From Candidatus Jordarchaeia archaeon (GTDB taxonomy: Archaea > Asgardarchaeota > Jordiarchaeia > Jordiarchaeales > Jordiarchaeaceae): a DNA stretch of 64,000 nt. Position 1 is the first letter of the stretch, and each line of letters opens with the position of its first letter. Made by a program: the position numbers and the translations under genes. Location of the stretch: assembly GCA_029856435.1 (NCBI GenBank), contig JAHQXB010000063.1, positions 7,609 through 71,608 on the forward strand, in the 5' to 3' direction. The notes beneath the pieces are model-generated. The model worked only from the letters and a program-made list of their open reading frames with translations. It was not told the origin of the DNA and did not search any database. Below, piece after piece: positions 1 to 64,000 of this stretch.

Positions 1-967
1 CATATGTTTTGGGGGTTAAGGTCTTATAATCTTCTTTTAAGGAGAGCACATAAGCCTGCAATCTTGATTTTTCCTCAGTGAGCTGTAATTTTTTCTGGTA
101 AATTTCTTCCCTTTCGGCTGAAAGATTCTCCTCCCTTCTTTCCAAGCTGGAAATTTTTGTGCATGTAGAGTGGTATTCTTGTTCCTTCTTTTCAAGGGTT
201 GAGTTGAGTTCATTTATTTCGATATTTAGTTTTTCTAATTTTTCTGTGGCTTGGGATAGCTCCATTTCTTTGTGATATTTTTGGGAGAAGGGGTACATGG
301 CCTCCAGTTTATTTTTCATTTTTTCCAATTCAACCTTTTCCAAATATTTCTCTTTTCGAGTTTTTCGCAGTTTAAGCTCCTTTCTGGCTTCTCTCAATCT
401 ATTAGTCAAACCTTTAAGTTTCTCACTGTTTTCCCTGAGTTTTTCCCTACTTTCTTCGATTCTTTTCAGCACTGGGCCTAGCCCCAAAGCATCTACAAAG
501 AAATATGCGCGCTCATTTGGCTTGGCTTTAATAAGGTCGTTTACTTGTCCCTGGTGAATAGTTACCAAGGGATTGTCTGGATTTATACCCGCCTCGGATA
601 GCAACGTCCTCAAATTACGCAGGTGAATGGGTTTACCGTTTAGCCGGAATAGGGACTGTTTTCCCCTACGAAGAATGCGTGTTATTTCGACCATGTCGTC
701 GTCTAAATCTTTGAAAATTTTTTCTCCAAAGCTATTTTTGTTTTCTATTAATATGGATATTCTAGCAGCCTTTTCTCCGTGGCGTATATACCTATCAAGC
801 AATCTATGTCTCTCCCTTGCCAAAGATCCCAAAGCGATTCTAATTGCAGATATGATGGAAGTTTTTCCCGCCCCGTTACGACCCACTATTACATTGAAGG
901 TGGGTGAAATGGGTATCGAAATATTATCATAGGACATAAAGTTATTGAGTTTTAACTCCGTAATCAC
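1..967 (-). CDS. SMC/Rad50-family ATPase, N-terminal head plus the start of the coiled coil (partial; the 3' end lies beyond the window start)
   Basis: Absent from the ORF track because it runs off the edge. My own minus-strand translation from GTG at 967 gives VITELKLNNFMSYDNISIPISPTFNVIVGRNGAGKTSIISAIRIALGS...TIHQGQVNDLI. That covers an SMC-type first strand, a Walker A motif and a Q-loop, followed by K/E/L-rich coiled-coil-like sequence. The GTG start overlaps the TGA stop of the upstream gene (GTGA, 964-967). An alternative ATG lies at 937. Confidence 0.7.
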   Translation of the reverse strand, partial: MITELKLNNFMSYDNISIPISPTFNVIVGRNGAGKTSIISAIRIALGSLARERHRLLDRYIRHGEKAARISILIENKNSFGEKIFKDLDDDMVEITRILRRGKQSLFRLNGKPIHLRNLRTLLSEAGINPDNPLVTIHQGQVNDLIKAKPNERAYFFVDALGLGPVLKRIEESREKLRENSEKLKGLTNRLREARKELKLRKTRKEKYLEKVELEKMKNKLEAMYPFSQKYHKEMELSQATEKLEKLNIEINELNSTLEKKEQEYHSTCTKISSLERREENLSAEREEIYQKKLQLTEEKSRLQAYVLSLKEDYKTLTPKTY

Positions 968-2355
968 GTTCTCGCCCCCCACATCTTCTGCATTGTTTCC
1001 TGAACTCTCTGAAATCTTTCTCGCTTCTCCTTTAAAACTTCAATACTTTTTTCGGGATTGGAAGTTAAAAATTCAAAATTTTTAGCGATAACAATCTCAT
1101 CCTTTGACAATGAGTCCCCACTTTTTAGCTTTGTAAGGGTTAAGAGTAGCTTTTCATATTTTTTATCGTCAGTTACAACATCCTGAATGAGAGCTTGGTG
1201 AAGATACTCCTCCCTTTGCAAGTTTCTTTTTTGTAACTGTTTTTCCTTTATTCTCTGCGATATCTCCGTTCTCATGGAGTGAGCTATTTCCAAAAGTATG
1301 TCTGTTGTCAATATTTTTTTGCGTCTTTTCTCCAGTAAAACCACAGCTCTGGAGACGAGATTTTCAAGATCCGCCCCAGAAAAGTTTTCCGTAGCCTCAG
1401 AAACCTGAGGGAAATCTATGTTCTTCTCATACAAGAGGCGAGACAGCAATACATGTAAAATCTCCGTTCTTGCTCTAACATCAGGTAGGGGAACAGAGAT
1501 TACATCGTCAAACCTTGTCCAAACCGCTGCGTCCAACAAATCCGGCCTGTTGGTAGCTGCGATGACTAGTATGGAGTGGTCGCACAGATTGGTGGAGTCA
1601 AGTTCGTCCAATAAGGCGGAAAGGACGGAGGACTGGTTTAAATCTCTGCTTTGCGCCAGAGCATCAAAATTATCTATAAAAAGAATGAGAGGCTTATTGT
1701 TTAAGTCTTCGCGGATGAATTTGAAAATTGCACGAATACCTAGAACAGTATCCTCTGGTGACCCTGTTGCCAAACTCTTTAGAAAATCGACTATTGGGAC
1801 TTTAGACTCTTTGGCTAGGGCATAGACTAGAGTGGTCTTTCCAGTTCCAGGCCTCCCATATACAAGCAATTTGCCACCCAGCTTAATCCCCTTAGATTTA
1901 AGCTCCGAGATTTTTCTCAGAAAAGAAGCATAATCGTTCAACTGTGCCTTCACATCTTCATAGTTCCCAAGGTGGTCAAATGTGAACGTTAATTCTTCGG
2001 GTTTCTTTATTATAACTTGAAAATCGATCTCCTTTTCACGTTTAACTTTTTGTGTTAAAAGGATTGTTGCTGCTAACGCCCCAACAACTGAGTCAAACTT
2101 CTGGGATAAATTTCTTTTATCTTCCTCTAAACCGTTAATCCTATTAGTGAGGGTACTTATGCTCTTCTTAACAGTTTCTATTACTTCCCCACTCAGACCA
2201 CTAGCACCCTCCTTTAGGGAGTCTAATTCTTCTTTTAAACTGTTTATACTGTTTACAACATCCTCCAAGGCGTCCACAGTTGGAACATCTGCCAAGGGCG
2301 TTGAAATGTAGTCTACTCGTATTCTTCTACTCTTTGGCATGATGCATAACCCCAA
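964..2355 (-). CDS. AAA+ ATPase with an N-terminal coiled coil and a C-terminal helical extension; subfamily unassigned
   Basis: 463-aa ORF. Walker A is YGRPGTGKTT, Walker B is LILFIDNFDAL, and the second region of homology is ATNRPDLLDAAVWTRFD. Residues ~30-100 are heptad-like. No MIT domain or PAN-type OB region is recognisable. Confidence 0.8.
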   Translation of the reverse strand: MGLCIMPKSRRIRVDYISTPLADVPTVDALEDVVNSINSLKEELDSLKEGASGLSGEVIETVKKSISTLTNRINGLEEDKRNLSQKFDSVVGALAATILLTQKVKREKEIDFQVIIKKPEELTFTFDHLGNYEDVKAQLNDYASFLRKISELKSKGIKLGGKLLVYGRPGTGKTTLVYALAKESKVPIVDFLKSLATGSPEDTVLGIRAIFKFIREDLNNKPLILFIDNFDALAQSRDLNQSSVLSALLDELDSTNLCDHSILVIAATNRPDLLDAAVWTRFDDVISVPLPDVRARTEILHVLLSRLLYEKNIDFPQVSEATENFSGADLENLVSRAVVLLEKRRKKILTTDILLEIAHSMRTEISQRIKEKQLQKRNLQREEYLHQALIQDVVTDDKKYEKLLLTLTKLKSGDSLSKDEIVIAKNFEFLTSNPEKSIEVLKEKRERFQRVQETMQKMWGART

Positions 2356-2465
2356 TTTTAGTAAGAGGCACCGCTCCCAGAAAATGTTTTAACTATTTAG
2401 TGTTTTAATGTATAATCAACAAGGGGTACTAAAATATTTCTAGTGGATTTTAAAAGGTAGGAGAA

Positions 2466-2690
2466 ATGAGCGAAAAATATATCACTTTGACCAAGCACTT
2501 CGTCGGAAAATGGAAATGGAACTGTCTAATCTGCTCCCTTGATATCGATCCAGCTAAAGACGCGGGAAACGTGTACCAGTGCGGCAAATGTCGTTACATG
2601 ATGCACCTAGATGAACTCAAAAACTGGATGGCCTCCCGGAACACTAAAAGGTGTCCCTTGTGTGGATGTGAAGTTGAAATCAAGAGCTAA
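2466..2690 (+). CDS. Small RING-like zinc finger protein
   Basis: 74-aa ORF with the pattern CLIC-x15-CGKC-x4-H...CPLC. An AGGAG Shine-Dalgarno-like motif lies upstream of the ATG. It sits inside the ubiquitin-system island. Confidence 0.65.
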   Translation: MSEKYITLTKHFVGKWKWNCLICSLDIDPAKDAGNVYQCGKCRYMMHLDELKNWMASRNTKRCPLCGCEVEIKS

Positions 2691-2717
2691 AGATTCTAAA
2701 TTTTATGTTTAGGATTC

Positions 2718-3425
2718 CTATTTCTGAAGGATAGCGAATTTTCCACAGGTGGGACATTTTCCATTCAGTCTGACGTAGGCTTTTATGCAGCCCTCATGGA
2801 AGAGAACCGAGCAAGATTCACACTTCCAAATTGCTACCACATTGTTAAGGACTGTTTTGCAAAGTCCGCAGATTCCGCTTTTGGGAAGCAGTAGAGGGCG
2901 CAGATAAGCGATAGATGCGAGGTTTAAAGCTTCTGCAAAGGGGCAATAGGTGTGGAAAACGCCTGAACCAGCTTGACAGCCTATTCCACCCAACTGCTTC
3001 CACTCGCTCTTAAGCTCAAATACGTTTCCGACGCGGGTAATAACCCAACAAGGTTCCTTACAAAATCTTGAAAAAATTTTTTTGTAGCCATTTAGGAATC
3101 CTCTTGAAATAGCTTGTGTTGTCGCTGCTAGTTCTTCATCACGAGAATTTCTGAATAAAACATCTCGATTCACGAGATGACCCAATTCGTGAGCCATAAC
3201 AGCAGCAACTTCATCTTCGCTCCATCCCCTCAATTTTTCACTTATAGTAATAAAATGTTCCCTCACAACGCTTTTCCTCCCTTTTCTCAACTCAACGGTT
3301 TTAACACTCGCAAGCATATCCTTCTTAAGTTCACCAAACTTGGTTTTGAATTTTTCATTTTTTAAATCAGGGAACGCAGGCAGCACCAAATTTCTCAGAA
3401 TCCATCCCAAATAATGCTCACTCAT
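2718..3425 (-). CDS. HExxH zinc metalloprotease domain (M48/HtpX-like motif) fused to a C-terminal C4HC3 RING-type zinc finger
   Basis: 235-aa ORF. The N-terminal half carries AHELGHLVNRD (HExxHxxxxD). The C-terminus is CGLC-x12-CESC-x4-H-x2-C-x10-CPTC. Confidence 0.7.
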   Translation of the reverse strand: MSEHYLGWILRNLVLPAFPDLKNEKFKTKFGELKKDMLASVKTVELRKGRKSVVREHFITISEKLRGWSEDEVAAVMAHELGHLVNRDVLFRNSRDEELAATTQAISRGFLNGYKKIFSRFCKEPCWVITRVGNVFELKSEWKQLGGIGCQAGSGVFHTYCPFAEALNLASIAYLRPLLLPKSGICGLCKTVLNNVVAIWKCESCSVLFHEGCIKAYVRLNGKCPTCGKFAILQK

Positions 3426-3515
3426 TAGAACAGCTCCCGAAGACCAAACAGATAAAAAGCAAATAAGAAAGGTAAAACAGCATTTAAAAAGAATTCCGAA
3501 TATACAATATAGACA

Positions 3516-3633
3516 TTCCAGTTAATTTTTCCTTTTCGCTTCCAGAAAATATGGTTTTTTTCCGCCTTTTTTGGGAAAGAAGCCTTAAATAACCCCGGGT
3601 TAAGGATAGGTTTAGGAAAAAATTAATGAGAAA
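3516..3633. repeat. Dispersed ~120-bp intergenic repeat, copy A (inverted relative to copy B at 43187-43306)
   Basis: By hand alignment, the reverse complement of 3516-3633 matches 43187-43306 apart from a few substitutions and 1-nt indels (tttctcattaattttttcctaaacct...ttaacc(c)ggggttatttaaggcttctttccc...ccatattttctggaagcgaaaaggaaaaa). Confidence 0.6.
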
Positions 3634-3719
3634 CTCTATAAATACAAGTAAATTCTGGAATTCAAAGCCATAAAAATTTCAGAGTTTATGGAGAGTTTGA
3701 GGGCAGAAGATGGTTAAAG

Positions 3720-4580
3720 ATGGGAGATATAGATTATTATAAGCGTTTAACATTAGAAGCTAAACTGATTAAACAAAAGTACAAGACACTTGGAACCGGC
3801 AGAGAAGGAAAACTCTCCAAATGGTCGGGCTACATCACAGTTAGAAATCGCCCCCTTTTTGTTTCAATTCAGATACCTGAAGATTTCCCTAACAAGCCAC
3901 CCCTCATAAAGGCCAGCGGTGTTCAAACTAATTTAAATGAGGAGTTAGGCGTTCTCAAAAATTGGAGACAAGAATACAACGTAACAGATGTTATAGACGC
4001 TCTGAGAAAATATTTAGAAGAAAAAATAGATGCAGATAAGACCACACCAAGGAGGCTGGCAGAAGAACTTCAAAGAATGATAGAAAATTCACATTTACTT
4101 ATGAGTAGATCCGAGTATGTGTCCATTAGACTCACGAGGGACACCTCCAGCCTAAGAGAATACAGATTAATGGTTGTATTCCTAAAATACTCAAAACCAA
4201 GACTTAATGGAAAAGTAATAAACATTAAACTAGTTCTCCCAGAAGAATTTCCAACGGTGAAACCAAGAATAGAAATATCCAGCGGCAAAGAAGAAATAGA
4301 TTTGAATTTGGAAAAATATTTAGAGAATCTACCGCCTATGAGGAATTGGACTCCGGATAAGCACCTATTTGAAGTTGCATTATCCATTTTAGAATTTTTT
4401 AGTAATTTTGCGATGGCAGTTTGCCCAATTTGCCTAAACAAAATTACTGCACAGGAATATGATAGCGCCATCAAATGTATAAACCCCAGATGCCGGAGCT
4501 TGTATCACAAAAATTGCTTCGAAGGCTGGATAAGACAAGGATACAAAAGAGAATGTGTGTTTTGTGACACACCAGTATAA
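3720..4580 (+). CDS. Putative E3 ligase: two UBC/RWD-like modules followed by a C4HC3 RING-type finger (FANCL-like architecture)
   Basis: 286-aa ORF. Two modules carry the UBC/RWD signature (IPEDFPNKPPLIKA and LPEEFPTVKPRIEI), neither with a catalytic Cys context. The C-terminus is CPIC-x14-C-x5-C-x4-H-x2-C-x13-CVFC. Confidence 0.6.
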   Translation: MGDIDYYKRLTLEAKLIKQKYKTLGTGREGKLSKWSGYITVRNRPLFVSIQIPEDFPNKPPLIKASGVQTNLNEELGVLKNWRQEYNVTDVIDALRKYLEEKIDADKTTPRRLAEELQRMIENSHLLMSRSEYVSIRLTRDTSSLREYRLMVVFLKYSKPRLNGKVINIKLVLPEEFPTVKPRIEISSGKEEIDLNLEKYLENLPPMRNWTPDKHLFEVALSILEFFSNFAMAVCPICLNKITAQEYDSAIKCINPRCRSLYHKNCFEGWIRQGYKRECVFCDTPV

Positions 4581-4613
4581 ATCAATAAGACATCAAGATG
4601 CCAAGAGTTTAAC

Positions 4614-5765
4614 CTATTTTATGAAGTTTAACTTGAAGGTTTTAGGGGTGGCAAGATATTTTGATATTACAAATATATTTTCGCCAGACTTCAATCCAAC
4701 ATCCTTAAGCCTGAGTTCTTCCCCCAAGGGGAAGTGCTCCCTGTATGCTATTTCGGGGTCGGGAATGGCATATCTTTGGGAAATCTGTACTTTGATGTCA
4801 AAAACCGTAGCATTTGAATCCACGTTCATTTGCTGTGCTTCGTCTCCCAACCCGCAGAGCCAACAGTCAGCTCTTCGCGTCCGAGTCAAGCAATCGAGAC
4901 CCCCGCTGATTCCGTTATATCGAAACATCTCCACACTTCTAGGTAAGCCGAGCAAAACTTTTATTGCCTCTTGGGACTGAATCCCCGCTATTATGGCGTT
5001 CGTAGTTAGGATGGCTGGTAATTTTGGAGCTATCTTTTCCTGTATTTCTTTTGCGAGTTCCTCAGAAACTCCTGGAACTGAGACCAAGTTTTTAAGTTTG
5101 GCGTATTTTAGATCAAGCTCAGTCTTGTAGCCTCTTAAAAATAACTCTTCAACAATATCAAGTGTTAAACCTTTTATTCCGTACTTTTCCAACTCGTTGA
5201 ATAAATCGCGGGGCTTGCGTCTTCTCAAAGAACACCAAACTCTCTGCTTCTCTTTGGGAGGATAACACTCATAACAGGGAGTCACGTAAGGGATTATTAC
5301 ACGTACGTGACCAAAGAAACCATGTGTACCAGCATCAATAAAGGGTTTATTTAGAGACACCGCCACTGAGTTCAGATAACGGCGGCCTTCAAAATTATCC
5401 AAACTACTCAGAAAAATATCAGCTTTCCGATACACATCAATACTAATACACTCTATATTATCATAGTAAGATTCAACTTCTACGTTGGGATTCATTTCAG
5501 TCAAGTTACGTTTAGCAGCCACAACTTTGGGTGAACCGATATCCTGGTCTCTATACAACATTTGCCTACTTAGATTGGAGAGCTCCACAACATCATTATC
5601 TATTATAATTAATTTCCCAACACCCATAAGAATCAAATTTTTTGCCGATTCGCAACCCAGAGCACCCATACCCGCAATTAAAACAGTAGAATTCATCAGT
5701 TTATCCTGATTCCAAGCAACACCCATAACATTCACAAGTTTTTGTCTATGATAACGACCCTCCAT
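4614..5765 (-). CDS. Ubiquitin-activating E1-like enzyme (ThiF/MoeB/Uba family)
   Basis: 383-aa ORF. The nucleotide-binding motif is LIAGMGALGCESAKNLILMGVGKLIIIDNDVVELSNLSRQ. Two CxxC pairs are present (CYEC, CWLC). It is the last gene of the Ubl-E2-E1 string. Confidence 0.85.
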   Translation of the reverse strand: MEGRYHRQKLVNVMGVAWNQDKLMNSTVLIAGMGALGCESAKNLILMGVGKLIIIDNDVVELSNLSRQMLYRDQDIGSPKVVAAKRNLTEMNPNVEVESYYDNIECISIDVYRKADIFLSSLDNFEGRRYLNSVAVSLNKPFIDAGTHGFFGHVRVIIPYVTPCYECYPPKEKQRVWCSLRRRKPRDLFNELEKYGIKGLTLDIVEELFLRGYKTELDLKYAKLKNLVSVPGVSEELAKEIQEKIAPKLPAILTTNAIIAGIQSQEAIKVLLGLPRSVEMFRYNGISGGLDCLTRTRRADCWLCGLGDEAQQMNVDSNATVFDIKVQISQRYAIPDPEIAYREHFPLGEELRLKDVGLKSGENIFVISKYLATPKTFKLNFIK

Positions 5766-5794
5766 GCCAAAACCCTCACAGAAGTTTCACTTTT

Positions 5795-6214
5795 CTACCA
5801 ACCCTGGTTGGCGTAGTTTAGAACATATTCCCGGGCTATTTCAAGAAATTTTTGCGGTTCCCGTCTCTGCTGGTAAGCCGCCTGTGAATTAAGGGGATTA
5901 TCAGGGTTAGGATTGTTCAGCAGCGTCCTCAGAGCTTCTATAACCCCAACAATGTTTGTCTGTGGCTTCCACTCTCTCCCCAATATTGCTATACAAACCG
6001 AAAAAGGCGGCCGATCACCGAAAGCAATATTAGGATGCCATATCCGAGTGTGCCACAAAACTTCCGGTGGCTCAAAAGGAAAACGCCGAGTAATCTTAAT
6101 CTCAACCTTAAACATTCCCCCTTCGTAGGGGGAACCGGCGGAACCGTATATTATTCCGCGCCAATGAGTTAACTTACCATTCACCGAATGGAAGGTAGGC
6201 TCCTCCCTCCTCAT
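5795..6214 (-). CDS. Ubiquitin-conjugating E2 (UBC fold). The annotated ATG probably truncates the N-terminal helix (see finding).
   Basis: 139-aa ORF with WHPNI (HPN motif) and an active-site context FSVCIAIL. Also THWRGIIYGSAGSPYEGGMF, as in canonical E2s. Helix-1-like sequence (SERYWARLALEAQR) is encoded in frame upstream of the ATG but has no start codon. Confidence 0.85.
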   Translation of the reverse strand: MRREEPTFHSVNGKLTHWRGIIYGSAGSPYEGGMFKVEIKITRRFPFEPPEVLWHTRIWHPNIAFGDRPPFSVCIAILGREWKPQTNIVGVIEALRTLLNNPNPDNPLNSQAAYQQRREPQKFLEIAREYVLNYANQGW

Positions 6215-6367
6215 CCGCTGAGCCTCTAATGCGAGCCTAGCCCAGTAGCGTTCCGAATCAAGTTGAGCAGGCGTTTAGGAACCCCCTGAAGAATTATGTT
6301 CTAAGCTTCCATGGTAAGCTAAGACCATGTCGGAATTTTGTGTCGAATAGGAAATCCTTAAATGTTT

Positions 6368-6613
6368 CTAGAAGCCACCTTCAATATCAGAACTGACATA
6401 GAATATTTTATCGCCATCTTGAACTCCAACACTTCCCAGAGGGGCATTATCATCTTGTAGTTCAATACCCCTACAGGTTAGGGTGAGAGCACTTGCTGGA
6501 ACTCCACATTGTTTAGCCACTCTCTCTTTCAGAGACTTCACACTTTCCTCTGGGTCTACCTCCATCTCAAAGGGGGCTTCCTGACCGATAGCAGGTACAA
6601 TTCGGATGAGCAT
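6368..6613 (-). CDS. Ubiquitin-like protein precursor (beta-grasp) with a C-terminal GG followed by one extra residue
   Basis: 81-aa ORF ending ...SSDIEGGF. It is ubiquitin-sized and is the first gene of the Ubl-E2-E1 string. Confidence 0.8.
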   Translation of the reverse strand: MLIRIVPAIGQEAPFEMEVDPEESVKSLKERVAKQCGVPASALTLTCRGIELQDDNAPLGSVGVQDGDKIFYVSSDIEGGF

Positions 6614-6714
6614 TGTTTAACCACCAACAACTTAACTGGTAAGTGTAAATCTTATTATATGTATTCAGAGGAAGATGAACAATTTAAAGTCTTCTCATAG
6701 AAATCTAGCTACTA

Positions 6715-6749
6715 GAAAGACAACCTAGATCACGAGAAAGACAACCTAG
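6715..6749. promoter_or_regulatory. Two direct copies of GAAAGACAACCTAG spaced 21 bp apart, upstream of the Ubl-E2-E1 operon
   Basis: Exact 14-nt copies lie at 6715-6728 and 6736-6749. A partial third copy (acaacct) lies near 6778. They sit ~100-135 bp upstream of the Ubl start (6613, minus strand). Confidence 0.3.
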
Positions 6750-6947
6750 TTTACGGACAGCAACTTCGAATGAAGTACAACCTATAATAAGAGATGTTCT
6801 AATCCGCATTTCCCATTCCTAAAAAGTGAATCTATTTGTGGGTTTCCAGCCGCAAGTATTTGTGAAAAGTAAAAGGGACGTGAAGCGTGAGTCTATCTGT
6901 CCTTTTTTAACGAAAACTAGTTGTGAAGTCTTTTGAAAATTTGTTAT

Positions 6948-7637
6948 TTATTTGGTGAGCCAGCCATATTTTTTGTATGTTTTAATTCCTTCTTTTGATT
7001 TTAGGAATTGAATGAATTTTTTCGCCGTGTCTTTGTTTTTGCAGAAGGCGGTTGCTGCTATTAGGGTGCTTCTGTAAACTTGTGCTTCTCTGGGGATTTC
7101 AATTGCGTCGAATGTTTTGGGGTGTAGAGCTTTGTAGGTATTCCATCCGAATGCCACATCCACCTTTTTTCTGACTATGGAGCCTAGTAGTTCTCCGCAT
7201 CCATCGGCGAAAAGTGTTATGTTTTTTTGTATTTCTTGTGTTAGAGCAGTTTTGCTGGCTATTTCGTCCCAGACTCCCTTTAGACTGTCTACCGTAGATA
7301 TGGCGATTTTGATGTCTTTTTTTGTTAAATCATGGAGGGATCTTATTTTTTTGGGGTTACCTTTCTGTGTTAGGATTACTGATCTTCTGTAGCCTAGGAT
7401 GCTTCTGGTTTCTCTGTCTATTAAATTATTTTTTTGTAGTTCATCCATTATGTATGCTGCTCCACAGGTAAAAACGTCGCAGAGTCCAGTTTCGATTTTG
7501 GGAATTATTTCCGATGGCAGCCCTATGGTATATTTGAGTTCCACGCCACATATTTCTTGAAATCTTTTTCCAGAAATTTTTAGGGGGGTGGCAACATCAC
7601 AGCAAGAACAAATATTTAAAACCTGCTTCTGAGACAA
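6948..7637 (-). CDS. Periplasmic-binding-protein-fold protein (ModA/molybdate-tungstate-binding-like) without an obvious signal peptide
   Basis: 229-aa ORF. General resemblance to type-2 PBP/ModA proteins (DVFTCGAAY..., ILTQKGNPKKIRSLHDL, KIAIS, DVAFGWNTY). The assignment is by motif memory only. Confidence 0.45.
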   Translation of the reverse strand: MSQKQVLNICSCCDVATPLKISGKRFQEICGVELKYTIGLPSEIIPKIETGLCDVFTCGAAYIMDELQKNNLIDRETRSILGYRRSVILTQKGNPKKIRSLHDLTKKDIKIAISTVDSLKGVWDEIASKTALTQEIQKNITLFADGCGELLGSIVRKKVDVAFGWNTYKALHPKTFDAIEIPREAQVYRSTLIAATAFCKNKDTAKKFIQFLKSKEGIKTYKKYGWLTK

Positions 7638-7773
7638 ATATTTTCTCCTCCCTTTTACGGAATGTCAGAGTTATCAATAGTTTTATAATAAAATCTAATA
7701 AAATATGCCTCATATGTGGAAATAATGGATGATGGTGTAGAGTATTTGTGGCTCTGTTATTTGAGAAAAGAAA

Positions 7774-8478
7774 GTGGCGCGTCCGCTTGGGATTGCTCGG
7801 TGGGGAAAACTTATGGTTGATGTTAGGATTTATCCTTTGACTCTTGCTAAGATTATTAGGCATAGTACAATGTTTTCGGGTATAGAAGTGGCAGGTGTTT
7901 TGATTGGGAGATTAGTGAATGGTGTAGTTGAGATTTCGGATTCGGATACCGGTCCGCAGATTGGTACAACGGGCCATGTGAAGCTGGCGAGATATGTGGC
8001 GCCACTCATTGCTGAGAAGCTTCACAGGCAGGGAAGAAGTGATTACATTGTTGGGTGGTATCACTCACACCCGGGATTTGGCTGTTTTCTTTCTCCAATT
8101 GATGTAGACACCCAATCAGGACTCCAGAAGATGTTTTCCAAATGCGTAGCGTTGGTCGTTGACCCTTATGAGTTCATTATTTCGGGTCGCCCACGTGATG
8201 CAAAAATCGAAATGTTTAGAGTTCAAGATGGTAGAATTGTTACACTGGAATATGAGGTTGTTTTTGAGACTGATAAGATTATCAGAAACTTTATTGATAA
8301 CCTAGAGAGAGGCGAGGATCAATACGTAACTTCTTTAGACAAGATTAGGTTAGAGTTTTATGAATGGAACAGAAAGTTGGAAGAAAAAGTAGGTTTTGTT
8401 ACTGAGGAAATCAAACAAATCCGTGAAGCACTGGCAAACATTCTTGAAGCACTAAAGCAAGGTAGACGAATATCATAA
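7774..8478 (+). CDS. JAB1/MPN+ (JAMM) metalloprotease, Rpn11/CSN5-like putative deubiquitinase or Ubl-processing enzyme
   Basis: JAMM motif: EVAGVLIG ... HSHPGFGCFLSPIDV (E, HxH-x7-S-x2-D). The C-terminal ~60 aa are coiled-coil-like. A more likely start is the ATG at 7813 (MVDVRIYP...). Confidence 0.85.
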   Translation: MARPLGIARWGKLMVDVRIYPLTLAKIIRHSTMFSGIEVAGVLIGRLVNGVVEISDSDTGPQIGTTGHVKLARYVAPLIAEKLHRQGRSDYIVGWYHSHPGFGCFLSPIDVDTQSGLQKMFSKCVALVVDPYEFIISGRPRDAKIEMFRVQDGRIVTLEYEVVFETDKIIRNFIDNLERGEDQYVTSLDKIRLEFYEWNRKLEEKVGFVTEEIKQIREALANILEALKQGRRIS

Positions 8479-8610
8479 AATTTTAGAATTCAACAATTAA
8501 TAGGTCGCCTCATAATTTTTTAAGCTCCCTTTTGGCGCAGGACTTGTTTCAGAAATCTTCGGAAAGGAGTGGCCCTTTTGTGATTTTGAAAAGTTTTGGG
8601 TTAGGAGACA

Positions 8611-9342
8611 CTATTTTTTGATTAGGATGCAGATGGGTAGGCTGGCTCTTTTCCAGTCAGCATACTTTCCTTCGTATTCGATTTCAGGCGCTTGCTCCCT
8701 TCCATGAGTTCCCAATACTGCCAGAAGTGTTCCAGGAGTGGCTTGTTTATGGAGTACTTTTAGCCACTTGTCTGTGCGGGAAATTAACTTCTGTGTAATT
8801 TCTTTAGGAGGTCTGAAGCTGTATTGTTTATAAAGGGTTTCAAAGTCGATAAAGTGTATCCATAGAAAATCTGTTCGGTTAAGAATTTTAACAGTTTCAA
8901 TATATGTTCTATTATCTGAATCGCTTGGCCTTGTTTCCACTCCTTTTACTCCCTCGAGGTCCTCTGGCCTGGCAATCATTGTCACTTTACGTCCATGCTC
9001 CGCCATAAAAGTTAAGAGATTAAAATCAGCGTCGGGATTACCATGAATGACCTCTTGTAGGACATGGGGCGTGTAGGGATTCTCAGTTTCCAGCATTAAT
9101 ATTGCTTCTGATTTTCCAATGAGGAATTTAGGCTGATAATAAGTACACTCTAGCAAACCAAAATTGTCAAAAATGGCGAAAATTAAGTGATTGGATCTAA
9201 GAGTGTTAGGAATACCCTCTATTTGGGGTGGTATCCTACTCGGAGGTTGAATGCCCAAAAGGTTCAAAAGCGTAGCTGGAACTTGATTCATTCGTCCTTG
9301 AAACGCAGAGATATCACTCATGTTCCGCTTTCCACCTAACAA
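8611..9342 (-). CDS. Conserved hypothetical protein (possibly an alkaline-phosphatase-superfamily-like fold)
   Basis: 243-aa ORF with good coding appearance. Only a weak resemblance (IFAIFDNFG ... LGTHGRE) to metal-dependent phosphatase/sulfatase-type cores. Confidence 0.3.
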   Translation of the reverse strand: MLGGKRNMSDISAFQGRMNQVPATLLNLLGIQPPSRIPPQIEGIPNTLRSNHLIFAIFDNFGLLECTYYQPKFLIGKSEAILMLETENPYTPHVLQEVIHGNPDADFNLLTFMAEHGRKVTMIARPEDLEGVKGVETRPSDSDNRTYIETVKILNRTDFLWIHFIDFETLYKQYSFRPPKEITQKLISRTDKWLKVLHKQATPGTLLAVLGTHGREQAPEIEYEGKYADWKRASLPICILIKK

Positions 9343-9444
9343 TTGTAGAAGTTGAGAGCTACATGATTAAATTATTCTAAGGATATTATTAAAAATAACC
9401 TTATTTAAAACATTTCATTAAAAACAATTCCGGGGAATGCTTCC

Positions 9445-9789
9445 ATGGAGAAAGAGCTTCCAGGAACAGAAAAGGAAGAAGAAAAGGTAGACGCCCTCGC
9501 AACCCTACTATTTCTAATTTCCATATTAATTTTAGGCTACATTTTTCAAGGCTGGTGGACAGGGTTGTATCCCTTCACAATGAATTCCGTGGGGGAAGTA
9601 ATGATTACTTCACCAATAGTTTTACTAATTTTGGGTTCTCTGTCTCTTTTGAGTTTGGTTGGAGGAATGATTCGCGCCCACTACTCCCGAGAAGGGGTGA
9701 TTCTAACAGCAATAGCGGGAATAATTATACTTCTAATATTGGGTTATGTATTATTATCCAGCTATAACCCGTTTCAACTACTAGGATAA
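9445..9789 (+). CDS. Small integral membrane protein (about 3 TM helices)
   Basis: 114-aa ORF with an acidic N-terminus followed by three hydrophobic stretches. Confidence 0.5.
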   Translation: MEKELPGTEKEEEKVDALATLLFLISILILGYIFQGWWTGLYPFTMNSVGEVMITSPIVLLILGSLSLLSLVGGMIRAHYSREGVILTAIAGIIILLILGYVLLSSYNPFQLLG

Positions 9790-9828
9790 ACAAAGTAGTG
9801 GGGTATGTTTGATTTGATAAGGCTTTTA

Positions 9829-10747
9829 TCACTCTTCGCCGAACAAAATTTTGGATAGTTCTTTTAGTTGTTCTATGCCCCGGATTTCTTTGTCGTAGAG
9901 GGGAACCTCTGTTATGTTAAAGTCGTCGTATAGTTCATGTATTTCTTTAAGGTTCTCTAACTGCATACTTCTACGTGCCCGACAAAAGGGACAGTTAGGT
10001 ATGTCTGGATAAACCATGTTAACGATTATGTGGTCGCAGGGGATTTCGTACTCGTTGAGAGCGGAGAGTAATCTTTCTGTCTCAAAAACAGCCATTGCTT
10101 CAGGTATCATAACAACTACGAAAGCTGTACTCTCCGGATTCGATAGTTCAGCCCGAGCCACATCAATGGTAGTCTTCAGTTTTTCCAAAACTTCCATACT
10201 GCGATCAACTTCACCGCCCTTGCCGATTAATTTTTTAAAGAGTCCCGCTAGTCGTCCAAAGTATTCCCTTATTTTTAGCATGTTAATAACCCAGCCGCTG
10301 AGTACATCTGGCAGCGATAAGAGCCTTAAGGTGTGTCCCGTTGGGGCAGTATCAAATATTACGAGGTCATACTCAGGATTTTCGATGTATTCAAGTACCT
10401 TAGCAAACGCTAAGGCCTCGTCTGCTCCTGGAGGAGTCATACCAGTTAAGCCCCCCATACTCTCCAGTAGTGATTGGGCCTGAGGCTCGGAAAAATCTCC
10501 TTGCTCCAGATTTTTCTTGTAATCCTCAAAGGCTTTATGAGGGTCAATCTCTAATCCGTAGAGATTTTTTACTCCCTTAATTTTCTTAATTTTTGGACCT
10601 ATGTGTTGGTCAAAACTATCACTTAGGCTATGGGCAGGGTCTGTACTAATGATAAGGGTTTTGAGTCCATATTCCGCTGCCCAAATAGCTGCAGCAGCCG
10701 AGCAACTGGTCTTTCCTACTCCCCCTTTTGAGGGACTAGTTAAACAT
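9829..10747 (-). CDS. Get3/ArsA-family ATPase (TRC40-like). The 5' end is anomalous (see finding).
   Basis: The track ORF 9829-10458 contains DTAPTGHTLRLL and a CPFC (CxxC) motif. My translation upstream in the same frame gives LCLTSPSKGGVGKTSCSAAAAIWAAEYGLKTLIISTDPAHSLSDSF, which is the P-loop and switch region. No ATG/GTG/TTG lies in that frame after an in-frame TAG (10750-10752). An SD-preceded ATG at 10745-10747 is out of frame. Confidence 0.8.
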
Positions 10748-10998
10748 AACTAATCTTTCCTCCGAAGAGTAGGAATTTTACTTGCCTCTCTTTTAGTAGA
10801 TCGGCTATTGTCATTGCTTACTTCCACCTGTTTTTCAGTTATGATTATGATTGGTGACATATTTACACATTTATGCTTGAATTTAAGTTTTATTCATTAG
10901 ATTCTACCTGTTTTGAGAATTAATTTTTGACCTATTACCTTGAATCGGAGATTTACAATTTATAAAGGTTGAACTTATTTGAAATCCCTGTATTTATC

Positions 10999-11652
10999 TT
11001 ATTTTATCTTGACTCTTTTACCTGTGACCATATAGTAGATTCTTGCTGCCAAGTTACAGGAGTGGTCTGCTATTCTTTCTAGGTATCTTGCTATGAATAG
11101 GAGGTAGGCGGCATCAGATATTCCGCTTGGCTTCTCTATTACTAGGGTGATTAGTTCTCTAAATATTTGTTCGAAGAGTCCGTCTACTAGGTCGTCGTCC
11201 TCTGAGAGTTTCATTAAATTATCGACTCTTCTTGCGATGAAGGCGTCCAAGGATTTCCTTATCATTCCCTGTGCGATTTCTGACATGCGGGGAATATCTA
11301 TTAGTGGCTTGAAAAAGGGTTTTCCAGCTGTTTTTATGGCTATTTCTGCGATGTCTCCGGAATAGTCGCTTATTCGGTCTATGTCTGTTATGATTTTTAA
11401 GCAGGTTACAATAAAGCGTAAGTCTTCTGCCATGGGTTGCTGAAGTGCTAATAGTTCCATGCAGATTCTCTCTATTTCAAATTCTAGGTCGTCAACCTTC
11501 TTTTCTATCTCTATAACCCTTTGGGCTTGTTCTACGTCTTGTTTTTTGAGAGCGTTTACAGATTCTCGAACCGTCACAATTGACAGCTCACCCATATCGA
11601 CAACCATGTCTGCTAATTTTTTTAGTTGGTTCTGGTAACGTAGCCTCAACAT
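10999..11652 (-). CDS. phoU: Phosphate transport regulator PhoU
   Basis: Two PhoU repeats (ISDYSGDIAE, ERIADHSCNLA). The track ORF starts at 11775 but its first 41 codons overlap pstB, so the ATG at 11652 (MLRLRYQ...) is the likely start. Confidence 0.85.
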   Translation of the reverse strand: MLRLRYQNQLKKLADMVVDMGELSIVTVRESVNALKKQDVEQAQRVIEIEKKVDDLEFEIERICMELLALQQPMAEDLRFIVTCLKIITDIDRISDYSGDIAEIAIKTAGKPFFKPLIDIPRMSEIAQGMIRKSLDAFIARRVDNLMKLSEDDDLVDGLFEQIFRELITLVIEKPSGISDAAYLLFIARYLERIADHSCNLAARIYYMVTGKRVKIK

Positions 11653-11698
11653 TTTCTTTTCAGGTTTTAAAGTTTCTTCCTTCAATGCTATCCTTCCT

Positions 11699-12541
11699 TT
11701 AGCCGAACCTCCCCGTAATGTAATCCCTTGTGCGTTCTTCGCGGGGGTTTTCGAAAATTTTTTCGGTTTCATCATATTCTATAAGTTCGCCTAGATACAT
11801 AAAGGCTGTGTATTGAGAAACTCGCGCGGCCTGCTGCATGTTGTGGGTTACTATAACGACCGTGATTTTTTCTTTGAGATCCCATATAAGGTCTTCGATT
11901 TTTGATGTGGCAATGGGGTCGAGTGCTGAGCACGGCTCATCCATTAAAAGAACTTCCGGATTTATAGATAGTGCCCTAGCGATGCAGAGTCTTTGCTGCT
12001 GACCGCCAGAGAGTTCGTATGCATTTACATTTAACCTGTCTTTAACCTCGTCCCATAGGGCAGCCATTTTTAAACTATCTTCCACAATTTTGTCTAATTC
12101 CTTACTATTGTTTACTCCGTGAATTCTGGGGCCATAGGCAACATTGTCATATATGGACATGGGGAAGGGATTAGGTTTTTGGAAAACCATTCCCACCTTT
12201 TCTCTGATAGCTACCACATCGGCGCTATAATCATAGATGTTTTCGCCGTCAAGAAGCACCTCTCCCTCAACCCTAGCCCCATCAAGATCAACCAACCTAT
12301 TGAATGATCTTATTAATGTGGTTTTACCACACCCTGAAGGGCCAATTATTGCGGTGACCTTATTTTTTAATATTTTTAGGTTTATGTTTTTTAGGACATG
12401 ATTTTTACCAAACCATAGATTTAGGTCTTTAACCTCTATTTTAACGTTCCTTGTTCTAGTCCTTTTTTCTTTAACTACACTGTCCTCTCTATTATTTAAT
12501 GCCGATAATTTGTTTAACACAGATAACATCATTCTCACCAA
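11699..12541 (-). CDS. pstB: Phosphate ABC transporter ATP-binding protein PstB
   Basis: [24 protein letters not shown] and [12 protein letters not shown], in operon context with pstSCA. Confidence 0.95.
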
Positions 12542-13443
12542 CCCTTCCTCCTTTTTAAACCTTTATTTCGAATATACATTGCAAAAATGACGAATAGGAG
12601 AACCAGCCCCACAAGCACAAGAGCTGTTCCAAACTCGTAGGGTTTATTGACTGCTGCAAAAGGACTTGTTGTCGCCTCATAGTACAGGTGATATGTCAAA
12701 GCCATAACCGGCTGAAAGACATTTGTGGGGTAAAGGCTGCTTTGGTAGAAGACGGCTGCCGCGAAAAGTATGGCGGCAGTCTCGCCGGCGACCCGCCCAA
12801 TCCCCAGTATTGTACCTGTGGAGATTCCCGGCGCTGCTGCGGGTAGAACGGTTTTGGTAATGGTTTCCCACTTTGTGGCCCCTAGAGCTAGGCTTGCCTC
12901 TCGAAAGCTTTTCGGTATGGTCTTCAAGGCTTCCTCTGTTGACTTAACTATTATGGGGAGAGCCATGAACCCTAACACAAGCCAGCCTGAGAGGAGAGAG
13001 ACACCGAAGTCTAACTGTTTGCAGAAGAAGGCGAATGCAAAGAGACCGAACACTATCGAGGGAACACCCGCCAAGTTACTAATGGTCTGGATTATGAAAG
13101 ATTTCAGTCGACCCTCGTGCAGGTACTCATTAATGTAGATAGCTGAAAGAATTCCCAAGGGTACAGCTATACAGATAGCACCCGATACTAGAGCAAGAGT
13201 TCCAAATATCATGGGAAGTATCCCCCCATAAGAGAGAGACAAACCTAGTGGTGTGCCATAGAGCATCCTTGCTCCGGGTGTGCCAGTTATAAACTCCCAG
13301 TTGATTACTTGTGCACCGTTAATTATAATTACGCCCATAATTAGGATGAACGAAGCTAAAATTAGGAGGGTGGGAATGCTGAAAAGTATCTCGCCGAGAC
13401 CCACTCCCTTAGTAACAGCGGTTAACTCTTTTTCGACCTTCAC
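12535..13443 (-). CDS. pstA: Phosphate ABC transporter permease PstA
   Basis: 302-aa polytopic membrane ORF with an EAA-like loop ([14 protein letters not shown]). Its ends overlap those of pstC and pstB. Confidence 0.9.
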
Positions 13444-14555
13444 TACCTCACTCCTCCAAACTTCTTTTTGAATCTAGTGTTTATTGTATCTGCTACGAAA
13501 TTAACAATGTAGGTGATTATGAAAAGCACCAGTCCAACACCGAAGAGGGCGCTGTAGTGTAGGGTGCCCACTGCAGTTTCTCCCATCTCTGCCGCTATGG
13601 CTGCAGTCATAGGTTTAACAGAGGTAAAGAAAAGTTCCAAGGATAGGGGGGGAATGTTTGCTACGCCTCCACAAACCATAAGCACAGCCATCGTTTCCCC
13701 AAGCGCCCTACCAACAGCCAAAATAATACTCGCAGTAATTCCAGAAATAGCAGCGGGCAGAAGAACTTTACGTACTGTTTGGAAGTGTGTGGCTCCAAGG
13801 GCGAAAGAGGCTTCCTTGTAAGATTGGGGAACGGAGCTTATTGCGTCCTCGCTAATGGAAACAATGGTGGGAAGAATCATAATTGAGAGAATAATTGCCC
13901 CCGCGAGGGCTGTCTGACCAGATCTAAGATTGAAAATATTGGCAATGTATGGAACAAGAACTGCAAGCCCCACAAAACCATAAACTACGGATGGTATCCC
14001 TGCCAGAAGTTCAATTACTGGCTTTACGACATTTCTAATTCTTGGGGGGCAGTACTCCGATAGGTGAATTGCAGAGAGAATACCAATGGGCACAGCTATA
14101 AGTAGAGCACCGCCAACGACGGTGACGGTTCCAGCTATAAGTGGTAAAATTCCGAATTCGTAGCTACTTGGATCCCAAGTTGAGCCTGAAACAAAGTTTA
14201 CAAAACCAATAACAATGTTTCCATTTGCCTGAATTAAAGCATGAAGCCACAAATAGTCAGATAAACCCATTTCGTTAAGAAGAAGAGTAATATACAGTCC
14301 AATCTGCCAGTAGCCCATCTCCCGAATAATGGGAAGCCCCTGCTGCACTAGGAAAAAAAGAATGAGCATTGTGATGATAAAGCTAGAAAGAGCACAGAGA
14401 CCAGTAAGTCCTTCAGGAGAGAACACCCTCTTTAGAAGCTCCACAACCTTTAGTTGCAATATGTCGATTCTGGGAGTCGCAAATTTCATAAAACTAGAAA
14501 CAAAGTTTTTGAGAATTCCCTGTAAACGTTTTCCCAGAATCATAACACCACCCAT
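13443..14555 (-). CDS. pstC: Phosphate ABC transporter permease PstC
   Basis: 370-aa polytopic membrane ORF with an EAA-like loop (EASFALGATHFQTV), in operon context. Confidence 0.9.
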   Translation of the reverse strand: MGGVMILGKRLQGILKNFVSSFMKFATPRIDILQLKVVELLKRVFSPEGLTGLCALSSFIITMLILFFLVQQGLPIIREMGYWQIGLYITLLLNEMGLSDYLWLHALIQANGNIVIGFVNFVSGSTWDPSSYEFGILPLIAGTVTVVGGALLIAVPIGILSAIHLSEYCPPRIRNVVKPVIELLAGIPSVVYGFVGLAVLVPYIANIFNLRSGQTALAGAIILSIMILPTIVSISEDAISSVPQSYKEASFALGATHFQTVRKVLLPAAISGITASIILAVGRALGETMAVLMVCGGVANIPPLSLELFFTSVKPMTAAIAAEMGETAVGTLHYSALFGVGLVLFIITYIVNFVADTINTRFKKKFGGVR

Positions 14556-14592
14556 TAGGTATATTCCAGTCTCACACTTAATATTATGTGTA

Positions 14593-15513
14593 CTACGCGA
14601 ACGCTACGTAGCCCGCAGCCTCAACAGCCCTTTGACCTATTGGACTTAGCACAAATTTAATGTACATATCAACAGTGGACCCTGGGGTTGGAACCCCATT
14701 AGTAACATAGTAAAGTGGCCTAGTGGCAGGATAATTTCCATTTCTGATGTTTTCTCTTGTTGGAGCGAAAAATGTTCCGTCGCTTCCGGCAATCTCGGCA
14801 GTATTGACGTACTGGGTATAAGCAAAGCTGCAATACCCTATGGAGTAGGGGGTACCTAAAACTGAGAAAACCATGTCCTGATTATTGGTTACTTCTTGAT
14901 TTACCTTTGTCACACTAATCCCGAAGAGTTTTTCGAAGGATTCGCGGGTGCCAGAGTTGGGCTCTCTACCAATAACCCATATTGTTTCAGCAGGCAAACC
15001 TGAGTTAACCTGGTTCCATCTAGTGTAAACTCCGCTGTATATGTTTACCACCTGCTCTTTAGTCAGCTTCAAATTCACTTGCCCGGGAATATTCCAGATT
15101 ATACATATAGCATCCAGTGCCACAGCATTGAGATGGAGTGTTACACCATTTGCAGAAGCTCTAATAAGTTCACTGCTCTTAGGAGGGCGAGAAACAGCTC
15201 CTATGGGCGAAATCCTGTCAATAACATTACTGTACCCCAAGCCTGAGCCCCCAGCAGACACTTGAACATTAATCCCCGTGGCCGCGTGAAAGAGCGGCGC
15301 TTCAGCAAGTGTAATCGGCAAGACTGTGGTTGAACCTGCTATATTTAAGGTGTCTGAAGCCTGACCAGTGTATATACCTAAACTCTGCTGCAAATCTGCC
15401 TGAGGTTTTATGAAGATTATGGGATAAATAATGAACATTGAAATAGCTGCCATTGCTAGTATGAGCATTATTATTAGTAGTGTTTTTTTGCGGGGCAAGT
15501 TTAATGCCATCAT
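14593..15513 (-). CDS. pstS: Phosphate-binding protein PstS (membrane-anchored or signal peptide)
   Basis: 306-aa ORF with an N-terminal hydrophobic segment and PstS-like motifs (GSTTVLP, SGGSGLGY, REPNSGTR). Confidence 0.85.
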   Translation of the reverse strand: MMALNLPRKKTLLIIMLILAMAAISMFIIYPIIFIKPQADLQQSLGIYTGQASDTLNIAGSTTVLPITLAEAPLFHAATGINVQVSAGGSGLGYSNVIDRISPIGAVSRPPKSSELIRASANGVTLHLNAVALDAICIIWNIPGQVNLKLTKEQVVNIYSGVYTRWNQVNSGLPAETIWVIGREPNSGTRESFEKLFGISVTKVNQEVTNNQDMVFSVLGTPYSIGYCSFAYTQYVNTAEIAGSDGTFFAPTRENIRNGNYPATRPLYYVTNGVPTPGSTVDMYIKFVLSPIGQRAVEAAGYVAFA

Positions 15514-15624
15514 TTCCTATCCATTTTCTTCCTTTTCGCATGGACATCTAATTTTATGCTTTACTAATATTTTCCTAAAGATTCATAAGGATACATATGT
15601 ATACTTATTGTAGGTGTTTGTGGT

Positions 15625-16605
15625 ATGGAATCTAGAAAAATTCAAGAGGTTAAGGGGTCTTTCTATGTTTATTTGCCTAAGGACTGGTGTGCAAAGTCTA
15701 AAATAAAAGGTGGAAGCGAGGTAGTTATTCAGCAGTTGGATGATGGAAGTCTAGTAATATTTTCCAATAAGGAAGTCTATAAGCAGAAATTGAGCGGGGT
15801 TTTTGATGTTGAAAACTGCGATTCACATGTAGCCAACGTAATACTGCTTGCAGGGTATATAGTGGGACTGGATCAATTCAGCCTAGTATCTACAAAAGAA
15901 ATTTCCCTTGAATTCAGAGAAAATATAGAAAGCCATGTAAGAAATATGATAGGGGTAGAGGTTGTAGATGAAACAGACAAATCCATAGTAGTTAAGGACA
16001 TAAGTGAGGGCACATCCATAAAGCCTATAATTCAGAGGCTACTTAACACCACGGGTTACATTCTCACTAGTGTAGTAAGGATAATAAGGATCGGGGATCG
16101 CAAAGAGGCTCAGGCAATTATTAACCGTGATGATGATGTTGACAGGTACAATTGGTTGGTTCAGAGGATGGTTCACCTCATACTTGAGAATCCCGCGCTT
16201 GCTCGAGAATTAAATATATTACCCATAGAAGGGCTGCATTATAGCCATATAACAAGATACATTGAAAGAATAGCGGATCACGCAGTGGCCATAGCTGAGC
16301 AAATTTTGGCTAGTGGAACAATTAATGAGGATTTGTCCAAGTTTGCAGAAAAGGCTAATGAAGTATATAATTCACTCATTGATGTTTTCTTTAACAGAAA
16401 CTTGAAGAAGGCTTTTGAGATTTTGGAACAGAGATCTAATCTTAAAAGGGAACTACGAATTTTGGAAAAAGAGTTTCCAGAAAACAAGATAATTATTATA
16501 CACCTTGAAAGAATCATTGATTACTGCTCCGACATTGCTGAAACCGCCATAGATCAAACAGTATACAACATGGTTCTGAAAAAGAGAACCATAAAATGCT
16601 TTTAA
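15625..16605 (+). CDS. AbrB/SpoVT-like DNA-binding domain fused to PhoU domains (putative phosphate-uptake transcription regulator)
   Basis: The N-terminus SFYVYLPKDWCAKSKIKGGSEVVIQQLDDGSLVI is swapped-hairpin AbrB-like. The C-terminal half has two PhoU-type motifs (ERIADHAVAIAE, ERIIDYCSDIAE). It is divergent from the pst operon. Confidence 0.75.
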   Translation: MESRKIQEVKGSFYVYLPKDWCAKSKIKGGSEVVIQQLDDGSLVIFSNKEVYKQKLSGVFDVENCDSHVANVILLAGYIVGLDQFSLVSTKEISLEFRENIESHVRNMIGVEVVDETDKSIVVKDISEGTSIKPIIQRLLNTTGYILTSVVRIIRIGDRKEAQAIINRDDDVDRYNWLVQRMVHLILENPALARELNILPIEGLHYSHITRYIERIADHAVAIAEQILASGTINEDLSKFAEKANEVYNSLIDVFFNRNLKKAFEILEQRSNLKRELRILEKEFPENKIIIIHLERIIDYCSDIAETAIDQTVYNMVLKKRTIKCF

Positions 16606-16638
16606 CGAGTATACGTAGTAATTGAAAAGGAGTTCCGT

Positions 16639-18357
16639 TTAGAAGTCGGCGGAGAAGGGGCGTTCTCCATCTTTGAATTCAGGTATTGTATTCCACGCTT
16701 CATGAATTACCAGTATGGAGGAGGGGTTAATTATTCGATTTGCTTGGTCTATCGCCTCGCGTAAGTTATTCACATTGATGATGGGAAGTCTGCCAATATT
16801 TTTTAAGATCTTCCCAGAAACAAGTATGAGGTTCCTTCCCTCAAATTCTAGGATATTTCTTATCAGAAGGATCTTCGGGTCTTTATAGACCATATCAAGA
16901 AATTCATGATATTTAAGAGCCATAGCTTCTCCTAGCTTTCTTGAATCTTTACGGTCCAAGTCTGCAATCAGTACAGTTAAGCCGTGGGGGTTGAGGAGGT
17001 GTTTTATTGCCCCTATTGATTGTAAACTTGAATAAAAGTCTTGATCGTAGGGTTTTCCTGGTGCTAATATTACCATTTCTACTCTACCATCTACTTTGGT
17101 TGCAAAGAGTCTTCTTGATATTTCTATTCCTTTGGAGTAAGCGTCTTCGGGGTTTCCAGCAACTAAATCTACGATGTTACCTTCACCATCAACAATGGTG
17201 TTTATTATAAAGTCAATGCTGCAAAGTGGAGCTACACTTTGTGAATCTCTATGCACTGGATTTTTCTCAGTAAAGCCTATTCTGCTGTTCAAAAGCATCC
17301 CCCTGACTTGGTTGCACACAATTGCCTCTGCCCCAGCGACTCCAGGTAAGATTGTTTGGTAACCCCCTGTAAATCCAGAGTAAGGATGGGGATGTATGGA
17401 TCCAATGGTTATGCGGTAATCGGCATCCATCACTTTTGTGTTTATCTTAAGTCTGGCTCCAGAGAGTGTTCTACCAACTTCCGTTAGGTTATCTTCGTCC
17501 AAGGAGTCGTGAAAAGTAACATTGTAATTCTCCAAAATGTTACTCCCCAAAATCCTACTTATCGACTTGTTTGAGTTTGGCTTGTTTAGTCCACAGGCCA
17601 CTACTATGTTAATTTGAGGTATTTGTGCTTTTTTTAGGTCATTAAGAACCAGTTTGAGGATGTCGCTTGTAGTGGGGAGAGAATCATAGTCTATGATTAT
17701 AGCGACATTTTGTGCACCAGAAACCTCCCTTACCAGTGAATCAGTTCCCAGTGGTTCGTTTAAAATATTGTCAATAGAGTTTATTGAAAATTTTTTATGG
17801 GTGATTTTTGGGGGCTCTATAACACCGCTTAGAATCTGTTTTGGTATTTTTGCAAACTCCGACCGGCCCCTGCATCTTAATGAAACAATTATTTTATTCT
17901 TGTTTTCTTCCCTTCTGATTTTCTCCTTTTTAAACCAAACCAATTTATCATGCACAATACCCTTAGCAAGACCGTACTGTTCCAATAAGGGATGATTAAC
18001 ATTATAAATGAAAGCAGGTTTGTCTAAGTCATCGAAACCCATACCGAGCTCTTCACCGCACAGTATGGAATTTTGGAGCAGGTCAAAAAGCGCCCCTTTG
18101 TACTTTTCACGCCTCTCCTCTTCGCCATCAATTTTTGACAGATTGTCCAGAATTGCAAAGGCATTAAGGCCCAACCATTTAACATTAAACCCCCTTAAAA
18201 CCTCGGGATGCTTCTCTACCACCTTTTCAACACAAGATTTGAATCTAGAGCTGGCGTTGGATGTATACACCATCTCTACGGCGCTCATTAACTCGCTGAA
18301 GAGCATCACTGATACTATGACTACCCTATCCAATGCAACCTTAGCCTCCTTTTTCAT
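16639..18357 (-). CDS. LarA-like (DUF2088) domain protein with a ~190-aa N-terminal extension
   Basis: 572-aa ORF. The central and C-terminal region resembles the lactate racemase N-terminal domain family (IIIDYDSLPTT..., VVACGLNKP, GSIHPHPYSGFTGGYQTILPGVAG). Confidence 0.55.
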   Translation of the reverse strand: MKKEAKVALDRVVIVSVMLFSELMSAVEMVYTSNASSRFKSCVEKVVEKHPEVLRGFNVKWLGLNAFAILDNLSKIDGEEERREKYKGALFDLLQNSILCGEELGMGFDDLDKPAFIYNVNHPLLEQYGLAKGIVHDKLVWFKKEKIRREENKNKIIVSLRCRGRSEFAKIPKQILSGVIEPPKITHKKFSINSIDNILNEPLGTDSLVREVSGAQNVAIIIDYDSLPTTSDILKLVLNDLKKAQIPQINIVVACGLNKPNSNKSISRILGSNILENYNVTFHDSLDEDNLTEVGRTLSGARLKINTKVMDADYRITIGSIHPHPYSGFTGGYQTILPGVAGAEAIVCNQVRGMLLNSRIGFTEKNPVHRDSQSVAPLCSIDFIINTIVDGEGNIVDLVAGNPEDAYSKGIEISRRLFATKVDGRVEMVILAPGKPYDQDFYSSLQSIGAIKHLLNPHGLTVLIADLDRKDSRKLGEAMALKYHEFLDMVYKDPKILLIRNILEFEGRNLILVSGKILKNIGRLPIINVNNLREAIDQANRIINPSSILVIHEAWNTIPEFKDGERPFSADF

Positions 18358-18788
18358 TCTCTGTCAAAATAACCAGCTCAGACTCATTTGATAGAAATGC
18401 ACAGTTATATTACCCTATAAATCGCTTGAGGATAATATTAACAATAATTGGGGGTAAATGTGTTTCGCATCATAATCAGACCAGAAGTCTCATTACGATG
18501 CTGATGGGTATTCACTTTCTGGAATTCAAACTTGTACGAAAGAAGTATTCGTATTTTGAGAAATTAAATATTTAGGTGATTTTAAACGAATTAAGTAAAC
18601 AAAAAAGATGTACAAATTAAATACCCGCAGCTGTTTACCAACTAGAAATTTAAACATAAAAAGGATTATTCCAACTATTTTCCAAGGCGAAATATTATAA
18701 ACGAAAAGGGAGCAATATTAAAAGTGAAAACGGTACAGATTCAGAATCACGTTAGGCTCACAACAAAAAGTGCAGGAGACGAACTGGT

Positions 18789-19307
18789 ATGGGTGAGGAA
18801 CCCCGGGTTGTTAAAATTTTGGTCACAGGACCTTACTCCTCTGGAAAAAGTACAGTGGTCAGCAAACTCTGCAAAGATGCAGTAAGCATAGATGCGCTTC
18901 AGACAACTGTTGGTTTTGATTTTGGTTCCAGATACGAGGAAGTCAATTTTTTGGATTTGAAGATTTTTGGAACGCCCGGACAAGAGAGGTTCAAATTTTT
19001 ACAAGAGATTTTAGCTAAGGGGAGTGCGGGTATTTTGTTAGTGGTGGATAGTACTTCTCCTGAAAATGTGGATTTAGCGAAAAATATTCTAGTGAGGATA
19101 AGGAAGGAGCTTTCAAAGAAGGTACCTGTTGTTATTCTTGCTAACAAACAGGATTTGGTAGGGGCCTTAAGCCCCGAGGAAGTTAGAAAAAAGATGGGAG
19201 TTTCGCGCAATGTCCCAGTCATAGGCACCGTGGCTCCAGAATCCATTGGTCTAAAAGAAGCTATTACAACTTTAATCAAACTAATGTTAAAGGCGGAAAA
19301 ACAGTAG
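18789..19307 (+). CDS. Small Ras-superfamily GTPase (MglA/Arf-like)
   Basis: G1 is GPYSSGKST, the switch I Thr lies in LQTTVGF, G3 is GTPGQERF and G4 is ANKQDL. 172 aa. Confidence 0.8.
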   Translation: MGEEPRVVKILVTGPYSSGKSTVVSKLCKDAVSIDALQTTVGFDFGSRYEEVNFLDLKIFGTPGQERFKFLQEILAKGSAGILLVVDSTSPENVDLAKNILVRIRKELSKKVPVVILANKQDLVGALSPEEVRKKMGVSRNVPVIGTVAPESIGLKEAITTLIKLMLKAEKQ

Positions 19308-19385
19308 ACGTAAATTAGAACTATTACTTAACTGTAAATTTGTTTTATGATGGTTTTTATTGTGTAATTCTACTGTTTTTGGATT

Positions 19386-20084
19386 CTATATTGCGGGTTT
19401 TCCACATTTTTTGCAGTACCTTGCTTTTGGGGGCAATCTTGATCCACAGTATATGCAGAAGGAAAATTCGTCGTCGTTTTCTGAGAATAGTGTGGTGCTC
19501 CCATAGTTTTGTGGATAGTTTGATTCGTTTTGATTCATTTCTTCAGAGTGGTTAAAAATGTCAGATATGGATTCTGTGGTGTGGCTTCCTTTTTCTTTGG
19601 GAGCGGGTGGGATTGAGTTGTGCTCGGTGTTTTCTGCATTTTCGAATAGGTCTGACGCTGTGATTGGTTTATTGCGGTAGGGGTATGGTTTGGCGGATTC
19701 TTTGGGTTCGCAGTATCGAGGCCCGAGGTTATTAATGTCCAGACCTTTTGAGTATTCTATGAATTTATTGTGCAAGTATGTTTTTAATCGAAAATAGTCT
19801 TCTTTAGATAAGCCCAGTAGTTCAAGTGCTCTATCTCTGTTTTCGCATGGTTTTTCTAAGCTGCAGCAGTAGGCTAAGCTACCATAACAGGTGGTTGCCA
19901 TTGCTTGTTCTTGTGGACTTTTAAATATGGGGGGTATGCGGGCACCACCAATTATTAGGACGCTCCCCTCTTCTACCTTTATGTCTGCGAAGCCTTCTGT
20001 TATTAGAGCTTGTAAAACTTGGTTTGCAGGGTAGACTCTGCCACCAATAACGATGAACCCCTCAGCCTTAGGCGCCCTTTCCAT
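19386..20084 (-). CDS. Hypothetical protein with a C-terminal zinc ribbon
   Basis: 232-aa ORF. The C-terminus is CIYCGSRLPPKARYCKKCG. The N-terminal domain is unrecognised. Confidence 0.4.
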   Translation of the reverse strand: MERAPKAEGFIVIGGRVYPANQVLQALITEGFADIKVEEGSVLIIGGARIPPIFKSPQEQAMATTCYGSLAYCCSLEKPCENRDRALELLGLSKEDYFRLKTYLHNKFIEYSKGLDINNLGPRYCEPKESAKPYPYRNKPITASDLFENAENTEHNSIPPAPKEKGSHTTESISDIFNHSEEMNQNESNYPQNYGSTTLFSENDDEFSFCIYCGSRLPPKARYCKKCGKPAI

Positions 20085-20256
20085 GCGTATCCATCCAGAG
20101 TTTAAAAGTATATTTGAAAACAGCTGTTTTAAGCAGTATTAACATTTTTACGCTTCAAATAGCGGTTCTTAAAATATTTTTTAATGTCCATATTAATAAT
20201 TGTAAATATTTTCCACGTATATTGGTTTAGCTAGTTTTTAATTAAAGGCTAGATGT

Positions 20257-20787
20257 TCATCCGCAAGGTGCTTCGGAGAGAATTATTTCTTCCCTTTTTT
20301 TAGATGTTTTCCTTTTTCTGACCATATTTCTGTTATTAATTTTTTCAGTTTTTCCCGATGGGCAGTTGTGCTTTTCGGGTAGTCTATGTTCGGCGCAGTA
20401 GTATCCGCCGCAGCGTTTACATTTGAAGGTTAAGGGAGTTATGGCCAAGCAGTAGTTGCAAGTTCCGCTGGCATATCCTAAGCGTGTCACCGTTATTTCT
20501 TCGAATTTCACCTTTTTGCCTAAGAGGAGGTATAGTCTTATTAAGATTTTTTTTGCTATTTCTTCGCACTCCTCTTTAGAAATACGCTCTTCTGGAATTA
20601 TTATGTTTATTTTATCTCCGTCCACGATGAGAGTGAGGTCTACAATTCGTCCATTGTGTTCTATGCTTCCCCGGGCAATATTTTGGCCAATAATACTTAA
20701 AGCCATTTCTGAGGTTAATCTCCGGAAGATTACTTGATTTAAGCCATTAATTAGCGCCTGAAAAATTTGATTACTCATACTTTTCAC
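20257..20787 (-). CDS. AN1-type zinc finger protein
   Basis: The C-terminus CNYCLAITPLTFKCKRCGGYYCAEHRLPEKHNC fits the AN1 pattern C-x2-C-x9-12-C-x2-C-x4-C-x2-H-x5-H-x-C. Confidence 0.7.
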   Translation of the reverse strand: MKSMSNQIFQALINGLNQVIFRRLTSEMALSIIGQNIARGSIEHNGRIVDLTLIVDGDKINIIIPEERISKEECEEIAKKILIRLYLLLGKKVKFEEITVTRLGYASGTCNYCLAITPLTFKCKRCGGYYCAEHRLPEKHNCPSGKTEKINNRNMVRKRKTSKKREEIILSEAPCG

Positions 20788-21046
20788 CCAAATTTAGCTC
20801 TTTGAAATAAAAGAGCCACTTAAAGTTTATTAAGTAATCCCAAAAAAATATATCCTGACGCTTACGCAAAAATAAATTCTAGCTATTGGATTTTAGTTAA
20901 ATATTTTATTTACTTGTGTTAACATATGTTTTTTCGGGGTACTAATTTACACTAGTTGGGCTTTTTTTATGCCCACATCAAAAGTTTTAATATGTTAGGT
21001 TAGTAGATATTCTGTAGAGAAAAAGTGAAAGGGGCTGTTAAAAGCG

Positions 21047-21841
21047 TTGTCCAGCAGCAATTTTGAACTAACCCTGGCACGGGAAACTCAACTAATGTAT
21101 CAGAGAACTCGCGGTTTTGAGCCAGTTAAAGGCGATCTTACCCGTTGGAGAGGCGAAATCGCCGGTAGAGGCGAATTCCGAGGACTTAAATTTGAGGTGG
21201 AAATTAGGGTTCCTCCCACATTCCCAATAGATCCTCCTCAAGTGTACATGATTTCTCCCACTGAGCACCCTAATGTAGATATTGAAACGGGAAGAGTTCA
21301 ACTGAATATTTTGGAGCACTGGAGACCGGAATACCACCTTTATCATGTAGTAAACACCTTGAAGGGTGCTTTTGCGAGGATCCCTCCACGTCCAGCAACA
21401 AGTCGAGTTAGATTTGGAAAAGAGGCTCCTAAGGTGACTTTAACACTGGTTGGGAAAGAGGATAAGACCGAGGAGGGAGAAGTAACTAGCTCTGAGGCCG
21501 CTTCAGAATTATCTGAGGGTGAGTCGGAAATCCAGAAACTTAGACGCTTGCTCCAGGAACGCGAGGAAGAAATAGCCATGCTACGTGGCAGATTGTCCGC
21601 TCACAATGTACCAGAAGTGGCTCAGGAGAGCGAGTCTACGTCTCTTCCTGGGGATCCCGCGTTTCGTGAAGTTCTGGATGTTGAGAGCGAGAAAATAGCT
21701 ATTGAGGACTTGATCAGGACACTTGAAGAAAAATTTGAAGCGGGGGAAGTAGGTCCAACCGAGTATGCTAAGCTATATAAGAGGTATAAGAAACAGCTGT
21801 ACATAGTAAACAAGAGACTGGAGAAGCTTTCGGCTAGGTAA
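21047..21841 (+). CDS. ESCRT-I Vps23/Tsg101-like protein: UEV (catalytically inactive E2 variant) domain plus coiled-coil stalk
   Basis: TTG start. A UBC fold with HPNV, but the active-site Cys position reads GRVQLNIL (no Cys). An acidic linker and a long coiled coil follow. It sits directly upstream of the Vps28-like gene. Confidence 0.7.
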   Translation: MSSSNFELTLARETQLMYQRTRGFEPVKGDLTRWRGEIAGRGEFRGLKFEVEIRVPPTFPIDPPQVYMISPTEHPNVDIETGRVQLNILEHWRPEYHLYHVVNTLKGAFARIPPRPATSRVRFGKEAPKVTLTLVGKEDKTEEGEVTSSEAASELSEGESEIQKLRRLLQEREEEIAMLRGRLSAHNVPEVAQESESTSLPGDPAFREVLDVESEKIAIEDLIRTLEEKFEAGEVGPTEYAKLYKRYKKQLYIVNKRLEKLSAR

Positions 21842-21864
21842 TCCGCGAGGATGGAGGATAAAAA

Positions 21865-22533
21865 ATGAAGACTGCAGAAAAATCTAGAGGGAAACAATCG
21901 AAGAACGATTTGGAAGAACATTTGGAATTAGAGGCGGAACTGTACTCTTGCATAGCTACTCTGGATATGCTGGGTAAAAATTATGATAATGGTTTAATTG
22001 ATGCCTCCACCTACAGCCGCCAAATGAGAGCCTACATCCAAAAAATTATCGACGTACGTAAAAAATTGGAAGAAAAAGGTTTTGATCTAACCAAGTTTAT
22101 AGAGCAAGAAAAAATCATAGAAAATTATCCCAACGCTGCGGTGAAGCTAAGAATTGTTAAATCCGATGAAACTGTTATGAGACCAGAGGAAGAGATACCC
22201 TTAGAAATAGTTAAGTTCTCACCAGCAAAATTAGCCACGGAAACAGCTGACCTTGTAACAAACTTCATCACATTAATAGACTGCGTCCAATTAGGAGACT
22301 ATGCCCGGGTGGATAACATAGTTCCCATAATGGATGACATAATACTCCTCATGGAAAACTACACAGGACTGAATGACAAGAACTACTGGGTTTACAAAGA
22401 GATAACCGCTTGGCGTGACAAACTCAAAAACGAGCCTCCAGACCTTGTGATTGACTCCGAAGACGCAAAAAAAATAGAGTACGACGCAGTAAGGTGGTTT
22501 AAAGACTTCCGCCAAAGAATAAGACAATTATAG
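21865..22533 (+). CDS. ESCRT-I Vps28-like protein
   Basis: The N-terminal region AELYSCIATLDMLGKNYDNGLIDASTYSRQMRAYIQK resembles the Vps28 core motif (LYAII.T.E.LEKAY.RD.I...EY) recalled from eukaryotic Vps28. The C-terminal half is helical. Confidence 0.65.
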   Translation: MKTAEKSRGKQSKNDLEEHLELEAELYSCIATLDMLGKNYDNGLIDASTYSRQMRAYIQKIIDVRKKLEEKGFDLTKFIEQEKIIENYPNAAVKLRIVKSDETVMRPEEEIPLEIVKFSPAKLATETADLVTNFITLIDCVQLGDYARVDNIVPIMDDIILLMENYTGLNDKNYWVYKEITAWRDKLKNEPPDLVIDSEDAKKIEYDAVRWFKDFRQRIRQL

Positions 22534-22551
22534 AAGAGGAGCCATAAAAAG

Positions 22552-23286
22552 ATGGGAATACGGGAATTACGCGACCGGATGGAGAAAAAAAAGTACATGC
22601 AAAAAAAGGCCACAGAATTCAAATTGGAGGAAATAAAAAGCGATTTGGAAACCGCAACAGAAACAAAAGAGAAACTGGAAGAAATCGCTAGAAAATATGG
22701 AGTCATCATAGCTACCAGTCCCAAACTACAGGATGAAATTGAAAGAATCAGAAAACAGTACGGAATACCCAACGAATCCATAATCACCCAAATAATTTCC
22801 GAAGAAGAAGTACTTAAAAGGGGAACAATGGGAATAGGAACAAAAATCGACCACGAAAAACTGGGAATGCTACTCTATCAAAGAGCCCTGCTTAAACGCA
22901 AAGAAAACGGAGGAATAATGACCTTCGCAGAAGCCTACCTACTAACAAACACGGGGAAACTCGCCCAAAAACTTGAAAACAAAGACATTGAAAAAGCAGT
23001 AAAAATACTTGAGAAAAACAAACTCATACCAGGAATACGCCAACTGAAAAGCGGAGTAAAAATAATAAGCTTCTTCCCCATAGAACTAACCGACGACCAA
23101 AACGAAGTACTAAGCATAGCAAGTAGAAGCGGAAGCGTCACCCTAGAAGAAATAATGCTAAAAACAGGTTGGACAAAAACCCGCGCACAAAGCGTACTAC
23201 AAACCCTAGAAGAAGAAGGAATAACCAGAAAAGACAAAAGCTACGCCCACGGAGAAAAATACTACTTCCCAGGATTCGTGCACTAA
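22552..23286 (+). CDS. ESCRT-II EAP30-family (Vps22/Vps36-like) protein with tandem winged helices
   Basis: An N-terminal basic helix, then GGIMTFAEAYLL... and a second wH (SGSVTLEEIMLKTGWTKTRAQSVLQTLEEEGI). It lies in a string with the Vps23-like and Vps28-like genes. Confidence 0.6.
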   Translation: MGIRELRDRMEKKKYMQKKATEFKLEEIKSDLETATETKEKLEEIARKYGVIIATSPKLQDEIERIRKQYGIPNESIITQIISEEEVLKRGTMGIGTKIDHEKLGMLLYQRALLKRKENGGIMTFAEAYLLTNTGKLAQKLENKDIEKAVKILEKNKLIPGIRQLKSGVKIISFFPIELTDDQNEVLSIASRSGSVTLEEIMLKTGWTKTRAQSVLQTLEEEGITRKDKSYAHGEKYYFPGFVH

Positions 23287-23457
23287 AACTACTACAATCC
23301 CAGAAGAGCCCTTCACAAAATCCTCTCTTTTCCCGAACGTCACAGCTGCCTTCTGGCTGGTTTTACTTTTAACACCTTCCCCCTTTTTGAAACATTTAAG
23401 GACACTTGAAGTAGAACAAGAATTTAAAAAAAAGGGAGGAAAAGGGAATTTTCCGCA

Positions 23458-25188
23458 CTACTCAGGCGGAATTTCGGCGTATATAGTAGCCATATCTATG
23501 CCTACTCTCTTGTTGTGGGCATAGTATGCCGCGAAGATTAAACCGCCCAGGCCGAATACGAACACGTTGAGCAAGAATCCTTGCAGAGCCAGTGCTCTTA
23601 TAGCTGCAAATATTACGAAAGTTGTGCCGAAGAACGCTATAACACCAGCAATGGTAATGACCGGTACGCGGCCCACTTGCCACTTGAATCCTCTCTCATA
23701 GATTTCGGGCTTAATGTAGGGGAACAGTATTGCTGCCATGGATCCAAACCAGAGCATAGTTGTATCCATAACCACAGTATCGAAGGCCGCCATGAAGATG
23801 TCAAGTGATGAGAGCAGAACACCTGCAACGGCAACTATGGCTACTAGTGTGGTTGCCCAAACTGGGCTGTGCCATCTCTCACTAACCTCAGCGAACTTCA
23901 CTGGGAATGTTCTGTCGAATGACCATGCGAAGGTGGTTCTGGCAGCGGTGATGAGGAATGGTGGAATGTCGTTCATCAACCATAGGGCGCCCGCTATGGC
24001 AATTAGGAATGCGATGGGCCCTGAAGCATATGGAACTTGCAGTGTCGCGTAGAATGGCAACTGAGTTCCTATAGGAGCCGGCCAACTGGGAAGGGCCCAT
24101 GGAGGTATCATCGCCAAGTACATTGAGAGGTTGTCACCCCACACAGCTTGCAGGGCAGCGTATAGACCCGCATATTCAGGGTTCATTGTGAGGGCCCATG
24201 TGATGTCACTCTGAGCTCCTGCTGCGACAACGTACACGTTTGCGAAAAGCCCGCTAGTGTTTAGCGCCAGGAAGCTGATTCCAATGTAGTATGCTGCAAT
24301 TATTAGGGTACCGTAGATTACGGATATTATCATGTTTCTGTTGGGTTCCTTCATCTCGCCACCCACGAATGTGGATGCGGTGAACCCGATGTAAGCCCAA
24401 GTGAGCAGTGCTACTGCGCTAACGGTGTCATCCATTGGTGTGGTGGCAAGGATACCGTTCCAATAATGCAACATGGCTGCTTCAAAGTAGTTGTTGAATA
24501 GTCGGGTAAGGGCGTTGTCCAGCCCTCCACTTGTAATGAAGTCTATGGGGTTGGAGTAGGCTAGGGCGTAGTTGACCATGGCGTTGGCTGTGTTTCCAGT
24601 TATCAGGTAGAATATTGTGAAGAGGCTTCCTATTGCTGAGATGATGAGCATGGCGTTTAGTACTTTTCCAAAGATGTTTAGTCCAGCTACTGTGACTATG
24701 TAGAAGACTATCACCATGATTATTCCTACTATGATGCCAGCTTCTTTTGACTGCATCCAGGTTCCTATTTGGAACAGTCCATCTGTGGGGACTCGTCCAA
24801 TGACTTGGAGTCCGAAGCCCAAGAAGGCTGTGTCTAGAAACGCGATGATGCCGAAGGATAGTGCTACTGATACCCACCAGACCCAGCTGCTTAGGAATCC
24901 TATGAAGGGGCTCATGGTCCGGCTGATATATACGTAGCCGCCGCCGGATCGGGGCATTGCTACTCCGAACAGGGCGAAGACTACTGCAGCAGATATGGCG
25001 GGTATTGCGCCTATGGCGAATGCCAGTGGTACGTTGGCTAAGGGGAGTGTGGCGGGGGTATTTACTGAGTATTTGTTGATTCCTCCGCCGATGACGTTGC
25101 AGAGCACTATGGATAGGGCGGTGAACCATCCAATTTCACGTACTAAACCTGTAGCATCTCTTGCGAAGGTTACCTTTTTTGCTCCCAT
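23458..25188 (-). CDS. APC-superfamily amino acid/polyamine permease
   Basis: 576-aa ORF with 12 or more hydrophobic helices and a typical APC N-terminal motif region (GGGYVYISR). Confidence 0.8.
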   Translation of the reverse strand: MGAKKVTFARDATGLVREIGWFTALSIVLCNVIGGGINKYSVNTPATLPLANVPLAFAIGAIPAISAAVVFALFGVAMPRSGGGYVYISRTMSPFIGFLSSWVWWVSVALSFGIIAFLDTAFLGFGLQVIGRVPTDGLFQIGTWMQSKEAGIIVGIIMVIVFYIVTVAGLNIFGKVLNAMLIISAIGSLFTIFYLITGNTANAMVNYALAYSNPIDFITSGGLDNALTRLFNNYFEAAMLHYWNGILATTPMDDTVSAVALLTWAYIGFTASTFVGGEMKEPNRNMIISVIYGTLIIAAYYIGISFLALNTSGLFANVYVVAAGAQSDITWALTMNPEYAGLYAALQAVWGDNLSMYLAMIPPWALPSWPAPIGTQLPFYATLQVPYASGPIAFLIAIAGALWLMNDIPPFLITAARTTFAWSFDRTFPVKFAEVSERWHSPVWATTLVAIVAVAGVLLSSLDIFMAAFDTVVMDTTMLWFGSMAAILFPYIKPEIYERGFKWQVGRVPVITIAGVIAFFGTTFVIFAAIRALALQGFLLNVFVFGLGGLIFAAYYAHNKRVGIDMATIYAEIPPE

Positions 25189-25769
25189 TTTTTAAGTCCT
25201 CCTTCCTAAGTTGGACTTTCTTCTAAAATTTTTGTTTCACTTATATAAGATTATCTATTTACAATTGTATAGTATTACGACAAACGCCGAAGCGAACCAA
25301 GAAAGGGAGAGTATGGCTTTAGCCAAGGGGAATTAAGAATATTCAAAAAAATTTTTTATTGATATTAGAAATTAAGTCAAAAAAGGTGATTTAACTAATA
25401 ATATGAGAATAAGCCTTGTTAGCGGGGAAAATATATAAAAAATTATTATTTTAAATTATTTTTATATATATTAATAATTGAATAACTATTTTTATTTGAA
25501 AAAATATAAATATTAAGTCAAAATTGTCAAAAAAATTCAAAAGAGGGACAGAAGCGATTTAACCAACGAAAATTGTCGTAAGAATTCTGTTTAATTGACA
25601 AAACCGTTAAAAGAAAAAACCAAACATATAATTTAATGGTTTAAACAAATAACTTTTAAAGATAAACAAAAGCACGTATATAAAAGCCAACTAAACGCCC
25701 CCAAAAAAGCCCTAAAACGCGAAAAAGAAAAGATTCATCCCCAGAAAAGGGAAAAGCAACGTAGAAACA

Positions 25770-28700
25770 GTGGTTGAAATGAAAAACAGGAAAAAAGCTA
25801 CAGTAGCACTCATACTTTGCGCAATACTCTTCTTTACCACGGCAGTCACACTTACCAATATGATACCTTTAGCACTCCCAACTAGCCAGAATAATCCTCC
25901 CCCACCGAAGGAAAACGGAGCTTATGCAATAATCCAGATAAATGGAATATATTACAATGTAACCTGGTTTGAAATAAACAACGAAACCATGAACCAAACA
26001 ATCGAAGACAGCATCGTAGGCACAAATAACTACAGTCTTAACGTCAGCTGGAACAATAATGTTAATTGTTCAGTTGCCATGTCTTTCAACACCACGAATG
26101 ATACAATATATTTCAACGGCGTCCAACTATATATAGGGTATAATAATTCTCCACCAGCTCTCAGGGTGGAGCTAAGAAACGGAACCCAAGAGAACTCAAA
26201 ATGGGTACCAAGCAACGAAACCATAACACACAAAGAATACAGTAGTAGCAATTTTACTCAAGAGGGAAGTTGGAATACTTTACTAAATGAGACATCCATA
26301 AGACTTGTCCCATTACATACCTATTTCATACTGCTCAGGTTGGATGACACTACAGGTGAGGATAATAGTAGTTATTACTATTGGCGGTGTACTCCAGATA
26401 GCGGTAGTGATAGTGATGGTGTCGATGAGGGAAACGCACTGGCCCTAGGATTTAAAGATATAAGCGATTTAAATAACTCTGCTCTTTGGGCTGGCTGCAG
26501 TGATGATTATGACTGCTGGATGATTGTGAATTTCACGAAGCTTCAATACACTCTAAGCCTACAGCTTCCTGTGAATTGGACGCTGAGTTACCTTATGGTG
26601 GATGTTTTCAACAGTACCGGATCTTTCTTTTATCACATTTCGGATAGTGTCTCGGGGAACATTACTGGGGGTACAGGGAGCTTCAATGTTACTCTGCCTG
26701 ATGGCGATAGACTGTATCTTGCAGTTATTAAATTTACAGACATACGTCCAATTTCGTGGTTAACCGTAATTGAAGATACGAGGAATTCTGATGGCTACGC
26801 CCACACTGTAGGAAATATGAGTGAAGCTCAAAGATTTAGGTTGCCACACGACTCAAACAATCTCTCAGTGCAAATATTGATACGCAACACGGGCTTGACA
26901 GAGAATCTCATAGCGGAGATATGGAATGCCACGTTCGTTGAGTCAGTGGGTAGCTATAACCTTACAGGGAAAGTAGTTGAGTTGGATGTGCCATACTGGA
27001 ACGTTAATTCAGACTATAATTGGTATACCCTCAACTTTGAAGGCTACTTCTTGGAAGGGGACTATTTTCTAGTGATTCATACGAAGGACTGGGCGGGCGA
27101 TCCAAGTAGCGGTTTGTTTTACGATTGGGCAAGTCGTACTAGCTTTTATGAGATTCCCCCATTAGAAGGCTATGAAATATGGACTTCACAGGATAACCGC
27201 AACAATTGGAACTGGCAGGATATGCGAGACCCTTACGGTCACAGGTACTGGCATTGTATGAAGGTGGAGTCGTACAATTCAACGGACACAAGGAACATTA
27301 GTATCTGGATTAATGACAAGCTGGTTGGCAACAATTGGGTGTGGAATGATACAGTTTGGATACCGATACAAAAGACTCAGGGTGATAATGTCACCTTCAC
27401 CGTAACCAGTAATATAGACTTTGAGTATAGTTTAGACTATGACATGTATTACTATAATTATAGCTATGATTTGAATAATGAAACGCAGTTCTACGTTAAC
27501 AATTATTCCATGAGCAACAGCACCCAAGGCTATTTCGCCCAGTACTTTACCAGCAGCCAGCTGGGATACAACAGTAGCAAGGGACTGGTTAACCTGACTT
27601 TCAAGGCTTGGAACATAACCAGTAAGGAGTGGATAGTTACAAGCATTAACGCCACAATAAGCGCCTCAATGTATTACACAGAAAACATTTCGGTGCCATC
27701 TGCGACAGAACTAAACTACACTTATATACATAGCAGTGACGCTACCATTTCCCTTTCACAAGAACCCCTACACATCGACTACTCTGACCTAAATGTATGC
27801 GCAGTTGACATGGTTCAACTTAATGGCACAATCCTCTATGGCAACTGGACAAACAACACCTTAACCAGTAAGGTAACAGTGCTCAAAAACGCTTTTAACG
27901 ATACATTAATAGGGCAAGAAATCTTGGCAGGGGACAATGTAACAATCACCGTGAACTTTTACTCCATGGTAAATATTGAAACCCCAATCCTACCCTACAT
28001 TGGTGAGCCAGCCACATTAAATATTACGAATGTAATCGATACTCCTGACTACTTGAACGTAACCATAATAAGACCCAACGGCACAATACAAACGTGTCAA
28101 GGAACCAAGGTGAATAATGAGAACTGGAGCATTAGTTTCACACCTGAAGAAGCCGGAAAATACATTGCGTCAATCACCACGCAATCCACAGGTGAAAATA
28201 TAATAAGGAGAGAAGTGGCAAATCAAAGTTTAGAACAATATTACTATGTATTCAATGTATACCAATTAGGGGTGGGACTTAATAAACCTGACATTGGCGC
28301 CAAGGAAACTCTAAGCCTAGGAGTACCATATACGTTACAGATATGGGTAAGGTACTTACCATTCAACTCCTCGGAAACCCCGCAGGTTAATGTAAGTAGC
28401 ATAACAGTTTTCCTGAATGGTAGTAAAACAATAAATGATCCAGAATTCAATACTTTAACGGGATTCTGGGAGCTTACAATAATATGGAACAGCCTCTGTA
28501 ACCTAAACATCACAGTGAACGTTACTGATGATAACAATAGGATTATCGTCGAAAGTTTTGTAGTTCAAGTGGTCTTCCCAAAACCACCATCACCTATTCC
28601 CATATTATCATTGATGACAGCATATGCGGCCGTGAGTCAGTTCAATATGGACACACTGGCAAGAATCGCCACTATCGTATTCTGGCTACTAATAGTAGTT

Positions 28701-28772
28701 CTCATCTTTATGCGCGTCTTTTATCCAGATACTCTAATCAAAATCCACAAAAAGCTACTGAGAAAAACATGA
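25770..28772 (+). CDS. Large secreted surface protein with very many N-x-S/T sequons and a C-terminal TM anchor (candidate S-layer or surface glycoprotein)
   Basis: 1000-aa ORF. It has an N-terminal signal/TM segment (VALILCAILFFTTAVTL) and a C-terminal TM (IATIVFWLLIVVLIF) followed by basic residues. Sequons occur throughout (NVT, NET, NQT, NYS, NVS, NCS, NTT, NDT ...). Confidence 0.6.
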   Translation: MVEMKNRKKATVALILCAILFFTTAVTLTNMIPLALPTSQNNPPPPKENGAYAIIQINGIYYNVTWFEINNETMNQTIEDSIVGTNNYSLNVSWNNNVNCSVAMSFNTTNDTIYFNGVQLYIGYNNSPPALRVELRNGTQENSKWVPSNETITHKEYSSSNFTQEGSWNTLLNETSIRLVPLHTYFILLRLDDTTGEDNSSYYYWRCTPDSGSDSDGVDEGNALALGFKDISDLNNSALWAGCSDDYDCWMIVNFTKLQYTLSLQLPVNWTLSYLMVDVFNSTGSFFYHISDSVSGNITGGTGSFNVTLPDGDRLYLAVIKFTDIRPISWLTVIEDTRNSDGYAHTVGNMSEAQRFRLPHDSNNLSVQILIRNTGLTENLIAEIWNATFVESVGSYNLTGKVVELDVPYWNVNSDYNWYTLNFEGYFLEGDYFLVIHTKDWAGDPSSGLFYDWASRTSFYEIPPLEGYEIWTSQDNRNNWNWQDMRDPYGHRYWHCMKVESYNSTDTRNISIWINDKLVGNNWVWNDTVWIPIQKTQGDNVTFTVTSNIDFEYSLDYDMYYYNYSYDLNNETQFYVNNYSMSNSTQGYFAQYFTSSQLGYNSSKGLVNLTFKAWNITSKEWIVTSINATISASMYYTENISVPSATELNYTYIHSSDATISLSQEPLHIDYSDLNVCAVDMVQLNGTILYGNWTNNTLTSKVTVLKNAFNDTLIGQEILAGDNVTITVNFYSMVNIETPILPYIGEPATLNITNVIDTPDYLNVTIIRPNGTIQTCQGTKVNNENWSISFTPEEAGKYIASITTQSTGENIIRREVANQSLEQYYYVFNVYQLGVGLNKPDIGAKETLSLGVPYTLQIWVRYLPFNSSETPQVNVSSITVFLNGSKTINDPEFNTLTGFWELTIIWNSLCNLNITVNVTDDNNRIIVESFVVQVVFPKPPSPIPILSLMTAYAAVSQFNMDTLARIATIVFWLLIVVLIFMRVFYPDTLIKIHKKLLRKT

Positions 28773-28905
28773 ATTCTCTCATTTTTTTCATTAATTGATA
28801 GAAGAGATTTTACACCCTCCTCAACTTTAAGTCGGGACTTTATAGCCAATGATTCTGTAATTCCGTACCTCTATTTTTGGAGGGTTAAATAGAGAAAAGG
28901 AGGGA

Positions 28906-29112
28906 TGGTGCGGAGGACGAGATGTGTTCAGGGGGTAGCAGGTACCACCGCCTTTGAACTCGTGTAGGCCTATGTGAACTCCCAGATGACTGGGGGTTTC
29001 TACGCCACAGGAGCTCTGATATGCGAGTGATTTGAACTCGAAAACCTCAGTCCTGCTCCATGCCAGTCGAGCCCTTGAGGGGCGACATTTGACCTGGCTC
29101 GGAAACCTCCGC
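28906..29112 (-). tRNA. tRNA-Leu(GAG) with four introns (D-loop, 37/38, variable arm, T-loop) and an encoded CCA
   Basis: Hand-folded cloverleaf elements:
- acceptor GCGGAGG (29112-29106) / CCTCCGC (28916-28910), then A and CCA;
- D arm TCC-GAGCCAGGTCAAA...GGA;
- anticodon stem CAGGA/TCCTG with loop CTGAGG..C (anticodon 29048-29046);
- variable arm GGC-GTAG-GCC;
- T arm ACGAG-TTCAAA..T-CTCGT.
Intervening segments: 29087-29060 (28 nt), 29044-29014 (31 nt), 28999-28970 (30 nt) and 28952-28923 (30 nt). The 88-nt mature tRNA plus 119 nt of introns gives the observed 207 nt. Confidence 0.85.
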
Positions 29113-29180
29113 ACATATACATATATTGGCAAAATAGGATTACACTAAACCAGTTTTTATAAGTTTCTATGGTAGGTAAC

Positions 29181-29287
29181 GGTGATGTAGATTAGTCCTA
29201 TTCTATCCCTCATTTCGAGGCTCTAAATTATAAAAGAAGCCCTATGAAAGCTTCCTTCGAAGGTGAAACCGAATGAATCTACACCGC
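29181..29287. mobile_element. Possible 107-bp MITE-like element or structured RNA, flanked by a 10-bp direct repeat
   Basis: Direct repeat ggtaggtaac at 29171-29180 and 29288-29297. Just inside lie imperfect inverted ends, ggtgatgtagatt (29181-29193) and aatctacaccgc (29276-29287), with 11 of 12 positions pairing. An internal palindrome ccttcgaagg is present. Confidence 0.3.
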
Positions 29288-29488
29288 GGTAGGTAACAAT
29301 ATAATGCAATATGATTATATTTTTCGTGTTTAAAAAAGGGGATAGCATACTATTAAAAAATTTTTTGGGACTCTATTTTTAAAGAGTAAGGTTCAAAAGG
29401 AAAACGTATAAAAATTATAATGCGTATCCATTTTGTGTGGTAGAACTTTGTCTGAGCCCAAAAATTTATTTAGGATATTTGGAATAGT

Positions 29489-29657
29489 GCAGGGATTTCC
29501 GAGTGGTCAATACCCAGCAGTGGTTGGCTACAGGAGCTGGGCTTAGGACCCAGTGGCGTAGTGGTGTCGGCCTGTTTTGGTGGCGCCGCGTAAGCCTTCG
29601 CGTGTTCGAAAAGAAGCATCAGATTGATGCAGCTCGATAGTCACGCTCCCTGCACCA
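29489..29657 (+). tRNA. tRNA-Leu(UAG) with three introns (D-loop, variable arm, T-loop) and an encoded CCA
   Basis: Hand-folded cloverleaf elements:
- acceptor GCAGGGA (29489-29495) / TCCCTGC (29647-29653), then A and CCA;
- intact anticodon arm CTGGG-CTTAGGA-CCCAG (anticodon 29544-29546);
- T arm GCGTG-TTCGAA[30 nt, 29611-29640]T-CACGC.
Extra sequence: ~19 nt in the D-loop (within 29511-29532) and ~32 nt in the variable arm (about 29562-29593). Confidence 0.85.
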
Positions 29658-29695
29658 ATTTTTAAAAGTAGGTATATGCCCTGTTTATTTGGACT

Positions 29696-30544
29696 GTGAG
29701 GTCTTTATTTTTTGGTTTTTGTTTGACGGTGGTTATTTTGGATAAGCGTATTGATAGGATCGATCGCAAGATTGATAAGGGTAGAATTAAAAGGAAGCGC
29801 TCAGAGGATTTGGAGACGACGCAAGCGGTTATTGATAAGAGAACCGCTATGGTTTTGTACGATTTGATTAATAGGGGTTTTTTGGATAGTATGAAGGGGG
29901 TTGTGGCTTCGGGTAAGGAGTCGAATGTTTATTGGGCGACTGCCGAGGAAAATGGGTTTACTCGGGATTTGGCGGTCAAGATTTATAGGACTTCGACTAT
30001 GGATTTTAAGAGGATTTGGGTTTACATTCAGGGGGATCCTCGCTTTACTAAGGTTAAGAGGGATACGCGTTCCATTGTTTATGCATGGGCTGAGAAGGAG
30101 TTCAAGAATCTTAGGTTGGCGGATGAGGCGGGTGTTAGAGTTCCCAAACCCGTTGTTTGGAGGGGTAACGTTCTCGTTATGGAGTTTATTGGTGAAAATG
30201 GAGTTTCTGCCCCTAGGCTGAGAGAGGCAATGGTTGAGGATCCGGAGCCCATTTTTAAAATTGTTTTTGATTATGTTGCTAAGCTTTATGAGAAGGCGGA
30301 ATTGGTGCATGCAGATCTTAGCGAGTATAATATTTTATATTGGGATGAGCCGGTAATAATTGATGTTTCTCAAGCGGTTCTTCTCAGCCACCCTTTAGCA
30401 TTAGATTTTTTGGCTCGTGATCTAAGGAATATTTTAAGATATTTTTCAAGTTTAGGAGTGGAGGTTCCCTCCTTGGAAGAAGCATATAAAAAAGTTACGG
30501 GTGAAGAATTGGTTGGAGACAAGAGAATTTATAAAAGTTCCTAA
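29696..30544 (+). CDS. rio1: RIO-type serine protein kinase Rio1
   Basis: SGKESNVYWA, AVKIYRTS, LVMEFIG, LVHADLSEYNILY and IIDVSQAV. The GTG start at 29696 gives a hydrophobic leader, so a TTG near 29738 (MDKRIDR...) may be the true start. Confidence 0.85.
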   Translation: MRSLFFGFCLTVVILDKRIDRIDRKIDKGRIKRKRSEDLETTQAVIDKRTAMVLYDLINRGFLDSMKGVVASGKESNVYWATAEENGFTRDLAVKIYRTSTMDFKRIWVYIQGDPRFTKVKRDTRSIVYAWAEKEFKNLRLADEAGVRVPKPVVWRGNVLVMEFIGENGVSAPRLREAMVEDPEPIFKIVFDYVAKLYEKAELVHADLSEYNILYWDEPVIIDVSQAVLLSHPLALDFLARDLRNILRYFSSLGVEVPSLEEAYKKVTGEELVGDKRIYKSS

Positions 30545-31094
30545 AGAGCGGGTGGCAGTCATCATAGGTTCAAATGGACAGGTTAAATCTATAATTGAAA
30601 GGGAAACCAAAACCAAGCTAGACATCAATAGTGAAGATGGCAGCATAGTTATCACTCCAACTGAGGAAACAGATGATCCTTTAGCGGTTTGGAAGGCTAG
30701 AGACATTGTGAGGGCTATTGGCAGAGGCTTCAGCCCCACCAGAGCCCTTAGACTCTTGGATGAGGGGGAACTGTTGGAAATAGTGGATCTCACACTTTTC
30801 ACCAATAAATCTAAGAATTCTCTGACCAGAATTAAGGGTCGGATTATAGGCGCCGGAGGAAAAACGAGAAAAATTATAGAGGAGATCAGTGGCGCCAATA
30901 TATCAGTTTATGGGCACACGGTGGCCATAATAGGAAATGTTGAACAGGGCAGAATGGCTAAGGAAGCAATAATGATGCTGATTAAGGGTGCCCCCCACTC
31001 CACAGTTTATAGTGTCCTCCAGAAGAGAAAAAGGTCCCAAAAGAGAAAATGGACCTCTTGGAAGACCTTGGGAGAAAATCAAATCGGAAGCTAA
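30501..31094 (+). CDS. KH-domain RNA-binding protein (archaeal Dim2/Pno1-like)
   Basis: Two KH-like GxxG regions (IIGSNGQVK, IIGAGGKTRK). It follows rio1, which is the conserved archaeal rio1-KH-aIF1A neighbourhood. Confidence 0.8.
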   Translation: MKNWLETREFIKVPKERVAVIIGSNGQVKSIIERETKTKLDINSEDGSIVITPTEETDDPLAVWKARDIVRAIGRGFSPTRALRLLDEGELLEIVDLTLFTNKSKNSLTRIKGRIIGAGGKTRKIIEEISGANISVYGHTVAIIGNVEQGRMAKEAIMMLIKGAPHSTVYSVLQKRKRSQKRKWTSWKTLGENQIGS

Positions 31095-31096
31095 AA

Positions 31097-31414
31097 TCAA
31101 ATTCCCTTCAAATAACCATTATCCTCAAGCCACTTTGCCTGCCCTTTAGAGTATCTCCAAATTATATCCGCCCTGTCATCCTGAAAGTCCCAAGGGGCAA
31201 CAATGACGACGTCCCCCTCTTTGATCCAGACACGTTTCTTCATTTTTCCTCTTATTCTGCTGAGTCTAACTTTCCCATCGGTACACTTTACTTGAAGGCG
31301 GTCGTAGCCCATCATTTTAACCACTATTCCAAGAATTTCGCCCTGTCTTGGAGTGCGAACCTTCCGGAATTCGCCTTCGTCTTCTTCTATGAGGTCTTTT
31401 TTCTTCGGTGTCAC
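31097..31414 (-). CDS. eif1a: Translation initiation factor aIF-1A
   Basis: 105-aa S1/OB-fold protein (GIVVKMMGYDRLQVKCTDGKVRLSRIRGKMKKRVWIKEGDVVIVAPWDFQ). GTG start. Confidence 0.9.
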   Translation of the reverse strand: MTPKKKDLIEEDEGEFRKVRTPRQGEILGIVVKMMGYDRLQVKCTDGKVRLSRIRGKMKKRVWIKEGDVVIVAPWDFQDDRADIIWRYSKGQAKWLEDNGYLKGI

Positions 31415-31479
31415 AATTTCAACCTTCTTTTAGTCCCTTAAGAATACGTTTCCGTTCTTTTAAAATTTCCTAAATGGCT

Positions 31480-31660
31480 GAACTTGTTAAAAAATTGTTG
31501 TTCGGTTTTTCTTGGTTTGGTGTTTCCGCAGGGTGCTTGAGTGATTCTTGCAGGTTTGCGATGGTGCTCTCCCCGCCGTCATGGGAGGTGGCACCCGCCA
31601 CAACAGAACCTTGGAAGAGTCGCAGTTCAGACCGAGAAACGAAATTATTTTTTAACAAGT
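31480..31660. mobile_element. 181-bp MITE-like element, or excised structured RNA, with perfect 14-bp terminal inverted repeats and an 11-bp flanking direct repeat
   Basis: aacttgttaaaaaa (31480-31493) is the exact reverse complement of ttttttaacaagtt (31647-31660). Both are flanked on the outside by ctaaatggctg (31469-31479 and 31661-31671). The interior is GC-rich with nested helices (ggtgc/gcacc, ctccc/gggag). Confidence 0.45.
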
Positions 31661-31709
31661 TCTAAATGGCTGTTGGGAATTGTTAGGTTTCCTAGAGGAG
31701 TACCGATTA

Positions 31710-32777
31710 TTAAGTTTCTGGTATGAGGATGGTTATTTCTTCGTCTATTTTTATTGCTTGTATTATTTCTCCTTCTTTAAGGTTTGTGTGGGTTTGCTCT
31801 CTTTTTATTTCTGCTATTTCATATGTTTTTAGGTCCATTAGTTGGATGGTATCTTTAGTTTTGGAGATTATGAGGTATTGTTTTGTTTCTGGTTTCCAGC
31901 TTTGTATTTCTGATTCCCAGAAGTCCTTGTACTGTATAATTTGCTTTTCTCCAGTTTTGGGGTTTTTTCCTATAAGGTTGCCTTTTTCGATTTTTTCGAA
32001 TATGAGGGTTTTGTCCGTTAATTGTATAATCTCGCCTGGAGTGAAGGAGGGGAGTCTCACTGATACTGATGTTGTTCCTTTCTTTTTTCCATCCTTCATT
32101 CCGGACAATTTGAATGATTCATGGATATTTGCGCCCATTTGTTCTTTTGCGGATGTGGCAATGCTTTTCGCGAGTCCAGTTGAGCTAACGTAGAGGTCGA
32201 AGCCTTCTTTTTTCTCCTTTATTTCGGGTATGTATTCATCTTTGTATCTTTCAGATTCGAGAGCTTTGTCTATTATTTGGTAGATTTGTTGTCTCTCTTC
32301 TTCGCTTATTCTGCCTCTTAGCCCCCTGAACTGGACTATGGCCTCATAGGCGCCTTGTTTTTTCTTAGTACAAATGCCGCAAGGTGAAGATTCGAGTTTT
32401 ACGGTGACTTTGACCATTTCACTGATGGCAGTGTCGTTTTTTTTGGCGGTTATTAAAATGGGAACATCGATTTTTCCGGTTAATTCCACTTCTTCGGCTA
32501 TCTGTGGTTGTATAATTATCTCAAATTCTGGTGAGTGTTTTATGAAGCGCTGTAAGTTCTGCTCTATTACTATCTCTAAGAATTCTTTCGGGTTAAAGCT
32601 ATTGGTTTGCACCCACTTTTTGGAAAGCTTGTAACTGTAACAGTGTGGACAAATTCTCACTTCAAACTCATGTTTAACACTGAATGGGGGATTCTTCTTG
32701 AGGTAACATGATTCACAGAGGTTTTCAATCAGGGGGATATCTGTTTTTCCACACAGCGCACAGAATCTTTTTGTCAT
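31710..32777 (-). CDS. NMD3-family protein (archaeal 60S-export/ribosome-biogenesis factor homologue)
   Basis: N-terminal Cys clusters CALCG...CESC...CPHC and 355 aa, typical of archaeal NMD3-like proteins. Confidence 0.8.
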   Translation of the reverse strand: MTKRFCALCGKTDIPLIENLCESCYLKKNPPFSVKHEFEVRICPHCYSYKLSKKWVQTNSFNPKEFLEIVIEQNLQRFIKHSPEFEIIIQPQIAEEVELTGKIDVPILITAKKNDTAISEMVKVTVKLESSPCGICTKKKQGAYEAIVQFRGLRGRISEEERQQIYQIIDKALESERYKDEYIPEIKEKKEGFDLYVSSTGLAKSIATSAKEQMGANIHESFKLSGMKDGKKKGTTSVSVRLPSFTPGEIIQLTDKTLIFEKIEKGNLIGKNPKTGEKQIIQYKDFWESEIQSWKPETKQYLIISKTKDTIQLMDLKTYEIAEIKREQTHTNLKEGEIIQAIKIDEEITILIPET

Positions 32778-32804
32778 TTACATGTTACCTCATAAAGTAT
32801 GAAT

Positions 32805-33122
32805 CTACATAATTACCTTTTGTGCGTGGGCTACGCCTTCAATTTTTATGATTCCTTGGGGAGGTATTAGTCCCTCAATTATGGCTTGGGAAACAATGTT
32901 GTTGCCAACTATGTTTATTATGGTTCCTTGTTTGATTGCTGCTATGCCCTCCTCTATTGAGACCAGCTCACCACAATAAAATTCCTTTTTCACCTCTATT
33001 TTGAGCTTGCCTTCTCTGAAGGTTTTTCCTAATATCTCTTCGTCGCAAACGGCAACCATAATTTCATTATTTACTCTCCTTACATGAAGGTAGACTCGCA
33101 TCTTAAAGCTCTCCTTACTCAT
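32805..33122 (-). CDS. DUF424-like small conserved archaeal protein
   Basis: The core MRVYLHVRRVNNEIMVAVCDEEILGKTF... resembles DUF424. The track ORF start (33245) overlaps aIF2-beta, so an internal ATG at 33122 or 33101 is more likely. Confidence 0.55.
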   Translation of the reverse strand: MSKESFKMRVYLHVRRVNNEIMVAVCDEEILGKTFREGKLKIEVKKEFYCGELVSIEEGIAAIKQGTIINIVGNNIVSQAIIEGLIPPQGIIKIEGVAHAQKVIM

Positions 33123-33147
33123 TATGGTAGGTGGCTTTGAAGCAACT

Positions 33148-33558
33148 CTATTGTATGGCTTTGATTGATGCTCTTGCTCCGCAGGCTTCGCACACAAGGA
33201 AGTAGAATCTATCCTGTTTTTCAATATGGGTGTCTGGCTTTCCACACTCGGAACAGAGAACGTAGGTGTGGGTGTATCTTGATATTAGTTCATCAAGAGC
33301 CTTGTTTGTAAACTTTCCCTGGAAAATCGCTCTCTGACCTTCTATAATACCTGCGGTTGCTAACTCCCGCATAAGATACTTCATTAAGTGTTGAGGGTCT
33401 CTGTTCAGAGCCGAAGCTATATCTCTATAGTTTCTAACAATTGTCCTGTTTCCCTCAACAAAAATTACTGATTTGGGGATCTCGAATCTTTTGCGTTCAA
33501 AAACTTCAGGGGGTAACTGTTGACGTGCTCTATCTAATAGACGCTCATAGTTTTCCAT
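33148..33558 (-). CDS. eif2b: Translation initiation factor aIF-2 beta subunit
   Basis: 136 aa. An eIF2-beta/eIF5-type core and a C-terminal zinc ribbon CSECGKPDT...CEACGA. Confidence 0.9.
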   Translation of the reverse strand: MENYERLLDRARQQLPPEVFERKRFEIPKSVIFVEGNRTIVRNYRDIASALNRDPQHLMKYLMRELATAGIIEGQRAIFQGKFTNKALDELISRYTHTYVLCSECGKPDTHIEKQDRFYFLVCEACGARASIKAIQ

Positions 33559-33578
33559 TACACAACCACCTCGAGTGT

Positions 33579-34250
33579 TTAGAGTTTCCTGTAAGTCTGT
33601 GGCCTGGGCTCATAGATTGTTCCATCAGACAACAACTCTGTGAGGCAGGACTCTAATTCCTTAAGTGATAATCCAGTTTCTTTCTTTATGATCTGGAAAT
33701 CCACTCCTTCACCTTCGTCAAATTTTTCGATAACTTCCATAATGCGGGTAATCTTACTGGCGAGGTCTTCTTCAGGTACAGTTTTATCTTCTTCGGATAC
33801 TCCAATATCTTCTTTTAGAGGGCTAGTCTCACCTACAGGTTTTAACAACATTAACTCCAATTCTCTAACAATTTCCCAATTGGGGTCGTCAACATTTATA
33901 ACAAGTTCTGGGACTAAATAAACCTCGCCCCGATACTCTTTAACCTTACCGATAATGTCTACTATATCACCAATCTGGACCTTATTAATAGGGGAATTCT
34001 GATTCTTCCAGAACTTAGCCCTAATTGTCTCGGAACCATCATCAATTGTAATGCTACCAAAGTCTGGCTGGGAGCTGATAAACTTGTCGACCACAGTTCC
34101 CATAACCCTAGCTCTCTGAACCTCTAATCCTGAACCAGTAACGATAAACCGCCCATTAGGTTTTTCCACCCACTTACCATTAACCAGATCCGAAATATGC
34201 ACCTTATACGCGGTGGCCCTCTTTTTAATGATTCTACTCAACTCCATCAC
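33579..34250 (-). CDS. OB-fold plus C-terminal winged-helix protein (RPA32/Stn1-like ssDNA-binding subunit)
   Basis: OB-like core (RARVMGTVVDKF...ITIDDGSETIRAKFW...GDIVDIIGKVKEYRGEVYL), an acidic linker, and a C-terminal wH (VDFQIIKKETGLSLKELESCLTELLSDGTIYE). Confidence 0.55.
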   Translation of the reverse strand: MMELSRIIKKRATAYKVHISDLVNGKWVEKPNGRFIVTGSGLEVQRARVMGTVVDKFISSQPDFGSITIDDGSETIRAKFWKNQNSPINKVQIGDIVDIIGKVKEYRGEVYLVPELVINVDDPNWEIVRELELMLLKPVGETSPLKEDIGVSEEDKTVPEEDLASKITRIMEVIEKFDEGEGVDFQIIKKETGLSLKELESCLTELLSDGTIYEPRPQTYRKL

Positions 34251-34350
34251 TCTGAAAATTTCTTAAACAGTTTAACATCTTTATTCGACACATTCCAGAA
34301 CGATTTCCAATAAGCATTAATTTGGAATCCTAAGGGTGGATTTTGAACGT

Positions 34351-35211
34351 TCAAAAAAACTGAACGCCATAAATTTTTTCTGGAAGTTCCTTGTTAACTT
34401 TCCAAAGTCTATCCTTTAAATCTTCTTGCTTTCTTAATTGATTTACCAACTTGGGTACAGATTTTGGTCCCAGTACCGCCCCTGGCCTCTTGGGATCGTC
34501 AAGGTAATCAGTTTCGAGGAGGAAGCGGTCTCCCTCCTTAAACGCAGCTTCGACATTTTTCCTAGATGCAATTAGGGAGGGAAAAATTTTTTCGCGTTCA
34601 CAAATTTTAATTAGCGGTGGACAAAAATGCTTTATTACCCTACAGGGGCTCAAGTTAGATTTTCGTATCATGCCAGATAATTCAATTATTTCCTTTTCGC
34701 CCACACTTTCTGTATGAAGCTGTACCGCGCACCCACAGTCTCTTGCCCTTCCAAGAGCGTAAAGTAATATTTCATTTGAGACTTCCCAAATTTCGGGACT
34801 TACCTGATAATGGGGCCGCCCCACCTCCCCAATGGCTATCGCTCTCCCCTCCTCAATCCACTTTACCGCTATGTCCAAACCAGCACACATAAGCTCCTTG
34901 GCTTTTTTTATTTCCATTCCTCTGTTTAACATCTGTGTCAGTTCAGCTGGGTGAACTCCTATAACACCATAGGCATAAATATTGAAAGCCCTAATTTTTT
35001 CCACGCAATCAGAAACATAACTGTAACAGGTTTCATAATCGGAAGGCTTTGAAACAGTTACTCCATAGCTCCATGAAGGGAGACAAACTATAATTAGAGC
35101 TGTACCCCCCGCTCTCTTGAATTCTTTTCCAATGTTTACAGGTCCAAGTCCTTTAAATGGATTAATGTGCATATGGTTATCCGTGGCGGGAAAACTTTGC
35201 ATATTAATCAC
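34351..35211 (-). CDS. TatD-family metal-dependent hydrolase
   Basis: DNHMHIN at the N-terminus, IGEVGRPHY, VQLHTES and a C-terminal ETDYLDD, consistent with the TatD/amidohydrolase fold. Confidence 0.7.
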   Translation of the reverse strand: MINMQSFPATDNHMHINPFKGLGPVNIGKEFKRAGGTALIIVCLPSWSYGVTVSKPSDYETCYSYVSDCVEKIRAFNIYAYGVIGVHPAELTQMLNRGMEIKKAKELMCAGLDIAVKWIEEGRAIAIGEVGRPHYQVSPEIWEVSNEILLYALGRARDCGCAVQLHTESVGEKEIIELSGMIRKSNLSPCRVIKHFCPPLIKICEREKIFPSLIASRKNVEAAFKEGDRFLLETDYLDDPKRPGAVLGPKSVPKLVNQLRKQEDLKDRLWKVNKELPEKIYGVQFF

Positions 35212-35439
35212 ACACAGCTAATTCTCTTGAAAATAGTAGGGTGAGAAAATTTAATATTTGTTATTTATCAGCATTTTTTACCAAACGTTTAAAACAGCCC
35301 TGTCTCATCGTTCTGATAATGAGAACATAATTCTGAAGAAACATTTTTACATATGGGAATGTTTGTTCCAAAAGGTTCTTAAGAAAAATTATTGTTGCTA
35401 CCTAAAATAAGGTGACTTATTTGTTCGAGGTGGTAGAGT

Positions 35440-37449
35440 TTGAGTAGGATACTGATTACTTCCGCGTTGCCCTATGCTAATGGTGACCTTCACATAGGAC
35501 ATGTTTCCAGCACATATATTCCCGCTGACGCTTATGCAAGATTTTGCAGATTAAAAAAACACGACGTAGTTTTTGTATGTGGAAGCGACGACCACGGGAC
35601 TCCAATTTCAGTTGCAGCACGCGAAGCAGGGCGCACACCCCTCGAACATATCGATTATTATCGCGAGAGACAACTAAATGATCTTAAAGCATTAAACATA
35701 AGTTTTGATAACTATTATAAAACTCACAGCGAAGAAAACCGGGAAATAACAGAATACTTTCTCCTAAAACTAAGAGAAAAGGGCTACATCTACCAGAAAG
35801 AAGTTGAAGAATTCTACTGCGAGAGGGACAAAACCTATCTTCCCGACAGAATGATAAAAGGCACCTGCCCCCACTGCGGAGCAGAAGACCAGTATAGTGA
35901 CGCCTGTGAAGTTTGTGGAAGAACAATTGAGCCGGGAGAAATACTTAAACCCTACTGCATCCTGTGTGGTGAACCTCCAGTAACCAGAAGGGAAAAACAT
36001 TTCATATTCAAGCTAAGTGTGTTCTCTGACAGATTATACCAATGGTTAACATCGGACAAAACGGGTAAGAACTTTCCCAAAGATGTTATAAACTATGTTG
36101 TTCAATGGATAAAATCGGGGCTCCAAGACTGGGACATCACTCGGGAGGATTACTGGGGATTCAAATTACCATACCCTGACGCAAAGGAGAACCAGTACGT
36201 CTATGTCTGGTTCGATGCACCCATAGGGTATATAGCCTCCACAATTAATTGGAGTAGAAAAAACAAAGCAAACTGGGAGGACTACTGGAAGAGGGAGGAT
36301 AGCTTCATCACACATTTCATTGGTAAGGATATAATATACCACCACTTTCTTTTCTGGCCAGCCATGCTTATGGGAACCGAGGAAATAACGCTCCCCAAAA
36401 AGTATGTGGTGAACGGATACCTCACCCTCGAAGGTTTAAAGATGAGCAAAAGCCGAAAATGGCTAATTCCCCTAAACTACATTTTGCAAAGATACCCGGC
36501 AGATTATGTGAGATTTTATCTGGCCTTCAAAGCCGCAAACACCATAAAGGACAATAACTTCAGCTGGGAAGAATTTCAAGAAAGAATAAACGGAGACCTT
36601 GTGGACAACATTGGAAACTTCATCCACCGAATCCTGCACTTCATCAACAACCGATACAACAGCAAAATACCAGAACCCTCAGATTTCGACGAACAGGACA
36701 GGGAATTTATCCAATTAATTAAAACCGCCCCTGACGAACTCGCCACATACTATGAAGAATGCGACCTCTCAAAAGCCATCAAAAGAATAATCGAACTCTT
36801 CAAATTCGCCAATAGTTACTTCTCAGCAAAAGAGCCCTGGAAAGCCATAAAGGAAAAACCCAAACAAGCCAAAAACACGCTCTACCTTTGCGCCAACTTC
36901 CTGCTCTCAGCATCTATACTCCTATATCCAATAGTACCCCAATCAGCAGAAAAACTCCAAGAACTACTAAAAATAAAACCAGAAAATTGGGACACCGCAA
37001 AAGAGTTCCTACTAAAACCCGAACACCAAATCCAAAAAGCAGAACCGCTATTCGAGAAAATCCCAAAAGAAGAAATAATAAAAGAAATAGAAACATTAAA
37101 ACAACAAACAGAACAAGCAGGAAAAAAGGTAGAAGTCGACATCAGCGAATTCGACAAACTGGACATAAGAATAGGGGAAATAATCTCCGCAAAACAACTA
37201 CAAGGAGACCTAACACACATAATCGTCAAAACAGAGCCCAACAAACAATTAAACATAATAGGCAAACTAGGAAAAAACTACAAACCCCAAGAATTAAACG
37301 GTAAAAAAGTAACAGTGATAACAAATCTTAAACCCAAAAAGATCCAAGGAATACTATCAGAAGGCATGCTCCTAGCAGCCATAGACGGAGAAAAAATATC
37401 ACTACTAGTACCAGACAAGGACGTTGAAACAGGAAGCAAAGTCAAATAA
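35440..37449 (+). CDS. metG: Methionyl-tRNA synthetase with a C-terminal tRNA-binding (Trbp111/EMAP-like) domain
   Basis: TTG start. PYANGDLHIGH (HIGH), a zinc knuckle CPHCG...CEVCG, KMSKS, and a C-terminal OB domain (LDIRIGEIISAK...). Confidence 0.95.
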   Translation: MSRILITSALPYANGDLHIGHVSSTYIPADAYARFCRLKKHDVVFVCGSDDHGTPISVAAREAGRTPLEHIDYYRERQLNDLKALNISFDNYYKTHSEENREITEYFLLKLREKGYIYQKEVEEFYCERDKTYLPDRMIKGTCPHCGAEDQYSDACEVCGRTIEPGEILKPYCILCGEPPVTRREKHFIFKLSVFSDRLYQWLTSDKTGKNFPKDVINYVVQWIKSGLQDWDITREDYWGFKLPYPDAKENQYVYVWFDAPIGYIASTINWSRKNKANWEDYWKREDSFITHFIGKDIIYHHFLFWPAMLMGTEEITLPKKYVVNGYLTLEGLKMSKSRKWLIPLNYILQRYPADYVRFYLAFKAANTIKDNNFSWEEFQERINGDLVDNIGNFIHRILHFINNRYNSKIPEPSDFDEQDREFIQLIKTAPDELATYYEECDLSKAIKRIIELFKFANSYFSAKEPWKAIKEKPKQAKNTLYLCANFLLSASILLYPIVPQSAEKLQELLKIKPENWDTAKEFLLKPEHQIQKAEPLFEKIPKEEIIKEIETLKQQTEQAGKKVEVDISEFDKLDIRIGEIISAKQLQGDLTHIIVKTEPNKQLNIIGKLGKNYKPQELNGKKVTVITNLKPKKIQGILSEGMLLAAIDGEKISLLVPDKDVETGSKVK

Positions 37450-37663
37450 CCAAAAAATTGAACCTACCAACACCTTTGCAACTGTTGTTACATGTTTAAG
37501 ATTTTACTATCTTACCTTATCTTGAGTATAATGTTGATTAGTGAAAGCATTAGAATTACTTTCTCTTCTTCTAAGCCACAAATACTCTTCTTTTAGGAAG
37601 CGCCTTTTCCCAAAAGTAGTCTTTAACACCCAGCCCAAAAGCTTGGCTTAAAGAACGCTAAAT

Positions 37664-38448
37664 TTAAAGCCACCACTGGAAAAGCAAGCACCCAGAGGTA
37701 ACAAGTATCCCCAAATTCACCCAACCCCATCGGCTTGGAGACAGGGAAATCCTCAACGTAATCTTCTCAGAATAGCTGCTTAAATTGAACTCTTCTGCAG
37801 CCCACATGGCTACTCCACGAGGCCACTCTAACAATCTCTTAACATCTTCCTCACTAGGCTCAACCATTAAAAGCATACTATTATCTAGGTAACTCTTGGA
37901 ATGGGGGTTCCCAAGGGATTCGAAGGTAGAATAGGAAATCGTAGCCGTAGATAATACGCCACGGGATTTCTACCCCCGTCCCGTAAGGAAACCATGGAAC
38001 CTATTACCACCACCCTATGGTTGTCCAGTACGGTAGATTATTAGCGACGATGTGAAAGTATGGGTCTGCTATCATTGTTCCGTTGGAGCTGCAAATTGAT
38101 ATTTTGGTCACGGTTTGGATGGTTCCGTTTATTTCCAGCTCGTACACTCTTGACTGTTGTGGTGCAGTTTTCACCATCGATTGTGACAGTGCCATTCCGC
38201 TCATACACCAATTTTCCCTGCTGTACCTTGACGTCTATGTCTTTGAACGACTCGTACACCTGCTGGGTTATGTTCTCCATTTTCAGTTCTATCTCTCGGC
38301 TTAGAAGCTGATCGAATTGTTTGAATTGTTCTAGGTACACTGGGTTCTGTTTCAGGAAGCTGAAGAAGTTGCGTTTCAAAGTTTCATTATCTGGATTGTT
38401 TTGACTCATTAACGAACCATATTCTGGAGTGTTTTTGATATTCTGCAT
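37664..38448 (-). pseudogene. Series of same-strand ORF fragments: an interrupted hypothetical gene that is either intron-containing or decayed
   Basis: The fragments are 38448-38041, 38204-38004 (+1 frame), 38000-37881 (same frame as the previous fragment, after TAATAG) and 37876-37664 (+1 frame). Removing 37854-37884 (31 nt) fuses the last two frames (...PFQELP|SEEDVKRLL...). Confidence 0.35.
37854..37884 (-). other. 31-nt stop-containing insertion (candidate mRNA intron) in a hypothetical gene
   Basis: The minus strand reads CCTAG|ATAATAGTATGCTTTTAATGGTTGAGCCTAG|TGAGG. The segment is bounded by a 5-nt repeat CCTAG. It contains TAA, TAG and TGA, and its length is 1 mod 3, which is the shift needed to join the two ORFs. 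Confidence 0.4.
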
Positions 38449-38495
38449 CTGCCATTCTCAGAATCCCTGATTTATACTGTCCTGGAATGTTTTCT

Positions 38496-38729
38496 TTAAT
38501 TCATCGACTTCTCGAGGGTGAGTGAACCATTCTCTATCCTTGCAATTGCTTCTGGGTCCAGTAAAGAATCTGCCCCCAAGTTAATCTTCTGGTTTGAAAC
38601 AAGCAGGGACATCCCAGTGTGAGGCAGTTTGGTTCTGGCAGCCTGTACACTTACTGTTGTTATGCCAATTCCTATCCCTAGTATAATTGCCGCAAAAAAC
38701 GACACAAAGAAAACTTTACTCTTGCACAT
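38496..38729 (-). CDS. Small membrane-anchored or secreted hypothetical protein
   Basis: 77-aa ORF with an N-terminal hydrophobic segment (VFFVSFFAAIILGIGIGITTV). Confidence 0.35.
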   Translation of the reverse strand: MCKSKVFFVSFFAAIILGIGIGITTVSVQAARTKLPHTGMSLLVSNQKINLGADSLLDPEAIARIENGSLTLEKSMN

Positions 38730-38985
38730 CCAAAATCCTCCAACAATTTAACTTATTATCTATAAAAAGTAGTATATACATCGGAAGTTTGGAGACACTA
38801 CACTCCTTACCAGTGAAGAGATATTGTGTTTTGAGAGATGCTCATCTTTTAAGTTTGTGAAAAAAAGAGCTATCTCAACCCCCAAAAAATAATCCTCCAG
38901 ACAATAATAGAGTGCAACCAATCTCACATAAAAAACACCAAAAAAACAACCCACACACAAACCTACAAACACACAACAACAATCA

Positions 38986-39888
38986 TCACACCCATTCCTG
39001 AAAAACAACACTGGAATAGGTATCAATAACATCTTCCATCTCAAAAATTTTCAGTAAAAATCTATTATAATGTTTAATATCCTTGACACGTACCACAGCC
39101 ATTAACCCATACTCCTCGCCTGTCCGATAAAGACTCCAAACCTCATCAAACCCACACAGATTCCTAGCCACCGAAAGATAGGCTGCGGGATCAACTCTAA
39201 TTTCTAAATAAAACTTCGCATCCAAACCAATTGCAGAAAAATCTACTTTTGCAGTATAACCGATAATTACGTCCTCACTGCGAAGTTTAGAAATTCGCCG
39301 AGAAACCACAGGTTGCGAAACACCTAACTTCTTAGCCAAATCAGTTTGGGAATAAGGCATAGAATTGGTTTGCTGCCTAAGGATACTAAGCAACTTCCAA
39401 TCAAAATCAGAAACAGGGTAATAATCGGTTTTTGAATCAGGAACAACAAAACCCGACTCCTTGAAGGTAGCCAGTATCTCCACCAAACGATACTTCTTAA
39501 ACCTAGAAACCACCATCAAACAATCAAGACCAGAAAGAAAAGAAGAAAACTCAGAAGGAGAACGAAAACGATACACCCCCAAAAGAGAATACTCACCCGA
39601 AATCCCATCCATAGACTGAATCTGGGGAATACTTAACAGACCTCTAACAATATCATACTCGTGAGGATTCGTCTTAACAAAAAGAAAAATACTACGATCA
39701 AAAAGTATCTTCAAAGGATTCAAAACTACAGTATATCCTCTCAAAACCTTCCTCTCAAATAACCGACTAATCACCTTAGCAATATGATTACGGCTCTTAC
39801 CCAGCCTCTCCGCCAAACCCTTCACACCAGCAGAAGAATCCTTCAACAAAAGATTCAAAACCGCCTCTTCTAGAGCATCTAACCGCAT
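38986..39888 (-). CDS. Tandem (duplicated) Lrp/AsnC-family transcription regulator
   Basis: There are two HTH regions (GVKGLAERLGKSRNHIAKVISRL and QTDLAKKLGVSQPVVSRRISKL), each followed by a RAM-like domain. The likely start is the ATG at 39888 (MRLDALE...). It is divergent from ahcY. Confidence 0.8.
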   Translation of the reverse strand: MRLDALEEAVLNLLLKDSSAGVKGLAERLGKSRNHIAKVISRLFERKVLRGYTVVLNPLKILFDRSIFLFVKTNPHEYDIVRGLLSIPQIQSMDGISGEYSLLGVYRFRSPSEFSSFLSGLDCLMVVSRFKKYRLVEILATFKESGFVVPDSKTDYYPVSDFDWKLLSILRQQTNSMPYSQTDLAKKLGVSQPVVSRRISKLRSEDVIIGYTAKVDFSAIGLDAKFYLEIRVDPAAYLSVARNLCGFDEVWSLYRTGEEYGLMAVVRVKDIKHYNRFLLKIFEMEDVIDTYSSVVFQEWV

Positions 39889-40003
39889 AAAAACCACACA
39901 AAACAAGCCAGTACAAAAGCAAATTATAACAAACAAAATATATAAACTTTATAAGATTACACCCACAAAAAGGAAAACAAAAACACCACAAGGGAGAAAA
40001 AGT

Positions 40004-41374
40004 ATGACACAAACGCAAAAAGGAGAAAAATTTGAAGTCAAAGACCTAAAACTAGCACCAAGCGGACGAGCAACAATTGAGTGGGCAGAATCAAGAATGC
40101 CCGTGCTCATGCAAATAAGAGAGAGGTTCCGAAAAGAAAAACCGCTTAAAAACACCATAGTAGGAGCATGCCTCCATGTAACAAAAGAAACAGCAGTTCT
40201 TGCAAAAACCCTGAAAGCTGGAGGTGCAGAAGTCTACCTCTGTGCCTCAAACCCCCTATCAACACAGGACCATGTAGCCGCCGCACTGGTAGAAGAAGGA
40301 ATAAACACATTCGCCTGGAAAGGCATGGACTACGAAGGCTACTACCGAGCAATAGCCAACGTTATTAAGGGAGAACCGAACATCACACTAGACGACGGCG
40401 CCGACCTAGTATCAACCTTAATCAAACTCAAAAGAGGAGAAACCGGCGAGGAAATCAAGGTAGTTAAGAAAATTCTTGGAAGCCGAACAGACTGGGCGGA
40501 CAAAGTATGGGCCGGAGCCGAGGAGACCACAACGGGCGTAATCCGCCTTAGAGCCATGGCAAAAGATAACGTGCTACTATACCCAATTATAGCTACAAAT
40601 GATACCCCCACAAAATGGGAAACATAAACACCCCCCGTGTTTAAGCCCAAATTTGACAACCTGTGGGGAACTGGGCAAAGCACCATAGACGGCATACTGA
40701 GAGCAACAGCAGACCTTATCGCGGGCAAAATTTTTGTAGTCGCAGGGTATGGCCATTGCGGTAGAGGCGTAGCGCTAAGAGCTAAGGGGCTAGGAGCGAG
40801 AAGAGTCATCATATGCGAGATAAATCCACATCGAGCCTTAACAGCCGCCTTAGAGGGTATGGAAGTAATGCCCATGAGGGAAGCCGCAGAGGTGGGAGAC
40901 ATTTTCGTAACCGCCACAGGATGCAAGAACGTCATAAATGCAGAACATATGAAAAAGATGAAAAACGGAGCAGTGATGTGTAACACAGGTCACTTTAATG
41001 TGGAAATAAATATACCTGACTTGGAGAAAATCAGCGTTAGCAAGAGAGAGATAAGACCACTAGTCGATGAGTACACACTGGAGGATGGAAGAAAAATCTA
41101 CCTACTAGCCCAAGGCAGGCTTGTGAATCTAGCATGTGCTGAGGGACACCCAAGCGAAGTTATGGACATGAGCTTTTCTGATCAGGCTTTAGCTGTGGAG
41201 TGGATTGTTAAGAATAGGGATAAGCTGTCTGGGATGGGTAGTGTGGTTTTGGATATTCCTGAAGAGATTGATAGGACTGTTGCAGAATTGAAGTGTAAGG
41301 CTATGGGTCTTAGATTAGATGTTTTGACCCCTGAGCAGGAAGCTTATTTGTCGGGCTGGGCTGAAGGAACCTAG
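40004..41374 (+). CDS. ahcY: S-adenosyl-L-homocysteine hydrolase, interrupted by a 30-nt in-frame insertion carrying a TAA
   Basis: Track ORFs 40004-40627 and 40637-41374 are in the same frame. Together they give a full AhcY ([17 protein letters not shown], ...[36 protein letters not shown]). Confidence 0.9.
40616..40645 (+). other. 30-nt insertion with an in-frame TAA and an internal hairpin inside ahcY (candidate mRNA intron; the junction is ambiguous by 1-2 nt)
   Basis: tgggaaacataaacaccccccgtgtttaag. Removing it gives NDTPTK-PK-FDN, which is the canonical ND..TK..FDN spacing. Helices tggg/ccca, caaa/tttg and aaacat/gtgttt, with an aag bulge, are visible. Confidence 0.55.
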
Positions 41375-41525
41375 TTTCCCTCTTCCTTTTTATTTTGCGA
41401 GGTTTTGTTGTTTTTTTGGTCTACTTACTTTATAGGTTTATGGTTTTTTTGTTGTTGCAGGGTTAAGTCTATCTTTATTGGGGATTTTGCCTCTCCAAAA
41501 ATAAAAAGTTCTAGTTAATTTGCTT

Positions 41526-41852
41526 TTAAATTAGGGATAATAGCGCTATTGGAGCGAGGTTCTGGGTTAACAATTGGTTAATTAGTTGATATAAGTAGAT
41601 TCCGAGGTATTGGGTTACTCCGCCTGAAATTTCGATGATTATAGGGATAAGGAGATGCCACTTAGAGGAAACCCCTATTAGCAGTAGGCTTATTACTATT
41701 CCTATTATGTAGGAGAGGCGGCGGTGGAAGACGGCTAGTAGTGCTAGGTTCATGATGAACATACCCACCCCAATCATTAGTAGTATACCAAAAATTGTGT
41801 TGAGCAGATTATAAGTTAAGGGGTTGGTAAGAAGCCAGTACACATTTATCAT
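41526..41852 (-). CDS. Small integral membrane protein
   Basis: 108-aa ORF, almost entirely hydrophobic (3-4 TM helices). Confidence 0.45.
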   Translation of the reverse strand: MINVYWLLTNPLTYNLLNTIFGILLMIGVGMFIMNLALLAVFHRRLSYIIGIVISLLLIGVSSKWHLLIPIIIEISGGVTQYLGIYLYQLINQLLTQNLAPIALLSLI

Positions 41853-42055
41853 AGGAATCCTCTCTATTGTATTTTTGTGTAGGAAAGGATATGAACCCCT
41901 CGAAATTTAATAGGCTGATTTCATTATTGGGGGAGGTAAGATGTATAGGAAAGTTTTAATTACGTTTTTAGGATTAAATTTTGCAGATATTTGGCGTTGA
42001 TTGTTGATTTTTGTGGTTTGGATGTTGATGTTAATGTTGATTGGAGGAGAATCTG

Positions 42056-43174
42056 ATGGATACTGAGGAAAAGGTTCAGCGTGTCTTGCGTGGCTTGAGT
42101 GAGGTTATTACTGTTGAGGATTTGCGCAATTTGTTTGAGGTAGATAACCACCCTAAGGCTTACATAGGTGTTGAGCCTTCTGGATAAACCTTTTAGGCTT
42201 TCTAGGGTTCCAGAATATTTCATTTGGGCTGGGTGGTTTGGGCCTGGAAGGTTCAGGATTTGGTTCTTTGTGATGTGGATATGCATGTTCTCGAAGCGAC
42301 TTGGCATGCTAAGATTAATGACAAGTTTGGTGGAAACATGGATACCATACACACCTGTGCAAAGTATATTGAGCACTGTTTACAAGCGTTGGGTGTAGAT
42401 ATTGGTAGGGTTCGTTTTCCAAAGGCTGAGGATCTTATGGATAGTTTGGATTATTGGGCCACAGTGATAAACATTGCTAAAAACACTACGCTGGCACGTA
42501 TTAAGAGAGCTATGAGTATTATGGGCCGCAAAGTAGACGATGCTGAATCGGATTATTCAAAAACGCTTTATCCTTGCATACAAGTGGCTGACATCTTATA
42601 TGCTGGTTTTAAGCTGTGTCTGGGTGGGACTGACCAGAGAAGAGCTCACATATTGGCGAGGGAGTTGGCTCCTAAGTTCGGCTTGGATTGGAAGCCGGTA
42701 GCGATTCACACTCCTCTCCTCATAGGCTTGGAGGGATTATCGAGGATGGAGGTTGAAGGTGTGAATGAGGATGTTTTAATGGAGGCCAAGATGTCGAAAT
42801 CCAAACCTCAAACAGCAATTTTTATACATGATAAGCCAGAGGAAATCAGGAGTAAAATCTCTGCTGCCTTTTGCCCACCTAAACAGGTAGAATTCAATCC
42901 AATAATTGAAATAAATAGGCTTCTTCTTTTTTCCAGAGAAGGTTTCATTCTTCATGTGGAACGTGAGGAAAAATTTGGAGGGGATGTAGATTTTGAGAGC
43001 TTTGATGAATTGAAATCTGCCTACAGCGCCGGTAATCTCCATCCTCTGGACTTGAAACGGGCTACTGCAGAGGCACTCATTGCACTGCTGAAAAATGTTA
43101 GACAACATTTTGAAAAGAATAGTGAAGCCCGTAACCTTTTAGAAACATTAAAAAAGGCTACAGTGACCCGGTAA
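42056..43174 (+). CDS. tyrS: Tyrosyl-tRNA synthetase (archaeal type), interrupted by a 30-nt in-frame insertion carrying three stops
   Basis: A 43-codon ORF from ATG 42056 (MDTEEKVQRVL...KAYIGVEPSG) is in the same frame as track ORF 42224-43174 (KMSKS, FGGDV, LHPLDLKRATAEALI). By memory it is collinear with M. jannaschii TyrRS. Confidence 0.9.
42185..42214 (+). other. 30-nt insertion with three in-frame stops inside tyrS (candidate mRNA intron)
   Basis: taaaccttttaggctttctagggttccaga. Removing it gives EPSG-IF-HLGW. The upstream 6 nt tctgga (42179-42184) are complementary to the last 6 nt, tccaga (42209-42214). Confidence 0.6.
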
Positions 43175-43186
43175 TAAACCTATGAC

Positions 43187-43306
43187 TTTCTCATTAATTT
43201 TTTCCTAAACCTCTTCTTAACCGGGGTTATTTAAGGCTTCTTTCCCCAAAAAAAGGTGGAAAAAACCATATTTTCTGGAAGCGAAAAGGAAAAAATTTAG
43301 TTGGAA
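43187..43306. repeat. Dispersed ~120-bp intergenic repeat, copy B, with 11-nt inverted termini
   Basis: It matches the reverse complement of 3516-3633. The internal inverted termini are aattttttcct (43196-43206) and aggaaaaaatt (43287-43297). Confidence 0.6.
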
Positions 43307-43423
43307 AATTTATAGTAGGGATACTTCCACGCAGGATCATAAGAAAACTTTATTTTGTTCGGGTTTAACATTGTGTTCAAGAGAATGTCGTTTGTTTCTC
43401 TTTGCTAGTTTGGATGGCTGATT

Positions 43424-43849
43424 ATGTCTTGTAATAATTTATATGAAGAATTGGAACGGTTGATATCAAAGCTCAGAACGATTTCTGAAAACGGTACCCC
43501 CATTGTTGTGGAGGGCTATAAAGACGAGAGAAGCCTAAGAGAACTGGGAGTTCAAGGAATAATTCTCAAGTTATCTGGAAGAAAACTCATAGAAATCGCT
43601 GAGGAACTTGCCAATTATGAGAACTTTCTGATTCTAACCGACTTTGACCGCAAAGGACAAAATATGGCGCTGCGCCTCTTGGAGTATTTAGATTACCACA
43701 AGGCGGAGTTGACGCTGAGTTTCAGGAGAAGATTTAAAAATTTAACCTCAAAAGTCACCTGCGACATAGAAGGATTAGCATCCTCATATTTCACTCTTCA
43801 AAACAAAAACAATGAAAACATGGAATTCGAAGTTGAAAAATTCTTTTAA
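43424..43849 (+). CDS. Small Toprim-domain protein (RNase M5/primase-like)
   Basis: 141-aa ORF. It has a Toprim Glu context (PIVVEGYKDERSL) and a DxD context (LILTDFDRKGQ). Confidence 0.6.
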   Translation: MSCNNLYEELERLISKLRTISENGTPIVVEGYKDERSLRELGVQGIILKLSGRKLIEIAEELANYENFLILTDFDRKGQNMALRLLEYLDYHKAELTLSFRRRFKNLTSKVTCDIEGLASSYFTLQNKNNENMEFEVEKFF

Positions 43850-44009
43850 GAATAAGTGGGAGAAAGACATAATTATATCCGAAAATACGTTAATGTTAAA
43901 AATGGCATATTATCATGCTAAAGCTTAATTAAATAAACAGTCACTCTTACCAAAACTTCAATCATTATACACCCTTATTATCTTATTTCATTATGGAGGT
44001 GACGCTTAC

Positions 44010-45242
44010 ATGGTTAATCGAAACGAGTTTAGCACAACAAAGTACATTATAAAAGCTAAAATAGAAGTAGACGGAGTTGTTGAAAAACCAGACGTTGTAG
44101 GAGCAATATTTGGACAAACCGAGGGACTGCTGGGTTCTGAACTTGACCTGCGGGAGCTACAGAGAACTGGGCGAATAGGTAGAATAAAAGTTACAATAGA
44201 ATCGCATGGAGGCAAATCAACGGGAACAGTAATAATCCCCTCAAGCCTTGACAAAGTGGAAACTGCAATGCTAGCAGCCGCTGTGGAATCCGTTGACAGA
44301 GTAGGGCCATGTACCGCTCATGCAACCTTAGAGATAATTGAAGATGTACGAGAGGTTAAAAGAAGAAAGATTGTTCAGAGAGCAGCAGATATTATAAGAA
44401 AATGGTCCGAAGAGGTGTCGCCTGAAAGTCAACAGCTCACAGACGAGGTTTTGGATGCAGTTCGAGTAGCTGAAATCACTAAGTACGGTCCTGAAGAATT
44501 ACCAGCGGGACCAGCCATAGACAGCTCTGACGATATAATAATAGTTGAAGGGCGGGCGGATGTTCTTAATCTTTTGAGATGTGGTTATAAGAACGTTATA
44601 GCGATGGAAGGAACAAGTATACCAAAGACTATAATCGATCTTAGCAAGAAAAAAACGATCACAGCCTTTCTAGATGGGGATAGGGGAGGGGACTTGATTC
44701 TGAAGGAATTACAACAAGTAGCAGATATAGATTATGTGGCGCGAGCTCCTCAGGGAAGGGAGGTTGAAGAACTCACCCAAAAGGAAGTGGTTAAGGCCCT
44801 GAGAAACAGATTACCTGTAGAGCAATTAGAAGCAGAAGAACCCAAAAAGAAGGAGAAGGAGAAAAGAAGAGAGCAGGAAAAAGAAGAAAAAAAGGAAAGA
44901 GAGTTGGAAGAAAAAAAACCCAAAAGGATGGAAATTCCTCCCAAAATTAAGCTTCCAGAACAGATTCTGAGCTACCTGCACAACATCAAGGCTTCAAATA
45001 AGGCTGTACTTTTGGGGAAAAATTTTGAATTAATGGAAGAAATGGAGGTATCTTCGTTAGCAGAGCGTCTGAAAGAAGTGGACTCGGTTAGAGCCATCAT
45101 TTTTGACGGAATTATTACTCAGAGGTTGGTGGACCTAGCTCAGGATAAAGGGGTGGAGTATATTTTAGGGGTAAGACAAGAGAATGTTACAAAGAAACCC
45201 TTAAATTTAAAGATTGTAGAGTTCAACGAGGTAATAACTTAA
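44010..45242 (+). CDS. dnaG: Archaeal DnaG-like primase (Toprim; exosome-associated type)
   Basis: N-terminus KYIIKAKIEVDGVVEKPDVVGAIFGQTEGLLG and Toprim motifs (IIIVEGRADVLNL, FLDGDRGGDLI). A GGAGGTGA Shine-Dalgarno motif lies upstream. Confidence 0.85.
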   Translation: MVNRNEFSTTKYIIKAKIEVDGVVEKPDVVGAIFGQTEGLLGSELDLRELQRTGRIGRIKVTIESHGGKSTGTVIIPSSLDKVETAMLAAAVESVDRVGPCTAHATLEIIEDVREVKRRKIVQRAADIIRKWSEEVSPESQQLTDEVLDAVRVAEITKYGPEELPAGPAIDSSDDIIIVEGRADVLNLLRCGYKNVIAMEGTSIPKTIIDLSKKKTITAFLDGDRGGDLILKELQQVADIDYVARAPQGREVEELTQKEVVKALRNRLPVEQLEAEEPKKKEKEKRREQEKEEKKERELEEKKPKRMEIPPKIKLPEQILSYLHNIKASNKAVLLGKNFELMEEMEVSSLAERLKEVDSVRAIIFDGIITQRLVDLAQDKGVEYILGVRQENVTKKPLNLKIVEFNEVIT

Positions 45243-45281
45243 AAATTTACACCCCGTTAGAAACTGTAGGGTGAGAAATTT

Positions 45282-46403
45282 TTGAAGGAAAAAAGTGAAA
45301 AGATTCGACATATTTCTACTTCCGTCCGTGAAGAGCCTTTAAAAAAGAAGGAACGAATGCAATATCTATCTGTGGTGGAGCTACAGCCATCAGGTTTTCC
45401 TTTCCGGCTTGTGGGAGAGGAGCCCCCTATAGCCTTATTGACCGACGACACTGAACTGTTCCAAGCATACGCTAGGGAACAGTGGGCGGGTATTTGTGTT
45501 AAGAAGGGGGATTACCTATTTGACCAACTGGTTTTCCCAGATTTCGCCTTTAAGGTTTCCGACGCTCAGCCAGCTCGGGGAAGGATAGGTTTTTCCACAC
45601 GTTTCATTCTTAAGAGGAAACCCTTCAGTGAGGAGAAGAGACCGTCAATTCGTTTCTCAGATGTTATAGGGCAAAACGAAGCTAAAAGCAAGTGTCTGAT
45701 AATTAAAAAATATTTGGAAAATCCGAAAGCCTTTGGGGACTGGGCGCCGAGAAACATTCTGTTCTATGGGCCTCCAGGAACGGGGAAAACAATGCTGGCT
45801 CAAGCACTGGCCAACGAAACAAATGCGCCCTTCTATTTAATTAAATCCACAGATTTGATAGGAGTTAATGTCGGTGATGCTTCAAGAAGGATACACTCTG
45901 TCTTCAAAATAGCGTCGGACAATGCGCCTAGCGTTATATACCTTGACGAAATTGACGCCATAGGGTTAGATCGCAGCTTCCAAAACATAAGAGGGGACGT
46001 ATCAGAGGTAGTTAATGCTTTGTTGGGGGAGCTGGACGGATTAACCGCGAATTTTGGCGTTGTATGCATAGGAGCCACAAATAATCCTATCATGCTAGAT
46101 AAGGGAATCAGAAGCAGATTCGAAGAGGAAATAGAGTTCAAACTTCCCAACGCTGAAGAACGGGAACAAATTCTCAGACTCTACATATCAAAAATGCCCT
46201 TGCCGGTAAAAGTGGACATTAAAAAGATAGTTAGAAACACTGAAGGCTTCTCTGGAAGAGACCTTAAAGACAAAATCCTTAAAGCAGCGCTACACAAAGC
46301 TATACTACAAGAGGAAAAATGTGTAACCCAAGACATAATAGACGCCGTACTTAAACAACTCAATGACAAATCACCAAAAGAAAAACCCAAAATGTTCACT
46401 TGA
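45282..46403 (+). CDS. AAA ATPase with a Cdc48-N-like domain and a single AAA module
   Basis: TTG start. ILFYGPPGTGKTMLAQALA, VIYLDEIDAIG and GATNNPIMLDKGIRSRFE. Confidence 0.8.
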   Translation: MKEKSEKIRHISTSVREEPLKKKERMQYLSVVELQPSGFPFRLVGEEPPIALLTDDTELFQAYAREQWAGICVKKGDYLFDQLVFPDFAFKVSDAQPARGRIGFSTRFILKRKPFSEEKRPSIRFSDVIGQNEAKSKCLIIKKYLENPKAFGDWAPRNILFYGPPGTGKTMLAQALANETNAPFYLIKSTDLIGVNVGDASRRIHSVFKIASDNAPSVIYLDEIDAIGLDRSFQNIRGDVSEVVNALLGELDGLTANFGVVCIGATNNPIMLDKGIRSRFEEEIEFKLPNAEEREQILRLYISKMPLPVKVDIKKIVRNTEGFSGRDLKDKILKAALHKAILQEEKCVTQDIIDAVLKQLNDKSPKEKPKMFT

Positions 46404-46461
46404 AATAATTTAAATTGTTAAACCCAAAAATTTCTATAAACAGTTTTCTACAGATTAACAG

Positions 46462-47013
46462 GTGCCAGTCTTGAAAATCATCGGCCTTGTAGGAATGCCG
46501 GGCAGCGGAAAGACATTAGCGGTAAATGTAGCAAAAAACTTGGGTATACCAGTAATATCAATGGGAGACGTGGTTCGTGAAGAGGTAAAATTAAGAGGCT
46601 TGGAGGAAACGCCCCAAAACGTAGGCTATGTGTCAAAGGATTTGAGGGAAAAAGAAGGCCCCCAAGCTGTGGCCCAAAGGATACTCGCCAAAATTAAGAA
46701 GGAAAAGGCTCCCGTTATTCTTGTTGAGGGAATTAGAAGCCTCCAAGAGATAGAATTATTCAAGACACTCACATCTGACTTCACACTAGTCGCTATCCAT
46801 TCGTCGCCCAAAACCCGCTACCGACGTTTAAGTGGAAGGGGACGGTCGGACGACGCTAAGGACATCAGAATTTTTCAGGAAAGAGACCTCAGAGAAATAA
46901 ATTATGGGATAGGGGCGGCAATCGCTATGGCAGATTACATGATAGTAAATGAGGGCAGCGAATCAGAGCTGATGAGAAAAGTTCAAACAATTCTAGAGGG
47001 GATAATACAATGA
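46462..47013 (+). CDS. P-loop nucleotide kinase (UPF0200/dephospho-CoA-kinase-like family)
   Basis: IGLVGMPGSGKT P-loop, 183 aa. It is followed by the UPF0201-like gene, a common archaeal pairing. Confidence 0.6.
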   Translation: MPVLKIIGLVGMPGSGKTLAVNVAKNLGIPVISMGDVVREEVKLRGLEETPQNVGYVSKDLREKEGPQAVAQRILAKIKKEKAPVILVEGIRSLQEIELFKTLTSDFTLVAIHSSPKTRYRRLSGRGRSDDAKDIRIFQERDLREINYGIGAAIAMADYMIVNEGSESELMRKVQTILEGIIQ

Positions 47014-47441
47014 TAGAAATGGAAATCGAAGCCCCAGTATACCACACTGAGAGTAGAGACAAAGTGGAAAAAGCTCTAAAGTCTGTCGTGGACACAACCT
47101 ACACTTTATTAGAGGGGGTAGGATTAAAGGTTCTTCGTGGCAAAGCTCAAGGTCTGGAGGGACTTGTGAAACTTCATCAACAGTTGAGGGAACAACTCAT
47201 AGTTGAATCGGCAAGAAAAATTTTGGTAAGAAACATAATGGGAAACACAGTAACATTCTACCTACATAAGCAAGCAGCCTTTATGGGAAAAATACACTTC
47301 TGCCAACCAGAATCAGAATCCCCAATGGGTTCCATAAAAGTAACAATAAAAAGCACCAACATTGAGAAGCTGGTGGACTGGCTTACGCCAAAAACTATTG
47401 AGGGCAAGCCCTTAGAGAGGCCCCCACCAACAGACTGTTAA
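47010..47441 (+). CDS. UPF0201-like small conserved archaeal protein (predicted RNA-binding)
   Basis: 143-aa ORF overlapping the upstream kinase gene by 4 nt. The assignment rests mainly on size and neighbourhood. Confidence 0.45.
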   Translation: MIEMEIEAPVYHTESRDKVEKALKSVVDTTYTLLEGVGLKVLRGKAQGLEGLVKLHQQLREQLIVESARKILVRNIMGNTVTFYLHKQAAFMGKIHFCQPESESPMGSIKVTIKSTNIEKLVDWLTPKTIEGKPLERPPPTDC

Positions 47442-47459
47442 AAAAGGGAAGAAATAAAA

Positions 47460-48266
47460 TTGGCAGGTATGAAACTAGGCATCTCAACTATGCCCTTCAT
47501 AAAAAGTCACTTCAACGAAATTGTGAAAACAATTGAGAATACTCCAGAAAATTTAGAATTGGACTGTTGGGAAATCATTGAAGAAGGATTCCACTTTTTA
47601 AACCCGGAAAGAATAAAAATGTTAAAGAATGCCGCTTCAACATGCAAAATAAGTTATACAGTTCACGCTCCCTTCGCAGGAATCAACTTAGCCTCACCAG
47701 AGCCTCTCCAATCGGTTCTGCTAGATTTCATGGACAAGTCACTTGAAAGAAGCCACACCCTAGAGGCTGAAATATTTATAGTACACCCAGGGGTACTTTC
47801 ACCCTTCACGATTCACTTCCCCGAATTAGCTTGGGAGAGCCTAAAAAACGCAATAAGACATCTGTGTAAGCTTTCAGAGGCTTTGGGCTCTCCTAAAATT
47901 GCAGTTGAAAATATGGCGCCACCTTATCCTTTTCTGGTTTCCCAAAGTCAAGATATAGAGAGGCTGTTTCAAGAACTTGAAGATTGTGAATTTGGTTTGT
48001 GTCTGGACATTGGACACGCCCAAAAATCGGGCGGAGTGAAAACCTTCATTAAACATGTGGAACAGTACGTAACACATGTGCATGCCCATGATAATATTGG
48101 GGATGATGACGCTCACCTACAGGTTGGAAAGGGAATCGTTGATTGGAAATATGTTGTCGGCACACTTAAAAAACTAAATTTTGGAGGATATATTGTTGTT
48201 GAGAATACTACCTTAGATGATGCTTATAATAGTGTGCGCTTTTTAAAATCAGTTATTAACCATTAG
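47460..48266 (+). CDS. Xylose-isomerase-like TIM-barrel protein (sugar phosphate isomerase/epimerase or AP-endonuclease-2 family)
   Basis: 268-aa ORF with metal-ligand-like motifs (VHAPF, IVHPG, VENM, DIGHA, HAHDN, LQVGKG). Confidence 0.6.
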   Translation: MAGMKLGISTMPFIKSHFNEIVKTIENTPENLELDCWEIIEEGFHFLNPERIKMLKNAASTCKISYTVHAPFAGINLASPEPLQSVLLDFMDKSLERSHTLEAEIFIVHPGVLSPFTIHFPELAWESLKNAIRHLCKLSEALGSPKIAVENMAPPYPFLVSQSQDIERLFQELEDCEFGLCLDIGHAQKSGGVKTFIKHVEQYVTHVHAHDNIGDDDAHLQVGKGIVDWKYVVGTLKKLNFGGYIVVENTTLDDAYNSVRFLKSVINH

Positions 48267-48278
48267 GTTTTCTCAGTA

Positions 48279-49181
48279 CTATTCCAGAACTATCTCCATA
48301 AGATCCTCTCCTAGGATGCTGTTTTTAAAAATTTTTTTAGCTTGTTCCAAAAGTTCGTTGGAGTTCTTGTACCTTGAACTTATATGAGTAAGAATCAATT
48401 TTTGCACCCCCGCTTCTTTAGCCACTTTTGCAGCTTGGGTGGTTGTGGAGTGCTTTGTCTCCATTGCCTTTTCTTCCAAGTCTTCTCCATATGTGCTATC
48501 ATGTATTAGGATAGTGGCGCCTCTACTTATTCTTTTAACAGAGTCGCAGGGAGGAGTATCTCCTGAATAAACAATTCTTCTTCCAGGCCTTGGAGGATCC
48601 ACCACTAGGTTTGGCTCTATTCTTCTCCCATCTGGAAGTGTAACGTTTTCGCCGTATTGTAATTTTTTCCATAGAGGTCCCATAGGTATTCCTAAAGCTC
48701 TAGCCTTTTCAGGATGGAATTTACCCGGCCTATCCTTTTCAATAAAGGCAAAGGCAAAAGAATTGTTGTGCTCCGTCCTTGTACATTCAATGGTATAGAG
48801 GTTCGTCTCACATACTAACCCTTCAGTAACCTCTTCGATATACACGTGGAATGTGAGAGTAAATTCTACCGTTGTCTCTATGGCTTTGACGAAGTCGGCA
48901 ATGCCCTTTGGACCAAATATGTAGAGGGGTTTCTCACGGTTCATTAGAGAAAGTGTTTGCAATATTCCGGGAATGCCCATTATGTGGTCACCGTGAAGGT
49001 GAGTGATAAAAATTCTATTAATTCTGTTTACACTTAAATTTGCCTTCTCCATCTGTCTTTGTGTTCCCTCAGCACAGTCGAACAAAATAATCTCTCTATC
49101 TATCTTTATGGCTATTGCCGGAAGGTTCCTATCGGCAGTAGGCATTCCGCCAGAGGTTCCCAGCAGTACTATTTTCAGCAA
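48279..49181 (-). CDS. rnz: Ribonuclease Z (tRNA 3' endonuclease)
   Basis: LGTSGGMPT, the ITHLHGDH metallo-beta-lactamase motif and a C-terminal THIS..., 300 aa. Confidence 0.9.
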   Translation of the reverse strand: MLKIVLLGTSGGMPTADRNLPAIAIKIDREIILFDCAEGTQRQMEKANLSVNRINRIFITHLHGDHIMGIPGILQTLSLMNREKPLYIFGPKGIADFVKAIETTVEFTLTFHVYIEEVTEGLVCETNLYTIECTRTEHNNSFAFAFIEKDRPGKFHPEKARALGIPMGPLWKKLQYGENVTLPDGRRIEPNLVVDPPRPGRRIVYSGDTPPCDSVKRISRGATILIHDSTYGEDLEEKAMETKHSTTTQAAKVAKEAGVQKLILTHISSRYKNSNELLEQAKKIFKNSILGEDLMEIVLE

Positions 49182-49184
49182 CTT

Positions 49185-50216
49185 TCACTTCCTCAGCACT
49201 ATAATTTGACGTGTTAAACTCTTGTGTACCGGTATCAAATGTTTTTCTACTATTCGAAAACTTGTCCCCGAAATAAATTCATTTACATTGATTGTTAAGG
49301 GAGTGCCCAGACAGACATATCCCTTTGGACTAGATAGTTCATCCAATTCCTGTAAGAAGAACTCAATAAGTTCCTCGGGGCGGGCGCCCTTAGTGGAGGC
49401 CGATCCTCCGTATGGAGGATCCGTTGCTATGCTGTCAAAACGGTTGAAGGGAAGATGCTTTGCGTCTGAAAGTATAATGTTCCAGTTGACTACGTTGAAG
49501 TGTAGGAGGTTCCTTTTCGCGCCTCGAACCATTTTTTTGTCTACGTCGGAACCTATAGTTTTACAACCCATAAGGCCCGCCTCAATTAGAAGACCTCCCG
49601 CTCCACAGAATGGATCCAAGAAGAATTCTTTGGGTCTAGCCCGGGAGAGATTAACCATGGCTCTGGCAAGATGGGGATTCATAGAGCTGGGAATAAAGAA
49701 AGGCCTGAACTTTGCCTTTCTGAGACCTAAGGCCTTCCTTTCAGATTCCCTGACACTTATCCCAAATAGGAATACGCCGTCCGTTAAAACGCCATAAAAC
49801 AATTTATCAGGGTTTTCAAGATTGGCCCTTGCCCCCACACTTCTATGAATGAAGGCGCCGATTTCTTTTTCCAAAAGGAGTGAACTCACCTCCGGTGAAT
49901 AATTTTTTATGCGTTTCACTCTAACGGCAAAAGTTTCTCTGGCTGAGATGTGTTTCTGAAAATCTGTGTCTCGAAGCGAAGTCATTATCTGGTTGAAATC
50001 CGCTTCACATTTAAATAGTGAAATGCAGCATCTGTGAACCATTGCGGCGCGTTCAGCTATTCTTTGGCAGCTCTCTTCCTCCGCGTTTAAGAGTAGTATT
50101 TGGTCATATTTTTCTGCTTTATAATCCATGTTCAGGCTTTCAAGTATTGCTAAGCACTCTGCAATGGCTATTGTTGTGGTTTCTCCAGATAGAAGGTAAA
50201 AATGGTTTTTAATCAC
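49185..50216 (-). CDS. THUMP-domain tRNA (guanine-N2) methyltransferase (Trm11/TrmG10 family)
   Basis: An N-terminal THUMP-like region, a SAM motif DPFCGAGGLLIEA and a catalytic DPPYG. Confidence 0.8.
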   Translation of the reverse strand: MIKNHFYLLSGETTTIAIAECLAILESLNMDYKAEKYDQILLLNAEEESCQRIAERAAMVHRCCISLFKCEADFNQIMTSLRDTDFQKHISARETFAVRVKRIKNYSPEVSSLLLEKEIGAFIHRSVGARANLENPDKLFYGVLTDGVFLFGISVRESERKALGLRKAKFRPFFIPSSMNPHLARAMVNLSRARPKEFFLDPFCGAGGLLIEAGLMGCKTIGSDVDKKMVRGAKRNLLHFNVVNWNIILSDAKHLPFNRFDSIATDPPYGGSASTKGARPEELIEFFLQELDELSSPKGYVCLGTPLTINVNEFISGTSFRIVEKHLIPVHKSLTRQIIVLRK

Positions 50217-51106
50217 TCTTTCAACGCCTCAGCGATAATAGGAGCTACAGACACTAAACTAACATCGCTGGGGACTGTGTCGGTTGCAATTATTTCAGTT
50301 ACTCCTGCGTTAAGAATCCTCAACCGGGAGTCCCCCACTAGGATGGCGTGAGTGCATGCGGCGTAAATTTTTGAGGCGCCTTGATTTTTAGCGATTTCAA
50401 CTGCTTTAACCATAGTTCCGCCAGTACTGATAATGTCATCCACTACAACCACATCGTGATTGATGACATCGATCTCTTTACTCTTGGTTTCGATTTCACC
50501 CGTGTACTTATCCCTAGACTTGCTGAGAACCACATATTCGGCGCCTAAAAATTCCGCGAGTTTTTTGGCCCTATTCGTAGCTCCTTCATCTGGGGAGATA
50601 ATAACAGGCTTCATCAGTTCATACTTGTTTAAATATTCACCCAGAAGGGGAACAGCGCTCAAGTCCTTCACAGGAATTCTGAGATTCTCAAAAAGTCTTT
50701 TGTTATGAATATCAACTGTTATTATTTCGTCGGCACCCGCATTCTGGATTATGTTACAAACTATTTTTCCACTCACCGCTTCGCCGGGCAGAAATCTTTT
50801 GTCTTGTCGGGCGTAAGCAAAATAGGGAACAACCGCTGAAACCTTCGCTACGCCCAATTCTTTTAGAGTTTCAATTATGAAACAGAGCTCAACTATACCT
50901 TGATCAGGGTTTGGAGGTATCGTGGACTGAACCACAATAGCGTGACGATTTTTTGGCGCCTCTTTAATTCTGATGTATTTCTCCCCATCTGGGAAGGTCT
51001 TGAACTCAACTGGAATAACTTCACATTTTAAACATCTAGAGATACGCAGACCCAAGAGTTGTGAACTGGGACCAGGTACTACTACTTTTTCCGACAAATT
51101 CATCAA
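50213..51106 (-). CDS. prs: Ribose-phosphate pyrophosphokinase
   Basis: FPDGE, YARQDK, and the PRPP-binding loop VVVVDDIISTGGTM. Confidence 0.9.
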   Translation of the reverse strand: MMNLSEKVVVPGPSSQLLGLRISRCLKCEVIPVEFKTFPDGEKYIRIKEAPKNRHAIVVQSTIPPNPDQGIVELCFIIETLKELGVAKVSAVVPYFAYARQDKRFLPGEAVSGKIVCNIIQNAGADEIITVDIHNKRLFENLRIPVKDLSAVPLLGEYLNKYELMKPVIISPDEGATNRAKKLAEFLGAEYVVLSKSRDKYTGEIETKSKEIDVINHDVVVVDDIISTGGTMVKAVEIAKNQGASKIYAACTHAILVGDSRLRILNAGVTEIIATDTVPSDVSLVSVAPIIAEALKE

Positions 51107-51361
51107 CTCTTCTCTAAAACATTAATCTACCAAATTTTCTAAAAATCTGCTCTTAACACGAGATAACTTACAGATATTTAAAGGCTGTTCATCTTTATTC
51201 CTGATATATTAAAAATATTTTAGGTCAAATAAGCTCGCAAAAACATCCACAGAACATTATTTTGGGTTGCAGCATCTGACTACAATGTTTTAAAAGTTGG
51301 AAGGGTACATATGTATCTAGAAAACTCTTTAATTTTGGTGAAGCTTTTGCTAAAGGAAACA

Positions 51362-52363
51362 ATGATTTACGAGAAGCTTGAAAATGACATGGTAAAATGC
51401 GGGATCTGTCCTCATCGCTGTTTAATTAAACCCGGAAAGAGAGGAAAATGTAAAACAAGAGAAAACAGAGAGGGGGTTCTCTACTCCCTTGTTTATTCTT
51501 CAATATCTGCGATGGCTAATGATCCCATTGAGAAAAAACCTCTGTTCCACTTTTATCCGGGTAGCACTGCCTTTTCTATATCAACAGTGGGTTGTACTTT
51601 TCATTGTCTCCACTGCCAAAACTGGAGCATCTCTCAAGCAGAGCCCGAATCTGGCTTAACTAGGGAGTTCCCACCAGAAGAGATTGTTTCAGCAGCTAAG
51701 AGAAGTGGTAGCCGTTCCATTGCATATACCTATAATGAGCCCTTCGTTTTCTACGAATTCGTCTATGATACTGCAAAGATTGCAAAGGAAAACAACATAA
51801 AAAATATTCTGGTTACAAATGGATATGCTACACCTGAGGCCATAGAAAAAATAGCCCCTTTAATAGATGCAGCAAACATTGATGTGAAAGCAATGAGCGA
51901 AGAATTTTACAAAGAAGTATGTGGGGCGCGGCTTCAACCAGTCTTAGACGCCGTGCTCCTCATGAAGGAGAAGGGCATTCATGTAGAAATTACGTATCTG
52001 ATAATCCCCCAGAAAAATGATAGTGCAGAGGAAATAAAGAGATTTGTAGAATGGGTTAAGGGTAATTTGGGACTGGATATACCCATCCATTTCTCAAGGT
52101 TTTATCCCCATTACAAAATGACAAATCTTAATCCCACCCCAGTTCAAACAGTCATTAAAGCCAGAGAAATCGGGCAAAAAGCAGGGCTGCACTACGTCTA
52201 TTGCGGGAATATACCGGGGCAGGGAGAGAACACGTATTGCTACAATTGTAACCAATTAATAGTGGGACGATGGGGATACTCAATAGAAGAGTACAAACTT
52301 GCCAAAGGCAACACGTGCCCAAACTGCGGAACGAAGATAAACATGATTGGAGGAGGGGGATAG
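51362..52363 (+). CDS. AmmeMemoRadiSam-system-type radical SAM enzyme (PflA-related)
   Basis: CGICPHRC...GKCKTR, EKKPLFHFYPG and the radical SAM cluster CTFHCLHCQNW. The track ORF starts at 51311, but the ATG at 51362 (MIYEKLEN...) is more likely. Confidence 0.8.
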   Translation: MIYEKLENDMVKCGICPHRCLIKPGKRGKCKTRENREGVLYSLVYSSISAMANDPIEKKPLFHFYPGSTAFSISTVGCTFHCLHCQNWSISQAEPESGLTREFPPEEIVSAAKRSGSRSIAYTYNEPFVFYEFVYDTAKIAKENNIKNILVTNGYATPEAIEKIAPLIDAANIDVKAMSEEFYKEVCGARLQPVLDAVLLMKEKGIHVEITYLIIPQKNDSAEEIKRFVEWVKGNLGLDIPIHFSRFYPHYKMTNLNPTPVQTVIKAREIGQKAGLHYVYCGNIPGQGENTYCYNCNQLIVGRWGYSIEEYKLAKGNTCPNCGTKINMIGGGG

Positions 52364-52380
52364 CTCCCATCTAAAATGTT

Positions 52381-53530
52381 TTAGGATACTGGACGCCAGA
52401 TAATTCCTAGTTCATCCGCTGTTTTGTATGCTTCCTCCATTTCGTGGCTAGTAACCCTTCTACATATGTCTGCATATTCCTTCCTTCTTGGCACCTCGTG
52501 TGTTGGGTGATACTGTTCCATTATGTTAACTAAAGCCTTGGGGCAATTTTTAGCCACCCATTCAAGAACCGGTTTGGTGCAACACTCAATGTGTCCCGGT
52601 AAAACTAGGTGCCTTATTATCATGCCAGATGTTCCTGGTTCCACAGTTTCATCATAGGCCATTTTATGATTTCTTGAAACAATTTCCCAGTAATTAGAAA
52701 CTTTACTCAACCTTTCTGCGCATTGATCATTCCCATATTTAAAGTCGGGGAGCCAGAAATCCATAACGTCTAATAAAAGCTTCATACATTCTTTGGAACA
52801 GTACATATTAGAATTCCATAGTTGTACAATGTTTGTTTTAGTTTCCCTTACGCCCTTTAAAATGTTGTAGGTGTTTGGAGTTGGTTCTCCACCCACATAA
52901 TTTATGTTTCTTGCACCTTCCCTCTTTAGATCTCTTGAGATTCGTGCAAGGCTCTCACCCGAAGTTTCTATACCGTTTTTTGGATTTGTGGAAATGTCAT
53001 AGTTCTGACAAAACACGCATTTAAAAGTGCAACTGGAGAAGAAGAATGCACCGTAAGAGCCTTAACTCTTAAGCGTTTGTGCCTGAAGGAACTAAAGGGG
53101 CCTCTTCTCCAGTATGTATGAATGCTGAGGATACATAAGACTCTCTGCCAAGTTTACAAAATCCTTTTTCACCCTCCAGTCTATTAGCCCCACACCGTCT
53201 TTCACAGAAATGACACTGCGATAGAATCCTTCTTGCTAGTTCCACCTTAGCATCTAAATAAGAAATCTTCGGCGAATCAATGTTTCCCAGATCCAGTTCA
53301 CCTGCATCAATCCGCCTCAAGACACTCCTAAAAACACCACTTATTCTATCATGCTCATCCCAAAGCTTGCCCAGCTCCGCATCTAGCTCAACATCTACAC
53401 CTACTTTTAAAGCTATCATAAACTTAGCATAAAGCCTATCATTGAATACCTCATAGTACCTCCAAAGCCTCTCACGAACTGTACCGTCATCCCAAACACG
53501 GTAAGCATCTGGGCGAATTAGCTTCCACAT
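52381..53530 (-). CDS. PflX-type radical SAM protein, interrupted by a 13-nt hairpin insertion just upstream of the CxxxCxxC motif
   Basis: Track ORFs 53069-53530 (…CHFCERRCGANR…HTGEEAPLVPSGTNA*) and 52381-53016 belong to one protein. My translation upstream of 53016 gives GSYGAFFFSSCTFKCVFCQNYDIS in the +1 frame. Confidence 0.8.
53062..53074 (-). other. 13-nt palindromic insertion carrying two TAA codons inside the radical SAM gene (candidate mini-intron)
   Basis: The minus strand reads ACAAAC|GCTTAAGAGTTAA|GGCTCT. The stem is CTTAA/TTAAG with loop GAG. Removing it gives ...PSGTN-GSYGAFFFSSC..., which restores the frame and the usual G-xx-GSG-x-FF spacing. The junction is ambiguous by 1 nt. 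Confidence 0.5.
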
Positions 53531-53861
53531 TTTTTAAACCCTCCAACTCTTTAAGTTCTTAATAAAACAGACACAACAAGTAAATATAATTTTTACACAA
53601 AATCCCAAAAATATTTGTGATTGTAATGAGGGAAATGCAGACTTATTTGGCTCCTTTTCCCCTCAAACAGGCTCTATAGTTTACTAGAAGCCAATTTTTG
53701 AAGCGCGGATGAACTGTTCTACATCACTATTAGAATGTGGGAAAATACTTAAATGTATATTAAAGCCTCAGAAATGAGGATTATAATTTAAAAAGTTATG
53801 GATGAGAAATGTTCATGCTGTTCAATTCGAGAACCAAATATAGTCATTTCTAAAAAGAGTA

Positions 53862-54884
53862 TTGGAGGCTAATTTTTTGACCTGTCACGTCTTGGTGGGC
53901 GGTTTCTTCGGAGATGAAGGAAAAGGGAAAATTATTTCCTACCTAGCTATAAAGGATAATGCGTCAATATGTGTAAGGGCAGGTGTTGGCACAAACGCGG
54001 GACACACAGTTGAATACAAAGGTAAAACCTACAAGTTGAGGCAGATATCAAGCGGATTTGTCCAAGAAAAGGCCAAAATACTAATCGGGCCCGGCGTACT
54101 GGTTAATCCTGACATTCTAAAAAAGGAGATAGAGGAAACAGGAGTGGGGAACAGAATAAAAATTGATGGACAGTGCGCAATAATCGAAGCAAAGCACATA
54201 GAAGAAGATAGAGGCTCCTCGTTTCTCAAAGAGAAGATTGGGAGTACTGGCAGCGGATGTGGACCTTGCAACGTGGAGAGGGTAATGAGACGGGCTAAAC
54301 TGGCAAAGGACATTGCAAATCTTTCCCAGTATATCACAGATGTCCCATTGGAGGTTAACACAGCCATCGATGAGGGTAAGCATGTTTTAGTGGAGGGAAC
54401 TCAAGGCACGTTCCTGTCACTATACCACGGTACTTACCCTTTTGTAACCAGTAAAGACACCACCGCATCTCAAGCTTGTGCAGATGTGGGCGTGGGGCCA
54501 ACCAAGGTGGACGAAGTTTTCGTTGTTTTCAAGTCGTATACTACTAGAGTTGGAGCAGGACCTCTCACTGAAGAATTGTCTGAGGAGGAAGCTAAAAAGA
54601 GGGGGTGGTTTGAAACTGCAACAGTGACTGGAAGGAAAAGAAGAGCAGCGCCCTTTAACTTTGAATTGGCAAAAAGAGCCGTCATGCTCAATGGCGCCAC
54701 ACAGGCTGCCTTGACGAAACTTGACGTAATCTATCCAGAATGCGCTGGAGCTAGGTCTATAGAAGACCTGTCCAGAGAGGCCCTCTCCTTCGTAAGAAAA
54801 ATTGAGGAAACAATAAAAATTCCCGTAAGTCTTATAGGAACAGGGCCTAACACCATGGATATAATAGACCTCAGAGAAGCATAA
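53862..54884 (+). CDS. purA: Adenylosuccinate synthetase (short archaeal type)
   Basis: TTG start. GGFFGDEGKGKII, NAGHTV, GSTGSGCGP and TGRKRR. Confidence 0.9.
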   Translation: MEANFLTCHVLVGGFFGDEGKGKIISYLAIKDNASICVRAGVGTNAGHTVEYKGKTYKLRQISSGFVQEKAKILIGPGVLVNPDILKKEIEETGVGNRIKIDGQCAIIEAKHIEEDRGSSFLKEKIGSTGSGCGPCNVERVMRRAKLAKDIANLSQYITDVPLEVNTAIDEGKHVLVEGTQGTFLSLYHGTYPFVTSKDTTASQACADVGVGPTKVDEVFVVFKSYTTRVGAGPLTEELSEEEAKKRGWFETATVTGRKRRAAPFNFELAKRAVMLNGATQAALTKLDVIYPECAGARSIEDLSREALSFVRKIEETIKIPVSLIGTGPNTMDIIDLREA

Positions 54885-54914
54885 TTCTTGATAAAAACAT
54901 AAAGTATTGTGAAA

Positions 54915-55694
54915 TTAGAGCTTTTCTTTAGAAGTGGTGAGCTGGGGGACTTCTTTTGACATGAAGTTTCTTAAGGCTCTTATTAGTGCATCGACCCCCT
55001 CTATCATGGATATTGCGACAGGGATGCGTTCCACTTCTGCTATTTTTACAGCAAGGGGGTCCAGTTTCTTTGGTCCATGAATTATAAGTAGGGACGGTTT
55101 CAATGAGCGGGTGGTTCCTATCTGGCTAGTTTTAATAGCCACCATAGAAGCTCTTCCACTAATCACATTTGTGAATATGGCAGCACGCTGGGGCGTAGCT
55201 CCATAGAGTTTGAGAAGCTGTTCGGAGGAAAGATTAACTATAGCGTTGATGACGTCAATAGCAGTATATCCATATATCGGCTGGCTTAGCAGATCCTTGT
55301 TTACAAGTACTTCGCATTCTAGGTATTCACATAAAACCTCAGATTTGATAGCATATGGAAACTCTCTAATATCTAGAATGATGTCTGAAGGAATTTCCTT
55401 GGTTATAATTCTAGTCAAACCATTAACTACTTGGCCGCCCTTCAGGTCGTCTAGGTAGACTAAAGCCTCAACAAATTTTTTAATGGTGTCTATTCGGGGA
55501 GAAACCCTTCTACCACTCTCATAGTCACTAATCACTGAGGGAGAGAGTCCAAGAATGTCCGCTAGGTCCTTTTGAGGAATCTGAAACCTTTCTCTCCACT
55601 TCCGCATCACTTTGCCTGGATCATCAGATAATGCTATTTCTCCGGCAATGCTCTGACATAAACTTTTTTTACTTTCATCGATGGAGCTACGCAT
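54915..55694 (-). CDS. XRE-family HTH transcription regulator with a C-terminal archaeal regulator domain
   Basis: HTH region IPQKDLADILGLSPSVISDYESGRR. 259 aa. Confidence 0.6.
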   Translation of the reverse strand: MRSSIDESKKSLCQSIAGEIALSDDPGKVMRKWRERFQIPQKDLADILGLSPSVISDYESGRRVSPRIDTIKKFVEALVYLDDLKGGQVVNGLTRIITKEIPSDIILDIREFPYAIKSEVLCEYLECEVLVNKDLLSQPIYGYTAIDVINAIVNLSSEQLLKLYGATPQRAAIFTNVISGRASMVAIKTSQIGTTRSLKPSLLIIHGPKKLDPLAVKIAEVERIPVAISMIEGVDALIRALRNFMSKEVPQLTTSKEKL

Positions 55695-55966
55695 AGACTA
55701 TGAACACTCCTTTGAAAAATAGTTTAATGATTTAAAGCATTTAAGGGATAGAATATAAGTCTTTCGACAAATGTTGAAAAAAGTTCTAATTTTGTCGAAT
55801 ATACCCTTTATGAAACGGCAATTTTATTTTGGGAAATTTATAGGTCGAACTTCTTTATAAATAAAATTTGTTTTAAATTATTTAAAATTTTTGTGTAGAT
55901 TTTTCCAAAATTTTTAAATAGTATGAGGAATTTTTATCCGTTTTGTGTCATTCTTTTTTGTATCTA

Positions 55967-56509
55967 TTAGAGCTTTTTTAATATGTTATCTAGGCTATCT
56001 ACATCTGATTTGAGCACGTTTTGAAGATGCTTCAGAGCGAAATTGTGATCTTCATCTGTTAGTGCCGCTACACAGTCCCTTGGAACTATTACTTTATATC
56101 CGAGCAGGGTGGCGCTGCTACCCGTGTGTAGAATGCAGATATCGGTACACACTCCCGTTAACACAAGCGTGTCTATTTTCTTACTTTTTAGAATTTTTTC
56201 TAGGTTCGTTCTAAAGAAGCCGTCATATGTTTTTTTCTTAACTACTATGTCATCCTTCTGGGGCTTCAGCTCATCTATAACCTCAGATCCCTTAGTTTTT
56301 TCTACAGCGTGTGGCGGCCATATTTTGAATTCTCGGTCATCAGGGTCATGGCTATCCGCTATGAATATTACGGGGATTTTTTTGTTCCTTGCGTGTTCTA
56401 TGAGTCTCTTTATGGGAGCTATTATTTTTCTTCCAGCAGAACATTCTAGGGGTGCTCCTTCCAGAATAAAATCATTTAGCATATCTATAACCAAGATTGC
56501 AGGTTTCAT
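55967..56509 (-). CDS. Isochorismatase-family cysteine hydrolase (nicotinamidase-like)
   Basis: ILVIDMLNDF, the active-site context LTGVCTDICI. 180 aa. Confidence 0.75.
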   Translation of the reverse strand: MKPAILVIDMLNDFILEGAPLECSAGRKIIAPIKRLIEHARNKKIPVIFIADSHDPDDREFKIWPPHAVEKTKGSEVIDELKPQKDDIVVKKKTYDGFFRTNLEKILKSKKIDTLVLTGVCTDICILHTGSSATLLGYKVIVPRDCVAALTDEDHNFALKHLQNVLKSDVDSLDNILKKL

Positions 56510-56512
56510 TTC

Positions 56513-58159
56513 TCAGCATCCTCCAAATTTTTTAATTTTTTCTACGAATGACTCGAGACTGCATTCAAAAGCGCCCACAGGATACTCTAAATCGAAATTA
56601 TTTAACACTTCTGGGTGAATTTCACCGACATGCCCTATAATTTTTCGATCGGTCTCAATTGAAGCCACCCGTCCTTCCATAAAACTTGGGTGGGAGATTG
56701 GGCGGAATTTCCACTGTTTACATCCTAACTCCCTTAGGAGAGCCTCTACGATAGCCTTTATGTCAGTGAACCCTACCTTAGTGTCGGTAATGGCTGCTGC
56801 GACGTTTAGTTGGCGTCGGGCACTAGTTTCAGCTTCAGGATCATAAAATACGATATCTCCCACTTCAAATATTTTTTGAGGAAGAGCTTCGTGCTTATTA
56901 ATTTTTAGAATCTTAATTAGCCCTGGAAGTAGGGCATCTCTAACCATGTTGAATTCGACACTCACAGGATTAAGTAGCTCCACTGGTTTACCTTTCGTTC
57001 GCATGTAATCATAGTGTTCTTTGAAGTTTGTCAATGTGAAGCTGATAACTTCATTAAGCCCCAGCCCTACTAACACACTTTTTACAATGTTTGATAATTT
57101 CTGGTAGGGGTGGGCTTCAGCAATAGTCAAGGTTTTGGGAAAAGTTGGCTTCAGGTTGTAAAGACCATAACCTATGGCTACCTCTTCTACAAAGTCTACT
57201 TCGTGCATAATATCGTGGCGATATGCTGGAACCCGCACATTTATCTTGTCACCATTATATTCTGCTTCCATGCGAACTTTTTCTAGGGATTTAATGATTT
57301 CCTGTACGGGGAGCTCTAGTCCCAGTAAGCGGTTTACATAATCCGGGTGTATCGACCAAGTTTTGGGTGTAAGGTCAGGGGTTGTGATAACTTTGTCGGA
57401 GTATTCCACTTTCACACTCTCTATTTTAGCGCCCCCCTCAGCTAGAGAGGTTACGAGAATGTTTAGTGTACTAGTAACATCCTTCATTGTGGTCCCGGTT
57501 ACATCTATGAAAAGATTTCTAGTTTCCTCCGTGAGCTGGGTCAAAATGCCATTAATTATGGGGGGGAAGGATAAAACGTTGTTGTTAACATCAGTGATGA
57601 GGGGATATTTAGGTTTTCCTTCCATTATGTGGGCGTAATCCCTACCCTTTGGATGTTTCATCAAAATTTCTTTGGGAGTAAGCTCCACTGCCCAGTTAAG
57701 AGGAATAAATTTTATTCCCTCAGGATCTACAGCTCGATACTCGAAGGGGGGTTTAACCTTGTCAAAATCATGAATCCCTATAGACGATTTTACCCTGTCT
57801 CTACCTATAGCCCAATGTAGGTCTTCTTGCATCCCTATAAGTTCAACTATGTTTTCATCGTTAAGTGAAACATTTCTAACTACTGCACAGACAATGTATG
57901 GTCTAATCTCTGCCAGTGCGGGATCTACTCTCACTACCACGCCGCTTTCGGCAACCTTGTATTTTGGAAGCCCAGTCTCTATTTCCATAAATCCTCGGAG
58001 AGCCCGAGCAATTCCTTCCTGGCTTGAAAAGTCTGGACGATTAGGATTATATTCGACTTTAAGGTAATTTTCTGCCTTCTCTTCTATGTCCACTCCCAGC
58101 CAGGGAACCATTTTTTCAAGTTCGTCGGAATCGATTTTTCTTCCCAACAATTCACTCAT
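56513..58159 (-). CDS. pheT: Phenylalanyl-tRNA synthetase beta subunit (archaeal type)
   Basis: 548-aa ORF with B3/4 and B5 domain-like regions. It sits directly downstream of pheS. Confidence 0.9.
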   Translation of the reverse strand: MSELLGRKIDSDELEKMVPWLGVDIEEKAENYLKVEYNPNRPDFSSQEGIARALRGFMEIETGLPKYKVAESGVVVRVDPALAEIRPYIVCAVVRNVSLNDENIVELIGMQEDLHWAIGRDRVKSSIGIHDFDKVKPPFEYRAVDPEGIKFIPLNWAVELTPKEILMKHPKGRDYAHIMEGKPKYPLITDVNNNVLSFPPIINGILTQLTEETRNLFIDVTGTTMKDVTSTLNILVTSLAEGGAKIESVKVEYSDKVITTPDLTPKTWSIHPDYVNRLLGLELPVQEIIKSLEKVRMEAEYNGDKINVRVPAYRHDIMHEVDFVEEVAIGYGLYNLKPTFPKTLTIAEAHPYQKLSNIVKSVLVGLGLNEVISFTLTNFKEHYDYMRTKGKPVELLNPVSVEFNMVRDALLPGLIKILKINKHEALPQKIFEVGDIVFYDPEAETSARRQLNVAAAITDTKVGFTDIKAIVEALLRELGCKQWKFRPISHPSFMEGRVASIETDRKIIGHVGEIHPEVLNNFDLEYPVGAFECSLESFVEKIKKFGGC

Positions 58160-58210
58160 CCTATTGCAAGTCAGGGTTATTACTGGAATTTTAATTCCCT
58201 CCGATAATTT

Positions 58211-59734
58211 CTATAATAGTATGGGAGTTCTTCTAATCCACCCTAAATCGTTTTTATAGAGGTCTCTTATGTCCTCTAAACCTAGGCGAAGCATAGCAAG
58301 CCTTTCAAAACCCCCGCCCCAAGCTAGAACAGGAACTTTTACGCCGAGGGGAATCGTTACTTCGGGGCGAAAGATGCCCATACCGCAGAGTTCTATCCAA
58401 CCAAACTCTTCCACGTAAACAGTGGATTGTAGCGAAGGCTCCGTGTATGGGAAATAGCTAGGCCAGAACTGCACCTTCTCGAAACCTAAACGTTTATAAA
58501 ACTCAGTTAAGGTTCCCATCAGGTCTCTAAGTGTCACATTCTCGTCTACAATAATACCCTCTATTTGAAAGAATTCTGCTAAATGTTTGTAGTCCAGTTT
58601 TTCATTCCTATAGACTCTGTCAACGGAAAAAACCTTTACGGGGGGTTCGGGGTGCTCCGCCAGGTAGCGAATCGTTGTTGCGGTAGTATGTGTTCTCAGA
58701 ATAGTTTGGCGAGCAATACGGGCATCCCATTTGTAGCCCCATCCAGTTGAACCAGTTTTCCATCCGTCTTCGTGTGTTTTTGACACCCTTTGAACAGTCT
58801 GTTTATCCGGAAGCTTGGCGGTTTTGGGAAACTTTAGATAAAAGGTATCATGCATTTCTCGTGCCGGATGGTCCTGAGGTTGGAACAAGGCGTCAAAATT
58901 CCAAAAAGCAGACTCCACAAACGGTCCTCTTATTTCGGTGAATCCTAAATTCAAAAAGATTTCCCTAATTTCGTTAATCAATTCCGCTACGGGGTGAATT
59001 TTCCCCGGATGAATCGTGACTACTGGAGCTTCAACATCATACTTCCTAAATTTGGTACTGCGCCATTTCCCTGACTTTATGAGATCTGAAGTAAGGATGC
59101 TGACTTCCTCTACAACACTAACTCCTGATTGAACGAGTCTTCTTCCCTCCTCAGTTATAATTAGAGAACGAACCTTTTCCTGGCGTACGTTAATTACATT
59201 TCTTTTTTGTAAAAGGTCAAGCATTTCTTTCATTTCGTTTGGTAGCTGGGATTCCTCTACTACACCTCTGTCCTTTAATAAGTTTAATAAGTTCTCGTCA
59301 TCCCCTAGAGGGGGCTGCTCCTTAACACAGATAAGAGTTTCGTTATCTTGTTTCCTAAATTCAGCCCAATTTTTTCTTCGAAGCCACCCGAGAGCTATTT
59401 TTAGTTCCTCCTCGGAGAAACTAGCTTCTTTAGAAAGTTGGGATAAAGTGGCGCTGCCCCCCAACTTTAATATAATATTCAAGAGCCGCCTCTCCGGAAG
59501 TCCTTCTTCCACGTATCTAGAGCCCTCTTTGAGTATTTCCACGTAAAGTTTTTGTGTTTCTCTCAGCTCAACCAAACCCTTTTCGCCCAGCCATGCTGAG
59601 GCTCTAACCACCGCAACATGGTCTAACCCCGTTTCTTTCCCTAAATCGCTGATTGTGGTTTCCGCTTTGCTATTGCTTAATGCTTTTAGAATTTTAAGCT
59701 CTATTTCCCGTAAATTTACTTGTTCTTTCTCCAT
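58211..59734 (-). CDS. pheS: Phenylalanyl-tRNA synthetase alpha subunit (archaeal type with N-terminal wH repeats)
   Basis: Class II motifs (HPAREMHDTFY, LRTHTTA, GMGIFRPEV, GGGFERLAML). 507 aa. Confidence 0.9.
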   Translation of the reverse strand: MEKEQVNLREIELKILKALSNSKAETTISDLGKETGLDHVAVVRASAWLGEKGLVELRETQKLYVEILKEGSRYVEEGLPERRLLNIILKLGGSATLSQLSKEASFSEEELKIALGWLRRKNWAEFRKQDNETLICVKEQPPLGDDENLLNLLKDRGVVEESQLPNEMKEMLDLLQKRNVINVRQEKVRSLIITEEGRRLVQSGVSVVEEVSILTSDLIKSGKWRSTKFRKYDVEAPVVTIHPGKIHPVAELINEIREIFLNLGFTEIRGPFVESAFWNFDALFQPQDHPAREMHDTFYLKFPKTAKLPDKQTVQRVSKTHEDGWKTGSTGWGYKWDARIARQTILRTHTTATTIRYLAEHPEPPVKVFSVDRVYRNEKLDYKHLAEFFQIEGIIVDENVTLRDLMGTLTEFYKRLGFEKVQFWPSYFPYTEPSLQSTVYVEEFGWIELCGMGIFRPEVTIPLGVKVPVLAWGGGFERLAMLRLGLEDIRDLYKNDLGWIRRTPILL

Positions 59735-60020
59735 GTCTTTTTCCTCCAGAGCCTAAACAATAGAGGCTGGCAACTAATTACTGGCTCAGCGTTAACCAAA
59801 CGTTTAAAACTCTTAAAAAAATTTGGGTTACCCTTACTTAAGAGCCCTCATAATTATTTTTAGTAAAATTATAAAAAAGTTACGAAGTGCATTTTTGACA
59901 TTTCCCGCAACTTAGTCGGGAGCCTTCTTGTCAACGGTTCTGCAAGAGGCATAATCGAAAAGGGTAATATTAATAAGATTTGTTTCGCAATGATATTCGG
60001 GTGTTTGTTAGAATAGAAAT

Positions 60021-60494
60021 TTATTTCAATAGTTTTCCCTGTTCATTTATTTTTCCTTCTCGAATTCTCGTACTCGAAATGCGTTGCCCATCTTGAGCTA
60101 GAACAAGGGGTGCTAGAACGATTTCTAGAGGAGGTAACCCTTTTTCCTCACGTATCATGTTAATTTTTTTAACTCCGGGCAGTGTTTCTTCGGTTGCAAC
60201 TAAAGCTTCTAAACCCGCATCCATTATAGCTGGACCGTAGGGATCATCCAAGCTTATTATTTCAGCCCTATTCAAGTAACCTTCTTCTTTGAGAAACTCC
60301 TCCAATTTTTTCTTTCTCACCGCGTAAGGTTCTATCTTGTTTGCCAGAGTCTTGTGTTGTGCCATTCTGCTTGTGGTCAGCCCAATCATTACTCGTTCAC
60401 TGACCTCGAAGGCTTTACGTATCAGAGCTTTGTGCCCAATGTGAAGTCTATCAAAAGTTCCCGAAACACCAACTAACCTAAAACGGTAGGACAT
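60021..60494 (-). CDS. Archaeal phosphopantetheine adenylyltransferase (cytidylyltransferase family)
   Basis: GTFDRLHIGHKALI (HxGH nucleotidyltransferase motif) and ISSTRIR. 157 aa. Confidence 0.8.
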   Translation of the reverse strand: MSYRFRLVGVSGTFDRLHIGHKALIRKAFEVSERVMIGLTTSRMAQHKTLANKIEPYAVRKKKLEEFLKEEGYLNRAEIISLDDPYGPAIMDAGLEALVATEETLPGVKKINMIREEKGLPPLEIVLAPLVLAQDGQRISSTRIREGKINEQGKLLK

Positions 60495-60595
60495 ATTAAT
60501 TTCTCCAAAATCACTATTATACTGGTAACAATTATATATGCATCTTCACAGAAAACTTAACGAGTTAAAACTATTGTATGGTGGGGACATAAATA

Positions 60596-61477
60596 ATGCT
60601 TGATGCTAATGTTTTGGAGTCTTATAGGACGGCCGGCGGTATAGCGGCTAAGGTTAGAGAAGAAGCAGGAAAAATCGTGAAGGAGGGGATACCACTAATA
60701 AAAGTCTGTGAGGTACTTGAGAGGAAAATAGTAAAGGAGGGTGGGAAGCCTGCTTTTCCACTAAACATTTCATTAGACGATGTGGCTGCCCATTATACCT
60801 CGCCTCCCGATGATAAAACAACTATTCCCCCCAAGGCCCTAGTTAAGGTGGATATAGGAGTTCACGTTGAAGGCTACATTGCCGATACAGCCGTTACAAT
60901 CAGTGTGGGTAAGGTGGGGATGGAACTAATCAAGGCATCAGAACTAGCCCTCGAAAACGCCTTGAAAACAATAAAACATGGAGCAAAATCTAGCAGTATA
61001 GGAGAAATTATTGAAAAAACCATAAAAGAATTTGGCTTTAAACCCATTTCCAACCTCACCGGCCACTTACTAGAAAGGTATAATCTACATGCGGGAAAAG
61101 CCATCCCAAATGTGAAGACGAGGATAGGATTTGTTCTAAAGGAGGGAGAAGTTTACGCCATGGAGCCCTTCGCCACCATAGGGGAGGGAATAGTGGAAGA
61201 CTCCAAGTACGCCTACATTTACCGCCTACCCAGCCCCAAAGCATCACCACAATTTTTATCCTATATTGCTCGAGAATTTAAAACATTGCCCTTCGCAGCT
61301 CGATGGCTAATCTACAAGTTTCCAAGAAACAAAATAGAGGAACTCATCAGAAAGTTTATATTGTCACAAACAATTCAAGCCTACCCGGTTTTAATGGAAA
61401 GGGGAAAGGGAGCGGTATCCCAAGCGGAACACACATTTATCGTTAAAAGGAATGGCTGCGAAGTAATCTCTGCTTAG
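60596..61477 (+). CDS. map: Methionine aminopeptidase, type 2 (archaeal)
   Basis: Pita-bread fold metal-ligand contexts (VKVDIGVHVEGYIADTA, GHLLERY, AMEPF, AEHTF). 293 aa. Confidence 0.9.
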   Translation: MLDANVLESYRTAGGIAAKVREEAGKIVKEGIPLIKVCEVLERKIVKEGGKPAFPLNISLDDVAAHYTSPPDDKTTIPPKALVKVDIGVHVEGYIADTAVTISVGKVGMELIKASELALENALKTIKHGAKSSSIGEIIEKTIKEFGFKPISNLTGHLLERYNLHAGKAIPNVKTRIGFVLKEGEVYAMEPFATIGEGIVEDSKYAYIYRLPSPKASPQFLSYIAREFKTLPFAARWLIYKFPRNKIEELIRKFILSQTIQAYPVLMERGKGAVSQAEHTFIVKRNGCEVISA

Positions 61478-61893
61478 TACTCCTCCTTCTCCTCTATCTT
61501 AGACATGGGCACAGAGTATATGGCACTTATGTATCTCTCAGAATTACAAGCGTTGCAAGTCCCAATTTTTTTGAAAACGTAGTCACCCCTTTGGAAATCT
61601 CTAACCTCCCTATAATCACAACCATAACATTTCAAAACTGTCACAGTCTTATACTCTACAGCTGGCTTGGAGCGGGAAAACAGTATCAAAGGATAAATTG
61701 CAATAAGAAACGCGAAAAACGCATATAACAATCTCTGATTCCTAACACCAGTAAACAAATCCCAAAAAAGATCACTCAACGAAGGATTAAAGTAGAGATA
61801 TAGTATGAACACTCCAACGGCTGCGACTCCCGCCGAGAACACGAATAAAAACAAATTGAATATTCTTCTTCTACTCTGCGACACAATGATCAC
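61474..61893 (-). CDS. Membrane protein with a C-terminal zinc-ribbon-like motif
   Basis: 139-aa ORF with two hydrophobic helices, then CYGC...CNAC. Confidence 0.4.
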   Translation of the reverse strand: MIIVSQSRRRIFNLFLFVFSAGVAAVGVFILYLYFNPSLSDLFWDLFTGVRNQRLLYAFFAFLIAIYPLILFSRSKPAVEYKTVTVLKCYGCDYREVRDFQRGDYVFKKIGTCNACNSERYISAIYSVPMSKIEEKEEY

Positions 61894-61899
61894 CCAATT

Positions 61900-63051
61900 T
61901 TAACCTATACCTATACAATTACCTATTCCAGCAACAATAACCGTGTCGCCGGGCTTGGTGCGTTCAAGAATCATGTTTTTTACCCGCTCAGCGGCTTTAT
62001 AGGCACCATCATAAATTTCCTTCTTCATAGGGGTCAAAGCTTCTTCAACAGACATTTTAATTATAACTGCATCCACAGGAACTTTATGACTCGTTACCTC
62101 CTGCTCTATCTTAAACTTGTCAACACCCGGACCGCCAATAGCAGCCCCAACACCCTCCACTACTTTACCAGTCTTCTCTCCTTCAAATTTCAACCCAGCG
62201 TCAATCATAATAACTCTAGCAATTTTCCCATTAGCCTCCTTGATAAGATTAACAATAGCATCACCCGGCTTTCCAACACGACCCCCCGGACCGATAGCCC
62301 TCACAATTAACACATTTCTATCCTCAAAAGTTATGGGAGTTAGGGAAATGTCCTCAGCAATCTCACTAGACTCGGCATTCCCATCCTTCGAAAATTCGTT
62401 TTTAAAAATAGAAGCAACGAGAGCACCAGCACCGTCCCCTATAGGCTGACCCTCATTAAAGGCCTTCAAAGCGTTATAATAAGCCTTAGCATACTTCATA
62501 ATAAATGAAAGCGCAACCTGAACACTCACAATCATAGCATAATTATTAGTCTCCTTACCCATGTAGTAGAAGTGCCTAATAACCAAAAACATCTGACGCA
62601 AAGCCATAGCAGCCTCAAAGGTCATATCAATGTTAGCCCTCTGATCACGATCCGCAGCCGGCGCCAACCTAGCAATAAGATCATCAAACCTAGACTTCCT
62701 CACATCAAGCAAATGTTCAAGCCTCTTAAAAACACCCGAAGGATCACGCTCCACAGGCTCAATTAAAACAAACTCCATATAGTCCTCCACTATGGGCGCA
62801 GGATCCTTCTCCGGCTTACCCAACTCCCTAATCATCCTAATAGTAGTCTTTTTAGCCTCCTCAGACCACTTCTCAAGCTGAGTTATAACCTCCCGAATCT
62901 GCGCCAAATACTGCATACTCTGAACCTTCAAAATTAAACCACTAAAAATCATAAAGATAAAGAAAAGGAATATCAGAATATTCATGATAAGAATGTATGG
63001 GTCAGAATAGCCAAGCGGCAACTGCAACGAGGGAAACAACATAACCATCAC
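61900..63051 (-). CDS. Conserved archaeal membrane-anchored protein (DUF1512-like)
   Basis: 383-aa ORF with an N-terminal TM helix followed by a large soluble domain. The family call is from memory of DUF1512 architecture only. Confidence 0.4.
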   Translation of the reverse strand: MMVMLFPSLQLPLGYSDPYILIMNILIFLFFIFMIFSGLILKVQSMQYLAQIREVITQLEKWSEEAKKTTIRMIRELGKPEKDPAPIVEDYMEFVLIEPVERDPSGVFKRLEHLLDVRKSRFDDLIARLAPAADRDQRANIDMTFEAAMALRQMFLVIRHFYYMGKETNNYAMIVSVQVALSFIMKYAKAYYNALKAFNEGQPIGDGAGALVASIFKNEFSKDGNAESSEIAEDISLTPITFEDRNVLIVRAIGPGGRVGKPGDAIVNLIKEANGKIARVIMIDAGLKFEGEKTGKVVEGVGAAIGGPGVDKFKIEQEVTSHKVPVDAVIIKMSVEEALTPMKKEIYDGAYKAAERVKNMILERTKPGDTVIVAGIGNCIGIG

Positions 63052-63195
63052 ACAACACTAAACCTTCACATTTGCAAAACTATTAAAACACACACATAAA
63101 AGATTTATAAGCATTGCCAGAAAACACAATCCAAAATACTCCTGAGAAAATAAAAGGCATAGAAAAGTAAAAGGCAAAGTTAAGAAAAAGTGGAT

Positions 63196-63379
63196 TGGTC
63201 CCGCAGGCCGGACTTTCAAATATAGTGTATAGTGCACTATAAACTTTGAACCAGCGACGTTGGGGCTGAGTACTATGCGCACCCAGTTATCCCGGTGTCT
63301 GAGTGCCTACTGGGGTAAGCCACACTTAACGAGTGCAGCTCTACAGCCGGGCACTCTAGCCAGTCTGAGTTACTGCGGG
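63196..63379 (-). tRNA. tRNA-Tyr(GUA) with three introns (37/38, variable loop, T-loop), a C1-G72 pair and an encoded CCA
   Basis: Hand-folded cloverleaf elements:
- acceptor CCCGCAG (63379-63373) / CTGCGGG (63206-63200), then A and CCA;
- D arm ACTC-AGACTGGCTA-GAGT;
- anticodon stem CCCGG/CCGGG with loop CTGTAGA (anticodon 63344-63342);
- variable loop AT..GTC;
- T arm GCTGG-TTCAAA..T-CCGGC.
Introns: 63339-63296 (44 nt), 63288-63259 (30 nt) and 63244-63213 (32 nt). The spliced 3' half (AUGUC GCUGG UUCAAAU CCGGC) matches M. jannaschii tRNA-Tyr as I recall it. Confidence 0.9.
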
Positions 63380-63498
63380 ACCTTCAGGGTATCCTTTTCA
63401 GTTATGATTTCTAGATGTTTATTGTCAGATAAATTTTTCGTATTTGCGGATGCGGATTTAACTTGTATATTTTTTAAGGGTTGGTTGGGAGATGTGTT

Positions 63499-64000
63499 TT
63501 AGGTTAGAGCTTTGGCTAGGGTTCCCGCTATTTCTACGACGGATATTGGCGAGGGGATAGTGGTTGTTCCAATGACGGTGTAGGCTCCGGCGGTGTATAT
63601 TTTTTTGAGGGCGTTGTCTACAAGGACGGGGTGGGTGCATGCGGCGACTATTTTTTTTGCGCCTTTCTTTTTGAGGGTTTCGATGGTTTTTGCTATGGTT
63701 CCTCCTGTGGAGATGATGTCGTCTATTATTACTATGTCTCTGTTTTTCACTTCTATTTCTCTGGTTGTTATTTCAACTTCTGTGGAGCTGAGTCTCTTTT
63801 TTTCGAGTACATCGTATTCTGTTCCTAGTTGTTCTGCGGCTAGTTTGGCCCATTGTTCGGCTTCTTCGTCTGGTCCTATGATTAGTGGTTTTTGTAGTGA
63901 TAGGTTTGCTCCTATGTAGCTTGCTATGTCTGGAATTGCTGTGAGGTTTTTTGCGGGGATTTTGAATATTTTTCTCATGTCGTCTACTCTGTGGAGGTGC
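63499..64000 (-). CDS. Second ribose-phosphate pyrophosphokinase paralogue (C-terminal part; the 5' end lies beyond the window end)
   Basis: The track ORF shows the PRPP loop IVIIDDIISTGGTI. The frame stays open upstream of the listed Met to the window edge (…HLHRVDDMRKIF…). Confidence 0.8.
   Translation of the reverse strand, partial: HLHRVDDMRKIFKIPAKNLTAIPDIASYIGANLSLQKPLIIGPDEEAEQWAKLAAEQLGTEYDVLEKKRLSSTEVEITTREIEVKNRDIVIIDDIISTGGTIAKTIETLKKKGAKKIVAACTHPVLVDNALKKIYTAGAYTVIGTTTIPSPISVVEIAGTLAKALT

Follow-up and report, generated by a model that had tools for sequence, protein, structure and literature searches.

The tRNA-Leu(GAG) gene and its predicted spliced product

The stretch of DNA analysed here, which comprises 64 kb and is called the window in the following, carries on its minus strand a tRNA-Leu(GAG) gene of 207 nt. 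The gene runs from position 29112 (G1) down to position 28906 (A76 of the encoded CCA) and, read in this direction, starts with GCGGAGG and ends with CCUCCGC-A-CCA. It is composed of five exons of 25, 15, 14, 16 and 18 nt, which add up to 88 nt including the encoded CCA, and of four introns of 28, 31, 30 and 30 nt, which interrupt the D arm, the 37/38 site, the variable loop and the T loop, respectively. Exon 1 (29088..29112, minus strand like all features of the gene; gene positions 1-25; GCGGAGGUUUCCGAGCCAGGUCAAA) contains the 5' strand of the acceptor stem, U8-U9, the 5' strand of the D stem and the D loop. It is followed by intron 1 (29060..29087), which interrupts the gene at the boundary between the D loop and the 3' strand of the D stem, at about 22/23. 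Exon 2 (29045..29059; gene positions 54-68) comprises the 3' strand of the D stem, G26, the 5' strand of the anticodon stem and the anticodon loop up to G37, and intron 2 (29014..29044) occupies the canonical 37/38 site. Exon 3 (29000..29013; gene positions 100-113; CUCCUGUGGCGUAG) continues with C38, the 3' strand of the anticodon stem and the 5' half of the variable arm, the loop of which is interrupted by intron 3 (28970..28999; GUAG|...|GCC). The 3' half of the variable arm, the 5' strand of the T stem and the T loop up to A58 belong to exon 4 (28954..28969; gene positions 144-159; GCCUACACGAGUUCAA). Finally, intron 4 (28924..28953) lies in the T loop, in the BHB register at 58/59, and exon 5 (28906..28923; gene positions 190-207) provides A59-U60, the 3' strands of the T stem and the acceptor stem, A73 and CCA. 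In total, 119 of the 207 nt (57.5%) are intronic, in line with an earlier note on this DNA, according to which more than half of the gene is intron.

The flanking regions contain candidate expression signals. A putative BRE/TATA element (AGAAAC-TTATAAAA; 29155..29168, minus strand) is located 43-56 nt upstream of G1, with its TATA-like part at -50 to -43, and about 60 nt upstream of the gene are kept across the orthologues, as judged from the alignment and the upstream flanks. On the other side, a T-rich 3' trailer (UCCCUCCUUUUCUCUAUUU; 28880..28905, minus strand) can be read from the sequence. This trailer is likely to be an archaeal oligo-T terminator, and similar T-tracts are present 3' of the gene in two relatives (L002 and L004).

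When gene positions 26-53, 69-99, 114-143 and 161-190 are excised, the remaining 88 nt are called tRNA-Leu(gag) by ARAGORN, which agrees with the 88-nt mature class II tRNA with CCA that had been described in the earlier note after removal of segments of 28, 31, 30 and 30 nt. In the spliced product, an acceptor stem of 7 bp is followed by a D stem of 3 bp with a large D loop, the anticodon loop CUGAGGC, the T arm ACGAG-UUCAAAU-CUCGU, the discriminator base A73 and an encoded CCA. Removal of the four segments restores a canonical cloverleaf in which 23 of 23 stem pairs hold. Moreover, the features of a class II tRNA-Leu are present, namely a variable region of 14 nt (UGGCGUAGGCCUAC), A73, the anticodon GAG, G37 and the 3-bp D stem. 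As deduced from the DNA, the predicted product is thus a complete class II tRNA-Leu(GAG).

The gene is invisible to standard tools as long as the introns are in place, as had been anticipated. ARAGORN reported zero tRNAs in the full 64-kb window and, with the intron option switched on, zero tRNAs in the isolated unspliced gene. Likewise, the Rfam tRNA model gave zero matches to the unspliced gene, in the region and in the whole window, either at the gathering threshold or at relaxed E-values. The score of this model in homologous genes falls with the number of introns, from 54.8 bits (no intron, L003) over 48.2 bits (one intron, L006) to 41.8 bits (two introns, L010), the latter two genes being recognised with their introns in place; no match was obtained with the two-intron gene L005 or with the four-intron genes. 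Self-splicing group I or group II introns were also considered and rejected: the introns are only 28-31 nt long, the ribozyme cores comprise hundreds of nucleotides, and the region has no Rfam match at E <= 10 beyond chance hits. The ARAGORN call on the hand-spliced DNA has to be weighed with care. At a 184-nt tRNA-Tyr locus in the same window, brute-force removal of BHB-compatible segments generated many mutually exclusive ARAGORN tRNA calls. Because ARAGORN is permissive at this locus, its call on hand-spliced DNA is weak when taken alone, and the case for the gene therefore rests on comparative data.

Orthologues and alleles lacking single introns

Homologues were collected by pattern scans, which yielded four matches in GTDB species genomes and seven in JGI metagenomes and were limited by the pattern used; most orthologues were reached via the syntenic RIO kinase gene. 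The tRNA gene is flanked by a gene for a protein of about 1000 amino acids on one side and the RIO kinase gene on the other in eight distinct genomes or contigs. Removal of three, four or five introns leaves an 88-nt tRNA-Leu(gag) in all eight distinct orthologues, the gene in the window included. The same four intron sites (D arm, 37/38, variable loop and T loop) are occupied in the window, L002 (a MAG named Ca. Freyarchaeota), L004 (an archaeal MAG with the same sequence as L009) and L018, and the genes in L002 and L004 are near-identical to that in the window. Five introns are found in L016 (= L017) and L019, due to an extra D-loop intron after position 17. The more distant L021 and L022 have two introns, one at a different D-loop site and one at the same variable-loop site. 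All eight Jordarchaeaceae-like orthologues, and likewise the Baldrarchaeota-like homologues, have a D-arm intron near the site of intron 1.

Two orthologues with three introns define individual junctions. L013 (= L014; Ca. Jordarchaeum sp.) is devoid of exactly the variable-loop intron (…UGGCGUAGGCCUUC…); the junction reads TGGCGTAGGCCTTC, and the variable region has the normal length of 14 nt. L015 is devoid of exactly the 37/38 intron (…CUGAGGCUUCUG…), and here the junction reads CTGAGGCTTCTG. With these alleles, each lacking a single intron, the junctions can be defined without recourse to a motif model, and those in the variable loop and at 37/38 fall precisely where the earlier note had placed them.

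Homologues with fewer introns give a consistent picture. The Baldrarchaeota-like genes L005 and L010 contain introns in the D arm and at 37/38, L006 contains only the 37/38 intron and L003 is intronless. In a MAFFT alignment made without hints, clean gaps in the homologues that lack these introns coincide exactly with the variable-loop and T-loop segments, and the variable arm of the intronless homologues reads TGGCGTAGGCC. The spliced product aligns without gaps to the spliced products of L006 and L010 (83.5-85% identity) and with one gap to the intronless L003 (80.5% identity). In five aligned spliced sequences, the cloverleaf is 100% paired, and seven pairs have changed on both sides. Every stem change in the lineage of the window (5:68 A-U, 10:25 U-A and three T-stem pairs) is compensatory and affects a helix that spans an intron. 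On four of five measures, 0 of 500 shuffles reached the observed value, and slid controls were 41-55% paired.

Furthermore, exons and introns evolve in different ways. Among the window, L002 and L004, there are no variable sites in the 88 exon positions and 22 in the 122 intron positions (Fisher p = 3e-6). The variable intron sites of these three genes are spread over the intron interiors, and none of them affects a splice-adjacent nucleotide.

These observations bear on the question of whether the region is a decaying tRNA pseudogene with insertions, or whether it codes for a protein. Such a reading would fit the silence of the standard tRNA finders, and a 101-aa ORF with a TTG start codon (28827-29132, minus strand) indeed spans the region and overlaps the tRNA gene. 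However, the exons are invariant and the introns drift, the stem changes are compensatory, and the BHB register is kept at every junction across eight genomes. Moreover, the upstream region is conserved, CCA is encoded, and in a related complete genome the one Leu(GAG) gene that is listed is interrupted as well. The ORF had been regarded as spurious before, and we come to the same view: it starts with TTG, it has no match in Pfam, and 1-nt indels in the introns of the orthologues would shift its frame. Therefore, we consider a pseudogene or a protein-coding region to be extremely improbable.

Splice motifs and a proposed processing pathway

Folding of the individual junctions by minimum free energy recovered the intron hairpins and the 5' bulge of intron 1, and a full BHB at none of the four junctions. 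For this reason, the BHB motif was scored explicitly, as a 4-bp central helix H with a 3-nt bulge 3' of each strand and the cut after nucleotide 2 of the bulge. The scoring of each junction, which had been recommended earlier, gave four of four pairs for introns 1, 2 and 4 and three of four pairs for intron 3. A 4-bp central helix with cuts 2 nt 3' of both strands is thus found at introns 1, 2 and 4 in the present gene and at intron 3 via the orthologues. In 5000 shuffles of the intron interiors, not a single one had a perfect 4-bp helix in register at three or more of the four junctions, the observed number being three.

The motif of intron 1 in the D arm is of the HBh' type, with the helix GUCA/UGGC, the bulges AA|U and AU|G, an h' helix of 4 bp and no h helix. 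At 37/38, intron 2 has an hBHBh' motif with the helix CUGA/UCAG and the bulges GG|U and AG|C; here, the anticodon stem serves as a 6-bp h helix and h' consists of 1 bp followed by a hairpin. The helix CTGA/TCAG with junctions 2 nt downstream on each strand had already been recognised in the earlier note, and all four pairs are in register. Intron 4 in the T loop is also of the hBHBh' type (helix GUUC/GAAC, bulges AA|A and AC|A, h of 2 bp, h' of 2 bp followed by a hairpin). Both of its flanking helices have at least 2 bp, as opposed to intron 1 (h 0) and intron 3 (h 1, h' 0). The presence of the T-loop intron was confirmed, and only its position required a correction: instead of a cut after position 59 (28923-28952 in the window), the BHB register places the cuts one nucleotide further 5', at 58/59 (gene 159|160 and 189|190). 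The T-loop junction is unambiguous in L013, L015 and L018, all of which are consistent with 58/59, and the spliced product is the same in both cases.

Intron 2 contains an inner hairpin (CGAGU-UCAAAUC-ACUCG; window 29040-29024) that had been described as T-arm-like. The hairpin is indeed present; its stem is kept in one of the two close relatives and re-registered in the other, and the loop TTCAAATC is found only in the present genome, as compared to L002 and L004. An origin of the introns by internal duplication was considered and rejected: repeats such as AGUUCAxAU reflect the fact that D and T loops resemble each other in general, and the T-arm copy found in intron 2 is conserved in neither L002 nor L004. 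An inspection of the introns by eye for C/D-box guide RNAs revealed no C box (RUGAUGA).

The relaxed motif of intron 3 deserves closer attention. In the present gene, the helix GCGU/ACAU has three of four pairs (C·A mismatch), the bulges are AG|A and AG|G, h has 1 bp and h' is absent. By minimum free energy, this segment folds into an uninterrupted hairpin that stacks on the variable stem, and among the three closest genomes intron 3 is the most conserved intron, with two variable sites that are both located in the loop. One could thus assume that there are only three true introns and that the 30-nt segment is retained as a hairpin in a long variable arm, giving a variable region of about 44 nt. 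However, the close relative L013 lacks exactly this segment and has a normal variable region, and the length (19-32 nt) and sequence of the segment vary widely between orthologues. Moreover, the central helix has four of four pairs in L015, L016, L019, L021 and L022, in the same register: it reads GCGU/ACGU in L015, L019 and L022, GCGC/GCGU in L016, where a U-A pair has been replaced by C-G in a compensatory manner, and GCGU/GCGU in L021 and also in the neighbouring Leu(UAG) gene. In a Freyarchaeia genome, the BHB model of tRNAscan-SE calls a 31-nt intron that lies between those at 37/38 and in the T loop, a position that fits the variable arm. We therefore regard retention of the segment as very unlikely, and the mismatch is, as far as the sequences tell, confined to the present sub-lineage.

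Intron 3 as a true intron could also have other boundaries. A 31-nt segment (gene 111-141) with the BHB helix GUGG/UCAC (outer helix 2 bp, inner helix 1 bp) is the sole candidate with a strict 4-bp helix near the site in the present genome, and its removal would leave a variable region of 13 nt (UGGCGAGGCCUAC) and a tRNA of 87 nt. However, this helix consumes the anticodon-stem nucleotides 41-43, and such candidates are at noise level, with 286 perfect-helix pairs present in the 207 nt. Furthermore, all homologues and the allele that lacks this intron show UGGCG(U/C)AGGCC, and the helices of the orthologues are fully paired in the register of the earlier note, which makes the shifted boundaries very improbable as well. 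The 30-nt intron with the boundaries given above remains the preferred reading.

Taken together, the motifs support the view that each of the four segments behaves like an endonuclease-type (BHB) tRNA intron. The 88-nt product, the comparison of orthologues and the BHB motifs all agree with the original proposal of a tRNA-Leu(GAG) gene with four introns, and we estimate the probability that the locus is a functional four-intron tRNA-Leu(GAG) gene of a Freyarchaeia/Jordarchaeia Asgard archaeon at roughly 0.93.

Based on these features, the following processing pathway can be proposed. A precursor of at least 207 nt would be transcribed from the TATA-like element about 45-50 nt upstream, and its ends would be trimmed by RNase P and a 3' processing activity. 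Each exon-intron boundary is predicted to fold as a BHB or relaxed BHB, with a 4-bp helix and 3-nt bulges on opposite strands, and the archaeal tRNA splicing endonuclease (EndA) would cut after nucleotide 2 of each bulge. An RtcB-type ligase would join the five exons, and the introns would probably be circularised. Finally, the 88-nt product would refold into the class II cloverleaf and decode CUC/CUU. The BHB conformers of introns 1, 3 and 4 would borrow nucleotides of the D loop, the variable stem and the T stem and loop, respectively, so that the precursor would have to hold a fold other than the cloverleaf until it is spliced. Intron 3 (GUUC-ACA) and intron 4 (GAAC-ACA) could form a competing BHB-like pairing with an outer helix of 5 bp, which, if cut, could in principle delete exon 4 by mis-splicing. 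Thus, the order of splicing or the kinetics of folding may matter. The two relaxed motifs, the HBh' motif of intron 1 and the mismatched motif of intron 3, imply an endonuclease of broad specificity. Relaxed BHB forms are cut by (αβ)2- and ε2-type endonucleases (PMC4033280). Neither EndA nor RtcB is among the annotated ORFs at 14.6-32.8 kb of the window; the gene list of Atabeyarchaeia-1, a related Asgard genome, includes RtcB as well as at least two endonuclease genes (K01170).

Asgard host, known multi-intron tRNAs and neighbouring genes

The window DNA is 88-95% identical to, and syntenic with, L002 (Ca. Freyarchaeota) and L004. The RIO kinase encoded in the window is about 80% identical to proteins named Ca. 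Jordarchaeum or Jordarchaeaceae and 57% identical to a Ca. Freyarchaeota protein; Freyarchaeia and Jordarchaeia are two names for one group. Moreover, the window encodes an ESCRT-I/II cluster (Vps23/UEV-like, Vps28, EAP30) and a Ras/Arf-family GTPase, which we take to be typical Asgard signature proteins. The ESCRT cluster, the GTPase and the names of the relatives identify the host as an Asgard archaeon and not as a member of the Thermoproteales. Thus, the earlier statement that genes with several introns are known mainly from Thermoproteales and a few other lineages has to be extended, the present host belonging to the Asgard Freyarchaeia (= Jordarchaeia).

For archaeal tRNA genes, a maximum of three introns has been given (PMC4033280; tRNAscan-SE 2.0, PMC8450103). 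Four introns had been rated at the high end in the earlier note, and this number is indeed above the 'up to three' of the reviews; there is, however, a precedent. In the complete genomes of Atabeyarchaeia and Freyarchaeia, 92-95% of the tRNA genes contain introns, and the columns of Supplementary Data 4 of the study extend to 'intron 4' (Valentin-Alvarado et al. 2024, PMC11291895). This table contains the Freyarchaeia Leu(GAG) gene (tRNA #24), which is the only Leu(GAG) gene listed in the complete genome and has a length of 194 nt, a tRNAscan-SE score of 58.7 bits and three introns of 32, 31 and 30 nt, or four introns according to R2DT. Four introns are also listed for Arg(TCT) and Ile2(CAT) of Freyarchaeia and, by R2DT, for Trp(CCA) of Atabeyarchaeia-2 (PMC11291895). 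A four-intron Freyarchaeia Leu(GAG) gene was thus already tabulated in 2024, and the present gene extends this earlier work. Our literature search found no paper that treats four introns in the main text or reports five. Together with its relatives, the present gene shows that Asgard archaea regularly exceed the three-intron maximum that is still given in reviews and in the tRNAscan-SE 2.0 paper.

The Leu(GAG) gene of Freyarchaeum deiterrae (PMC11291895) is the same isoacceptor from the same archaeal class, has four introns like the gene described here and is adjoined by a divergent Leu(TAG) gene, as in the window. Exons 3, 4 and 5, as deduced from the published coordinates, have 14, 16 and 18 nt and fit the present gene. 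The two genes differ in length (194 versus 207 nt) and belong to different genus-level lineages. The fourth intron of F. deiterrae is given without coordinates; by subtraction, it would have about 13 nt if it is located in the D arm, as compared to 28 nt here. An intron-by-intron orthology of the two genes would fit these coordinates.

Short BHB or relaxed introns in the D arm, the variable region and the T loop are also known from the multi-intron tRNAs of Thermoproteales, where they are removed by a broad-specificity endonuclease and where generic finders miss the genes (Sugahara et al. 2008; PMC4033280; PMC8450103). However, the stated maximum in Thermoproteales is three introns, as opposed to four here and five in two orthologues, and the present host is an Asgard archaeon and not a member of the Thermoproteota. 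Among eukaryotes, ectopic multi-intron nuclear tRNA genes of the red alga Cyanidioschyzon merolae contain as many as three introns of the BHB type, which interrupt the D arm, the 37/38 site and the T loop, and experiments on three-intron tRNAs have shown that the introns are removed in an order that depends on BHB stability (PMC3728597). This system may serve as a model for the four introns described here, although the C. merolae genes are eukaryotic and nuclear, some of them are permuted, and three introns are the maximum. Split and permuted tRNAs, for instance of Nanoarchaeum equitans and Caldivirga maquilingensis, are assembled via BHB motifs, for which the same endonuclease and ligase are employed, and their break points coincide with common intron positions (PMC3218864; PMC4033280). 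In contrast, the five exons of the present gene are colinear in one 207-nt locus, and neither trans-splicing nor permutation is needed.

In addition to the known gene, an ad hoc acceptor-stem search of the window brought up two further hidden tRNA genes. One of them is a tRNA-Leu(UAG) gene of 169 nt (29489-29657, plus strand) with three introns, which is conserved in the relatives; L013 is devoid of its D-loop intron. The other one is a candidate tRNA-Tyr(GUA) gene of 184 nt (63379-63196, minus strand) with about three insertions, two junctions being tentative. The candidate has a C1-G72 pair, which in archaea is the identity pair of tRNA-Tyr. Each of the three tRNA genes in the 64-kb window was missed by both ARAGORN and the Rfam tRNA model. 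Since the finders are blank on all three tRNAs, annotations and completeness estimates of such genomes will under-count tRNAs, and spurious ORFs may be reported instead.

The intron content of the Leu genes appears to be in motion. The fifth intron, in the D loop, is present in two independent metagenomic lineages (L016/L017 and L019). The T-loop intron of the Leu(UAG) gene in the window is 77% identical to that of the Leu(GAG) gene of L019, whereas the T-loop introns of the Leu(GAG) orthologues are 39% identical to each other. This suggests that the neighbouring Leu(GAG) and Leu(UAG) genes may have swapped T-loop introns. We lean slightly towards the view that the Leu(GAG) locus is the most intron-dense tRNA gene family on record and is evolving now, with three, four or five introns in syntenic orthologues whose exons differ little, individual absences and exchange. 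If this is true, the locus would be a natural series for studying the gain, loss and movement of BHB introns and the order in which they are removed by an Asgard endonuclease. Among known organisms, eukaryotes have their closest relatives in the Asgard archaea, with which they share the tRNA splicing endonuclease. Near-identical genes with three to five introns offer a tractable system in which to study how introns are gained and lost, which substrates are tolerated and in which order splicing proceeds. Between the two Leu genes, the present genome, and only this one, carries a 117-bp MITE-like insertion with a target duplication of 10 bp.

Introns of the tRNA-Leu(GAG) gene in the window and in relatives

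Among the relatives compared with the window, orthologues of the four-intron tRNA-Leu(GAG) gene have been found that carry five introns. One of them is the 220-nt gene on contig L016 (2515-2296, minus strand), which is identical in L017, and the other is the 219-nt gene on L019 (1607-1389, minus strand). In both cases, introns account for 60% of the gene. Besides introns in the D arm, at 37/38, in the variable loop and in the T loop, each gene has an extra intron of 26 nt that interrupts the D loop behind position 17 and shows the helix CGAG/CUCG in perfect register. Moreover, L016/L017 and L019 derive from separate metagenomes and their sequences differ. In the literature, no description of a tRNA gene with five introns was found.

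The introns of the window gene contain further elements. The motif GUUC-ACA of the variable-loop intron (intron 3; window 28973-28979) could pair with GAAC-ACA of the T-loop intron (intron 4; 28923-28929), which corresponds to positions 134-140 and 184-190 in gene numbering. This competing pairing resembles a bulge-helix-bulge splice motif and has an outer helix of 5 bp. If it were cut, exon 4, which lies between the two introns, would be deleted. The GUUC-ACA element shows no variation across the three closest genomes. The decoy T-arm-like hairpin that the earlier note described in the 37/38 intron (CGAGU-UCAAAUC-ACUCG; window 29024-29040, minus strand) is indeed present, and 12 nt of it, CGAGUUCAAAUC, are a copy of sequence in the T arm after splicing. 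The two relatives closest to the window, L002 and L004, have the stem of the hairpin kept or re-registered and lack the T-loop-like sequence. Thus, the likeness to a T arm is specific to the window genome.

The divergent tRNA-Leu(UAG) gene

A second hidden tRNA gene, encoding tRNA-Leu(UAG), is located at 29489-29657 on the plus strand, divergent to the tRNA-Leu(GAG) gene and separated from it by about 375 nt. The gene is 169 nt long and has three introns, which are situated in the D loop (21 nt, helix GGUC/GGCU), the variable loop (32 nt, helix GCGU/GCGU) and the T loop (30 nt, 29611-29640). The unspliced gene was called neither by ARAGORN nor by the Rfam tRNA model; splicing leaves 86 nt that ARAGORN identifies as tRNA-Leu(tag). 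The gene is kept in L002, L004, L016, L018 and L020; in L013 its D-loop intron is missing.

In the T loop, the intron of tRNA-Leu(UAG) in the window shares 77% identity with that of the L019 tRNA-Leu(GAG) gene (within 1389-1607), whereas it is only 39% identical to its counterpart in the tRNA-Leu(GAG) gene of the window itself. Furthermore, the T-loop introns of tRNA-Leu(GAG) in L013 and tRNA-Leu(UAG) in L016 are 69% identical. The sequence comparison suggests that intron exchange or gene conversion may have taken place between the two adjacent Leu genes.

A tRNA-Tyr(GUA) candidate

A third hidden tRNA, a 184-nt tRNA-Tyr(GUA) candidate, lies at 63196-63379 on the minus strand and possesses a C1-G72 pair, A73 and CCA. 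It carries about three insertions, at 37/38 (about 44 nt), in the variable loop (about 30 nt) and in the T loop (32 nt), the last with the perfect helix UUCA/UGAA. When spliced by hand, it yields tRNA-Tyr(gta) of 78 nt. Of its junctions, the first two are tentative, since each has just three of four helix pairs and was read in the window alone.

Insertions and neighbouring genes

Immediately upstream of the putative tRNA-Leu(GAG) promoter, the window contains a 117-bp insertion (29171-29287) for which the syntenic L002 and L004 have no equivalent. It is flanked by the 10-bp direct repeat GGTAGGTAAC, whose second copy is located at 29288-29297, and occurs once in the window. Its terminal inverted repeats are imperfect, and it forms a long hairpin when folded. 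The insertion looks like a MITE with its target-site duplication.

A gene cluster for eukaryotic signature proteins (18789-23286, plus strand) encodes a Ras/Arf-family small GTPase (18789-19307), a UEV/Vps23-like protein (21047-21841), Vps28 (21865-22533) and an EAP30/Vps22-36-like protein (22552-23286), and from this cluster the window is read as belonging to an Asgard archaeon. One relative, L019, carries an IS605 OrfB/Cas12f-like TnpB gene (4140-5261, minus strand) between the eIF-1A and NMD3 genes, which interrupts an otherwise conserved neighbourhood.

Follow-up and report, generated by a model that had tools for sequence, protein, structure and literature searches.

A tRNA-Leu(UAG) gene with three predicted non-canonical introns in a Candidatus Jordarchaeia genome

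Within the window analysed here, a stretch of 64,000 nucleotides of a Candidatus Jordarchaeia genome (assembly GCA_029856435.1, contig JAHQXB010000063.1, positions 7,609 to 71,608 of the forward strand), positions 29489-29657 on the plus strand very probably represent a single functional tRNA-Leu(UAG) gene with three introns that would be removed by EndA and RtcB, the D-loop and variable-arm introns being inherited and the T-loop intron having been turned over. A three-intron Leu(UAG) gene is already known from a close relative, and our finding is a confirmed rediscovery, since three curated introns have been tabulated, at matching sites, for the orthologue in CP147778 (Valentin-Alvarado et al. 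2024, Nat Commun, PMC11291895).

Gene anatomy and the exon-intron partition

The gene (29489..29657, +) includes an encoded 3' CCA at 29655-29657 and divides into four exons. Exon 1 (29489..29510), invariant in three congeneric orthologues, provides the 5' strand of the acceptor stem, U8-U9, the 5' strand of the D stem and the D-loop up to GGTCAA. It is followed by intron 1 (29511..29531), which is placed in the D-loop immediately 5' of the 3' strand of the D stem, with a length of 21 nt by homology. Exon 2 (29532..29561) contributes the D-stem 3' strand, the anticodon arm (29537-29553, with the anticodon TAG at 29544-29546) and the 5' strand of the variable arm with its GTAG loop, after which intron 2 (29562..29593, 32 nt) occupies the variable-arm loop. 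Exon 3 (29594..29610) comprises the variable-arm 3' strand, the T-stem 5' strand and TTCGAA of the T-loop, intron 3 (29611..29640, 30 nt) separates T-loop positions 59 and 60, and exon 4 (29641..29657) supplies U60, the 3' strands of the T stem and the acceptor stem, A73 and CCA. The acceptor stem (GCAGGGA/TCCCTGC, with discriminator A), the unbroken anticodon arm (CTGGG-CTTAGGA-CCCAG) and the T stem (GCGTG/CACGC) on which the original prediction was built can all be read in 29489-29657 (+). A split or permuted tRNA arrangement was not encountered; all four exons lie together and in collinear order within 169 nt, ruling out a split or circularly permuted gene.

This partition was recovered through a global alignment with cheap gap extension and no splicing motif, using as reference a Leu(UAG) of 88 nt that lacks introns and comes from a different Asgard family (L009). 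Exactly three insertions of 21, 32 and 30 nt were returned, at the intron coordinates given above. The spliced product is collinear with the intronless reference, the only other gap reflecting a D-loop shorter by 2 nt, and its variable arm, TGGCGTAGGCCTTC (T-GGC-GTAG-GCC-TTC), differs from the intronless TGGCGTAGGCCTGC by one base. As the motif-free alignment yields identical insertions, the T-loop insertion of exactly 30 nt at 29611-29640 that had been proposed from the sequence holds to the nucleotide, and the variable-arm insertion, put at about 32 nt, is exactly 32 nt long. A D-loop insertion also exists as anticipated; its proposed length of about 19 nt however did not stand, being 21 nt by homology or 17 nt by a strict BHB reading.

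The spliced product was then assessed as a tRNA. Removal of 29511-29531, 29562-29593 and 29611-29640 generates an 86-nt molecule recognised by ARAGORN as tRNA-Leu(tag). Its D stem and its variable stem have 3 bp each, the latter with a GTAG loop, and its T-loop reads TTCGAAT. Retention of any one of the three stretches abolishes the call. The features of a class II tRNA-Leu are present throughout: a long variable arm, a 7-nt anticodon loop, U33, a purine at position 37, A73, G18-G19 and a TTCRANY-type T-loop. Together with the motif-free alignment, the ARAGORN call on the spliced product bears out the claim of a class II tRNA-Leu(UAG) with three non-canonical introns and an unbroken anticodon loop.

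Congruent with this partition, sequence variation among close relatives is confined to the introns. We compared the gene with three congeneric orthologues, likewise of 169 nt and 95-98% identical (from the records Freyarchaeota SQRJ_82, Jordarchaeia QZM_A3 and uncultured archaeon), and all 12 variable sites fall within the 83 intron positions, the 86 exon positions being invariant (hypergeometric P = 1.3e-4); three of the 12 reside in the D-loop intron, 29511-29531. The precursor is predicted to fold into an extended cloverleaf, each intron forming a hairpin that lengthens its host arm, with a minimum free energy of -75.6 kcal/mol (z = -4.1, none of 200 shuffles being as stable) and a local z of -3.8 for intron 2. 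Metagenome contigs were scanned for exact matches to the spliced T-loop junction and to the spliced variable-arm junction, in search of an allele without introns or a contig derived from cDNA; both scans returned 0 matches. Splicing of the transcript and the exact cut sites, above all those of the D-loop, are predictions from the sequence.

Neither ARAGORN nor Rfam at its gathering threshold reports a tRNA in the raw window, and the raw locus has no Rfam tRNA match even at E<=10, as is to be expected with three insertions. The anticodon arm occurs only once in a tRNA context in the genome, the assembly of which is 97.8% complete, and the five Leu genes found carry five different anticodons. 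As the sole Leu(UAG) gene, it is almost certainly essential and must be processed. The silence of the standard finders extends well beyond this locus: across the whole 3.54 Mb genome only six Rfam tRNA matches above cut-off (all of 78-107 nt) and three ARAGORN genes were obtained, so that automatic annotation of the assembly will miss most tRNAs. The annotation blind spot thereby includes the only decoder of CUA codons in the genome. Within the window, another tRNA-like gene at 63196-63379 (-) is also missed by ARAGORN and Rfam; its acceptor stem is CCCGCAG/CTGCGGG, the CCA is encoded, T-loop 59/60 holds an insert of 32 nt, and by eye there are a GTA (Tyr) anticodon and further inserts.

A probable promoter block at 29400..29437 (+), consisting of a purine-rich BRE-like stretch and TATAAAAA at 29407-29414, is the best-conserved part of the intergenic region among the five congeneric genomes compared; TATAAAAA lies about 80 nt 5' of the mature tRNA end, and the putative block suggests a 5' leader of about 50 nt. 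Directly 3' of the CCA, a T5 run at 29659..29663 (+), conserved in close relatives, is likely an archaeal terminator. Just downstream follows a RIO kinase gene (29696-30544), the closest relatives of which stem from the records Candidatus Freyarchaeota, Jordarchaeia, Jordarchaeum madagascariense and chromosome CP147778.1 (SRVP19_Freyarchaeia-1), and in every one of these the Leu(UAG) gene adjoins the RIO kinase gene. The genome is thereby assigned to the Freyarchaeia/Jordarchaeia of the Asgard archaea. This synteny, including a divergent Leu(GAG) gene, is conserved across the genus; the Leu(UAG) exons are identical in four genomes and the gene is clearly orthologous in six.

Splice motifs, processing and alternative readings of the locus

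To describe the exon-intron borders, all cut pairs in the gene were scored for BHB motifs, defined by a central helix of 4 bp and two bulges of 3 nt each, with cutting after the second base of a bulge. In the variable-arm intron, the central helix is complete (GCGT/GCGT, four of four pairs, two of them G-U), the bulges are AG|T and AA|G, and the inner helix has 7 bp. The T-loop intron conforms to a relaxed BHB, with three of four central pairs (TTCG/CGAT, one U-U mismatch), bulges AA|A and AG|T, and the 5-bp T stem as outer helix. For the D-loop intron, a 4/4 central helix is available in two registers. The first (TCAA/TTGG, 3-bp inner helix) is the strict alternative that excises the 17 nt of 29513-29529 and leaves the D-loop 4 nt too long, whereas the second (GGTC/GGCT, with weak 1-bp flanking helices) excises 29511-29531 and restores the GGTCAAA D-loop of intronless Asgard Leu tRNAs, which the first does not. 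We prefer the 21-nt register, as the mature tRNA would then be identical in four close genomes, the Freya-1 (G005) and Jordarchaeum (G002) orthologues would likewise obtain a canonical D-loop, and, in the Jordarchaeum orthologue, all four central pairs are retained, against three in the other register; these register comparisons among orthologues were read by eye from the sequences. Within the 169 nt, decoy cut pairs score as high as the true introns, which rank among the top. Because many decoys tie in this manner, we regard the BHB motif as compatible rather than primary evidence, similar to the treatment of relaxed BHB motifs as compatible with splicing but not proof of it in a recent preprint (Goswami et al. 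2026, 10.64898/2026.10.13.758758).

The genome encodes the enzymes that such processing would call for. Two EndA-family genes are present. In the 192-aa protein encoded on contig C104, the Tyr/His/Lys triad and the two endonuclease domains of Pfam are both present. Among PDB entries, it is closest to the heterotetramer of Aeropyrum pernix, namely to the catalytic alpha subunit (3p1z_B, E = 3e-45), and the lysine of the Crenarchaea-specific loop, K44 in A. pernix, aligns with its K47. The 197-aa paralogue on contig C64 has a Ser where the M. jannaschii enzyme has its catalytic His, and is for this reason probably a structural subunit. The loop lysine confers broad substrate specificity, and Asgard EndA proteins are (alpha-beta)2-type enzymes carrying this loop (PMC5829648); judged from its sequence, the EndA of the present genome is predicted to be such a two-subunit enzyme with the broad-specificity lysine. 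RtcB is also encoded (PF01139 match, 579 bits, contig C93:302-1636). In the proposed route, the primary Leu(UAG) transcript would contain three short introns whose hairpins extend the D, variable and T arms, EndA would cut at the BHB or relaxed BHB motifs that exon and intron form together, and RtcB would join the four exons to an 86-nt class II tRNA. As a separate observation, the sole rtcB gene (on the minus strand and outside the window) itself harbors a 30-nt insert with an in-frame TGA, between LPD and AHQGYG of a conserved motif, which looks like a tRNA-type mini-intron within the ligase's own mRNA.

Other interpretations of the locus have to be weighed against a spliced three-intron gene. 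That it is a decaying tRNA pseudogene with junk insertions is extremely unlikely. The failure of ARAGORN and the Rfam tRNA model to detect it would fit such decay, but nearly all tRNA genes of this 97.8% complete genome are missed by standard finders, and we reject a pseudogene given that this is the only Leu(UAG) gene, that its exons are identical in four genomes and clearly orthologous in six, and that synteny is kept. More attention is due to the D-loop, where the insertion might be retained or cut elsewhere, so that the mature tRNA would keep an expanded D arm and the true introns would number only two. This we consider quite improbable, although the register that restores the canonical D-loop has flanking helices of only 1 bp, the tRNAscan-SE call for the Freya-1 orthologue includes just two introns, and D-arm insertions in Asgard tRNA genes are the ones that tRNAscan-SE misses most, with only about a third located at canonical BHB boundaries (Goswami et al. 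2026). The curators of the published genome nevertheless counted a third intron (PMC11291895), the 21 nt hold a quarter of the variable sites while every exon position is invariant, and removal of the insertion gives back the D-loop seen in intronless Asgard Leu tRNAs. Moreover, in the predicted precursor, G18-G19 are locked in an 8-bp helix with the insert. A working tRNA needs contact between the D-loop and the T-loop, which is incompatible with G18-G19 being sequestered in a helix. The more general version, in which the 21-nt D-arm insertion is kept as an extra hairpin and the 'missed' D-arm insertions of Asgard tRNA genes are structural expansions rather than introns, appears highly improbable.

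Published precedent and related systems

The three-intron reading is in agreement with what has been described for related lineages. In Freyarchaeia and Atabeyarchaeia genomes, 92-95% of the tRNA genes have introns, often several and at non-canonical sites (PMC11291895). Supplementary Data 4 of the same study lists, for the Freyarchaeia chromosome CP147778.1, a Leu TAG gene at 1887836-1887665 with two tRNAscan introns, raised to three after manual inspection, and an adjacent Leu GAG gene at 1888074-1888267 with three tRNAscan and four curated introns. We mapped the two tRNAscan introns of the Freya-1 Leu TAG gene after GGCGTAG and after TTCGAA, hence to the equivalents of the variable-arm and T-loop junctions described here. 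Like the gene studied here, that of Freya-1 is syntenic, next to the RIO kinase gene and a divergent Leu(GAG), and its three introns likewise interrupt the D-loop, the variable-arm loop and T-loop 59/60. The first two of these are diverged homologues of their counterparts here, with 77% identity over gene positions 1-122; the Freya-1 gene differs in its acceptor (GCGGGGA), its T stem (ACGGG/CCCGT) and a T-loop intron of 31 nt that is unrelated.

A wider frame is offered by the preprint, which surveys 90 Asgard genomes. There, Freyrarchaeaceae, Jordiarchaeaceae and Atabeyarchaeaceae show a mean of 2.2 intervening sequences per tRNA gene, with up to five, and T-arm insertions mostly coincide with BHB boundaries (Goswami et al. 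2026). The present gene resembles the interrupted tRNA genes of these families in its multiple insertions and in the (alpha-beta)2-like EndA of its genome. Multiple-intron tRNA genes are also known from Thermoproteales, where up to three BHB-type introns per gene are found at non-canonical positions (Sugahara et al. 2007, 2008; Fujishima 2010; as cited in later work). The likeness includes an (alpha-beta)2 EndA with the Crenarchaea-specific loop and related introns across different tRNA genes. However, these organisms belong to the phylum Thermoproteota and not to Asgard, the burden is lower, with Pyrobaculum calidifontis reaching the maximum of 1.54 introns per gene, and their introns are all found by tRNAscan-SE (Goswami et al. 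2026), which the D-arm intron of the Asgard Leu(UAG) gene escapes.

Against this background, the gene is one more confirmed member of the published catalogue of extremely intron-rich tRNA genes of Jordarchaeia/Freyarchaeia and Atabeyarchaeia, and carries little weight alone. What the present analysis supplies is the exact intron coordinates, with the ambiguity of the D-loop cut site stated, and a concrete case, in the T-loop intron, of intron turnover or of exchange between isoacceptor genes.

History of the introns and the neighbouring genes

The three introns appear to have different histories. Those of the D-loop and the variable arm are homologous in sequence in all six congeneric genomes; BLAST runs unbroken through both, over gene positions 1-122, and then stops, with identities of 77% to the Freya-1 orthologue and 73% to the Jordarchaeum orthologue. 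By this homology, the two introns are old, at least at the level of the genus. The T-loop intron behaves differently. The syntenic orthologue of Ca. Jordarchaeum madagascariense has no T-loop intron and an intact TTCGAAT loop, and that of Freya-1 is interrupted at the same site by an unrelated sequence. The original prediction of old, position-conserved introns is accordingly upheld for the D-loop and the variable arm and fails for the T-loop. Introns here evolve faster than exons, as reflected in the exclusively intronic variable sites and in the presence or absence of the T-loop intron among orthologues.

The closest counterparts of the T-loop intron were instead detected in Leu(CAG) genes, with 77% identity to the T-loop intron of Leu(CAG) in Freya-1 and 73% to that in Jordarchaeum, scores that none of 3000 shuffles reach, and the GCGTG/CACGC T stem is common to Leu(UAG) here and to Leu(CAG) of both relatives. 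The simplest account would be that, in the ancestry of this genome, Leu(UAG) exchanged its 3' part with a Leu(CAG)-type gene; we give this roughly even odds, as ancestral sharing followed by loss and replacement could also have produced the pattern. Intron families shared between Asgard tRNA types amount to 1.5% at >=80% identity, and exchange between isoacceptors was found rare and left open as a route (Goswami et al. 2026). The similarity between the Leu(UAG) and Leu(CAG) introns, 73-77%, falls below that threshold and lies within one isotype.

Alternatively, all three introns could be ancient and vertically inherited, with a T-loop intron already present in the ancestor of the Leu CUN genes and since diverged. 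Site 59/60 is occupied in all five Leu genes of the genome and also in a Hermodarchaeota Leu(UAG), and the introns of Leu(UAG) cannot be aligned with those of Leu(GAG), in keeping with a long divergence. On the other hand, the same site is interrupted in about a dozen tRNA genes of the genome, and since 59/60 is used so often, a shared intron position can reflect a splice-permissive hot spot and is a weak sign of shared ancestry. Indeed, repeated gains and losses at the same intron positions have been inferred in Asgard archaea (Goswami et al. 2026). The Jordarchaeum madagascariense orthologue without a T-loop intron, the background-level similarity of the Freya-1 T-loop intron and the match of both intron and T stem to Leu(CAG), a pattern that needs exchange or replacement, also speak against uniform vertical descent, which we consider unlikely, if by no means negligible. 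We thus continue to favor two inherited introns and a T-loop intron that was turned over.

The divergent tRNA-Leu(GAG) gene (28906..29112, -), 376 bp from Leu(UAG), has four introns, in the D-loop (29060-29087), the anticodon loop (within 29013-29044), the variable arm (28970-28999) and the T-loop (28923-28952), all on the minus strand. Insertions in paralogues with other anticodons were placed by landmarks, as alignment to one compact Leu(UAG) is unreliable. As had been proposed, the variable-arm and T-loop intron sites are common to both genes, the former at the same loop site and the latter within 1 nt, while the intron sequences differ, their similarity being no higher than that of shuffles. 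With exons 79% identical and introns at chance similarity, a recent tandem duplication is excluded, in line with the earlier argument. Intron turnover affects both genes, because the T-loop intron of Leu(GAG) is also unlike those of its Jordarchaeum and Freya-1 orthologues (L040, L041), which are similar to one another. The Jordarchaeum Leu(GAG) lacks the anticodon-loop intron.

Further observations concern the remaining Leu genes and the intergenic region. The Leu(CAG) genes of three congeneric genomes (G000 C176:19961-20146 on the minus strand, L033 and L034) contain four introns each, one of which interrupts the anticodon stem in its 5' strand, at positions 30/31, and has a sequence conserved among all three. 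Between the two Leu tRNA genes of the window, a 107-nt element (29181-29287) with terminal inverted repeats is flanked by a target duplication of about 10 bp, GGTAGGTAAC at 29171-29180 and 29288-29297. Neither the 98%-identical relative nor three further congeneric genomes have the element, and some 30 copies at 80-94% identity, together with about 50 more diverged ones, occur in the present genome; by these features, it looks like a member of an active MITE family.

What the first reader, a model, noticed from the sequence alone, without database searches (positions are those of the whole stretch)
40611..40655. ahcY carries a 30-nt in-frame insertion with a TAA and a helix-bulge-helix-like fold at a conserved motif
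ORFs 40004-40627 and 40637-41374 share one frame and jointly encode AhcY. Read-through gives ...[31 protein letters not shown]... Removing 10 codons restores ND-xx-TK-xx-FDN-x-YGTGQS spacing, as I recall it from archaeal and eukaryotic AhcY.

The following structure is visible:
- outer helix caaa (40611-14) / tttg (40652-55);
- 4-bp helix tggg (40616-19) / ccca (40646-49);
- 3-nt bulge aag (40643-45);
- inner helix aaacat (40620-25) / gtgttt (40637-42), or the alternative aaacac (40626-31) / gtgttt.

Cutting at A40615 and inside the aag bulge removes exactly 30 nt (40615-40644). That yields ACA AAG CCC AAA TTT, i.e. TKPKF. This looks like a relaxed bulge-helix-bulge substrate.

A weaker alternative also exists. 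ACA-TAA-ACA (40622-40630) is a textbook matched-codon hop site over a stop, which would keep the insertion as a 9-residue loop.
Basis: partly seen in the sequence, partly recalled or inferred. Interest (0 to 1): 0.9.

Follow-up and report, generated by a model that had tools for sequence, protein, structure and literature searches.

The report
Mini-introns splitting Asgard archaeal protein genes
The adenosylhomocysteinase gene of this Asgard archaeon (Jordarchaeia/Freyarchaeia) is interrupted by a 30-base intron of the tRNA-splicing type, three other genes in the same 64 kb carry similar introns, and so messenger-RNA splicing looks routine in a close relative of eukaryotes.

Summary
Intron-less relatives read NDTPTKWE|FDN, so the insert is 40622-40651, not 40615-40644.

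These coordinates fit the canonical archaeal bulge-helix-bulge (BHB) rule.
- Exon UGGG (40616-19) pairs with intron CCCA (40646-49).
- The 3-nt bulges are AA|A and AA|U, each cut after the second base.
- An intron hairpin abuts both.

The same rule gives gap-free conserved motifs in three more broken genes in the window:
- tyrS, 42186-42215, 30 nt;
- arsA/get3, 10756-10728, 29 nt;
- a radical-SAM gene, 53076-53046, 31 nt.

Orthologous introns occur in many independent Jordarchaeia/Freyarchaeia assemblies. Their lengths ignore the reading frame: ahcY 27/29/30 nt, tyrS 30/31, radical SAM 28/31. Stems stay conserved while loops vary. Flanking exons are under strong purifying selection (dN/dS 0.01-0.1). 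More distant relatives lack the introns exactly at the predicted junctions.

Best explanation (confidence about 0.85): pre-mRNA introns removed by the tRNA splicing endonuclease and RtcB ligase, as known for crenarchaeal cbf5. No RNA data were available. The hop, read-through, pseudogene and artefact readings are rejected. I found no report of such mRNA introns in Asgard archaea.

The parts
40004..40621 (+). ahcY exon 1 (ends ...ACA AAA TGG GAA = TKWE)
   Evidence: ORF and Pfam AdoHcyase profile positions 2-216. The junction comes from intron-less relatives. dN/dS is 0.03-0.10 against four related genomes.
40622..40651 (+). ahcY BHB intron, 30 nt (ACAUAAACACCCCCCGUGUUUAAGCCCAAA). In-frame TAA at 40625-27.
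   Evidence: Removal gives [18 protein letters not shown], identical in spacing to all relatives. Orthologues are 30, 30, 29 and 27 nt with variable loops and conserved stems. The intron is absent from Jordarchaeum sp. LHC_1308 and other Asgard genomes.
40652..41374 (+). ahcY exon 2 (starts TTT GAC AAC = FDN), including the stop codon
   Evidence: Pfam AdoHcyase_NAD. dN/dS is 0.008-0.043 with dS up to 2.3.
40616..40619 (+). Central BHB helix H, 5' strand (UGGG). These are exon-1 positions -6 to -3.
   Evidence: Pairs with CCCA 40646-49 in the MFE fold and in the RNAalifold consensus. Invariant in 5 genomes.
40646..40649 (+). Central BHB helix H', 3' strand (CCCA). These are intron positions -6 to -3.
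40620..40622 (+). 5' bulge AA|A. Predicted cleavage lies between 40621 and 40622.
   Evidence: Read directly from the sequence. The rule 'cut between the 2nd and 3rd bulge nucleotide' is from PMC2738675. The predicted cut coincides with the junction derived from homology.
40650..40652 (+). 3' splice-site bulge AA|U. Predicted cleavage lies between 40651 and 40652.
   Evidence: Read directly from the sequence. In the MFE fold these bases open a 12-nt loop (40650-61) before the exon-exon helix, so this side is relaxed.
40623..40645 (+). Intron helix h'. It consists of C40623:G40645, an A.A mismatch, 7 bp between 40625-31 and 40637-43, and the loop 40632-36.
   Evidence: In L004 the A.A mismatch becomes A:U. 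The loop varies (CCCCC, CAACU, CACCC, UACCC, CA).
40606..40612 (+). Exon-exon helix, 5' strand (CCCCACA), pairing with UGUGGGG 40662-68
   Evidence: MFE fold and RNAalifold. In L003 an A:U pair becomes G:U.
40662..40668 (+). Exon-exon helix, 3' strand (UGUGGGG)
42056..42185 (+). tyrS exon 1 (MDTEEK...YIGVEPSG + U)
   Evidence: Alignment to Aeropyrum TyrRS 2cya is gap-free.
42186..42215 (+). tyrS BHB intron, 30 nt. H = CUGG 42180-83 / CCAG 42210-13. Bulges are AU|A (42184-86) and AA|U (42214-16). h' = 42187-92 / 42204-09.
   Evidence: The spliced product EPSG-LF-HLGW matches EPSG-VA-HIGW of 2cya without a gap. Eight distinct orthologous sequences are 30 or 31 nt, and each core folds into a hairpin abutting the bulge and H'. 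The junction codon is U|UA or C|UA, both Leu.
42216..43174 (+). tyrS exon 2 (UA UUU CAU UUG... = (L)FHLGW...), including the stop codon
   Evidence: Pfam tRNA-synt_1b. dN/dS is 0.04-0.08. All 11 protein clusters at 80-96% identity lack the N-terminal exon.
10757..10814 (-). arsA/get3 exon 1 (MTIADLLKERQVKFLLFGG + A)
10728..10756 (-). arsA BHB intron, 29 nt. H = GAGG 10762-59 / CCUC 10733-30. Both bulges are AA|A. The hairpin GAUUAGUU/AACUAGUC has 8 bp, 9 in the MFE fold.
   Evidence: Removal restores the frame and the P-loop FGGKGGVGKT. The MFE is -29.1 kcal/mol, z = -4.68, with a 12-bp exon-exon helix. L086 (98% aa identity) has a 29-nt orthologue. Relatives at 70-83% aa identity lack it exactly at the predicted junction.
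9829..10727 (-). arsA/get3 exon 2, including the stop codon
   Evidence: Pfam ArsA_ATPase profile positions 9-304 of 305. PDB alignment is gap-free.
53077..53530 (-). Radical-SAM (PflA-like activase) exon 1 (...HTGEEAPLVPSGT + A)
53046..53076 (-). Radical-SAM BHB intron, 31 nt. H = GCAC 53082-79 / GUGC 53051-48. Bulges are AA|A and AU|U. h' = CG/CG plus an inner hairpin.
   Evidence: The spliced product GEEAPLVPSGTIFFSSCTFKCVFCQNYDIS aligns without a gap to homologues that read GEEAPLVPSGTIFF. Orthologues are 31 nt (an A to G change creates a C:G pair) and 28 nt (a perfect 8-bp h').
52381..53045 (-). Radical-SAM exon 2, including the stop codon
   Evidence: Pfam Radical_SAM. Relatives' gene calls are the same 211-233 aa fragment.

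Best explanation
The 30 nt at 40622-40651 are a bulge-helix-bulge (BHB) intron in the ahcY pre-mRNA of a Jordarchaeia/Freyarchaeia (Asgard) archaeon.

Proposed structure:
- The last six exon-1 bases are UGGG + AA, and the last six intron bases are CCCA + AA.
- UGGG pairs with CCCA to form the 4-bp central helix.
- The 5' bulge is AA|A. It is closed on its far side by the intron hairpin.
- The 3' site is AA|U. It sits two bases after the central helix, in a looser loop that is closed further out by an exon-exon helix.

Proposed mechanism (inferred, not shown):
- The tRNA splicing endonuclease EndA cuts after the second base of each bulge. In Asgard archaea EndA is reported to be the broad-specificity (alpha-beta)2 type.
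- An RtcB-type ligase joins the exons.
- The result is ...ACA AAA UGG GAA|UUU GAC..., i.e. TKWE|FDN.
- The intron is probably released as a small circle.

Three other genes in the window have introns of 29-31 nt with the same geometry: tyrS, arsA/get3 and a radical-SAM activase. This looks like a general property of the lineage, which is also reported to have introns in 92-95% of its tRNA genes.

Shown here: the interruptions, the structure rule, its exact agreement with the homology-defined junctions, conservation in relatives, and selection on the exons.
Inferred: the enzymes, and the splicing event itself.
For: 1. Junction from homology alone. Relatives without the insert read TKW[EDQ]FDN, and L005 DNA reads AAATGGGATTTTGAT. 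This fixes the insert at 40622-40651.

2. The BHB rule predicts that junction. The motif is a 4-bp helix flanked by 3-nt bulges (PMC5829648 and PMC4090602). Cleavage falls between the 2nd and 3rd bulge base (PMC2738675). The rule predicts exactly the homology junction in ahcY, and equally in arsA, tyrS and the radical-SAM gene. A much more permissive version of the motif fits only about 0.14% of random (p,q) pairs in the window: 24,923 hits in roughly 17.5 million pairs. Four coincidences out of four are therefore far beyond chance.

3. Independent assemblies carry the same introns.
- ahcY: L002, L003, L026, L004.
- tyrS: the same four plus L095-L101.
- arsA: L086.
- radical SAM: L082-L085.

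4. Intron lengths ignore the reading frame: ahcY 30/30/30/29/27, tyrS 30 or 31, radical SAM 31/28, arsA 29. Indels and substitutions cluster in the loops, while H, the bulges and h' are conserved.

5. Changes that preserve pairing:
- tyrS inner helix UAG/CUA becomes CAG/CUG, and pair 5 is U:G, U:A or C:G.
- ahcY A.A becomes A:U.
- radical SAM C.A becomes C:G, and the stem is remodelled to a perfect 8 bp.
- In the arsA exon-exon helix, U:A becomes U:G and U:G becomes U:A through synonymous changes.

6. Both exons of ahcY and tyrS are under strong purifying selection: dN/dS 0.008-0.095 at dS 0.2-2.3.

7. Presence and absence follow phylogeny with exact boundaries. The arsA intron is absent in relatives at 70-83% aa identity. 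The ahcY intron is absent at 74% identity and below.

8. Context from the literature.
- Freyarchaeia (= Jordarchaeia) have introns in 92-95% of tRNA genes, often several and at non-canonical positions (PMC11291895).
- Asgard EndA is (alpha-beta)2 with the L1 loop, which confers broad specificity (PMC5829648).
- The confirmed precedent, cbf5, also has its intron inside a catalytic-residue codon.
Against: - There is no RNA evidence. No spliced full-length AhcY or TyrRS from this clade exists in the 5.8-billion-protein collection.
- The 3' side is not a strict 3-nt bulge. The exon-exon helix immediately after it is weak (0-2 bp), and in the MFE folds the 3' site lies in a 5-12-nt loop. These are relaxed (HBh'-like) motifs.
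- The tyrS region as a whole is not unusually stable (z = +0.3). A 7-bp continuous helix competes with the BHB register.
- In ahcY the stems are invariant, so RNAalifold reports no compensatory pair.
- The motif alone is not specific: 50 hits in the window against 24-39 in controls.
- EndA and RtcB genes of this genome were not examined.
- The relatives' sequences are metagenome assemblies, so a single 1-nt indel such as the one in L026 could be an error.
Confidence: 0.85

Rival explanations
1. Programmed translational bypassing (a 'hop'), as in phage T4 gene 60 or the byp elements of Magnusiomyces mitochondria. The ribosome takes off before the insert and lands after it, skipping 27-31 nt. 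A minimal version is the reader's ACA-TAA-ACA hop over the stop.
For: - The inserts are short, form hairpins, and carry a stop codon within 0-5 codons of the 5' boundary.
- In arsA the boundary codons are both Lys (AAG...AAA).
- In tyrS GGA is followed directly by UAA, as GGA-UAG is in gene 60.
- Bypassing can change frame, so lengths that are not multiples of 3 do not exclude it.
Against: - Matched take-off and landing codons are absent in three of four cases. In ahcY they are GAA and AAA. In tyrS no GGA lies at the landing site. In the radical-SAM gene they are ACA and GCA.
- In tyrS and the radical-SAM gene the homology junction falls inside a codon (U|UA, A|UC). A hop cannot produce the conserved Ile of SGTIFF.
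- The short ACA-TAA-ACA hop would keep a 9-residue insert inside an invariant motif, and it is out of frame in the 29-nt L026 orthologue.
- What is conserved is the 4-bp exon-intron helix and the bulges, not codon identity.
- I found no report of bypassing elements in archaea.
Confidence: 0.05
2. The genes are broken. Either they are pseudogenes in a decaying genome, or they are genes expressed as two separate polypeptides that reassemble, or the inserts are assembly or sequencing artefacts.
For: - Gene callers split all four genes, and databases hold only the fragments.
- A Logan contig ends exactly at the TAA inside the ahcY insert.
Against: - The same inserts occur in many independent assemblies from different studies and sources.
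- Exons on both sides are under strong purifying selection over dS up to about 2.
- tyrS is essential and is split in every member of the clade. No intact copy at more than 57% identity was found.
- Exon 1 of arsA is 19 codons and ends inside the P-loop. Exon 1 of tyrS is 43 codons. The breaks lie inside catalytic motifs, which is implausible for stable two-piece enzymes.
- The intron stems are more conserved than synonymous sites.
Confidence: 0.03
3. The inserts are removed from the RNA, but by something other than EndA. Possibilities are a different structure-specific nuclease plus ligase, a self-cleaving element, or a lineage-specific mechanism that happens to look like a BHB.
For: - The 3' site is not a strict bulge.
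- No enzyme was tested.
- All four introns start with A and have A-rich bulges (AAA/AUA; AAU/AAA/AUU). This might reflect a more specific recognition than the classical motif.
Against: - The 3-4-3 geometry, with cuts after the second bulge base, is the signature of EndA and holds in four of four cases.
- The lineage already relies on this machinery for nearly all of its tRNAs.
- No ribozyme or other RNA family was detected.
- 27-31 nt is too small for group I or II introns.
Confidence: 0.06

Closest known systems
BHB intron in the cbf5 (pseudouridine synthase) pre-mRNA of Crenarchaeota (Aeropyrum, Sulfolobus, Desulfurococcales); Watanabe 2002, Yoshinari 2006, Yokobori 2009 (PMC2738675)
   Same: [quoted passage not shown]
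- The predicted cut lies between the 2nd and 3rd bulge bases.
- It is located inside a codon of a catalytic, highly conserved motif.
- The host has a hetero-oligomeric EndA with broad specificity.
- The intron is gained and lost among related species.
- It is easily mis-annotated as a frameshift or a split gene.
   Different: - The genes differ: ahcY, tyrS, arsA/get3 and a radical-SAM activase, none of them cbf5.
- The phylum differs (Asgard).
- There are four introns in about 60 genes rather than one gene per genome.
- Splicing is experimentally confirmed for cbf5 and not here.
Non-canonical and multiple tRNA introns of Freyarchaeia/Atabeyarchaeia (PMC11291895) and Thermoproteales
   Same: - The same lineage and, presumably, the same enzymes.
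- Introns of similar size (median 12-25 nt in archaeal tRNAs, PMC4090602) at many positions.
- Relaxed hBH / HBh' motifs.
   Different: - The substrate here is mRNA, so splicing must restore a reading frame.
- Unspliced RNA would give truncated proteins. Each intron has an in-frame stop within about 5 codons.
- The cited paper reports tRNA introns only.
Unconventional cytoplasmic splicing of HAC1/XBP1 mRNA (Ire1 endonuclease plus tRNA ligase Trl1/RtcB) in eukaryotes
   Same: - An mRNA intron removed by a protein endonuclease that cuts at two small RNA structures.
- The exons are sealed by the tRNA ligase, and no spliceosome is involved.
- The XBP1 intron is 26 nt and changes the reading frame.
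   Different: - The nuclease is different (Ire1, not EndA), and it cuts in stem-loops rather than bulges.
- That system is a regulated stress switch in one gene. Nothing here shows regulation.
Translational bypassing elements (T4 gene 60; byps of Magnusiomyces capitatus mitochondria, 27-55 nt)
   Same: - Short inserts of similar size break ORFs, with several per genome.
- They have hairpin potential and a stop near the 5' edge.
   Different: - Bypassing elements are defined by matched take-off and landing codons. That holds in only one of the four cases here.
- What is conserved here is an exon-intron helix with two bulges, and two of the junctions fall inside codons.

Membership tests
Archaeal BHB intron (EndA substrate) | A 4-bp central helix formed by 5'-exon positions -6..-3 and intron positions -6..-3 from the 3' splice site | tested here: met
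   ahcY UGGG/CCCA, tyrS CUGG/CCAG, arsA GAGG/CCUC, radical SAM GCAC/GUGC. All are Watson-Crick pairs. The helix is invariant in orthologues.
Archaeal BHB intron (EndA substrate) | A 3-nt bulge at the 5' splice site, closed by the central helix on one side and an intron helix (h') on the other | tested here: met
   The bulges are AAA, AUA (ACA in some relatives), AAA and AAA. h' starts at intron base 2 in all four, with 2-9 bp.
Archaeal BHB intron (EndA substrate) | A 3-nt bulge at the 3' splice site, closed by the central helix and an exon-exon helix (h) directly after it | tested here: inconclusive
   The central helix and the two intron bases after it are in place. The helix directly after the bulge is only 0-2 bp. 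Stronger exon-exon helices lie 5-12 nt further out: ahcY 7 bp, arsA 12 bp, tyrS 5 bp. This corresponds to the relaxed HBh' class, which is accepted by (alpha-beta)2 EndA with the L1 loop according to PMC5829648.
Archaeal BHB intron (EndA substrate) | Cutting between the 2nd and 3rd base of each bulge yields the functional RNA | tested here: met
   All four spliced ORFs are uninterrupted and align without gaps across the junction to intron-less homologues or solved structures.
Archaeal BHB intron (EndA substrate) | Cleavage by EndA, ligation by RtcB, and spliced RNA present in cells | not testable with these tools
   No transcriptome data were available. No spliced-form protein is present in the protein collection.
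Archaeal BHB intron (EndA substrate) | The host encodes a splicing endonuclease able to cut relaxed motifs | not tested
   Taken from the literature for Asgard archaea in general (PMC5829648) and implied by the tRNA-intron load of Freyarchaeia (PMC11291895). The EndA of this genome was not looked for.
Translational bypassing element | Matching take-off and landing codons flank the skipped stretch | tested here: not met
   ahcY GAA vs AAA. tyrS GGA vs AGA/GAA. Radical SAM ACA vs GCA. Only arsA matches, with Lys on both sides.
Protein insertion / loop with a recent nonsense mutation, or stop-codon recoding | The insert is kept in frame, and orthologues carry it as sense codons | tested here: not met
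   Insert lengths are 27/29/30, 30/31, 29 and 31/28 nt. Stops are retained in orthologues. arsA and the radical-SAM gene change frame across the insert.
Group I / group II / spliceosomal-type intron | A ribozyme core of hundreds of nt, or GU...AG boundaries with a branch site | tested here: not met
   The introns are 27-31 nt. Their boundaries are A...AA or A...AU. There is no Rfam match even at E = 0.5.

The most novel reading that the evidence does not exclude
Jordarchaeia/Freyarchaeia splice their messenger RNAs on a genome-wide scale with the tRNA-splicing machinery. If the density seen here holds (4 of about 60 genes), a 3-Mb genome would carry on the order of 100-200 mRNA mini-introns. 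They sit preferentially inside the most conserved catalytic motifs and are gained and lost between species. That would make this Asgard lineage the first prokaryote in which split protein genes and obligatory mRNA splicing are the norm rather than a single-gene curiosity. It would also make gene calling in these genomes systematically wrong.
Probability: 0.5. Interest if true: 0.9.

Novelty: new member of a known kind. Interest (0 to 1): 0.8.

Why it matters
Splicing of archaeal protein-coding transcripts by the tRNA endonuclease has been confirmed for a single gene, cbf5, in Crenarchaeota. Here the same kind of intron interrupts four unrelated housekeeping genes within 64 kb of an Asgard archaeon, and it is conserved across the Jordarchaeia/Freyarchaeia clade.

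- **Eukaryote origins.** A close relative of eukaryotes would routinely tolerate, and depend on, removing introns from mRNA. That bears on how split genes could become established before a nucleus or spliceosome existed. It also raises the question of how splicing is reconciled with coupled transcription and translation.
- **Annotation.** Essential genes such as tyrS are annotated as fragments or 'missing' in every genome of the clade. This distorts completeness estimates, metabolic reconstructions and phylogenomic marker sets for Asgard archaea.
- **Testability.** The exact predicted junctions can be tested directly in existing metatranscriptomes.

Tried and rejected
Rejected because relatives read TKWE-FDN. 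The proposed bulges also lie 5' of each central-helix strand, the mirror image of a BHB. I checked the topology against the statement that the first two anticodon bases lie in the central helix (PMC4090602).
- **BHB registers for a 30-nt deletion starting at 40612-40616.** None pairs (manual check).
- **Permissive BHB scanner over the window.** It gave about 25,000 hits. Adding an ORF-restoration filter left 1,378, and a coding-score filter left 17. Only ahcY and tyrS were real. arsA was missed because its exon 1 is only 19 codons.
- **A false positive.** The candidate at 18874-18905 is not real: the small GTPase gene 18789-19307 is intact in one frame.
- **Stricter motif with A-rich bulges.** 50 hits against 24-39 in reversed or shuffled controls. 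No further convincing intron emerged, and in-frame introns without stops cannot be excluded.
- **Same-frame neighbouring ORFs.** These are separate genes, not split ones: 21865/22552, 43929/45270, 48282/49188, 55970/56516, 61477/61903.
- **Overlapping neighbouring ORFs in different frames.** These are also separate genes, each with its own Pfam family: 967-2388/2-1039, 11002-11778/11702-12562, 29672-30541/30456-31091 and 33151-33609/32808-33284.
- **tRNA and RNA-family searches.** ARAGORN and Rfam (gathering threshold and E up to 0.5) found nothing in the window.
- **A 37-nt insertion specific to L002.** It lies in the AP_endonuc_2 gene, at the position equivalent to window 47540. It has no BHB fit and no stable fold, and remains unexplained.
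- **Scan of the non-syntenic Jordarchaeum locus L005.** No credible intron.
- **Literature searches.** I searched for Asgard mRNA introns and for archaeal bypassing. Neither has been described in the searchable library.
Full report
**What is in the sequence**

ORFs 40004-40627 and 40637-41374 lie in one frame and are separated by TAA at 40625-27. They carry the N-terminal AdoHcyase domain (profile positions 2-216) and the AdoHcyase_NAD / C-terminal part. The window comes from an Asgard archaeon:
- The best AhcY relatives are Jordarchaeales and other Promethearchaeota.
- The window contains ESCRT genes Vps28 and EAP30.
- It is about 90% DNA-identical and syntenic over 23 kb with three 'Jordarchaeia/Freyarchaeota' MAGs, and about 78% identical with Ca. 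Jordarchaeum madagascariense.

**Where the insert really is**

Aligning the read-through protein with ten relatives shows that they all read NDTPTKW[E/D/Q]-FDN (alignment A1). The nearest intron-less genome, L005, reads AAATGGGATTTTGAT. So TKWE is native, and the extra ten codons are T*TPPVFKPK, i.e. 40622-40651. The start is ambiguous by the dinucleotide AA. Removing them gives a 446-aa protein that matches the ahcY equivalog TIGR00936 over its whole length, 594 bits against a cutoff of 498.

**The structure and the rule**

A BHB motif is two 3-nt bulges separated by a 4-bp helix (PMC5829648 and PMC4090602). In pre-tRNA the first two anticodon bases lie in the central helix. Cleavage falls between the second and third bulge base (PMC2738675).

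From this, the last six exon bases are helix (4) plus bulge (2), and the last six intron bases are helix (4) plus bulge (2). The bulge therefore lies 3' of each central-helix strand.

At the homology junction the rule fits ahcY exactly:
- Central helix: UGGG 40616-19 pairs with CCCA 40646-49.
- 5' bulge: AA|A, 40620-22.
- 3' site: AA|U, 40650-52.
- Intron helix: C40623:G40645, one A.A mismatch, then 7 bp (40625-31 / 40637-43) around a CCCCC loop.

The MFE fold contains the central helix, the 7-bp hairpin and a 7-bp exon-exon helix, CCCCACA 40606-12 / UGUGGGG 40662-68 (z = -2.67). The 3' site lies in a 12-nt loop rather than a strict bulge, so this is a relaxed motif.

**It is not a one-off**

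Three more genes in the window are broken in the same way.

1. **tyrS.** Read-through gives YIGVEPSG*TF*AF*GSRIFHLGW.
   - The rule gives the central helix CUGG 42180-83 / CCAG 42210-13, bulges AU|A and AA|U, and the intron helix 42187-92 / 42204-09.
   - The intron is 42186-42215 (30 nt).
   - The product EPSG-LF-HLGW aligns without a gap to EPSG-VA-HIGW of Aeropyrum TyrRS 2cya.
2. **arsA/get3, minus strand.**
   - The 19-codon exon 1, MTIADLLKERQVKFLLFGG(K), is in a different frame from exon 2, (K)GGVGKTSCS....
   - The rule gives GAGG/CCUC with two AA|A bulges and an 8-bp hairpin (9 bp in the MFE fold).
   - The intron is 10756-10728 (29 nt). It restores FGGKGGVGKT, which is gap-free against Get3/ArsA structures.
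   - This region folds at -29.1 kcal/mol (z = -4.68) and has a 12-bp exon-exon helix.
3. **A PflA-like radical-SAM gene, minus strand.**
   - The two exons are in different frames.
   - The rule gives GCAC/GUGC with bulges AA|A and AU|U.
   - The intron is 53076-53046 (31 nt).
   - The product GEEAPLVPSGT|IFFSSCTFKCVFCQNYDIS aligns without a gap to homologues that read GEEAPLVPSGTIFF (A2).

A far more permissive form of the motif is met by only about 0.14% of position pairs in the window. Four exact agreements with homology-defined junctions are therefore not chance. The motif on its own is not a usable detector, however: it gives 50 hits against 24-39 in controls.

**Comparative evidence**

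*ahcY intron*
- It is present in L002, L003, L026 and L004. It is absent from L005 and from all other Asgard genomes.
- Lengths are 30, 30, 29 and 27 nt.
- The loop varies: CCCCC, CAACU, CACCC, UACCC, CA.
- The central helix, the bulges and the stem are unchanged, even though synonymous divergence from L004 is 1.1-2.3 substitutions per site.
- In L004 the A.A mismatch becomes A:U.
- The 29-nt version would put exon 2 out of frame under any read-through or short-hop model.

*tyrS intron*
- All 11 protein clusters at 80-96% identity are N-terminally truncated (302-336 aa). The next full-length relatives are only 57% identical. The gene is therefore split throughout the clade.
- Eight distinct orthologous sequences are 30 or 31 nt long.
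- All keep CUGG/CCAG and the 3' AAU.
- The 5' bulge is AUA or ACA, so the junction codon is UUA or CUA. Both encode Leu.
- Every core folds into a hairpin that abuts the bulge and the central helix.
- Pair 5 is U:G, U:A, C:G or U.U.
- The inner helix changes from UAG/CUA to CAG/CUG in L098.

*arsA intron*
- L086 (98% aa identity) has a 29-nt orthologue.
- It differs by three stem changes: one wobble pair becomes Watson-Crick and two pairs are lost.
- Two synonymous exon changes keep the exon-exon helix paired.
- Seven relatives at 70-83% aa identity lack the intron and read TTYGGNGGRAARGGNGG, exactly at the predicted junction.

*Radical-SAM intron*
- Three contigs have a 31-nt orthologue in which an A to G change creates an extra C:G pair.
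- A Jordarchaeaceae contig (85% aa identity) has a 28-nt version with a perfect 8-bp stem.

*Exons*
- Exons on both sides of the ahcY and tyrS introns have dN/dS of 0.008-0.095.

**Mechanism**

[quoted passage not shown] The literature adds three points:
- Asgard archaea are reported to have the (alpha-beta)2 EndA with the L1 loop, which confers broad specificity (PMC5829648).
- Freyarchaeia, the earlier name for Jordarchaeia, have introns in 92-95% of their tRNA genes, often several per gene and at non-canonical positions (PMC11291895).
- The only confirmed archaeal mRNA intron, in crenarchaeal cbf5, has a relaxed BHB and sits inside the codon of the catalytic Asp (PMC2738675). All four introns here likewise sit inside highly conserved motifs: NDxxTKxxFDN, the HIGH region, the P-loop, and the loop before CxxxCxxC.

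Each intron carries an in-frame stop within about five codons of the 5' splice site, so unspliced RNA would give short truncated products.

Not shown here: the cleavage itself, the enzymes in this genome, and any spliced RNA. No spliced-form protein exists in the protein collection.

**Rivals**

- *Bypassing* fails on matched codons in three of four cases and cannot make the conserved Ile of SGTIFF. The ACA-TAA-ACA hop fails on the 29-nt orthologue.
- *Pseudogenes, two-piece enzymes and artefacts* fail on the selection on the exons, on the recurrence in independent assemblies, and on the position of the breaks inside catalytic motifs.
- *A non-EndA RNA mechanism* cannot be excluded, but nothing calls for it.

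**Novelty**

Searches of the paper library found tRNA introns reported for this lineage, and stop-codon recoding reported for Jordarchaeia. They found no report of introns in protein-coding genes of any Asgard archaeon.

The kind of element is known. The genes, the phylum and above all the density (4 in about 60 genes) are new.

Noticed in passing
window 42186-42215 (+), 10728-10756 (-), 53046-53076 (-): Three further BHB-type mini-introns of 30, 29 and 31 nt interrupt tyrS, arsA/get3 and a radical-SAM activase. Two of them shift the reading frame. Gene callers report these genes as fragments in every related genome.
   Followed up: yes
window about 40200-40900 (profile over 35000-46000): GC skew changes sign inside ahcY, independently of gene orientation. 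It is about -0.2 to -0.36 from 36.6 to 40.2 kb and +0.1 to +0.43 from 40.6 to 45.8 kb, so cumulative skew has a minimum near 40.3 kb. This looks like a replication origin or terminus. Bidirectional replication with skew has been reported for Freyarchaeia (PMC11291895). No orc1/cdc6 gene was seen nearby.
   Followed up: partly
L002 position 17011-17047 (equivalent to window 47540, gene 47460-48266, AP_endonuc_2 / xylose-isomerase-like TIM barrel): The relative QZM_A3 carries a 37-nt insertion (ACGGCGCAATGTAATATGTATGTTATTTAGGTAAACT) about 27 codons into this gene. It is absent from the window, L003 and L026. It shifts the frame, has no BHB fit and no stable fold. Its nature is unknown.
   Followed up: partly
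window 37617-38984: About 1.3 kb present in the window is absent from all four syntenic relatives. It holds two minus-strand ORFs, 38041-38448 and 38499-38747, with no Pfam match. It could be a strain-specific insertion or a variable island.
   Followed up: no
whole window: No tRNA gene (ARAGORN) and no Rfam family match, even at E = 0.5, in 64 kb. Nearly all tRNA genes of this lineage are reported to contain one or more introns, so standard finders may simply miss them.
   Followed up: partly
L001 (Logan SRR14702244 contig, 967 nt) = window 39661-40627: An independent short-read contig is identical to the window across ahcY exon 1 over the stretch compared (L001 850-967). It ends exactly at the TAA inside the intron. 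This could be an assembly-graph break caused by strain variation in the intron loop, or just low coverage.
   Followed up: no
window 21865-23286 (+): Adjacent Vps28-like and EAP30/Vps36-like (ESCRT-I/II) genes are separated only by a TAG and 18 nt in the same frame. This is typical Asgard eukaryotic-signature content. The two are separate genes.
   Followed up: partly
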